Source: Tubiluchus corallicola (lineage: Eukaryota; Animalia; Priapulida). From it: a stretch of 64,000 nt of DNA. Below the pieces are notes generated by a model. That model saw only the letters and a list, made by a program, of their open reading frames with translations. It made no database searches and was not told the origin of the DNA. Position 1 is the stretch's first letter, and each line of letters begins with the position of its first letter. The stretch spans positions 62,001 through 126,000 of the forward strand of contig JAQGDQ010000261.1 in NCBI GenBank assembly GCA_030141605.1, in the 5' to 3' direction. Of this stretch, positions 1-64,000 are shown in pieces. Both the position numbers and the translations under genes were made by a program.

Positions 1-692
1 TAGTTAACTAACACGATATATTTGTGAAATTTGTATTGTGAGGATCAAACTATAGCTTGTGAAGTATGTATTGTCAATGAATTGAATGAATAATTATTTG
101 TTTTGTTGTGGCCACATTTTAATCAAATCTTGTCTGTTTTTTATTGTTGGTTTGTGAACTTTAGAAATAGGAAATACGAATGACTAAATGAAAATGATTA
201 AATGTTCAAAGTAGTGAGACACAAACAATTAAAGAAATACATATCGAGGTTTACTTTAGAAATGAATGATCGCACAACCCTATCTTAACGACAATCATAA
301 AAAGATTATGATTATGAAACGCTCTGACAGTTTCAGTCCTGTTACAAATAGATAACCAGGTTGACGTGCCATAGGTTTCTCCCCTGAGTTTTATTAACGT
401 AAAAGTCACATACAATAAAACAAATTTTCGATACCTACCTACCTAAATGCCTACCTACCTAACTATATACCTCTCTGCCTACTTTAATGCCTTCCTACCC
501 ATCTACCTGCCTATTTTCCCTGTTGCCTGCCTACCTATGTACTTTCTTCAATATCAAACACAAACCTACATGCCTATAAACCACCACAAACAAACCCACC
601 AAAAGGGCAAAAAATCAGAACCACAAAACACCCGTTCACTCACATGGCGACCCACAAATCAGTTAACTGTATTTTTCGTAATTTTGTTTCAG

Positions 693-17434
<16,742 letters not shown>

Positions 17435-18977
17435 ATCAAATGTGAGAGTGGCAATCAATTCACCAACTTTGATATCACATGCTCTCAAGGAAATATTAAA
17501 CGAAGTTTTTTCAGTTCAGTCTGATATAAGAATTTAATTTTTAGTACGATATTGAAGCCTTTGGTGTAGTAGTGTGCACGTTTATTGTATACTAAACATA
17601 GCAAACAATTAATATACTTAATATCTTTTTTTCGCTTAAGTGGTGGGTAACATTGTTCCACTCCTCAATGTCAAAAATGAATCAGAAACTAATAAGCAAC
17701 TCAAATAGAAAACAGACAGAGTTACAATTTTTTACAATAGCTGAGCTCAAGTGTCTCTTGCTGCTCATTAGGTTGGATACTAATAAATTTCGTAATGTCT
17801 TTGGTTTTTTGCTAATATCGCTGATTCTACTATTGATTTTGATGTCGTTAATGTCGTTACTCTGCTTTGAGATAGCCTACTGACTACTGGCGTAGCCTGG
17901 TCGAAATAGCTTGATGCTTGACGAAGGAAGGTTATGGCGTGATATTTTTTATACGTCATGGGGCGAATAGAAATACTACCTTCTGTAAAAAATCTACACT
18001 AATTGTTGTACATTTCTGAGTTTTTTGTACGTGACAATAATTTACGTTAATACAGTCATGTGGCACTTTTAGTTACGTTTCTGCCACCAGGTAGCGCTGA
18101 TGAACAAAAGCTGCCAACAAGTGCATTAACAAAAATCTTGTAATGTCATTTTCGTTGATTGTGCATACAATGTAGCGAAAAATGAGAATAAACCTAAAAA
18201 AGCTACAAAATTAAAAATGTGCAACGCTTCTTTCAAATACATTTGTTTACGTAAATTTTCATTTTGCTTCTTTGGCTTTTTATGTTCGTTTATTTGTTTG
18301 TTTACAATTGGTTTCCATGGTACAGAATTTTAATGAAGTACCTATACACACACACGCACGCACGCACGCACACACACACACACACATATATAGCACCTAT
18401 ATATATATATATAGCAGCACTATATATATCTAGCATATGTTGACCGTGTGAGGAAAACTTAATATGTCAGGAAGACTTCTTAACTAGTCGATTCACCAAT
18501 GTTGTATAAAAAATGCAAGTTTCATTACAACAACTTTTACAAAAAATGCTTATTTATTGAGGTTTCTGTAAAATCCTCAAAATTTTCACATATATTGCTA
18601 CTGACTTGATTAGATTTTAAAAACCCAGAAGTACTAAGGTTCTAGAAGGTGTTTAGAAGACAAAATAATTGTGTTAAAATAATTTATATATACATCGTGG
18701 TGTTGTATTAATGTTACAACAAAATTAATGTTAGGCTATATGACTACATTTCGTTTGATATATGTATCGACAAAAATGATGCAGTCGTTGGTGGTGTAGC
18801 CTCGAATCTTATACACAAATAAATAAATATATATATAAATCCAGATACCATTGAAATTAATATATAGATTGCATATGCTGCAATCAATCAGACCAGCAAG
18901 TACACTCACTGGAGTCCAAGGCATGGTTTATTCAGTACACGAATTACTGAAGAGAATTACTATTCTGTCGGGTGTTT

Positions 18978-19045
18978 AACTTAAACTTAACTTAACTTAA
19001 CTTAACTTAACTTAACTTAACTTAACTTAACTTAACTTAACTTAA
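18978..19045. repeat. (CTTAA)n pentanucleotide microsatellite
   Basis: Seen directly. Confidence 0.95.
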
Positions 19046-21318
19046 ACAAGTTTAACTCTGAACTATTCCATAGCGTTACATTTTGATAGTGCTTGATAAG
19101 CTTCTGGAAACGTTGAGGAAGACTTTATTGGCTAAACCATCTAGCTTCTCCAAGTGTTTAGTACGAGTGGTACGTCAATTGTAATGTTGCCTCTTTGTGT
19201 AACTTTAGAAATATACAAGTGGCAATGTGTTGACTAGCAAAATATTCAACTGGCGAAACGTGCACTGGCCTAAACTGGCGAAGTGTGTACTGAGAAAATC
19301 TACAGCTGGCAAACTGGTGTTCTGGAAAACATATTGGTTACTTGGCGGAAGGTTACAAAAGGAGTAGAGGACTAGATCTCCACAACAACTGGTGAAATGC
19401 CTCCAGGATTTAACATGTAGGCAGCTCCTTATCCTTAACATTTACTGCAATTTACGCCAATTCTTATAGTTTTAGGTTTATCAGATGCTTATCCAACATG
19501 TAACGCCAGCCAGTTTTTACTGTGTTATTCTGAGAAAACTCGTAAGTATTTGCTGTTGCTATTGAAAATACTGTGCATTGTGGAAATGAAGGCAAACTAG
19601 ATTCATGGTTCTGTGTAGTGATTTCTTCCAAGATAATTATCATTTGCGACACAATGACGAACTACACTGCATGCACGCACAATTATACACGATACATTTA
19701 AAAGAACACAGCATTGTATAAAAATTTAAAAAACACTGAGCTATATTATAACACGCACGCACACAACTGCCTTCCATTGTACAGGGGTGATACGTGAATT
19801 TCCTATAATAATAATTTAATAATTTAAGTATTGAGACTTTGTAATTTAACCTAATTGGGAGGTAGAATTCTTGTGATTTAATCAATTTTAATGTTAAACT
19901 TGGACTGTTTAATTAATTGGAGATTAAATTTTCAAAATCAACCCTGAATTATCAAATGCACAACGTGATAAAGATGACAGAATTGCTCAATTGTAAGAAT
20001 TTACTAGAGATATACAAACTGATATAGTGAACAACTATTGGAGCAAAAAACAGATTTTAGGTAGGATCTTAGCTCAAATAACGAAAGAACGTAAACAATT
20101 GAAAGCCTCCAAAAAGACTTAGACTTAAAGCTTCAATACTAAACCAAATTAAATCAGAAATTTTCATAAGTCAGTTTGGTAAACATTGACAGTTGAAGCG
20201 CAGACAATACCATTATTTTCCGGGACGATGACATTTCCTTTAGAGATCTTATTACGAACATTTGAACGTGCTACAGTTTTAACAGTTCACTTGCCCAACC
20301 TAATTATAATGAACCAAGCAAATTTTTATTGTTGAAATATTTCAATTCTGCTATCCCTGTTAAAGATTGTAAATGTTAATTTTATAGTCAATGAACCACT
20401 ACTACTCCTAGTTAGTTAATATGCGCCTCCCGGACACCAATTTTCAATGTGAAATTGAGACAATTGAGACAAATTGGGACAAAATGGGAATTCGTTTGAA
20501 TTTCTTCAAATAGATGGCGCTGACGCAAATTTCACGTACGCGCCGTAGATTCGCCACACCGCCACATTTGAAATGCGTTTGTCACAAATTATTTACATTT
20601 GGTGTGAAATTTTTACCATTTTTTCGAGAGAGAAACATGAGAACTCGACAGCAAACGGTAAGCAAATTTATTTCCGACTTTCTGACACGCAATAGCGGGC
20701 CAGCGCTCCATAAATGCGAACAGTATGAGCGCTTCGGTACAGTAGCCCTATAATATTTTTTATCATTAAAGTTTGTCGCCGAGTTAAATTATTCTGACTG
20801 TTAATACGTTAACAAAACGGCTCAGTTAGCACTCGAGGGTCGTTCAGCAGTGTGTTATAATAGTGAAAAAGTGAAATAATAGAGCAAAAACAATGCAAAC
20901 ATTGAAGTCATGTTGAGCTAGCCTAGTAGTACCAGAGAGTCAGTTTGGGAGATAAAAATTGATGAGCCACTAACATAACTCGTGTGCACTTGTGTGAAGG
21001 TGTTGTAATTATGTATACTAAATACTATATTTTTTATAGCACGTACTGTGCGTGTTGTGCTAGACGACATAGCACAACGTGGTCAACTACAACATGTACC
21101 ACCCCCGGTTGAGCCAGTTGTCGTGAGTAAGCCAAGCACGAGTCAGCTAAGGCCAGCTGGTCCTCAGGTTAATTCTATTTTTTTTTTGTACCTCAAGTGT
21201 TCTTTCTAATTTTTAGAAACTGTAATTTTTAGAAACTGCACTTTAGAAACTGACTATAGTATGACTATGTTGAATATAGTGTTTATATGATTTTAACGCT
21301 GGTTTTATTTCTCTATAG

Positions 21319-21980
21319 AGTCTCTTGCCTTCAGCTTGGAAAGAAGCCATACCAAAGAGGGAACAGGCCTGGGTCTCTAAGGCTGTTTTCATCATTGGAC
21401 CTGGTGGTAAATGGCAGTTGAAGCCGAACATCCAGATGTGGGTTCATCCACCACAACCTCTAATGATTCATAATCAGCCACCAGCGTCCACGGCTCTGTT
21501 TTTTGCAAGACCATTATTTCTTTGGATGCCATTTCGTTTCTGGAAGGTGAGACTGCAGTGTGTAAAACCTGACCGAGTAGGACAAATGGCTCTTTGTGGA
21601 TATTAAAAGACAGTTCGCCAAGTAGTCGATGTGGATGGCACCTTTTTTCTTGCTACTGACTATCTGGAATGTAGAGTATGCCATACCAAAGTTGCAGCAT
21701 GGTGCCCAGGAATACTACAACAAATCGATGTAGGCCATCGTCCGCAGTTTCCTGCACTGCTAACATACAGGTATGCATGTAGCAAGCGTCTTCTGATGAT
21801 GGATTCCACGTGTGCAGAAGGTGCTGGATTGACGGAGATGGCTGCTGGACGGATGAGACGTTACAGCGAGGCGAACCAAGATCCGCCACATCTGATGTAC
21901 GTAGACAGGGATTGCTGTTCATCGACAGGAACAAGGAGTAAGACACATGCCATGTTTCACTTGTGGAAGAACCTGATTGT
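21319..21980 (+). pseudogene. DUF6729-like / DDE transposase pseudogene fragment (copy 1)
   Basis: W.HPPQP, LFLWMP..FWKV.L.C, GY*KTVRQVVDVDG..LATDYLEC..C, QFPALLTYRYAC, MDST, EGAGL..MA.G..RY, LMYVDRDCC; stop and deletions. Confidence 0.75.
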
Positions 21981-22224
21981 TTTTTGTATTTGTATTGTAT
22001 TGTTTTATATTTTGTATTATTTTTTGCTGTGCACAGTTTTTTGGGGGTTTTTTAATATTTTTTTCTGCCCCCACCAAACCAACTACCAAACACTACTAGC
22101 TATAGCTCATTTTCATTCCCTTCCCATCCATGCAGTTTTTATTTTTTTTCTGCCATGCTGTGAACTGTATAACTTGTATATCTGTATTTTTTTCTGCACT
22201 GTATTCTTTAAATTATATGCTTAG

Positions 22225-22856
22225 TACAGTTTTTTGCTTAAACATGTAAATCTGTATTTTTTCTGCACTGTATTTTGACTGTAATGTTTCTGTAATTTGT
22301 GGTTTTCATTTATATTGTGATTGTGGTTTCATTCTAACCAGAAGTACAGTTTTTTTGCTTAAACATGTAAATCTGTATTTTTTCTGCACTGTATTTTGAC
22401 TGTAATGTTTCTGTAATTTGTGGTTTTCATTTATATTGTGATTGTGGTTTCATTCTAACCAGAAGTACAGTTTTTTTGCTTAAACATGTAAATCTGTATT
22501 TTTTCTACACTGTATTTTGACTGTAATGTTTCTGTAATTTCTGGTTTTCATTTATATTGTGATTGTGGTTTCATTCTAACCAGAAGTACAGTTTTTTTGC
22601 TCAAACATGTAAATCTGTATTTTTTCTGCAGTGTATTTTGACTGTATAATGTTTCTGTAATTTCTGGTTTTCATTTATATTGTGATTGTGGTTTCATTCT
22701 AACCAGAAGTACAGTTTTTTTGCTTAAACATGTAAATCTGTATTTTTTCTGCACTGTATTTTGACTGTATAATGTTTCTGTAATTTGTGGTTTTCATTTA
22801 TATTGTGATTGTGGTTTCATTCTAACCAGAAGTACAGTTTTTTTGCTTAAACATGT
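22225..22856. repeat. ~121-bp tandem repeat (about 5 units) inside copy 1
   Basis: Unit CTGTATTTTGACTGTAATGTTTCTG...CAGAAGTACAGTTTTTTTGCTTAAACATGTAAAT repeated. Confidence 0.93.
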
Positions 22857-24427
22857 AGTATAAATGTAGTTTTTAAAACTGTCTATCTTGTTCTATCAGA
22901 TAATAAAATAGAATAGTAAAATAAAATAAAATAAAATCAGTAGTATAGTTATAAAAATGTTTAAAACCTTAAAAATAAAACCTTATAACCTTACAATGTT
23001 GTTTTCTTGTCTATGTTAGAATTGATTTTGCTGAATAAATAAATTATACACAGTATATAAAGTGCCAAATAGCACCAGAAACTTGTGAAAAGTAGTTTAT
23101 GCACGTTCAATTATGCATTCAAAAAAATTACAGACATTAACTGAATTAAAACGTTACATTCTGATTATGTTGAATGAGTTGCAAGGCACAAACTGTTAAA
23201 AATGAATTACAAGGTGAATTACTGTGAGAATTACCACATAAACAGGTATTCAATGCATCTACTAAACGTACGAAAAGCTATACTATTGCTTATGCTCAAT
23301 AAATTACCTTCGTCTGCTGACACGCCCGTGCTGTAACGAGGGGCCCCGGGTTCGCACACCGCTGCGGCGAAACTTTTTCACCTCGCACAAAAGTAGCGCG
23401 ATTTTTTTATCAACGCGCGTACGGGACGAAGGAAGGTCCGAGCATGAAGTTCCACCGATTTCGGCTCGAATCCGCGCGAAAAAAAGTGACCTCGGCAGGA
23501 CGCGAACCCGCAACCCTTTGCGTGCGACAGAGAAGATTGGGCGGGTGCCTTAGGCGCCTCCCGGACACCAATTTTCAAGGTGAAATTGAGACAAAATGGG
23601 AATTCGTTTGAATTTCTTCAAATAGATGGCGCTGACGCAAATTTCACGCACGCGCCGTAGATTCGCCACACCGCCACATTTGAAATGCGTTTGTGACAAA
23701 TTATTTACACTTTGTGTGAAATTTTTACCATTCTTTCGAGAGAGAAACATGAGAACTCGACAGCAAACGGTAAGCAAATTTATTTCCGACTTTCTGACAC
23801 GCAATAGCGGGCCAGCGCTCCATAAATGCGAACAGTATGAGCGCTTCGGTACAGTAGCCCAATAATATTTTTTATCATTAAAGTTTTTCGCAGAGTTAAA
23901 TTATTCTGACTGTTAATACGTTAACAAAACGGCTCAGTTAGCGCTCGAGGGTCGTTCAGCAGTGTGTTATAATAGTGAAAAAGTGAAATAATAGAGCAAA
24001 AACAATGCAAACATTGAAGTCATGTTGAGCTAGCCTAGTAGTACCAGAGAGTCAGTTTGGGAGATAGAAATTGATGAGCCACTAACATAACTCGTGTACA
24101 CTTGTGTGAAGGTGTTGTAATTATGTATACTAAATACTATATTTTTTATAGCACGTACTGTGCGTGTTGTGCTAGACGACATAGCACAACGTGGTCAACT
24201 ACAACATGTATCACCCCCGGTTGAGCCAGTTGTCGTGAGTAAGCCAAGCACGAGTCAGCTAAGGCTAGCTGGTCCTCAGGTTAGTTCTATTTTTTTATAC
24301 CTCATGTGTTCTTGCTAATTTTTAGAAACTGTAATTTTTAGAAACTGCACTTTAGAAACTGACTATAGTATGACTATGTTGAATATAGTGTTTATATAAT
24401 TTTAACGCTGGTTTTATTTCTCTATAG

Positions 24428-25090
24428 AGTCTCTTGCCTTCAGCTTGGAAAGAAGCCATACCAAAGAGGGAACAGGCCTGGGTCTCTAAGGCTGTTTTCA
24501 TCATTGGACCTGGTGGTAAACGGCAGTTGAAGCCGAACATCCAGATGTGGGTTCATCCACCACAACCTCTAATGATTCATAATCAGCCACCAGCATCCAC
24601 GGCTCTGTTTTTTGCAAGACCATTATTTCTTTGGATGCCATTTCGTTTCTGGAAGGTGAGACTGCAGTGTGTAAAACCTGACTGCGTAGGACAAATGGCT
24701 CTTTATGGATATTAAAAGACAGTTCGCCAAGTAGTCGATGTGGATGGCACCTTTCTTCTTGCTACTAACTATCTGGAATGTAGAGTATGCCATACCAAAG
24801 TTGCAGCATGGTGCCCAGGAATACTACAACAAATCGATGTAGGCCATCGTTCGCAATTTCCTGCACTGCTAACATACAGGTATGCATGTAGCAAGCGTCT
24901 TCTGATGATGGATTCCACGTGTGCAGAAGGTGCTGGATTGACGGAGATGGCTGCTGGACGGATGAGACGTTACAGCGAGGCGAACCAAGATCCGCCACAT
25001 CTGATGTACGTAGACAGGGATTGCTGTTCATTGACAGGAACAAGGAGTAAGACACATGCCATGTTTCACTTGTGGAAGAACCTGATTGTT
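24428..25090 (+). pseudogene. DUF6729-like transposase pseudogene fragment (copy 2)
   Basis: Same motifs, same TAA and deletions as copy 1. Confidence 0.75.
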
Positions 25091-25289
25091 TTTTTGTATT
25101 TGTATTGCATTGTTTTATATTTTGTATTATTTTTTGCTGTGCAGTTTTTTGGGGTTTTTTTAATATTTTTTTCTGCCCCCACCAAACCAACTACCAAACA
25201 CTACTAGCTATAGCTCATTTTCATTCCCTTCCCATCCATGCAGTTTTTATTTTTTTTCTGCCATGCTGTGAACTGTATAACTTGTATAT

Positions 25290-25776
25290 CTGTATTTTTT
25301 CTGCACTGTATTTTGACTGTGTAATGTTTCTGTAATTTCTGGTTTTCATTTATATTGTGATTGTGGTTTCATTCTAACCAGAAGTACAGTTTTTTTGCTT
25401 AAACATGTAAATCTGTATTTTTTCTGCACTGTATTTTGACTGTGTAATGTTTCTGTAATTTCTGGTTTTCATTTATATTGTGATTGTGGTTTCATTCTAA
25501 CCAGAAGTACAGTTTTTTTGCTTAAACATGTAAATCTGTATTTTTTCTGCACTGTATTTTGACTGTGTAATGTTTCTGTAATTTCTGGTTTTCATTTATA
25601 TTGTGATTGTGGTTTCATTCTAACCAGAAGTACAGTTTTTTTGCTTAAACATGTAAACCTGTATTTTTTCTGCACTGTATTTTGACTGTGTAATGTTTCT
25701 GTAATTTCTGGTTTTCATTTATATTGTGATTGTGGTTTCATTCTAACCAGAAGTACAGTTTTTTTGCTTAAACATG
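25290..25776. repeat. ~122-bp tandem repeat (about 4 units) inside copy 2
   Basis: Same unit with a copy-specific GACTGTGTAATG variant in all units. Confidence 0.93.
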
Positions 25777-26844
25777 TAGTATAAATGTAGTTTTTAAAAC
25801 TGTCTATCTTGTTCTATCAGATAATAAAATAGAATAGTAAAATAAAATAATAATAAAATGGAAAATAAAATAAAATCAGTAGTATAGTTATAAAAATGTT
25901 TAAAACCTTAAAAATAAAACCTTATAACCTTACAATGTTGTTTTCTTGTCTATGTTAGAATTGATTTTGCTGAATAAATAAATTATACACAGTATATAAA
26001 GTGCCAAATAGCACCAGAAACTTGTGAAAAGTAGTTTATGCACGTTCAATTATACATTCAAAAAAATTACAGACATTAACTGAATTAAAACATTACATTC
26101 TGATTATGTTGAATGAGTTACAAGGCACAAACTGTTAAAAATGAATTACAAGGTGAACTACTGTGAGAATTACCACATAAACAGGTATTCAATGCATCTA
26201 CTAAACGTACGAAAAGCTATACTGTTGCTTATGCTCAATAAATTATCTTCGTCTGCTGACACGCCCGTGCTGTAACGAGGGGCCCCGGGTTTGCACACCG
26301 CTGCGGCGAAACTTTTTCACCTCGCACAAAAGTAGCGTGATTTTTTATCAATGCGCGTACGGGACGAAGGAAGGTCCGAGCATGAAGTTCCACCGATTTC
26401 GGCTCGAATCCGCGCGAAAAAAGTGACCTCGGCAGGACGCGAACCCGCAACCCTTTGCGTGCGACAGAGAAGATTGGGCGGGTGCCTTTGCGCCTCCCGG
26501 ACACCAATTTTCAATGTGAAATTGAGACAAAATGGGATTTCGTTTGAATTTCTTCAATTAGATGGCGCTGACGCAAATTTCACGCACACGCCGTAGCTTC
26601 GCCACACCACCACGTTTGAAATGCGTTTGCAACAAATTATTTACATTTTTTGTGAAACTTTTGCCATTCTTTCGAGAGAGAAACATGAGAAATCGACGGC
26701 AAACGGTAAGCCAATTTATTTCCGACTTTTTGACACGCAATAGCGGGCCAGCGCTCCATAAATGCGAACAGTATGAGCATTTCGGTACAGTAGCCCAATA
26801 ATATTTTTTATCATTAAAGTTTGTCGCCGAGTTAAATTATTCTG

Positions 26845-27051
26845 CGCCATTAATTAAAGAATGTACCAGCTTTGTCTCAAACACCAAGACGACAAGAATA
26901 AATTTAACAACTTTATTATAACTCGCAAAGCAACGAGGTTGTAACTAGAAAGATGAGCGCAACCGGGAAAAACAAAGAGGTTGAAAACAAAAGAGCAACT
27001 TTGCAAAAGTAGTAAAGTTGATAAAACTAACAACACGCATGTATACTGGCG
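26845..27051. mobile_element. 207-bp segment unique to copy 3, possible MITE
   Basis: Absent from copies 1/2; CGCCA...TGGCG ends, flanked by CTG on both sides. Confidence 0.5.
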
Positions 27052-27527
27052 CTGATTGTTAATACGTTAACAAAACGGCTCAGGGTCGTTCAGCAGTGTG
27101 TTATAATAGTGAAAAAGTGAAATAATAGAGCAAAAACAATGCAAACATTGAAGTCATGTTGAGCTAGCATCGTACCAGAGAGTCAGTTTGGGAGATAGAA
27201 ATTGATGAGCCACTAACATAACTCGTGTGCACTTGTGTGAAGGTGTTGTAATTATGTATACTAAATAATATATTTTTTTATAGCACTTACTGTGCGTGTT
27301 GTGCTAGAAGACATAGCACAACGTGGTCAACGTGGTTGAGCCAGTTGTCGTGAGCAAGCCAAGCACGAGTCAGCTAAGGCCAGCTGGTCCTCAGGTTAGT
27401 TCTAATTTTTTTGTACCTCATGTGTTCTTGCTAATTTTTAGAAACTGCACTTTAGAAACTGACTATAGTATGACTATGTTGAATATAGTGTTTATATAAT
27501 TTTAACACTGGTTTTATTTCTCTATAG

Positions 27528-28325
27528 AGTCTCTTGTCTTCAGCTTGGAAAGAAGCTATACCAAAGAGGGAACAGGCCTGGATCTCGAAGGCTGTTTTCA
27601 TCATTGGACCTGGTGGTAAATGGCAGTTGAAGCCGAACATCCAGATGTGGGTTCATCCACCACAACCTCTAATGATTCGTAATCAGCCACCAGCATCCAC
27701 GGCTCTGTTTTTTGCAAGACCATTATTTCTTTGGATGCCATTTTGTTTCTGGAAGGTGAGACTGCAGTGTGTAAAACCTGACTGCGTAGGACAAATGGCT
27801 CTTTGTGGATATTAAAAGACAGTTCGCCAAGTAGTCAATGTGGATGGCACCTTTCTTCTTGCTACTGACTATCTGGAATGTAGAGTGTGCCATACCAAAG
27901 TTGCAGCATGGTGCCCAGGAATACTACAGCAAATCGCTGTAGGTCATCGTCCGCAGTTTCCTGCACTACTAACATATCTGTTGCCACGTGTGCAGAAGGT
28001 GCTGGATTGACGAAGATGGCTGCTGGACTGATGACATGTTACAGCGAGGCGAACCAAGATCCGCCACATCTGATGTACGTAGACAGGGATTGCTGTTCAT
28101 CGACAGGAACAAGGAGTAAGACATATGACATGTTTCACTTTTGGAAGAACCTGATTGTTCAGCTAGATATCTACCACTTCATTAGAAGAATAGGATCCTG
28201 TGCTCTCGAGTCTCATCCGCTCTATGCACAATTCATGAGGCAAATCTCAGCAGCCATATTCGAGTGGGATGACCAAGACGTGCATAAACTCATCGCAGCC
28301 AAACGGTCGGAGCTGGAGTTCAGTT
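27528..28325 (+). pseudogene. DUF6729-like transposase pseudogene fragment (copy 3), retains DxxH region
   Basis: YVDRDCC...QLDIYHFIRRI..C..ESHPLY..FM..IS..IFEWD..D...L..AKRSEL. Confidence 0.78.
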
Positions 28326-28911
28326 GTAAACTTTGTATTGTATTTTTATATTTTGTATTATTTTATTTCTTGCTGTGCTCAGTTTTTTGGGTTTTTTTTT
28401 AATATTTTTTTCTGCCCCTACCAAACCAAATACCAAACATTACTAACTATAACTCATCATCCATGCAGTTCTGCCATGCTGTGAACTGTATAACTTGTAT
28501 ATCTGTATTTTTTCTGCACTGTATTCTTTAAATTATATGGTTAGTGCAGTTTTTTTGCTTAAACATGTAAATGTGTATTTTTTCTGCACTGTATTTTGAC
28601 TGTAATGTTTCTGTAATTTATGGTTTTCATTTATATTGTGATTGTGGTTTCATTCTAACCAGAAGTGCAGTTTTTTTGCTTAAACATGTATATCTGTATT
28701 TTTTTGCACTGCATTTTGACTGTAATGTTTCTGTAATTTGTGGTTTTCATTTATATTGTGATTGTGGTTTCATTCTAACCAGAAGTGCAGTTTTTTTGCT
28801 TAAACATGTATATCTGTATTTTTTTGCACTGTATTTTGACTGTTGTTGTTGGTTGTTGTTGTTGTTGGCATCCTTCTGTCTCGAAAGACAATGGATTGTG
28901 CGCCAAGAGAG

Positions 28912-31900
28912 TCAGTTATTAATAAAATTGATGGAGCTGCAGCGTCGACTGTGACTGAGCAGTCCGATCCTTGAGCGGCAGTTCCGGCTGCAGGTTACAC
29001 ATTGGAAGGCTGTTTCATCCGGATGAGGTAGGGCATCTTTCTGGTGCCTGCGAGTCCTTTTATCCTCTTGTTTTTCCTCCCTCGTTTTCTCCGCTCTGTT
29101 AATGGCTGTCCTAACAGCAGATTTCCAGTTGCTTCGATCTGCCGCAAGCGCCTCGTAATTTGCTGGTGTCATGCCGCCTGCCTTGAGGTCCCGTTTACAT
29201 ACATCTTTGTAGCGGAGCAGTGGCCTCCCGGTGGGTCGGGAGCCAGTAGCAAGCTCACCGTACAGAATGTCCTTGGGCAATCTGCCATCCTGCATGCGGG
29301 AAACATGGCCTAGCCAGCGCAAACGTCTGTTGGTGAGTATGGCATACATGCTAGGGATTCCAGCTTTTGCTAGCACATCCTTGTTGGTTATGTGCTCCTG
29401 CCATGAGATGCCCAGGATTCTTCTGAGGCAGCGTTGGTGGAAAGCATTGAGCCTGCGTTCTTGATGGCTATACAGAGTCCAACTCTCGCTCCCGTACAAC
29501 AGTGTGCTCAGTACACAGGCTTGGTACACCTGGGACTTTGTCCTGATAGTCAGCATGTTGTTTTCCCACACCCTCTTTGTTAAGCGAGCCATCGTTGATG
29601 AGGCCTTGCCGATTCTGGAGTTCAGTTCTGTGGCCAAGCTAAGATTGCTGGAAATAACAGAACCAAGATAGGTGAAATCTTCCACCACGTCAAGGCAGCA
29701 GTCATCGATGGAGATGTGAAGGGCTGGGGAAACATTTTGGCCTAAAACCTTGGTCTTTTGGATGCTGATTGTGAGGCCAAACTCACTGCAGGCATGGGCA
29801 AAGTTGTCAATGAGGCCTTGGAGGCCGGCTTCAGTGTGAGCTGTCAGTGCGGCATCATCTGCAAACAGCATTTCACGAATGAGAACTTTGCGAACCCGTG
29901 ACTTTGCTCGGAGACGAGAGAGGTTGAACAGGCTGCCGTCGCTTCGTGTGTGTAAATAGACTCCCTCTTCAGTTTCTTTAAATGCATAGCGCAGCAGCAG
30001 AGAGAACAGGATACCAAAGAGGGTTGGGGCGAGGACACATCCTTGTTTAACTCCGCTTTTGATTGGGAATGGGTGTGAGGAAGAGCCGTCGGACTGAACA
30101 GTACCTTTCATTTCCTCGTGGAAGGAAGTAATCAGTCTCAGCAGCTTTGGGGGGCATCCAATTCTCTGCAGGAGTGTAAACAGGCCCGATCTGCTAACCA
30201 AATCAAATGCTTTGGTCAAGTCAATGAATGCTATAAACAGGGGCCGTCGTTGTTCGCGGCATTTTTCCTGGAGCTGTCTTAGAGAGAATATCATGTCGAT
30301 GGTGGATCTCTCTGCCCTGAAACCGCATTGTGCTTCTGGGTAAACCCGTTCGGCGAGACGGTGGAGTCTGTTTAGTAGCACGCGGGCAAAGGTCTTTCCC
30401 ACGGTGGAGAGGAGGGATATTCCGCGATAGTTGTTGCAATCGCTCCGATCGCCTTTATTTTTGTAAAGGGTAATGATGTTGGCATCACGCATGTCCTGAG
30501 GCACAGTACCTTCATCCCAGCATTGTAAAAGGAGGTCGTGCAAATGCTCGAGGAGACAGGTTTGTTTACCTGCTTTAATGGCCTCTGGGGGTATACCATC
30601 ACTTCCAGGAGCTTTGCCGCTCGCCAGAGAGTCGATAGCTTTGATGAGCTCCTCACTGGTAGGTGGATCGTCGAGCTCCTCCATGACTGGCAAGGGGGTC
30701 GTGTATTCCACAGCTCTTTCTGTGACAGTGGTTTGTCTTGAGAACAGCTTTTGGTAGTGTTCTGCCCATCTCTCCATTTGTTTGGCACGGTCAGTGATGA
30801 TTTCTCCAGTGGTGGACTTCACAGGGGCAATCTTGGTGATACTGGGGCCAAAGGCCTTCTTCATTCCCTCATACATGCCGCGAATATTACCACGGTCAGC
30901 TGACGTTTGGATACTCACGCATATAGACTGCCAGTAATTGTTTGCGCACTGCCGGGCAATCCGCTGTACGTCGCTTCTGGCCTTCCTGAGAACTGCGAGT
31001 GTGCTTTCACTAGGATTTGCTTTGTAACTGAGGAGAGCAGTCCTTTTGTGGGAAATAGCTGGCTCAATGTCCATGATTCCAGCTTCAAACCAGTCTGGGT
31101 TCACTCTCTCTCTTTTTCCGAAGGTGTTGAGAGCAGACTTGTAAGTTACATCGCGTATGTGACTCCATCTTTCATCTGCGTTACCGGTTGGGTGGTCCTT
31201 GAGGGCTTCTTTCATGGTATCAGTATAGCGTTTTACTAGCTCAGGAACTGCGAACTTGGCAGTGTTAATGCGAGGTCGTCCTTTTGGCTTTGAATGATGG
31301 ATACGTTTTGGTTGTAGACGTACCTTGCTGGCGACCATTGAGTGGTCCGTGTCGCAATCTGCGCTATGGTAGCTGCGTGTGTTGTTGACACAGTTTAGCG
31401 AGGATCTTCGAGTAATGACGAGATCCAATTGGTGCCAGTGGCGAGATCTGGGGTGACGCCAGGACACTCTGTGGATGGGCTTTGTGGGGAAGAATGTATT
31501 CGTGATGCATAAATCATGATATGAGCACAATTCCAGTAATCTTTGCCCGTTTTCGTTCAGTTTGCCAACACCAAAATGACCAATACAGCGGGGCCAGTGG
31601 GACTGGTCGGAGCCGGTCCGAGCGTTGAAGTCTCCAAGCAGGAACAAGTACTCAGATGCGGGAATATTTTTGATGGCGGTCTCAAGCTCGGCGTAGAATT
31701 CATCTTTATTTTCTGCAGTCGCTAGGAGCGTTAGAGCATAAACGCTTAGGATATTTACGGGCCCTGTGGTGGTTGTGAGGCGAAGAGAAAGGGTACGAGC
31801 AGTGCCCTCTGAAGGTGGTTCGATAGCAGAGAGCAGAGAGTTCCTCACTGCAAAACCCACGCCATGCATGCGGTGCTCCTCTGGTGCCCTTCCTTGCCAG

Positions 31901-32148
31901 AAGAATGTATAGTCCTCTTCCTTTAAGCTGCCATTGGATGGAAGTCTGGTTTCCTGCAGCGCGGCAATATCGATGTTGAGCCGCTTGAGTTCATTGTTGA
32001 TGATGGCTGTTTTCCTTGCATCGTCAATCTGACTTGGATCATTGGCGATCCCAGGACATAAGGTCCTAACATTCCAGGTTGCCAGTCTAAGCGCTGGCGG
32101 CTTTAATTTCTTTCTTTTCTTTTTGCTTGGTGCAGGCTTTGCGGTATG
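28912..32148 (-). CDS. RTE polyprotein: AP endonuclease + reverse transcriptase + C2H2 finger (stop-to-stop frame, 1078 codons)
   Basis: LATWNVRT, ALQETRL, LGDFNAR, DTDH, YRGISLLS, FIDLTKAFD, GVKQGCVLAP, LFADD, FTYLGS, CVTC..H..RC; frame is open 93 codons upstream of the ATG at 31869. Confidence 0.93.
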   Translation of the reverse strand, partial: HTAKPAPSKKKRKKLKPPALRLATWNVRTLCPGIANDPSQIDDARKTAIINNELKRLNIDIAALQETRLPSNGSLKEEDYTFFWQGRAPEEHRMHGVGFAVRNSLLSAIEPPSEGTARTLSLRLTTTTGPVNILSVYALTLLATAENKDEFYAELETAIKNIPASEYLFLLGDFNARTGSDQSHWPRCIGHFGVGKLNENGQRLLELCSYHDLCITNTFFPTKPIHRVSWRHPRSRHWHQLDLVITRRSSLNCVNNTRSYHSADCDTDHSMVASKVRLQPKRIHHSKPKGRPRINTAKFAVPELVKRYTDTMKEALKDHPTGNADERWSHIRDVTYKSALNTFGKRERVNPDWFEAGIMDIEPAISHKRTALLSYKANPSESTLAVLRKARSDVQRIARQCANNYWQSICVSIQTSADRGNIRGMYEGMKKAFGPSITKIAPVKSTTGEIITDRAKQMERWAEHYQKLFSRQTTVTERAVEYTTPLPVMEELDDPPTSEELIKAIDSLASGKAPGSDGIPPEAIKAGKQTCLLEHLHDLLLQCWDEGTVPQDMRDANIITLYKNKGDRSDCNNYRGISLLSTVGKTFARVLLNRLHRLAERVYPEAQCGFRAERSTIDMIFSLRQLQEKCREQRRPLFIAFIDLTKAFDLVSRSGLFTLLQRIGCPPKLLRLITSFHEEMKGTVQSDGSSSHPFPIKSGVKQGCVLAPTLFGILFSLLLRYAFKETEEGVYLHTRSDGSLFNLSRLRAKSRVRKVLIREMLFADDAALTAHTEAGLQGLIDNFAHACSEFGLTISIQKTKVLGQNVSPALHISIDDCCLDVVEDFTYLGSVISSNLSLATELNSRIGKASSTMARLTKRVWENNMLTIRTKSQVYQACVLSTLLYGSESWTLYSHQERRLNAFHQRCLRRILGISWQEHITNKDVLAKAGIPSMYAILTNRRLRWLGHVSRMQDGRLPKDILYGELATGSRPTGRPLLRYKDVCKRDLKAGGMTPANYEALAADRSNWKSAVRTAINRAEKTREEKQEDKRTRRHQKDALPHPDETAFQCVTCSRNCRSRIGLLSHSRRCSSINFINN

Positions 32149-32752
32149 CTATTCGGAGTTTATCCTAAGCTCCAAGCACCCATTGGAGCAGGCAACCGTG
32201 ACGGGTCGGCACCTAATTGGCTGGGGGCTGCCCAGCTTAGGCGGGCGGTAGCCGACCATTGGGATGCGATGATCCCTCCCACCGTCGGAGGCAACCCGTA
32301 GCGCCCGAGCTCACGCCAATTCGCTCTAGGCTTATAACTCGTAACTGCTGCCTCCCGTGTTGTTTCTGTCACTGAAGCAGTGACACTAAAGTGGCCTCTC
32401 CAGGGCGCACGCCTGGGCAAGATATATGGAGATCCTGAGTTGCCCAGACATCAGGAACCCCCTCTCTTCCTCCCTGGTGTAGTCCAAAGGAAAGCAGAGC
32501 GATACGTTTGGCACCAGGTTGGCTGCAGGAGCAGCCGGAGTCAGTGAGCATGCTGCACTGGTCCGCCTTCGGGGCTCCACTCCTGATTTGGAAGGTTTAC
32601 TCCTCTACACATGGCCGTTGGGTCGCTTGACCTCCTCCGCCCTCTAGCCGTTGGCTGCTTATGCAGCTCCTCCGCCTAGTGTCGAGATACAGTGTAGGCA
32701 TCCCGCAAGCATTTTTATCGGTTATAGCGCCAATAGCTCGCTTTCACACCTA

Positions 32753-32912
32753 GCTCATTTAGTAAAACCAGTGTCGCCACGAGGAGGCAGAGCATAGGAG
32801 TTTGTCTGGCAGAGGTGGTAGAGTTGCACAAGCCTCTTGGAGCCACTTTGTAGGTCACTGGGAGCTCATCCCCGAGTGGCCAGCTCCGGCAATACCAAGA
32901 CCTTTAGACACC
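32753..32912 (-). ncRNA. HDV-like self-cleaving ribozyme at the RTE 5' end (predicted)
   Basis: P1 GGUGUC/GACACU with G1-U wobble; P3-L3 GCC UCCUCGU GGC; P1.1 GG; candidate catalytic C in ACUAA; P2 GCUC/GAGC. Confidence 0.7.
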
Positions 32913-34951
32913 CTGTATTTTGACTGTAATGTTTCTGTAATTTGTGGTTTTCATTTATATTGTGATTGTGGTTTCATTCTAACCAGAAGTACAGTTTTTT
33001 TGCTTAAACATGTAAATCTGTATTTTTTCTCCACTGTATTTTGACTGTAATGTTTCTGTAATTTGTGGTTTTCATTTATATTGTGATTGTGGTTTCATTC
33101 TAACCAGAAGTGCAGTTTTTTTGCTTAAACATGTAGTATAAATGTAGTTTTTAAAACTGTAGTCCTGTCTATCTTGTTCTATCAGATAATAAAATAGAAT
33201 AGTAAAATAAAATAATAATAAAATGGAAAATAAAATAACATCAGTAGTATAGTTATAAAAATGTTTAAAACCTTAAAAATAAAACCTGATAACCTTACAA
33301 TCTTGTTTTCTTGTCTATGTTGGAATTGATTTTGCTGAATAAATAAATTATACACAGTATATAAAGTGCCAAATAACATCAGAAACTTGTGAAAAGTAGT
33401 TTATGCACATTCAATTATGCATTCAAAAAAATTACAGACATAAACTGAATTAAAACATTACATTCTGATTATGTTGAATGAGTTGCAAGGCACAAACTGT
33501 TAAAAATGAATTACAAAGTGAATTACTGTGAGAATTACCTACATAAACAGGTATTCAATACATCTACTAAACGTACGAAAAGTTATGGTATTGCTTATGC
33601 TCAATAAATTATCTTCGTCTGCTGACACGCCCGTGCTGTAACGAGGGCCCCGGGTTCGCACACCACTGCGGCGAAACTTTTTCACCTCGCACAAAAGTAG
33701 CGCGATTTTTTTTATCAACGCGCGTACGGGACGAAGGAAGGCCCGAGCATGAAGTTCCACCGATTTCGGCTCGAATACGCGCGAAAAAAAGTGACCTCGG
33801 CGAGACGCGAACCCACAACCCTTTGCGTGCGACAGAGAAGATTGGGTGGGTGCCTTTGAATGCTGTTACTCTCCTGATCTTCATGGAAGGAAGATCCGAT
33901 ATTGCCATCACCATATTCAGAATCTGTGTCATCATCAGAACTCACATCTGTCTTTGTTGGCGTCAACATAGACTTGGGCGTGGTGGCACCCACTAGAAAG
34001 CTCTCCACTGAAGCTATTTTCTTAGATTTCTTCTTTGCTTTAGGCATTATAGCCTATTTGAGTCACTCGATCGATGATTACAGGCAAAAAATCGATTTAA
34101 AATACGTTATATTACAAATTTTTCGGTAATATAATCGAAAATATTTCCCAGCTTAAATTTTATAAACCGGCGCCATTTGCGACCGTCGAGAATTATGACA
34201 TAATGAAACGTAAAACTAAATTTGTTTTGGAAAAAAGTGACTTTATAATAATGATGGATGCTGCTTGACAATTTACAATGTATCGTTTACAATAATATCA
34301 TCATTATTATTAGCTCCATTAATATCATCATAACATTAAACTATCTAACGCTTTAACGAGAGAAACTATGTAGGGCACATAACTCGCTAACCCGTTTGCT
34401 TAGTAGAAAACAATTATTTGTCCAAGAGGGAGTGAAAAGGATTACCTGTCTGTGAAGCATGACAAAACAAAAAATTATATACCTTAAACAAATGTTGGAA
34501 TCGCCTTAAGAAGTGCGCTTATTTCAGTTCAAAGAAGATTAATATTGGCAAATATTAATTCTACTAGCTCAGGTGTATAATAAATTATTCAATTGACGTT
34601 TTTAATTATTATTATTATTATTACATAAACAAGGAGAACGGACGGTGTCAGTAGGCTTAACGAACTCAATTCGCGACCTGTCTCTAGTGTCCTACTTGGG
34701 CAGCCCCTGTACGACATGTCGTGCTTGGGCTAACTCATGTACGCCAAATGTCCTACTTTGGCTAGTGGTTTACTCGGCGCCCAACAACCCATATTGGTTA
34801 TACGTGCTAATGTGTAATCTGTATAACTCTGATACTCAATGTTAAACTAATAAGCTATAATGCATTAACTTAATATATTATTATAGCCTAAAATTATTTA
34901 TGTTTTAAAATTTAAGTTGAAAAGGTTTGCAGCTGTTTAGAACAACTTGTT

Positions 34952-35044
34952 ATGGCACCGACTAGGTGGGGAATACTTGGAGCAGGAAAGATAGCTAATG
35001 ATTTTGTGCTTGGTGTATTGACGTTATCAAGAGATGATCACCAG
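34952..35044 (+). CDS. DHDH: DHDH-like exon 1 (MAPTRWGILGAGKIANDFVLGVLTLSRDDHQ)
   Basis: ATG, Rossmann GxGxI, CAG/GT donor. Confidence 0.9.
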
Positions 35045-38000
35045 GTGTCAGTTTTTTAGCTTTACAAAGCAGGGCTCGAAAAATTTGTATAGGCCATGGT
35101 TATCCCGGGTAATTACCAGTGACTGATTTAAATGTGCAAATGTCATAAGAAAAATTTAGAAAAAGACGGATGCCTCCCATTGCCGTTGGTGCTCAAACAG
35201 ATGCCTTGGGATGAGACAAAAGTAATAATAATATTTTTGAAAACGTCTAGCAAAGTAAGTACACTTATCCCAGTAATTACAGGCCAATTGCTATAATGTC
35301 ATACTTTGGAAAATTAGTAGAAGTGATGATAGTTCCCAGACTCGAACAATTTTTGTGTGAAAACAATGCAAAAGGTTTTTGGGCAGGACACAGCACTGAG
35401 CGATAGTTATTTCGTTTACGATCTGTTATTAAAAAAGAGCTTATCTCAAAGAATTTCAGTAGACATTTGATAGTGTTTTCTTCACATGCTCATTTGGAAG
35501 CTTGTTCATATTGGTTTTAATGGATTCTTGTTAGGTGCTGTATAAAAGTTTTTAACAAATCGAATCATTCGTATTACATTTAACAACTTGACATCTAGAG
35601 AATAAGTCTGCAATACTGGCTTACCACAAGGCTCTGTGGCTTCACTAGTGCTATTTTCTTTTATGTAGCTGACATGTTTACAAATATTGAATATGTATTC
35701 AATAACATATGGACATGCAGATTTAGGTATGCACATGATGGGACTCTGGTGATCTCTGCAGATTCAAAATTTGAATGTTATTTACCATCGCAAAACTGCT
35801 GTGATAAAGTTTGCTTTGGTGTAAACAATGGCGACTAACTGTATACTGCGACCCTAACAAAACGGATGGATATCCTGTTCAGCCATTGGTGTTATAGGCA
35901 TATTCAGAATTCGCGAGAGGGCCATAGCATCTGGCAACAAGCATTTTCCTAGACCCAGGTACCCGATTTTTTCAAAATTTTGACTGAATACCTTGTAGAA
36001 AAGACAATTTAGTGGCGCCTAGAGGGGCTCTTGGTAGGAGATTTATAGCTCTTTGGGAAGAAGAGGAACAGAGTTACATGATGATTGGGTCTCTTTCAGA
36101 GGTGCTTCCTTCAAAAGGAATGGCTATGAGTTGATTAGCGGTTCCATTTTGGGCAATTCTTACTTGGAAAACTGCTGACGCAAAGCCATTGTTTTGGCGT
36201 CATCGATTGTACTTCACTTATAACTTTACTTCAGTAAAAGCCTCTGCTGGCTTTCAGTTATAAATGGAAACTATGTAGGATGTTCGCGCTTTATTGATTA
36301 TAAGTAGATTTGTAAGCACTTTTTTTTCGGGGTTTTTGCTAGTTTCTTATTAATAATTTGACACATTGTAAATTTAGTAGTGTTTTTTAATTATGTTTTA
36401 TTTTCTTATTTACATTATTCTGTTTAGATCTTTGCACTAACCTTGTAGTTGGAATTCTAAATACTTAAATGTGTATATTAGTAGAATTTTTTCCAGCAAA
36501 TAGAGGGCTGTATTAATATTGTTTATAAATAGTACAAAATAAAGATTTATTTATTTATTTATTTTAACGATTGATTGGTTGCTCAGCATAAAAATTAATC
36601 TGTGCTTCCCTGTTGGAGTTACCATCTCAAGCTGATAAACCTGCTGCTGTAAAAGTTTCTATACTGTGTTAATAAAGGAGTTTATATTGCTAAGTTATTA
36701 CAGTCACTTTTAAGGTCATTTTAAAGTGAGTTAGAAAGTTTGTGTGTTTTATAGAGCCGGCTTCTAGTTTTAACTGATTTTGAAATACCAGGTGTAATGA
36801 AGGGTTTTCGAAGAGATATTGTTTTTCTTGCTAAGTGTACAAATCAGGGCATGTTTCAAATGACTCCAAGAAATAGAAGGCATCATTTATATTTTATCTT
36901 GACTACTGAAAATATTAGAAAGCAAATGTTCAAAATCTCTAAAAAAAATTGGCAGAAATAAATCATTTAGTATCTCTTATTTGTATTTGAGACTTATTGT
37001 AATTTCTCTGAGGTGAGCTGGCAACGATGAGCAGACGGTAATACACTTCATACTGAATGATGCCAGTGGTGAGGAGATTTTGAAACTCTTTAGCATGGAT
37101 GAACCCTAGCAGATAAAAGGCATAACCCTACTTAAATGTAGGTAACCCAGCAGACTACTAACAAAGTGATTTCATTGTCCAATGCAAAAATTGGTTGGCC
37201 CGGGTAACCGGTTTTTCGAGCCCTGCAAAATTTGGATATTATGCTTAATAACTTTAACTGGACTTAACAGCTTCAACACTCTAAATATTCTAATTGCCGT
37301 TTAATATGCAGTGACCCGTAATTCTTATCATCTCTCGAGAAGTTGATTGACATTGGATTCCTTTAAGTTACTAAAGAAACTTGAAGTGTTTAACAGGTAA
37401 TACAAAAAGATTGTCCTTCAATGGTGATAGAGAATTAAAAACAGCAAAACAAACTTAGTGAAGTTGTTGTGTTCTCGTGAAACCTGAAATGACTACTACT
37501 TTTCTCCAGGCCTGCTGTATCCACAATCTTCAAAGGTGCCTAAGCATCTATTTGCGAAAGGCCAAAATCTCAGAGTAGGCAGCATTATACAGTCTGCTTT
37601 AAATTCCCTTTTCCAAGCAGTGTTGCTGAGACTTGTACTTCCTAAAGTAACAACTGAATACAGGTGCTGCTGTATGCTAGGTCCAGAATGCCAGATTAAG
37701 TGATAATGCTGAGTTCTTGTTTTAGGAATTTTTTAGAAAAAGTTGGTGAACTTTTTTGCATTTTCTGTCTTTCAGTTTTGATATCAAAACTTAAATAACT
37801 GTTGGTTTGTGGTAGGGATGTACTGGATCCAGTTCTGGATCATGGTATCCGGTAATTCTAATGGATCGTGTCCAGCAGAAACATAAGTCAGATTTTGCAT
37901 TGTTTGCATTTCTATTTTTCTGTGTAAAACTACCGATTATGCACCAATTGTGAAAAAATTAGAACAGGTAAGAAAAATTGTACATAACACTTTAATTACC

Positions 38001-41000
38001 TTGGCCGGCATTACTAAAATATTCGTAAAAATGTTTGTTTAAACCAGCATAACTAACAATTGATATTGTAATTTTTAACTTGCAGTAAATTTTGCTCAAC
38101 TGTGATTGCTTTTCAGGTAACTGCTGTAGGAGCAAGTACACTAGAACGTGCTGTAGAATTTGCCAACAAGTTTTCCATACCAAAAAGATACGGCTCATAT
38201 GCTGAACTTGTTAATGATGAAGACATAGGTATTTTTTATTTTTTATGCATCTAGATTATGATGTGTGAATGTCAGTTTATTACAGTAATTTCATTTTTGG
38301 CGCAAAGAAATGGATGCTGCTTTTGAAGGAAACATTTTGACATGGAGATCTGCTAATCAATTGTTCATAATGCATACGGTGAACTGCCTAGGCAATGTTG
38401 TCTTAAACATGTTAAATATGTTGTTTTGCCTAGTATGCCTTATTCACTTACGTTTGTCTTGCATCAAGCCGTTCGTTTGCCATTTTTTGTATGTCTTCAC
38501 TAACTATTGTTTACATGTATTGCTCTGCAAAACTGTTGGCAACAAAAATGCTGGAACTTAATGAATGTCAGTTAACTGTAATATCTTTTTTATCATCAAC
38601 CACATGTCACCAACAAATGCACGCACACACACACACACATAAACACACACACCAGTAATTGTTAAGATTCAGCTGCAGTGAAGAAACTGAAATCATTTTT
38701 ATTCACAAATAAAACAAAAACATTGGTGTATTTCAACTAATTGCACTGTTATCTTAACAATAATCATGTGTTTAATCACGAAAACTAGTGTTTTGTGACG
38801 CACAGCATTTGAATAATTTTTTTGCCCTTATTTGCCTGATTTCTTAATTGCTTAGTATCACTCTGAGCAGTACTAATTCATCGTAACGATTTAGGTGGAT
38901 ATAATAATCTATAACATCCTTTTTGTGTGTTGCTAAACTTAACAGTCTGTTTATTTTACCTTTGTTAGTGGCTTAAAATAATTTTATTAAATGTTATTAA
39001 TGAATTTTTTGGATAGTAGGCTTTTTGTTAGGACTGGCCAATTTAGGGATAATCAACATGGTGTACTGCCACAGCGTTTCACTGTAACAAATCTTCTTGT
39101 TGCCTAAATGACTGGTCCCAATTTTTTTGGTGACCCTTCTCTCTAATTTATTGTTATTCTGTACATTGATTTTAGAAAGGCATTTGATACCGTTCCTCTT
39201 CGTCGTCTCATGTTGAAATTGGAATTCGCAGGTATAAGAAGTAAACTTCTTCAATGATTTCAATATATTTTAGCTAGCAGACATCAAGGAATAGTTTTTA
39301 ATGGTGTAAGTGCTTTTTGGACAAAGTAACCAGTGGCATTTCTCAATGGATCTTGTCGAGAACTTATTGTTTTCTCATTTTTGTCAATGATGTTACTGGT
39401 TGTGTATCCCCTGACACCCATGTACCATTATTCGTTGATGATATTAAGCCTTGTCATCCAGTTCGAAATTTTTCTGATCAAGAGTTATCGCATGCTGGCC
39501 TGCCTGAGATTCAGAGATGGTGTGACAACTGTTAATGTCCCTCAAATGCAGTAAAAGTAACACACTTCGTATTCATTCTAATTCTACAATGCCTTATTAC
39601 CCGCGAGATGATGTTATTAAAGAAAAATCAGTTATATGTGATTTGGGAGTTCACATTAATCTCAAATAACCCTATTAAGTGGAACTCTCATATTGAGGTT
39701 ATTATTTCTCAGGCTAATAGATGCATTGGAATGATAAAATGCTGCATTTCGTTATGTAGTGTAAAAGGTATTGTACCTCTGTACGAAGCTGTAGTTAGAC
39801 CAATATTTGGTATGTATGCATTGTTTGGTCACCTCAGTATGTTACTCTAAAGAATGCTTTATAAAGAACTCATTTGAGATGTATTAGTCTGCCCCCTGAT
39901 ATTCAACCTGACTCGTATCATCTCTTGAATAACACCGTGATACTACAGATCTTATTAACTGCTGTAACGTCATCAGTGGTAATTCAATTTTACATACTGT
40001 TATTAATTTACGTAGTGATAAACCACTACATTATTTATGTGGACTCAATTGTAATGACAACCAAATTTATGTATGTATGTAAGCTTTGTGGAAATTAGCT
40101 CTTGTTAATCAGTCCTTGGAACTGGCTATTAAAATAGGGTTCTGTTTCCATCCGATCCTTCTCTTTTGAAAGTTTGCACAATGAATGATTGGATTGATAT
40201 GAAACTTAGGACTTCCTGCAGTAGTAATCTGCAGTTTTTAGCGTCCGTCATAGTTTATTTAATTTTCAATAACTTAAAAAACTCTGAATTTATTAATAGT
40301 TGTTGTTGCTGATTTTGTAAACAGTTTTTATATCGGGTTTTGTTAGAGAATTGCAAAAATGTGAAAGAAGACTAACAGTCAACACTGGTTGGATGAACGG
40401 GTGGACATGAGCCTCTGTTTCAAGAGTCTGGAAATGACTTTGGCCATTGCCGCATTTTTAAAGAGAATTGTTACATTTGTTTGGATTTCTTGCATTGTAT
40501 CTCTGACAAGTGAGCATATTACATTGCCACTTCATCTAGTTTTGAGGTCTTTTTGATAATTACATCATGACGTAGAGTTTAAGTCGTTGTGTTATTATTT
40601 TATGCAGTAGCAACCGCAGTTTGTGAACAACAATTGAGCTTGCTGAAAAATAGCTTGTTTTGCAAAATGACTTCCTAGAGCATTATTATCTCGGGTAAAT
40701 TCCTCAGACCATGAACAGCAATATTCAGTGCCTTAAGCATTGTCATCATTGAATCATTTTTATATTTGTTATCACCATATTAATGTATCATTAATGTTAT
40801 TATCATAAGATTGTCATTAACTTATTTAATGTTTTTAGATATTGATCGGTGATGGGAAAATTTTGTTGGGTTTGTCTTATTGCCACACACAGGTATTTGT
40901 CAGAGAATGAAATTTGTTGGGATAACCTAATTTTATTTTTATTTCGTTTGGTAATGTTCTACGTGATCAGCTTTTCTAATTAGAAATTTATATGTTTACT

Positions 41001-44000
41001 TTTCACAATGTGGATTTTTGGCCCCTTTATTAATTTGTATATATTATTTGGCATTAGCTCATGAGCACAACCAGGTTAAATGTTGAAATGTTGCACTTAC
41101 TACATCACACCATTGTATTTAAATAAATAGAATCATGTCTATACTTAAGTGGGTGCTGGCATTTATTTTTATTTTTAGATATTGTATATATAGCTGTGTG
41201 GAATGCAGGACATCTAGATGCAATCAAACTAGCTCTTCATGCTGGCAGGCCTGTTCTTTGTGAGAAGCCTTTATGTTTATCACAAGAAGAAGCACACGAG
41301 GCAATTTCACTTGCCAGGGAGAAGCAGTTGTTTCTGATGGAGGTAAAGTGCATGTTCAAACTGTCGATGTGATATTTAGTTATATATGCATTTTAATAGC
41401 TGTGCATGTTATGCAGTTACCTGAGCAAGCTAATCTGCTTGTGTATTTACCAGAATAAATTTGACAGATTGCCAAACGTGGGAAAATTAATTTGGCTTTA
41501 ATTTGTATTTTGAATTCAGCGAAGGGCAGGCTGTGCTAGCCTTGCAATACCACAGTGTTTACCTGGCAGAATTTTTGAAACTTTGTTAATTGGCAGTGTT
41601 TTCGTTGAGTTATTTATTTATTTATATTCTTATTTATTCTCAGCCACTTTAACGCTTAATAACTTGTAAGTCTTACAAGCCAGCATGACCAAACTTACAG
41701 GGTTGGTAGCCCTGGGCGGGGAGCGTACAACAGTATAGAACCGCTGACCACTGGTCAAAGGGGGAAGGTTAGTGGGCATTGGTCAGTTTTTCCTTTAGGT
41801 CGCATCTGCTGCTAGGGCTTTCATTTTTTTCTAATTTTTTTTCTTAAGTATTTGTGTACTGCGGGGCAGGTGTGCACCTGGGGTTTTAAAAAGCTGACAA
41901 GCTTTACACGTCCAAGTGAGGAGCCAAAATGCAATATGTGAAATGCACTTTTCATTTATTCAAGCAATTCAATAAAAGAAAATAAGCACTTTCAAAAAAG
42001 CTGTCATCTCTTCAATTTTTAAGGCTCAATTTTATAACTATTGTTTGCAAAATCTTCGGTTTCTGACCTCACCAGAAACATTGTCAACTAGTTTATTATT
42101 ATTTATTCTCCGCAACTTTAATGCTTAATAACTCGCAAGCCTTGCAAGCTAGGGTAACCAAATTCGCAGAGTTGGTCGCCCTTTGCACAGGACGTACAAC
42201 AGTGTGATGACCACTGACCACTAGTCAAGGGAGGAAGGGCAGTGGACGTCAATCACTTTTTCCTTTTATTTTTTTCTTTTTATTTATTTATTTTTTTTTT
42301 TTCTTTTTTTTTCTTTTCTTTCAATTTATTTTTCTTTAGGACCCATCTGCTCCCATAGTTTTTGAGCTAGGGCCACAATACTTGGAATGATGCTAGGCAG
42401 GGGCATCGTGTACCAAAAAAAATTGGGGGGGGGGGTCCGACTGTATATAATGGTGGAACTAAACTGTTTAAAAACGTATGATTTTGAAAAAAAATAAACA
42501 GTATTTTGCGTGCAAGAAAAACAATTTATTTATTCCCAACTGGCATTTAACTTAAAGCTATAGCAACGGAAACTTAATTAAAATTAAAAATTAAAGTAAA
42601 ATTTAATTAAGTATTTATTAGCTGTCAGGAATCCGACGCAGAACATCACTCTAGAAGAGCTCAACCACAGACTTCAAGTCCATATTCTTTGTTTTCTCAG
42701 CCTCAACTGCAAGGATCATCAGGTCACTCAGTCGTGACTGACTCATTGTACTGCGGAGAGCATTCTTGACATCGTTTAAGAAATATAGCTAAAATCGCAA
42801 CGAAAACTAGCAAAGATTTTCCTAGCAGGAGAAAAATGATGAAATGTGCTCAAAATCACGCCCTTTTATGCAGCAAACTCGTGGGAAAGAGTCCCTAAGG
42901 AGTAGCAAAGAGTCGGTAATGTCCAATCAGGAGGTGGCTGAGCCGTGGCTCATCAATTTGTATCTCCCAAACCGACTCTCTGGTACTAGGCTAGCTCGAC
43001 AAACTGACTCTCTGGTACTAGGCTAGCTCAACATGACTTCAATGTTTGCATTGTTTTTGCTCTATTATTTCACTTATTCTCTATTACAACACACTGCTGA
43101 ACGAAGCTCGAGTGCTAACTGAGCCGTTTTGTTAACTAACAGTCTTTTGTGCAAAGACGCTAATGCTACTCAACGAGCTGCTTTGTTAACTGTTCCTGCC
43201 TGCCTCCTGAATAGATTACATGCAAACAAATTAACTACATCCTGACTTTCAGGTAAACACATACTCATGCTCATACTGTTCGCATTTATGGAGCGCTGGC
43301 CCGCTATTGCGTGTCAAAAAGTCGGAAATAAATTTGCTTACCGGTCTCATTACGAGCCGCTGACACCCTTCAAATTTTTGACATTTTCTAAAAAAATTGG
43401 GGGCCCTATGGCACGACGCCACTGATGCTAGGTGGGGTTGTCGCTTTGCACATCACAATTTATGGGACATGCGCATATAGGAAAATTTTCTGCTAGGGGG
43501 CAACAACCAAAAAATGGGGGTCGGGAACTAAAGTGCACCGAGTGTTGAGCAATAGTACCTTGTAGCACATCAAATTAAAGGTCTTGATGAGGCGAATCAA
43601 ATGACATGGGTTACAATGAGAATAGTTAATCTGCGACACCGCCAGGGGGCAAAAACCGAAAAATGGGGGTCGGCAACAGAAATGCATAGAGTGTCTATGA
43701 ATAGTACCATGTACCATATCAAATGAAAGGTCTTGATGAAGCGAATCGAATGGTATAGGTTAGAGTGTGAATCGTTAACCTGTGACCCAGTTAGAGGCAA
43801 AATAGGGGTCGAGGAGACAAATGCCTTCCAGGGTCCTACCAAAAGTAGGTTGTTGTATATCAAATGAAAGGTCTCAATGAGACACACTGAATGATATAAA
43901 TTATCCCAAGATTGTCGACCTTTGACCCATGGGTGATGGGCTGAACAGTTAAATGCTGAGGTTTCATTGTGAAGTGCACTTTCAAGAAACATTGTTAACT

Positions 44001-47000
44001 AGTCTCAACTTGGAAATAAGATAGAATGATAAACTTGGTAGCAAAGTGATTGTAACGAAATGGAGATTCAGAATATGTGACTAACTAAAAAAAATTTTAC
44101 TTTAAGCTCTGGACGGTTTTGCTGTGCAAGCACACATATAATTTTTTAAAACTTGAAATCATAATGTTTGCTCTCCATAAAAGTGATGGAATACGTCTGA
44201 AAATGTATAGTCTGCATCTATCCTCACCACCTCTTATTTGTAATAACTGTCTTTTCTACTCCTTTTTACGTACCTTGGTAATAAGCATTGAAAACTTTTA
44301 CTGTTATCTGTGGATTGGGACCCAAGTTGTTAATCCTATCACATGTCGTCATTGTTGTGGACACAATCAATTATCAGATCACAGGTGTGAATGTAATTAT
44401 GCCATCGATCTTGCTGAACGTTTCGCAAAAATCCATTGATCCAAGCTATCTTTGTCATTATTTACAATAATATTGTCATCATGCATTAAAATTATTGTTA
44501 AACTAACAAATGCTAGTGTAAAGTTAAAGGAAAAGATTCTCTTTCCTAAAGTTTGATAAGCACCTTGTGTAATCAGTCAAATTACTTGGTCAATTCATGA
44601 TCATTTCCTGTTTGCATGCATTAATTTTGACAGCTCGTTTTTCAGCTAATGAAGTCATTTTCAGCAGCACTCTGTCAAACGTATAACATGATTTTACGAA
44701 AAATTAAATAGTCAATTTTGTCATACTTTGGGTGAACGTTAAATAAGCTGCAAAAATTTTAATTAGTTATATGTTTATAAAACTTGTTATATGTTTACAA
44801 AAAACTGCGAAGCTAGCCGTATATGTCATAGCTTTCAGGTGAATGCTACAGCCTCACCTTACCTGGAAATTTTTGTACACTGATATTATAAATTAAGTTT
44901 ACACTTTATGTAGGAATTGCAGGAAAGCATGCTTCCACAATATATCTGCCTGTTGGGTCTTACTCCGAATTTCCTTACTTATGGTGGTCTTTCTTAGCCT
45001 TTGCTTGACTGAGCTAACTAGGTGGATTTGATTTTGGGAGTCCTTCTCCTGGCTTTCCTCTGATAAAGTGTAGCTGTAACGCAGCAGAGTTTAAAATCAG
45101 AATTTTGTTTCTGCTAGATGAGCAGCATTTGAGTACCTTTCATCAACGTTTTTGAGCCTCATCTGCCCAAAACAACTCATTCTGAAGTGATAATAACATG
45201 TCTGTTCCAATTCTTCGGTCAGTAGAAACAGGCTGGCCAAAAGTTGGACTTTGAGAGACACACTTTCACATGTCTCATGAGAGGCTTTTAAAGCTATGAG
45301 AGCTCACCTCATTACTACCCCTCAGTTGTAACAGCTTGATAGCATTAAAAATCAACACAATATGGTAAATGATATGGCTTTTCCTTTAAAAGAGAACCAA
45401 AATTAACTTAAACATCAGTTACTCGCCTATGTATACAAAAATATGTACCGAGTTCTTCAGGTAAATTTCATAATTAGCTTTACTGACAAAAGTTGGAACG
45501 AATTTTGCATATCATCATCACCACCACCGTCACTCTCACCGCCACCATCATCATTATCACCGTAATTATCATTCGTCATTTGTTGAGTGGCGGTCAATGT
45601 GAAAATTAATGCATGTTTGATGTAATTAAATTTTAATGTGTGTGAATGTTTGACAGGGAGTTTGGAGTCGTTTTTTCCCAGCGTATTATCGGCTTCGTGA
45701 AGAAATCAGAAAAGGATCTATAGGTTTTCCAATGGTTGTCACAGCAACACTTGGCATTTGTGTTCCAGAGCAGTTCAGGTCAGATAAATTAAATTCATGT
45801 CTTTGTATAATCTAAAAATGGCTTACTTTCTTATTTGTCAAGAGACAGAACTTTTAGATTTAATTGTTACTAGTTAAATAGAACCTATTCAGTGGCGTGA
45901 AAATAGTTGATTATGTAAAATTTATGTAATGCTTTATATTGTATTGTATTTTATATTGTTCTGCCGTCGGGTTCTCGCCGCCAGGGTAGTTGTAATAGCC
46001 CCTGGACCGTTTCAACCAGAGCTGTCGGTGGGCGAGAGATCTGTGATCGAATGCCACATCCTGAAATGAGATTGGTAAACCAAACGGCTGGGAGACATAA
46101 TAGGACATTAACCAGCTTTAAAATAGCGGTGCCAGACCCGCCAAAAATCTTGACTAGCCTAGTAACTGCTAAATTAGAAAATAAACGTTGAAACCATCAG
46201 CTGTTTGAAACCTGCTACTGTTTTGTTAGTGTGAAAGAATCTTTGTAATTGAACTAAATAAGTAGCTGACTAAACATTAAACATAAAGAAGAATCTTCCA
46301 TTGAGGGTTTACCACACCCTCCCTTTGACGCTTGAATAGTTGGATGACAAATCCTGTGAGGGTGGGACCAGTCTTGTCCTGTTTGGCACTTAAACTAACA
46401 CTAGCAACCACTGAACACAAGGAATCAGAATGCGGCACTTGTATTTATAGAATTTGTGCAAGGGAGACAGGCAAGTATTTAAATTTAAGCCCATCAGAAA
46501 GTAGGATTTGCTAATTTCATGCTGGTAAGATTATTAAATTTTGATTTATGGGGTGTTTCTACTTTAAAGTGACTTTGAAATAACACACAGGTTGCATGTT
46601 CTGTGTCCTTGAGTGAGTGAAAATTTGAATGCAAAACCGGGCAAAGCTCAACCCCGCAACAATATTGTAGTACTCTGTGTTTTATTTCATAGACATACTT
46701 ATCCAATGTCCTTACTCAAACTTATGTATTTAACAACTAAAGTTTATAAAACTGTCTAAATAAGGGAGACCTGTTATGCCTAGAATGATTCAAAACTATT
46801 CAATGATAATACAGTGATTTAGTCAATTTGAATACAGATTTTCGTCTTTGTATAATTAAAACTGAACAATTTCTGTTCTTATAAAGCCCATATCTATAGA
46901 ACTGACATGGTGAGGCTGATTTTAGAGATTTTTTTCAGACTTACAGAATAAGTTTGTAACTACTCACTGGATTTAACACAACCTGCCAACATGGTGTAAG

Positions 47001-50000
47001 TTTATGGATAAAACACAATATAGTGGCAGTAACTCGACAATCTATCCTTGATCAGTATACAATAATGGGAAATTTATCAATTGACCATTTTCAAACTTGC
47101 CGAGTACCTTTGTAATCATTTATTGGAGTTTGGTAAGATTAACACAAAATTAACGTTGTGCAAGAGCAGCGAATCATTCCATGAATGGAAAATATTACTA
47201 ATCATGCACAAAATGTGTGACAGTGAATTCGGTGCCTCCCAGCAGTTGTTCCAATGCACAGAAATCAGGTCTCAAGGTGGCACAACTGCTTTCTGGCACA
47301 GAACAAAAATTGGTGTTTAATCACAAACAAAATGATCAATGAAATTGTGAAATCAATGAATAAAAGAGATGCCAAAATTGCCAGAAACAAGGTTCCAGCA
47401 CTCTTCACGCTGCAGTCATGCTGGACTTCGGTGTTGTAATACTCCTATTTAGCTTTGTTACTATAGTTTTTGTACAATGTGAGTTGTAAGTATGAGAATG
47501 GTGAGTGATCAAAAGTAGATAAAGTTGACAAAATTGAACAATGATACTATAATACAGATGAGCATTTCAGAATTTTAAGTATGTACATGAATTTGATTGG
47601 ATTGTTACAATAAGTTACAGAAATTCAAATGGAATATTGGTTCGATTTACATAAGGTTACATGGTTTATAATATGTGCTTACTTTTTTAGATAGATTTTT
47701 TTATTTTTATGTTAACTGAATGTATAATTTTATAAACTCAGTAAGTTACTGTGTTTTTTTAAATTTTAATTTTTTTACTAGTTGTACTTGCACTAAGTTC
47801 GAGTTTCAATTGTAATTATCATCATCATCATTATCATTATCATGTGCTCATTTCACCTGTTGTAGACATTGAGCAGGCAGACTTCTAAAATAAAAGAAAA
47901 CTGCCCTCAAGACAGGTAAACACAGGAGCAGTCCATTAAAAAAAACTAGACTCTGCTATGCCAGTGGCTTATCAGCACCACTTCTAAGCATTTAGTTGTA
48001 ATGTGCGCATAACACCTTACAAACTTACACAATTTTTGTGGGACCAGAAATATTGAACTTTATTTATCCTATTATTCTACACTGAACATTGTCTGCTGAG
48101 AGAAAAGCAGAACCTAAATGAGCTAAGATATATTTATTATGGTATATATATTAGGTATATATATATATATCCTTTATAAATGACTTGCCTAGTTGTGTGA
48201 GCAATTCTCTTCGCCTCTTTGCTGATGGCAGCAAAATTTGGTCTGACTCTGATCCCTATTACCAGCTGTAATGATCTTCAATTGGATATAGAAGGGCTCT
48301 GTGAATAGGCAGTTGAAAATGGTATGCAGTTCCATCCCAACAAGTGTAAAGTTGTACCTGCGGGAGCAGGATATGAGTATAAATAAAACTGTATGATGCA
48401 AGTGGCATTCCGGCAGAACTAGAGAAAGACCTTTGATTATTACTAGATAATAACTAAATTTTAAAGATCACATAGCAGAAATCATAAAGAATACCAAACG
48501 AAACAATGTTTTAATAAGGAGGAATTTCAAGTGCCTAGATCTGCAAACTTTTAAGCTTCTGTATGTGGCATTTGTGGCATCAAAAGTGGAGTATGGAAGT
48601 AATATTTGGAATACTCCTAGAGCATATATAGTGGACCCAGTCGAAGCTGTCCAAATGAGAGCTTTTAACATGTTACCGGAATTAATGAACTTATTGTATG
48701 AAAATCAATAAAAACGATTAGTTTTAACTACATTAGCTTTTAGAGGATTACGAGGTCAGCTAACTGATGTATACAAATATGTATCTGGAGTTTCATGTCC
48801 TGTTTGTCCTGTTAAATTAGAAGTACATCGCCCAGCAAGATCAATTCCTATTCTTCATAAATCAAGAACTGCACACAAAACTGGTAAATACGACTATTTT
48901 TCTTGTATGATACCAGAGATCTGGAATGTATATATATTGTACTGAACACCCCTTTCATGCTAAATGTAAGTTTCTGTTGAAGCTAAATTGTGCATATGGC
49001 CTGTATAAAAGTGGCCCTCGCTGCTCTATTGCAGCTCCAGTTAGTTTAATCCGACACATTGTGAACTCTATTGCTACATTGTTTTTTAATCTACTTCATG
49101 TAATTTGTAAATAACGGTACTGTTTTCCTTTTACATTATTCTCTTGTTTCGTGGATAGACGTCAGAAGAGTTATAGCCTGTTTAGCCTCCGCATCCGTAC
49201 CAAACCAACCTGGGCAGTTTTAGCCCTTGCTGGCAAGGTTCTGCCTGCAGTTCAATATGTACCCATGCGATATATAATTTTATAAACAAAAAACATGAGT
49301 CGCTTGTTTAACATAATAATTTTCACTAGCAGTTCAAGCAACCAACAGGTGCTTCTTGGTATTTCATGGTTCTTGGCTCCTTGTAGTTGAGTTTTTTCTA
49401 TAATAATACCAACAAAAAATCGTTTGTTTTTACATTATTTTTTGTAGACACACTGGAGGTGGTGCTACTCATGGCCTCGGTATATACATGCTGCAGTTTT
49501 CAAACTGGGTATTTGAAGATGAACCTATAGATTGTGTGGCAACAGGTTTGCATGGAGATCATGGTAATTAGTTTTGTACAATAATTAAATAAGCCCAATT
49601 TCAATAGAACACAATGGCAGGTGATACAAAAACATTTTTAATATACAAATATCCGGTTAGTTTGAGTAAATTTAGGATAAAACTTTTAACCTTACGTCTT
49701 CCTTAGACATTCTGGGGTTATGTGTAATTCAATATTGAACATACTTAGACATGTACTTGTTTGTGTTATGTTTTGCTAGTATTCATTCACTTTACACATC
49801 CTTGCGAGTGAAAGAAGAAAGCCTCAATTCTAAACTTGGCCCAGCCTATGTAATTTATAAATTTGACGTGGTCTATATGACAAACCACAAGGCATCTTCA
49901 TTACACAGTAAATACACATTCAGCATGGTAGTTTACTGTCCATTAAGCATGTCGCTATTGTTGTAGCCAAAATGTGAAAATCAGAGCAAACGGCTTAATC

Positions 50001-53000
50001 TAAAAAAATTAGGGTCACTCAATTCCTGTTACATTATTGGACTAGAAGCCAATGTTTTTGCATGTGCAGGTAATTGTTAACCTGGTTATGGTGGTCAGGT
50101 GTAATCGGGGTTATGGTGGTCAGGTGTAAGCGGGGTTATGGTGGTCAGGTGTAAACGCTGTTATGGTGGTCAGGTGTAATCATGGTTATGGTGGTCAGTT
50201 GTAATTGCGGTTGAGGTGGTCAGGTGTAATCATGGTTATGGTGGTCAGGTGTAATCACGGTTATGGTGTGCAGGTGTAAGCTTGGTTATGGTGGTCAGCT
50301 GTAAGCATGGTTATGGTGTTACGCTCACATATGTGATGTGAATTTTTCCTTTCTGTTAACAAACAGTATGTTCTAGTGACATGAAAGATTGCCTCTTTTG
50401 CAGGTGTGGATGTTACTGTGTCCTTCTCTGTGCAGTACAGCAAAGGCCGCTTTGCTTCTTTTCTGATTACTTTGGGCACCAGTCTTCCAAATGAAGGTTG
50501 TGTGTTTGGAACTGATGGTGATATAAAGGTTACTATTTCCTATTAAATCATTTCCATTTTTATGAATTCTAATTGTTGAAAATTTGTGCAACTTTCACAA
50601 ATTTAGTTCTAAATGATGGAAGTTTGAGGTCATGTGAACAAAGCTACATCAAGGTAATTAAAATCATAGTTATTATAGAATTGTTGCAGGTACCTATTTT
50701 TTCAAACACTGGAAAGATTAATAATAATCATGTTGGGTTCTTTACTAAATTAAGTCCACATGCAAATTTGAGTTTTTAATTGATTTAATATGTATATAAC
50801 CGATAGAATTCCTTTTACAAAGATCATATCTAGTTTTTTGGTAGCTGAAACAATGTAGTTTCAAAGGTTGCCAGGCATTTGACCTTTAACAAAATTTATG
50901 AAATCGTAGATTTTACAGTATTTGTAGAAATTTTCAACTTATTGTTTGACTTTTTTTTAATGATTGTTTCTTTCCTCCAGCTTTTCATGCTTAATACACT
51001 ACAAGCAGTTTGTGTAAATTGATAGTGATAATATTTCCTGGAACAGAGGTGCTTTTGTGATGATTTCTGTTCTTTTCTCTTGTGATTTATTTGCTCTCTC
51101 ATTTTTTAATGATTGCATTCAGTGCTCCGTTTCGTTCTTTCTCGCAGTTTTTTATTTGTCATGTATCCAGTGGTTGTGTATTATGCATTGCATAGCATGT
51201 TACTTATTGCATACCACTGAGCAGTTTATGTGGGCTATATCATTCTTCTGACAAATATTGACCTTTCATAATTTGAAGTTGCATAGAATTCGGATTTTAT
51301 TGGTGTTGAGGAAATTAAGTTTCCAGTAAAAGTTTATTGCTTTCATTAATGTTGGTTAACTCGTGACCATCTTCAAAGCCCAGTTACATCGGTTGCAGAC
51401 ATTGGACAGACATAATTATAATGAAATTGTCATGAGTAAGACTGTAAGAGTTTAAATGTTACTACAAAGATTTTATTTCATTTAAATAATTTGGCACCAT
51501 TATGAAAAAGAACTTGTTCTTTGCAATCCAGAACAACTCAAGAGTCAAATTTCTAGCTAAAATGGTAATAAATACAAACAGTACTAACTTGTTTACACCT
51601 GTGAATAATGGTAGTAAATGTAAATAGTGCTTCACATTTGTAATAAACAGGATTAAACTGTCCACAGTGTGCAGTTATAAGAAAACTGGAAGCATATAGC
51701 TAGACTTTGTAATAAATATGAACAATATTAACTGCAAACAAGCATGAATAAGTGTGTTCCAAAATTTAGAAATTGTCTGTGATCTTTTGAGAGATTTTTT
51801 TACACTCTTTAAAAAATAATGTTAAAATTAGCTGTTTGTTGTTATATTACAATAATCTACAGCTATGAAAAAATTCTTTTTACTTCAGTTGAATATTGTA
51901 TGAATTAAATTACAAAAAAACCATTCACTTACATAAAGCTTAAAAAGTCTTGAAATTTTATACAACTTATATACTGAATACAGAGCTTGCGTCGACGGTA
52001 ACTTTGTAAAAAACATGTAAATTTAAACTCCCGCGATGACCGCCAGATACAGCCATGTTGACGATAAGTCATTTGAAACAAATTTACATAACACTGAGTA
52101 AAGTTTGAAAAAATAACCAGAGCATTCGTAGCACACGTCAGTAACTATGTAATATATTAAATTACTGTATCTTGTCAATAAGATTAAAAATATGTTTCTT
52201 TGTTAGTGAATTGTGCACCATGGATGTGAGTCAACGACAATTTACCAATTGGTGAAAACATTTTAAATAATTAATAATTTTCTTTTCTAGTTACATATGT
52301 CTTTCAAGCAGGTAAGCGAAATGATAAATAATATAACTTTGCATGGACAGTTTTTTGGGACATAGTTTAACATTCCCTTTTGTTTGTGATTTACGTTGTG
52401 CGTACATTTTGTCATGTAATGGCGCAGTCAGAACAATATTGCGGGAGATTTAAAATGAAAACAAACAAAAAATCCTTTTAATGCGAGTATGATATTCTCA
52501 TAAAATTGCTATAAAGTAATATAATTTCTTAAGGCGATATTTCTGAAATCTACTACAGGTATCCCCTTTCTTGTCTTTTAAGTCAACATTGAGGAGCACA
52601 ATACGAAGGCAACATTTTAACACCATATGAAATATTTTGAGGCAACAATGCACAGTAAGTATTACCTATGCAATTACAAAGTACTATGAAAATAAAACTT
52701 AACATAAGCACTGCCAGTTTTCTCATTTTTATGTTTACACCACATGTAGTCAATTGTACAGCAGAAATGGTAGCAAACATAGTAGAGAAGTCAACCCAAA
52801 AAGAAGTAAAAATTGTGATTTTAAAAATTCATACTGTATTCAACTGAAGCAAGAAGGTGTTGTAACAACTGACTGAATAAAAATCATGCACATGACCATT
52901 GTTCTTGTGTAATGAAATGGCAGTTGTGTGGCAAGTGTTTTTATTTCCGCTTAAGCAAATAAATTGGCGCCATATGATAATTATAATACATGTCCGCATT

Positions 53001-56000
53001 TTAGTTTGAGTTTTTTCGTTTCGTGTGTAGGAAGAATTTTCAAAATTTTTTGTTGTGATAACATTTCACTTAATTTTTAACAGCTTGTTTTTATAGTATT
53101 GTTATGGGGGCTAGATGCTATTTATTTTTGACCCATCCCTCTACATTGCGATGATCTCGTCCGTATGAAGCCATTTGATAGTGGCGTTGAAACCAGGTAT
53201 AAAACCACTGCTATGGAATGGCCTCGTTGATTCAGCAGGTAAACAGACGCATGTTTTACCATCACAGCACCTGTTCCGTAGAAGCAACCAGCATGAAGTA
53301 CACAGTCAACAAATCTCTGTCTGACTTTATAAAGTTGGCATCATCCTGGCAGTGAACCCAGACTAGTATGCCTCTGAAATTCAGGGGAACGAACCGACTA
53401 GGGCAGCCACCAATCAGGCCTCCTGGCGGCGAGGACCCAACATCGTTACACTGGTGTTACGGAAGTGGGATTAGCAGAACCACCTGGAGCTCGTGAGTGA
53501 TGAAACGAACTGGGATTCACTGAATTTGAATCAGTGCTTTGTTCTTGAAGTATAGCACATTGTTGACTTTCTTCTATGATTCTTGGGCCTGCCAGGTTCT
53601 CGATTTGTTTCAACAGGTACATTTCTGTGTAGTTAGCTGTACTTGTTTGAATCTGTAGTAGTTGGGCTACCATTAAGCAAGTGCAGAAAAATGCAGGAGC
53701 AGCACTAAATTAAGATTTTTAAGGCATACCGAGTGGAAACGACAAAATTACATAGACACATGCAAGCCAGAAGAGGTTAAAGATATATTGAAAATAAGAC
53801 TGAATATGATTAAAGTTAAAGGGAACTACAAGAATGAGTTTAAGGATCAGTTATTATGCCCAGTGTGTGAGGAAGATGATGACACTACTGAACATATGCT
53901 TAGATGTTACAGATATGGAGAATGGAAAAAAATTTGAACTCAGATGTATTAATGAACAGTGAAAAGGAAGGATTGCTAGAAATTAGAAATCTAGTGAACG
54001 AATGTATGGAATACAGGATAAAGACAAATAAAGACATTAAACTTGGAAAAGACAAATAAAAGATCAGCGTTAAAGAAGAATAGACTTTGCACCCTATAAA
54101 GGTGCCCGCCTCTGATAGGTGGAGAGAGTCGAGTATCGCAATCGCAAAGGTTTATAGTAGTTTTTTTATGCTCTGTGTCAGATGTACCAACGAGAAGCAG
54201 GTTATGTGTAAATAGAGCTTTCTATATGAAACTACTGAGCCATTCGTATCTGCTATTGCAGCATCGTGTACTGTAATTTTAGCACATGAATATTAAGATG
54301 TGTAATTTTATGTCGCTGGGAAAACATATCGTCAAAAACTGTACCATACACACTGAGCGTTTCTGTCCCAGCAGAATGGATGAATAAGCTTACCTTGTGA
54401 CCTGTAGAAGTACCGGCTCTGATGGGAATTACTGAAACAAGAAACGTACTGGGCTTCTTTCTAGCATCGACCGTCTGAGATTTCATGGACAATAGTGGTT
54501 CTATGTCAGGTTAGTGCAATTCGTACGGTGTCTGCACTACTATAGGATGAAGATCGTTCACTGAGACGTGATTGCTTACTGCATGCCTTTGGACACCTTA
54601 GTCCTACAGATATATAGTTTTGGGCATATTCGCATTACTAGACTAATTCCTTCGGATGCTGCTGAATCCGGCCCGAATGATGCCAGCCTTCGAGCCTTAA
54701 TTACAAACTTCAAAATTTTTGTTAACAGTAAGCGTTAAGCATATATCTTTTTGTACGTTAGATGGTGCTTCAAAAGTTTGCTCTTTTAATCTCTTGTTTT
54801 GCTATGTTTACACACATTCTGCTACCTATTTAATGTTCAGTAAATCACTTGAATTTTTTCTGTAGTATGCATTACTCATGAACCGATTTTTCTAGTAAGT
54901 TTCGGGCTATATTAAGCTTTATGCTCATTTTCAAAGTTAACATTTCATAAATCTTTGTACACCTTATAATCTTGATAACAAACAAATTATTTTTCTTCTC
55001 TTGCATGTTTCATGCTGGTTCGAGGATGAACCATTTTCTGTAGAGTAGGGCATTGTTGCGGGGGCTAGATGCTATTTATTTTCGACCCCCCTCTATAATG
55101 TGATGGTCTCGTCCATACGAAGCCATTGCATAGTGGCGTTGAATACTAGGTATAAAACTGTCGCTATGTCGAAATTGAAGCATAATTAACACACGATGCT
55201 TTAATAACTTATTTTACCCATTTATAGATTCATCCAGTATTTTGTCCAACGACTGTGACGATGAACAATGTGGTGACTGAGTTTCCTCTTCCACAAACAG
55301 ATGGTAAACAAAATTACATCAATTGTACTGGATTCGCTTTTGAGGCCAGTCATGTTCGCCAGTGTTTGTGTCAAGGTACAGTAATGTCATTTTTTTATAG
55401 ACAATGCATGTTTTATTTTATTTTCTGAACGAGCCAGTTTTACTGATGTTAACTTAAACAGTTTCATGGATGTGTAACTCGCGTGTTTTTGCAGCTGGAC
55501 TTCTATTGCCTAGCTTCGCTTTTTGTTTACTCTCGCATCTACTATCTACCTCTACTTTACTAATCTTCATAACATTTCTTTTAAGAAAAGTTTCCCCAGA
55601 CGAAATAGCTAGCCAAAAAAAAAAGTAATATCAAATCTACACAGTCCATCAAAACACTGATTTTTTTTATAACATAGATTTTGAAAACAGTCACAAACAC
55701 AATTTGCACGAAAAAAGTTGCTGACAGTTTGGCTATCATTTAAATCTAAAATAGGAAAAAACGATTAAAGAATGGGCAAAAAGTGACTGATCTTTTACTC
55801 ATTATGACGTTTCCAGATGCCAAGTCTCTTCATGAAATAATCAAAACTGCAAGGTAATTTAAAATCAAAGTATTTTACACTGCATTAATATAAATCGGTT
55901 GCTTAAAAAATGATCCTTTGAATTACTGAAATTTACAAAAAAATATTTTGGCAAGTATTTAAACAGCAAATACCTGGAAGTACAATGTTGTGTTCAAGCT

Positions 56001-58534
56001 TTATAACATTTAAATAAAAATTGAAAATATGCAAAATTACAATCAGTTCTGTATTAATCCTCCAACCAGCCGTCACTACACTAAAAGATGCACTCTTTTT
56101 AATTATACGAATGACCAATTTGCACGACCATAATTTCATTACTGGAGAATATGGGTGAATACTTTTCTTCTGTGTTCATGGCTCAAGGCATTTTCTAATT
56201 AATTTTGTTCTGTATTCTTCACTATAAACTGTTCTTGTTTGAGCTTGGGTTTAATATTTTAATTTTTGGTTTACTTTCAGGACTTAGTTTTAAGTTTCTG
56301 ACTGTACTGATTTTATTTTAGTAATGCTGTATTGTGTTTGTCTATAAATAAAGCTACTTCCAGGTATCTGCTGTTTAAATGTTTTGCACTTACATTCATA
56401 TTTAATTTTACTTTATTAAAGAGCAAGTCACTTAATACTTACTTTAATTAATTTTTTGTAATTTTTACACATTCTGATCAGTGTCTTTTAACCAATTAAT
56501 TCATATGAATGTAATGTAAATTAATTTAATTTTAAATTGTCTTTCAGTTTTGTTTATTTGATGATAAGATTTGATGTCGTCAAACATTATGTTGAATAAG
56601 ATATGATGCTATATTGGTGCATTGTCTTCCAATCGTCTTAAAAAAAGTGACTGCACCAAAACATATGCTATTGTCAGCAATTGATGAACTGAGAGTAGAA
56701 AGCTGATTTTGAGCAAACTGGTCTATAATACATTGAAATCACTCAGCTTTCATAAACACACTACTTGTGAATGTAGTTTAACATTCGGGTTACAAAATTG
56801 TAATGAATTTAATATTTTCATAATAACGTTAATAATTATTGCTAATCATACTTATATTTGTTCACCAATTGTTTGGCTTATTAATTGATCTAGTTGTTTT
56901 CAAGTTGCCAGCTAATATAAAGAACTAAAATGATGCATTGCACATTTTTTTAAGACGACCTGATTATTTCTTCCTCTCATTATGGCCTGATCATTTGTTT
57001 CACTCATGATTGCCTGCTTATTCGTTTTACTCATGATGTCACGATTATTTGTTTCACTCATGATTGCCTGCTTATTTGTTTTACCCATGATGTCATGATT
57101 ATTTGTTTCACTCATGATTGCCTGATTATTTGTTTTACTCATGATGTCCTGATTATTTGTTTCACTCATGATTGCCTGATTATTTGTTTTACCCATGGTG
57201 GCCTGATTATTTGTTTCACTCATGATTGCCTGCTTATTTGTTTTACCCATGATGTCATGATTATTTGTTTCACTCATGATTGCCTGCTTATTTGTTTTAC
57301 TCATGATGTCATGATTATTTGTTTCACTCATGATTGCCTGACTATTTGTTTTACTCATGATGTCCTGATTATTTGTTTCACTCATGATTGCCTGATTATT
57401 TGTTTTACCCATGATGGCCTGATTATTTGGTTCACTCACGATTGCCTGATTATTGGTTTTACTCATGATGGCCTAATTATTTGCTTTACTGGATGGCTGT
57501 ATTATTTACCTCAGTCATGATGGCCCGATTATTTATTTCACTCATGATAGCTGTATTATTTACCTCAGTCATGATGGCCCGATTATTTATTTCACTCATG
57601 ATAGCTGTATTATTTACCTCAGTCATGATGGCCTGATTATTTATTTCACTCATATTTCACTCATGATGGCTGGATTATTTACTTCGGTCATATGGCCTGA
57701 TTATTTATTTCACTCATGATGTCCGGATTATTTACTTCAATCATGATGGGCGATAAATTGTTTGCTATCTTTTCACGAGAAGCAACCGCCCAAATGTTGG
57801 TTGCTATGGACCTTGCAAGAACGCATTGATGTTATGTTTAAATCCAGTACATGTCTGTTTCTGGCAAAGATCTGGGCTTGACAACAGAAAAAACTTGATG
57901 CAAAATGATTGCTTCCATGAGCAACTACTGGAGTTTGAAAATACAAGTTTTTCTCAATTGTTGTTCTAGTTTCTAGACAAGTTTTTAGTATTTTTTAAAT
58001 ATTTTCTTGACAATCTGATGCTAGAATATTAAAGTCTGATGTATTTAGCATTTGTTTTTATAAAAAACAAAAAAATGACATTTGATCAAATTTTTGATGC
58101 ATTCTACTTTGAAGCATCATAACGTAGTTTTAACTAGGCCAGCAAGCAAGTTTAACTATGTTTGCAAGTAAACATTTAATGCCAATATTTTTTGTGAAAA
58201 ACTAATCAGCAATTAATGTTGTTAACTCTTTTTGTGAAAAAAAACTATGCATTTAAGAACGAGATTATGCAAAGAAAAATGCAAGGTAAGCATTAACAAA
58301 TGAATAATTATTTTGTCTAAAGGCATGTGATTTCAGGTTTCATTGTCACTGCATGTTAAGACAGAAGCTCTAAAATACAAAAAACAGGCAAAAGATGAAA
58401 TGATGTTTGCATTGCATTGTTTAGGTAAAACAGAGTCCCAAATTATTCCATTATCTGAGAGTGAGAACTTCGCAAAATGGATGGACATTATTCATCGACA
58501 AATAAAGACTGATATGAACTGTTTGAAACAGTAA
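34952..58534 (+). CDS. DHDH: DHDH-like trans-1,2-dihydrobenzene-1,2-diol / D-xylose 1-dehydrogenase (Gfo/Idh/MocA), complete, 8 exons: 34952-35044,38117-38228,41179-41342,45657-45778,49448-49563,50404-50528,55228-55375,58425-58534 (329 aa)
   Basis: 990-nt spliced ORF, all GT-AG, phases consistent; RWGILGAGKIA, YGSYAEL, VLCEKP, FLMEGVWSRFFP, GGG...GIY, GVD, FEA.HV..CL..G.TES. Confidence 0.92.
35200..35885 (+). mobile_element. Degraded LINE RT fragment
   Basis: YPSNYRPIAIMSYFGKLVE and TGLPQGSV remnants. Confidence 0.65.
35990..36255 (+). repeat. Dispersed fragment homologous to Helitron-like copy B (3000-3262)
   Basis: Shared TTGGAAAACTGCTGACGCAAA and AGTAAAAGC..TGCTGGCT blocks. Confidence 0.65.
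38117..38228 (+). CDS. DHDH: DHDH-like exon 2 (VTAVGASTLERAVEFANKFSIPKRYGSYAELVNDEDI)
   Basis: ttcAG/GT; RA.EFA...IP..YGSY.EL. Confidence 0.92.
39150..39860 (+). mobile_element. Degraded CR1-type LINE RT fragment
   Basis: YIDFRKAFDTVP, VTSGISQ, LFVDD.K, W..HI..I...AN, LY...VRP. Confidence 0.7.
41179..41342 (+). CDS. DHDH: DHDH-like exon 3 (DIVYIAVWNAGH...VLCEKP...LFLME)
   Basis: ttAG/GTAAAG; EKP motif. Confidence 0.93.
42398..43424 (-). mobile_element. Non-autonomous hAT element with 8-bp TSD
   Basis: TIR CAGGGGCATCGTG / CACGACGCCACTG; TSD ATGCTAGG (42390-42397, 43425-43432); dimerisation-domain remnant KNALRSTMSQSRLSDLMILAVE on minus strand at ~42620-42770. Confidence 0.88.
42945..43343 (-). 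repeat. Inverted fragment of the DUF6729-like element's 5' region
   Basis: Reverse complement of about 20656-20730 and 20800-20970. Confidence 0.85.
45657..45778 (+). CDS. DHDH: DHDH-like exon 4 (GVWSRFFPAYYRLREEIRKGSIGFPMVVTATLGICVPEQFR)
   Basis: acAG/GTCAGA; WSRFFP. Confidence 0.9.
48225..48930 (+). mobile_element. Degraded CR1-type LINE 3' fragment
   Basis: QFHPNKCKV, EKDL, RRNFKCLD, LY.AFV...VEYGS.IW, E.VQ.RA remnants. Confidence 0.65.
49448..49563 (+). CDS. DHDH: DHDH-like exon 5 (HTGGGATHGLGIYMLQFSNWVFEDEPIDCVATGLHGDH)
   Basis: gtAG/GTAATT; GGG....GIY..QF. Confidence 0.9.
50084..50318. repeat. 25-bp minisatellite (GGTTATGGTGGTCAGGTGTAAnnnn), about 9 units
   Basis: Seen directly. Confidence 0.92.
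50404..50528 (+). CDS. DHDH: DHDH-like exon 6 (GVDVTVSFSVQYSKGRFASFLITLGTSLPNEGCVFGTDGDIK)
   Basis: gcAG/GT; GVD.T....QY and LPN....GT.G. Confidence 0.9.
51909..52577. mobile_element. TTAA-flanked MITE (Kolobok-like), copy 2
   Basis: Homologous to 4990-5568; TTAA on both sides. Confidence 0.7.
53105..53215 (+). repeat. Dispersed repeat (SINE-tail-like); second copy at 55060-55170
   Basis: GGGGCTAGATGCTATTTATTTT.GACCC...GAAGCCATT...TAGTGGCGTTGAA present twice. Confidence 0.7.
53720..54160 (+). mobile_element. LINE 3' end fragment (CCHC)
   Basis: ILKIRLNMIKVKGNYKN...LCPVCEEDDDTTEHMLRC. Confidence 0.65.
55228..55375 (+). CDS. DHDH: DHDH-like exon 7 (IHPVFCPTT...EFPLP...NYINCTGFAFEASHVRQCLCQ)
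   Basis: atAG/GTACAG; CPT, FPLP, FEA.HV..CL. Confidence 0.92.
56957..57750. repeat. 27-bp minisatellite with 54-bp dimer periodicity
   Basis: CTCATGATTGCCTGATTATTTGTTTT/CA units, alternating variants. Confidence 0.95.
58425..58534 (+). CDS. DHDH: DHDH-like exon 8 (GKTESQIIPLSESENFAKWMDIIHRQIKTDMNCLKQ*)
   Basis: ttAG acceptor; ES...PL.ES...A..MD.I..QI; TAA. Confidence 0.9.
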
Positions 58535-61012
58535 TCTTTCATTTGAATGTATTTCACCAAATCATTTTTTACTTATTGAAGCTGATTGAATAATAGAAGC
58601 CAAGTATTTATAATCTTTATGTCAAGTCTTAATATCACTGTTAGTGATGGTACAAATATACAGTTAATTGAATTTTAAATCAAGAAAGTTGTTCATCTCT
58701 TGTGGTTGGCCAGGACTGTCATCATCATTGAATGACATGGTAGTGAAATGGTCTTGGCTTCAGCAGAAGGTCCCTAGTTCAAATCTAGGCTGTGCTCCAA
58801 CTTTCTTGTTTTCAAGTTTCATTTCATGTGTCAATTGATTGTGGATTTGTACTATCACTGTAAGCTAGCAGCAGTTTCTTATTGGAGTAATGTGACAATT
58901 GCCAGTAAGCAATATTGTAACTATACTAGTATGCAAAATACAGCTGCTTGCAGTTTTAATTTTTTATTTTTAGTTTCAAAAACAAGAGTCACTAATTTGT
59001 AAACTGTTCTTCTTTTAAGTATTGAGTTACTGTATTCAAGTTCAACTTGCATTTCAGTGTTTTGATATTATGTATATCATCACAGTATTACAGTTATTTA
59101 GATGATAACTTTACTACATGTTTGTCTTGCAAGTGTTTATAATCACTGGTATGATATTTCTGAAGTTCATATGTGTGCTATGCTATTATATATTCTTATA
59201 CGTATTTGAAGTTCTAGAACAGTACCGAATTCAAGCTCCTCTATCACTATGTTATCTATAAACTGGATGTCATGGTACTATGTAATTCAGTGTTCACTAA
59301 TACATCATTGTTAAAAAGTAGTTCCTTTGTATTACCATTCATAGTATGATGTACCGATTTGGTCAATACAGTAGTTGAAATGTGAGGCAGCTATTGTCTG
59401 ATGTGGGGAGGTGTAACGCTTTAAAATATTTCTGGCTTTGAGGCAAATACTGTATGACCAACTAATGGAACAAGTGCCCCACAAGTTTCGCAGTAGTAAA
59501 TAAAATACATTGCAACTTACTGGACGATTTATAAAAGAAATAACATTTTCTTACGTACATTTAACTTTTATTTTAAAAGAAGCAAGACGTTTTAAGAAGG
59601 TATCTATGATATCGAATGAACTGTGAAATAAAATTCCAGAATTATAATATTGTTCTGACTAATGGGTGTATACAAGGAATAGGTCTGTCAATTTATCATC
59701 CATTAAATTGGAAATTTTTGAAGAGTTTTAGAAGCGGAAAAAAGTTAAAATTAAAACGCTACTTTGAATAGTTGATACTATAAAATTTGCAACGATATAC
59801 ATATATACTTAAAATCAAGTAAATGTTGATAATTTCTTCTGATTTTAAATACGTCTTAGCAAATTTTGTAGTATTAATTACCCAATCAATTTTTTCCACT
59901 TTTAAAATTCTTTAAACATTTTTGTGTTTAGCAAGTCCTACTTCAGATAAAAAATTGACAAGCTCTTGCTGTAATTTGTAGCCCTGTGCATTTAATGGTT
60001 AGGTACAATTTTATAATTGGGTGGCATTTTATTTTACAGTTCAGTCGATACTGGTAGATGCCATCTTGGTCAACGCAACATGTCTGATTTTGTTACACAT
60101 TTAAGTTTATGGCATTCTAAAGGTTCTTGGCCACATATTACCACACGCTTTAACATTGACAAGTACATTCTGAGGTAGATCCGAAACAACAATATTGTTA
60201 CGGATTTAAACATTTTACTGACAAACATGAATCGAAAACCAATTATTACCTTTTAGTAAATCGTGAATTTGGCGTGACATTTTCAACGTTTTCCCTAACT
60301 AAAACGAGTTTACTGTTTGCAAAATAGCATCAACACTGCTGAAATAATTGTTTACAGGAGTTAATGCTAAAAGTGAATGGAAAGGCAGGAAATATTACCA
60401 TTTTATGCAGAACAGTATTAACCACGCCGTCGTGTATTTCCCTTTGGGGATTACAGTGTTGCATAACACACAGACTATGTATAGTGCTTAAAATTACATA
60501 CCCGTTATTAAAAAAATCAAGTACATTACTCTAGCCATGAGTATGATTATGAAAATAATTATAATTATCATTGACAATTTGGCACTCGGCTTAGTGTTAG
60601 TTACTATAGCCTTAACACTTAATCTTAAATATCATACATTTTTGGAAAGGATATGCTTAATACAAGGAACTACATCTTTTCATTTTTCTTTCAAAATTCT
60701 TATGACGGCCATCTTGGATTCTCAAAATGACAATTTCCAAAGAATGGTTGTTTTGTCATACCTCCAATGCCAAGTGAATCAATGATTCAATTCTGCAATT
60801 TCAGTGATGACTCCCTGCGACTAAGAAAAGATGATAAAATCTCTTGTAACATTGTACAGAGGCAAGAGGTACTTGGGTGGTGGTACCCAGACATACCCCT
60901 TTATGATCTGCAACATTCTATTTTATGGTTTCCAGTCAACATAAATTTATAGTTAACAGTTGGTAAAATTTTAAATGAAGTAAATACCAAATGTCAAAAG
61001 ATCCTGAAAGAT

Positions 61013-61050
61013 TGTGTGTGTGTGTGTGTGTGTGTGTGCGTGCGTGCGTG
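61013..61050. repeat. (TG)n(TGCG)n microsatellite
   Basis: Seen directly. Confidence 0.9.
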
Positions 61051-61149
61051 TTAGAGATGAAATTAATTATTTTATTACGTGAACCACAAAAGTGCCAATG
61101 TCACCTGCCAGAGTAGTTGACAAAAAAGTTTCTAGAATATAACGCAAAT

Positions 61150-61960
61150 TCTTTAATGCTAGTTGTATAGGCCTAAGTTCTTGGTCTGGATGAAACCAAA
61201 TGGAAATTGATGCAAACAATCACGAGGAAGCAGGCAAGCTGATGACATGTCTTGACACCGGCTGCAACAGTGGGAACTCACAAACTGTACAATTAACATT
61301 TTTACTTTATACACACCTTGTAATAGCTAATTATGATTAGTTACCAAAGAGTACCTATACTTCAATGGTGTTAGCCATTCTTGAGATCCCACTATTCTTG
61401 GATGTTCTAGGTCCGAAAAGGCACAATCCTACAGTGAGGATCGGATGATATCACTCAGTCCTTGGGATGCTTAGTGAGAATTTGGATCTAACAGAAGAAA
61501 TTACAGTAAGCTTGGCAAGCTTAATATATACTGCCCAAAAGGAATCCAGGTCAGAAATGTTCCACAACTACAATGACATCTTTATCTACAAATACTGTAT
61601 ATAGCAAAATATAATCATAAATTGTACCACCTCCTCTTGAACAGTGATGCCCTTAATTCACTGCAAGTCAGCTAAAGTAGCAGCGATGATGGCAATTGAG
61701 GCCAACCTCTTCTAGTATTCTATTTGCACCAAAAGCCATATTGAGATGGTAAGATGATCAATGCACAGCAGATTGTATCAATAGGTGCACATGAGAACAA
61801 AAACTTGAGGTTAAACGTGTCATAAAGCCTTTTCTTAATCCTTCATGCTGGTTGTACCTGTGAAGCAGGTGCTGAGATAGTAAAGATGCAACTCTGTCTG
61901 CCTGCTGAATCATTGAACCACTGCATGCTCAGGCTTCATAATGGGCAGAACAATCTCAAT
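61150..61960 (+). mobile_element. Degraded Academ-like DNA transposase remnant
   Basis: NNHEEA motif, HCK.A..A..W-like segment and Cys cluster GCTC..G remnants with many stops. Confidence 0.4.
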
Positions 61961-64000
61961 ATAGAATGTGGGTACCTGAAAAACTGGCTTCAATATACTA
62001 AGTTATCACGTTATTTATTTGAAACATGTATTTAAAAATTAAAATCATTATCCCATCTGTAGTAAAATGTGCAATAAATTATGGTTGTGAATTACATAGT
62101 CGCGTGTATTTGCAGCAACCTATAAAAAATTTGAACGAAATTATATAAGGAACTAGATTATAAGGAACGCAAGTACTAAAGAGATTTGTGATGTAGTGAA
62201 AGATAAGGGGATTCCAGGAAATAATGTGCATTACAATAATGGGTATAAAAGAGTCTCATTTTTTAACGCGGAAACCGAAATGCATTTTAATTCTATATTT
62301 CACTTTAGGTGAGATCAGAACATGTTGTTAAACAATACTGAAAATAATAGTGCGTTTTTATAATGTTCTCTGGAGTAGGTACAATTATGTATTAGAATGG
62401 AATTCTGTTATCCCTATGCTTATGTACTCCCAAATTTCAGAAATGTATAATTAGAAGTAATAGAACTCAGTAACAGGACTTTTAACAACACAACTAGTTC
62501 ACTGTGTCGTCTTGTTTCAGTAAAGTAAGTTCCTGTTTCTTAGGTAACAGAGGCGTGAGACCTCCAAATATAATTCAACGGTTGGTGAGTTTTCTAGTGT
62601 AGGCCTATATTTTGTCAATTCTTGGTAAAACTTCTTTCAGGCGTATTCTCCTTCACAACAACATACATTAACATGTATTTTTGTCTTACATGCTTCTCTC
62701 TGAAAATAAAAATTGAGCAAAAAATTAATGTTTATAATAGCATCCCAAAGAGAACAGTGTTCGTCATAGTGACACTTATTCATTATAAAAGTGATGCCGA
62801 GTGTTTGACAGTTTTAACAGTTCGACAGTTGTCGCGCATCACGTTTTGTTATCGCAATGTGGTTAACTAGTTAAAATTCACTGGATATGCTGATTTTGGT
62901 CTGTTCATTCCTGCTTTTTAAATGAACCTTTATGATCATTTAAACGCAGGCATTGTTTTTCATAAAAATGTTAAAATTCAAACGTACGTTCTGTCACTTC
63001 CATCCTATTCTATCTATCATCCATTCATTTCTTAGAATTTAAATTAAAATATTCGATTGTATTTATTTCACAAACATAATTGTGCTTTCTTTAAAATATT
63101 ACCATCTACAATCATTAAAAATTAATTTTTTTATTTTTTTTAAATTTCTTAAATTGTGAAGTTTCAAAAGTAAAGAATTTTTAAAAAAAATCAAAGTTAA
63201 CTTGGAAACATTTAGATACTTTACACCAGTTGTAGTATTCAGAAAAATAATTATTAAGACAGCAGTTGGCCCTAGTAATTGTTGCAGACTAGTTTGCACA
63301 TTTGTTGCAAACCCTAGTAATTGTTGCACCTTTGTAAAATTTACCACTTTATTTGAATATTTCAGCATAAAGAAACTTGGAAGGTACATTAGCATTAATG
63401 TTTGTGTCAATTATAGTGAGGTTTGTAAGGAAAAGAAAATTGAAGCCTAATAATTGTGTTGTTCATTCGGTCAGCTTGATTATGAAACGTACAGAACCAC
63501 AGAATTACACGCTTTCTTAATCCTGCTCATTTACAAAAAGTCTGGCAACACTTCGACATGATAACTGCGGGCAGGTATCAAAACGTTTTTAGTTTGTGTT
63601 TCGCCAAGAGTGGCTACTTGGCTACTTTCTATTTGGTTTTACTTGTGGAAGTTTTCCCAGCCGTGGAAAACCGCGACAATTTAAAATAACTAAGTGCAGG
63701 ACTGAAACAGCCAAAACTCCCTGCCTTCTGTACAGAATTCTGAATACTCGGAACGCGGTTCCCCTTAGTATCAGGAATTCTCTGACTGTCTCAGGTTACA
63801 AGCATTTTTTTAAATTATAGGCGTTCTTAAAGATCAAATTTATTTTAATGACATGTTTCTTGTTTAGCTCAGGGCACTTATTTTCTTGTAATTTCTGCAT
63901 TTTTAATTTTGTACTTTCACTTAGCAAATGAATATTAGATAATTTATTGGTATATTTTCCGTTTTTGGTAAATAGTTGTGTTTTTAATCATGTGTTGAAT

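What the first reader, a model, noticed from the sequence alone, without database searches (positions are those of the whole stretch)
20422..33856. Head-to-tail array of an uncharacterised DUF6729-type transposon with precise end-to-end junctions and no TSD
Seen: three ~3-kb units joined end to end (GGGTGCCTT|AGGCGCCTCC at 23551/2; GGGTGCCTT|TGCGCCTCC at 26488/9). The outer edges of the array coincide with unit ends, so the repeated unit is the element itself. Termini show only a very short imperfect inverted repeat (GGCGCC..CCAATTTTC vs GGCACC..CCAATCTTC), and the outer flanks share no duplication. Each unit carries an intron-containing gene remnant and its own ~121-bp satellite. Recalled knowledge: the protein motifs match DUF6729-containing proteins, and the MDST / YVDRDCC / LDIYH motifs suggest an RNase-H-fold DDE transposase with a DxxH signature like MULE/hAT/KDZ relatives. 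I do not know of a described mechanism for this family. Inference: a transposon family that inserts at its own ends or integrates as concatemers.
Basis: partly seen in the sequence, partly recalled or inferred. Interest (0 to 1): 0.75.

Follow-up and report, generated by a model that had tools for sequence, protein, structure and literature searches.

The report
Stacked Dada transposons outside U6 genes
Three broken copies of a Dada DNA transposon, a known group that normally inserts into U6 small-RNA genes, sit nose-to-tail here with 6-7-base spacers and no U6 gene at either edge, likely because each copy's end looks like the target and drew in the next copy.

Summary
The three-unit head-to-tail array is real, but the family is known: Dada (Kojima & Jurka 2013). 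True units are 20427-23550, 23558-26487 and 26494-33855. They are separated by TAGGCGC and TTGCGC; TTGCGC is the reverse complement of the Dada-U6 target duplication GCGCAA. Each right end carries the Dada-U6 box CAGAGAAGA 14 bp inside, as U6 does before its target, and matches the published Capitella Dada-U6 end at 18 of 20 bases. Full-length DUF6729 relatives share Dada-U6_DR's cysteine and aspartate spacings. Among 80 metagenome loci, 6 abut U6 halves and 3 (probably 4) show the same 14+6+14 head-to-tail junction. All three window copies are internally deleted and non-autonomous. Two points go beyond the papers read. Neither outer flank is U6, and four further right-end flanks in short-read contigs are non-U6. 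A model of a relative's catalytic core best matches the IS256-family copy-out/paste-in transposase ISCth4 (Z 10.2). Likely mechanism: repeated insertion at a 6-mer beside an existing copy's end. Verdict: a relaxed-target variant of a known superfamily.

The parts
20421..20426 (+). 6-mer ATGCGC outside the left end of unit 1 (5 of 6 to TTGCGC, the reverse complement of the Dada-U6 TSD GCGCAA); the DNA beyond is not U6
   Evidence: 5/6; next 20 nt 2/20 to the U6 3' half of L009; no U6 in the window
20427..23550 (+). Unit 1: internally deleted Dada element, 3124 bp
20441..20449 (+). Degenerate left sub-terminal box TTTTCAATG, 14 bp inside the left end (6 of 9 to TCTTCTCTG); equivalents at 23572-23580 (5 of 9) and 26508-26516 (6 of 9)
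21319..21981 (+). Transposase remnant of unit 1: DUF6729 region, MDST, YVDRDCC; one in-frame stop; DxxH, catalytic E region and C-terminus missing
22223..22857 (.). 121-bp satellite, 5.2 copies (unit 2: 25279-25778; unit 3: 28543-28843 and 32913-33135)
23528..23536 (+). Dada-U6 sub-terminal box CAGAGAAGA, 14 bp inside the right end (also 26465-26473 and 33833-33841)
   Evidence: motif from PMC3706591
23551..23557 (+). Junction 1 spacer TAGGCGC (7 bp)
23558..26487 (+). Unit 2: same internal deletions as unit 1, 1.3-1.9% diverged from it; transposase remnant 24428-25090
26488..26493 (+). Junction 2 spacer TTGCGC, the exact reverse complement of the Dada-U6 TSD GCGCAA
26494..33855 (+). Unit 3: different deletion derivative (keeps LDIYH and about 230 bp more transposase), 3.2-4.5% from units 1 and 2; remnant 27528-28330
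26845..27051 (.). 207-bp segment only in unit 3, ends CGCCA/TGGCG, flanked by CTG on both sides
28844..32912 (-). RTE-type LINE (label recalled) inserted in unit 3's satellite; 15-bp duplication at 28829-28843 and 32913-32927; open 1078-aa endonuclease/RT frame 28912-32148
33856..33861 (+). Right outer flank TTGAAT: not a copy of the left 6-mer and not U6; the same flank is seen in run X3

Best explanation
This is an array of three internally deleted Dada DNA transposons with Dada-U6-type ends, which likely grew by copies inserting, one after another, at the GCGCAA-like 6-mer beside an existing copy's left end. Shown: unit boundaries, the 6-7-bp spacers, the CAGAGAAGA box 14 bp inside each right end, loss of the catalytic C-terminal half, and non-U6 outer flanks. 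Inferred: a Dada transposase supplied in trans binds a CAGAGAAGA-like box and joins the element's right end to a GCG-containing 6-mer 14 bp away. U6 offers that geometry, and so does the left end of another copy, so copies stack head to tail with one 6-mer between them. In this host the target rule appears relaxed to non-U6 sites. The unmatched right flank likely reflects the one-sided events described for Dada. Units 1 and 2 may instead be a later local duplication.
For: - The right end read inward matches the Dada-U6_CT end at 18 of 20 bases (Fig. S2, compared by eye) and the 23 U6 bases before the target at 17 of 23.
- Junction 2 spacer is TTGCGC with 14+6+14 geometry.
- Homologues carry Dada-U6_DR spacings: C4-D1 133-139 vs 135, D1-D2 64-69 vs 68, and C-terminal CCHC 3/10/9 in 6 of 18 proteins examined, 3/9/9 in a seventh.
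- Of 80 metagenome loci, 6 abut U6 halves (L001, L019, L020, L059, L062, L009), and DUF6729 scores at E 6e-80 in L020 and 2e-51 in L059.
- 3 of 80 (L002, L018, L047) have the same head-to-tail junction with GCGCAA, L071 probably a fourth. L002 holds two junction copies that differ by 3 nt.
- PMC3706591 reports tandem Dada-U1 copies separated by the TSD.
- In this species' short-read contigs, 3 of 4 other right-end flanks end their 6-mer in CGC (window background 0.5% per site), and one has TCTTCTCTG exactly 14 bp further.
- A 371-nt contig with 21 substitutions bridges a further head-to-tail junction.
- Unit 3 has reciprocal deletions and 4.4% divergence, so it came from a separate source copy.
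Against: - The window's left-end box is only 5-6 of 9, and its 23 nt match U6 at only 9-10 of 23, so it is a weak mimic of the target.
- Junction 1 has 7 bp, not the canonical 6-mer.
- The outer flanks are not duplicates, and neither is U6; the 2013 paper says non-U6 flanks occur 'never at both ends'.
- D2-to-E spacing is 187-193 here vs 176 in the paper; the paper's alignment file could not be read.
- 2 of 5 right flanks (TTGAAT, TGATAT) lack the GCG core.
- No empty allele and no autonomous copy from this species were seen.
Confidence: 0.7

Rival explanations
1. Copy-out/paste-in-like pathway. One end attacks 6-7 bp outside the other end (of the same or a neighbouring copy), as IS256-family transposases do, giving end-to-end junctions with a donor-derived spacer. 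The spacer is carried to new sites, so the left 6-mer is cargo and the right flank is the untouched target.
For: - Best structural match of a relative's core is ISCth4, Z 10.2, rmsd 3.2 over 189 residues; next row 6.8. ISCth4 junction spacers are 6-8 bp (PMC7780238 passages).
- GCGC sits beside the left end in 3 of 3 window units and in deep contigs of runs X2 and X4 although the flanks are not U6.
- Kojima 2022 notes that Dada-tA replaces the target with TTGCGC, sometimes on one side only, and suggests the 6-mer travels with the element (Fig. S4).
Against: - A shared fold does not show the pathway, and Foldseek gave no significant match.
- 3 of 4 other right flanks have CGC, which points to target choice rather than cargo.
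- Double insertion explains tandem spacers without circles (PMC5932611 passages).
- No circle was observed.
Confidence: 0.17
2. One dimer formed by double insertion, and unequal crossing-over then copied a unit (unit 1 from unit 2, or the reverse).
For: Units 1 and 2 share both internal deletions and differ by only 1.3-1.9%; 70 sites group them against unit 3, versus 20 and 15 for the other two groupings. Expansion of dimers is documented.
Against: It still needs a Dada double insertion first. Junctions 1 and 2 differ (7 vs 6 bp). Units of one deletion subfamily could also insert twice.
Confidence: 0.1
3. Ordinary segmental duplication or an assembly artefact that happens to break at unit ends.
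For: No long reads were available; no listed short-read contig spans the whole laid stretch.
Against: Units differ in deletions, insertions and satellite copy number. The same junction geometry recurs in 3-4 unrelated families. The right flank is confirmed in run X3, and a diverged extra junction exists.
Confidence: 0.03

Closest known systems
Dada-U6 families (Dada-U6_CT Capitella, Dada-U6_DR/U6N1_DR zebrafish, Dada-U6_DPu Daphnia); PMC3706591, PMC8869645
   Same: CAGAGAAGA box 14 bp from a GCGCAA 6-mer; right end 18 of 20 to Dada-U6_CT; no true terminal inverted repeats; intron-containing transposase of the same family; internally deleted derivatives exist; one-sided non-target flanks exist.
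   Different: No U6 at either edge or in the window; left box degenerate; transposase reads towards the AGG end, whereas the paper gives Capitella's as same-sense with U6; a three-copy array with its own satellite.
Tandem Dada-U1A/U1B copies in zebrafish (PMC3706591 Fig. S3)
   Same: Head-to-tail Dada copies joined through the target 6-mer.
   Different: A different target lineage; described as two cases, not as a recurring feature across hosts.
P-element and hobo tandem dimers by double insertion (PMC5932611)
   Same: Head-to-tail junction holds one target duplication; dimers can expand.
   Different: Those elements have terminal inverted repeats and loose targets; here the element's own end appears to recreate the target geometry.
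IS256-family ISCth4 (copy-out/paste-in; PMC7780238, PDB 6xg8)
   Same: Closest solved fold to the modelled core (Z 10.2); end-to-end junctions with 6-8-bp spacers.
   Different: Bacterial, with inverted repeats, 8-bp TSD and circle intermediates shown; none of these was shown for Dada here.
Zisupton / Kyakuja / Dileera (KDZ)
   Same: Large DDE transposases with cysteine clusters (partly recalled).
   Different: Zisupton has terminal inverted repeats and 8-bp TSDs (PMC12730594 passages); no KDZ-named Pfam family was hit by the 15 homologues scanned.

Membership tests
Dada superfamily | Transposase homologous to Dada transposases (D, D, DxxH, E; N-terminal CCCC and C-terminal CCHC fingers) | tested here: met
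   Cys/Asp spacings of full-length homologues match Dada-U6_DR; the window protein aligns to the U6-flanked L020 protein at E 8e-35; YVDRDCC and LDIYH present in window copies
Dada superfamily | Position of the catalytic E as in Dada-U6_DR (176 after D2) | tested here: inconclusive
   The conserved RG(S/T)TSLE glutamate lies 187-193 after D2; Dataset S1 unreadable; region deleted in the window copies
Dada superfamily | No terminal inverted repeats; short sub-terminal inverted repeat | tested here: met
   Right box 9 of 9 in 3 of 3 units, left box 5-6 of 9, both 14 bp from the ends
Dada superfamily | 6-7-bp GCG-containing target sequence at junctions | tested here: met
   Spacers TTGCGC and TAGGCGC; left flank ATGCGC
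Dada superfamily | Direct comparison with Repbase Dada consensus sequences | not testable with these tools
   No Repbase here; the link rests on published termini and U6-flanked loci
Canonical Dada-U6 insertion | Inserted in a U6 snRNA gene on at least one side | tested here: not met
   No U6 by Rfam in the array region or the window; left flank 2 of 20 to the U6 3' half; right flank 6 of 23 to the U6 5' half. Filed as Dada with U6-type ends, not as a canonical U6 insertion
Canonical Dada-U6 insertion | Matching 6-bp duplication on both outer sides | tested here: not met
   ATGCGC vs TTGAAT
Canonical Dada-U6 insertion | Other copies in this genome lie in U6 | tested here: inconclusive
   None of the listed loose ends is U6, but 2 rows were not shown and contigs overlapping the end by only about 30 nt can be missed; no genome held
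IS256-like copy-out/paste-in element | Circular intermediate with donor-derived spacer | not testable with these tools
   Only fold likeness and spacer length
Zisupton | Terminal inverted repeats and 8-bp TSD | tested here: not met
   Spacers are 6 and 7 bp and no terminal inverted repeat is present; criterion

The most novel reading that the evidence does not exclude
Dada is a eukaryotic copy-out/paste-in-type transposon. Like IS256/ISCth4, one end attacks 6-7 bp beyond a second end-like site and makes an end-spacer-end junction. U6 is targeted because it mimics an element end. The donor's 6-mer rides along, which would explain head-to-tail arrays, one-sided flanks and Kojima's unexplained target replacement in one mechanism. 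This host's family has dropped U6 and uses any end-like site.
Probability: 0.18. Interest if true: 0.7.

Novelty: new variant of a known kind. Interest (0 to 1): 0.33.

Why it matters
The main result is a correct label: Pfam's unknown domain DUF6729 marks the N-terminal zinc-finger region of Dada transposases. A full-text search for DUF6729 found 0 papers, so this link was not in the library searched. Dada is one of few sequence-specific DNA transposons and has been proposed for targeted delivery, so copies outside U6 and stacking at its own ends bear on how strict the targeting is. The recurring 14+6+14 junction and the ISCth4-like core make the open question of why Dada sometimes leaves no true duplication testable by circle PCR and empty-allele comparison.

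Tried and rejected
Searches that gave nothing:
- No genome is held for this window, so solo vs tandem copies could not be counted genome-wide.
- ARAGORN found no tRNA.
- Rfam gave only sub-threshold hits in the array and none in the window at gathering score.
- Viral and prokaryote genome collections held no confirmed relative (0 of 122 and 0 of 55 candidate stretches).
- Sequence search of PDB: one chance-level hit.
- No RNA holder was listed among sequencing runs.
- The supplement of PMC8869645 gave 0 hits for one terminal motif, DUF6729 and YVDRDCC; I did not check how its sequence file is laid out.
- Earlier findings of this scan: none.
- Searches for Dada with tandem/head-to-tail and with copy-out/IS256 each listed one paper. 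I read passages of the second (PMC9587614): it raises copy-out for KolobokP, not Dada. The first was seen only as a listing.

Weak results:
- The first structure model (14 sequences, pLDDT 53) was too poor. Foldseek gave no match at E<=0.001 for either model, though ISCth4 appeared among the weak rows.
- A quick FastTree tree on two short fragments (55 of 91 rows plus the window) put the window with four fish proteins (0.93). U6-flanked loci fell on both main branches, so it does not fix the target lineage.

Readings considered and dropped:
- Harbinger-like GGCRCC ends with a TWA duplication, and Helentron-like T|T insertion: the flanks did not fit, and the Dada geometry fits both junctions.
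- Zisupton: see the membership test.
Full report
Observation. The window (animal-like DNA with introns and LINEs; no genome held) contains three related units head to tail. Units 1 and 2 differ by 1.9% (29 of 1536 sites) in the 5' part and 1.3% (9 of 688) in the 3' part. Unit 3 differs from them by 4.4-4.5% and 3.2-3.8%. Units 1 and 2 share their internal deletions. Unit 3 keeps about 230 bp of transposase that they lack and lacks 31 bp that they keep, so neither form derives from the other. Each unit has a 121-123-bp satellite. Unit 3 also holds a LINE at 28844-32912 with a 15-bp duplication and an open 1078-aa endonuclease/RT frame, and a 207-bp extra segment.

The protein. Two pieces of unit 1 hit Pfam DUF6729. 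A search for longer proteins returned 16 homologues among 488 candidates, mostly from fish. A profile search found 6322 representatives at E<=0.001. The 15 homologues scanned carry only DUF6729 above cut-off. Their alignment shows KxDST, YxDRDCC, LDxWH and RG(S/T)TSLE motifs. All three window copies stop before the last motif, so they are non-autonomous. A model of the catalytic part of one unnamed homologue (77 sequences, pLDDT 80) best matched ISCth4 of the IS256 family among 48161 chains: Z 10.2, rmsd 3.2, 189 residues. The next rows were foamy-virus integrase at 6.8 and Hermes at 6.7. Foldseek found nothing significant. The model starts after the first catalytic aspartate.

Identification. 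Of 281 pattern matches in metagenomes, 173 were confirmed and the best 80 kept. In L019 the DNA beside the element was U6 snRNA. Rfam confirmed U6 in 3 of the 20 loci scanned, and a motif scan of all 80 found U6 halves beside an element end in 6 (L001, L019, L020, L059, L062, L009). L001/L019 and L059/L062 are near-identical pairs, so these are 4 families. This is the hallmark of Dada-U6. I read parts 1-3 of 4 of PMC3706591 and its Figs S2, S3 and S4; its main figures and Dataset S1 were not available. It defines Dada as DDE/DxxH elements without terminal inverted repeats, with 6-7-bp TSDs. [quoted passage not shown] The homologues match Dada-U6_DR's spacings: C4-D1 133-139 vs 135, D1-D2 64-69 vs 68, and C-terminal CCHC 3/10/9. 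The D2-E distance differs (187-193 vs 176) and could not be resolved. U6-flanked L020 and L059 encode DUF6729, and the window protein aligns to L020's at E 8e-35.

True ends. CAGAGAAGA occurs 4 times in the window, 3 of them exactly 14 bp inside the three right ends, the same distance as in U6. The right end read inward matches the published Capitella end at 18 of 20 bases (by eye). Junction 2 reads box-14-TTGCGC-14-degenerate box, and TTGCGC is the reverse complement of GCGCAA. Junction 1 has a 7-bp variant, TAGGCGC. The left flank is ATGCGC and the right flank TTGAAT. The same junction occurs in 3 of 80 loci (L002, L018, L047; 0 in shuffles) and probably in L071. L002 has two junction copies differing by 3 nt, which favours a tandem array over a single circle. 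Tandem Dada copies separated by the TSD were already reported for Dada-U1.

Other copies in this species. Short-read contigs from 4 runs (at most 2 samples) show the window's right flank, a further head-to-tail junction on a 371-nt contig with 21 substitutions, and four other right-end flanks. Their 6-mers are TTGCGC, TGTCGC, ACTCGC and TGATAT. None is U6. One has TCTTCTCTG exactly 14 bp beyond the 6-mer; it may be a genomic look-alike or the end of a sister family. Two loose-end rows were not shown, and contigs with very short overlaps can be missed, so U6-flanked copies are not excluded. Left-end contigs mostly begin at GCGC; one flank matches the 6-mer at only 3 of 6.

Departure from the literature. 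The 2013 paper says Dada-U6 copies can have a non-U6 flank but never at both ends. Here neither flank is U6. PMC8869645 (parts 1-3 of 5 read; term search) kept only copies flanked by small-RNA genes, so off-target families were filtered out by design. It reports one Dada-tV in a hAT element, does not use the word tandem, and notes that target replacement implies Dada may not always make TSDs.

Mechanism. Shown: ends, spacers, boxes, deletions and flanks. Inferred (0.7): a transposase acting in trans joins the right end to a GCG 6-mer 14 bp from a CAGAGAAGA-like box; a resident copy's left end offers such a site, so copies stack. This matches double-insertion tandems of P and hobo (PMC5932611 passages). 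The unmatched right flank fits the one-ended events proposed in the 2013 paper. Against this, the left end here mimics U6 poorly (9-10 of 23). The main rival (0.17) is an IS256-like route in which the 6-7-bp spacer comes from the donor (ISCth4 spacers 6-8 bp; PMC7780238 passages). It fits the fold, the constant left-side GCGC and target replacement, but no circle or empty allele was seen. A later duplication of unit 1 or 2 (0.1) and an artefact (0.03) remain.

Novelty. DUF6729 appears in 0 papers of the library; only 2 papers hold Dada with U6 snRNA and DNA transposon. Searches for Dada with tandem/head-to-tail and with copy-out/IS256 found no paper on this point. Repbase reports and subscription journals were not searchable. 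Verdict: a non-autonomous, relaxed-target variant of the known Dada superfamily; interest 0.33.

Noticed in passing
window 42398-43424 (minus): hAT-type non-autonomous element (label recalled from its ends and a C-terminal remnant) with an 8-bp duplication ATGCTAGG. It shares about 270 bp with the Dada 5' region, and that stretch has far higher summed contig depth than the rest of the unit. One element captured part of the other.
   Followed up: partly
window 28844-32912 (minus): LINE with an open 1078-aa frame, likely recent; weak hit (24.7 bits, below the gathering score of 37) to an HDV-like drz-agam-1 ribozyme at 32749-32810 near its 5' end.
   Followed up: partly
L001, L019, L059, L062 vs L002, L018, L020: The same Daphnia-type terminus lies upstream of the transposase in the first group and downstream in the second; two families 68% alike inside share 95% identical U6-plus-end segments. 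This suggests internal inversion or end swapping among Dada-U6 elements.
   Followed up: no
window 23330-23510 (and equivalents in units 2 and 3): GC-rich right end with two GGTTCG motifs on opposite strands, each followed by a T run, resembling Pol III B-boxes (recalled); ARAGORN finds no tRNA.
   Followed up: partly
window 26845-27051: 207-bp segment unique to unit 3 with 5-bp inverted ends and CTG on both sides: a small inserted element, or a deletion in units 1 and 2.
   Followed up: no
window 33865-34053 (minus) and about 19900-20420 (plus): The right flank reads as the lysine-rich start of a frame running into the array; the left flank looks like a decayed coding stretch on the other strand. 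They do not obviously belong to one sequence.
   Followed up: partly
window 13907-16965 (plus); 50083-50318; 56959-57749: A second LINE remnant with an RT domain, and 25-bp and 27/54-bp satellites.
   Followed up: no
P0017: A 1177-aa homologue is labelled as from hagfish, whereas PMC8869645 found no Dada in the agnathan genomes it surveyed.
   Followed up: no
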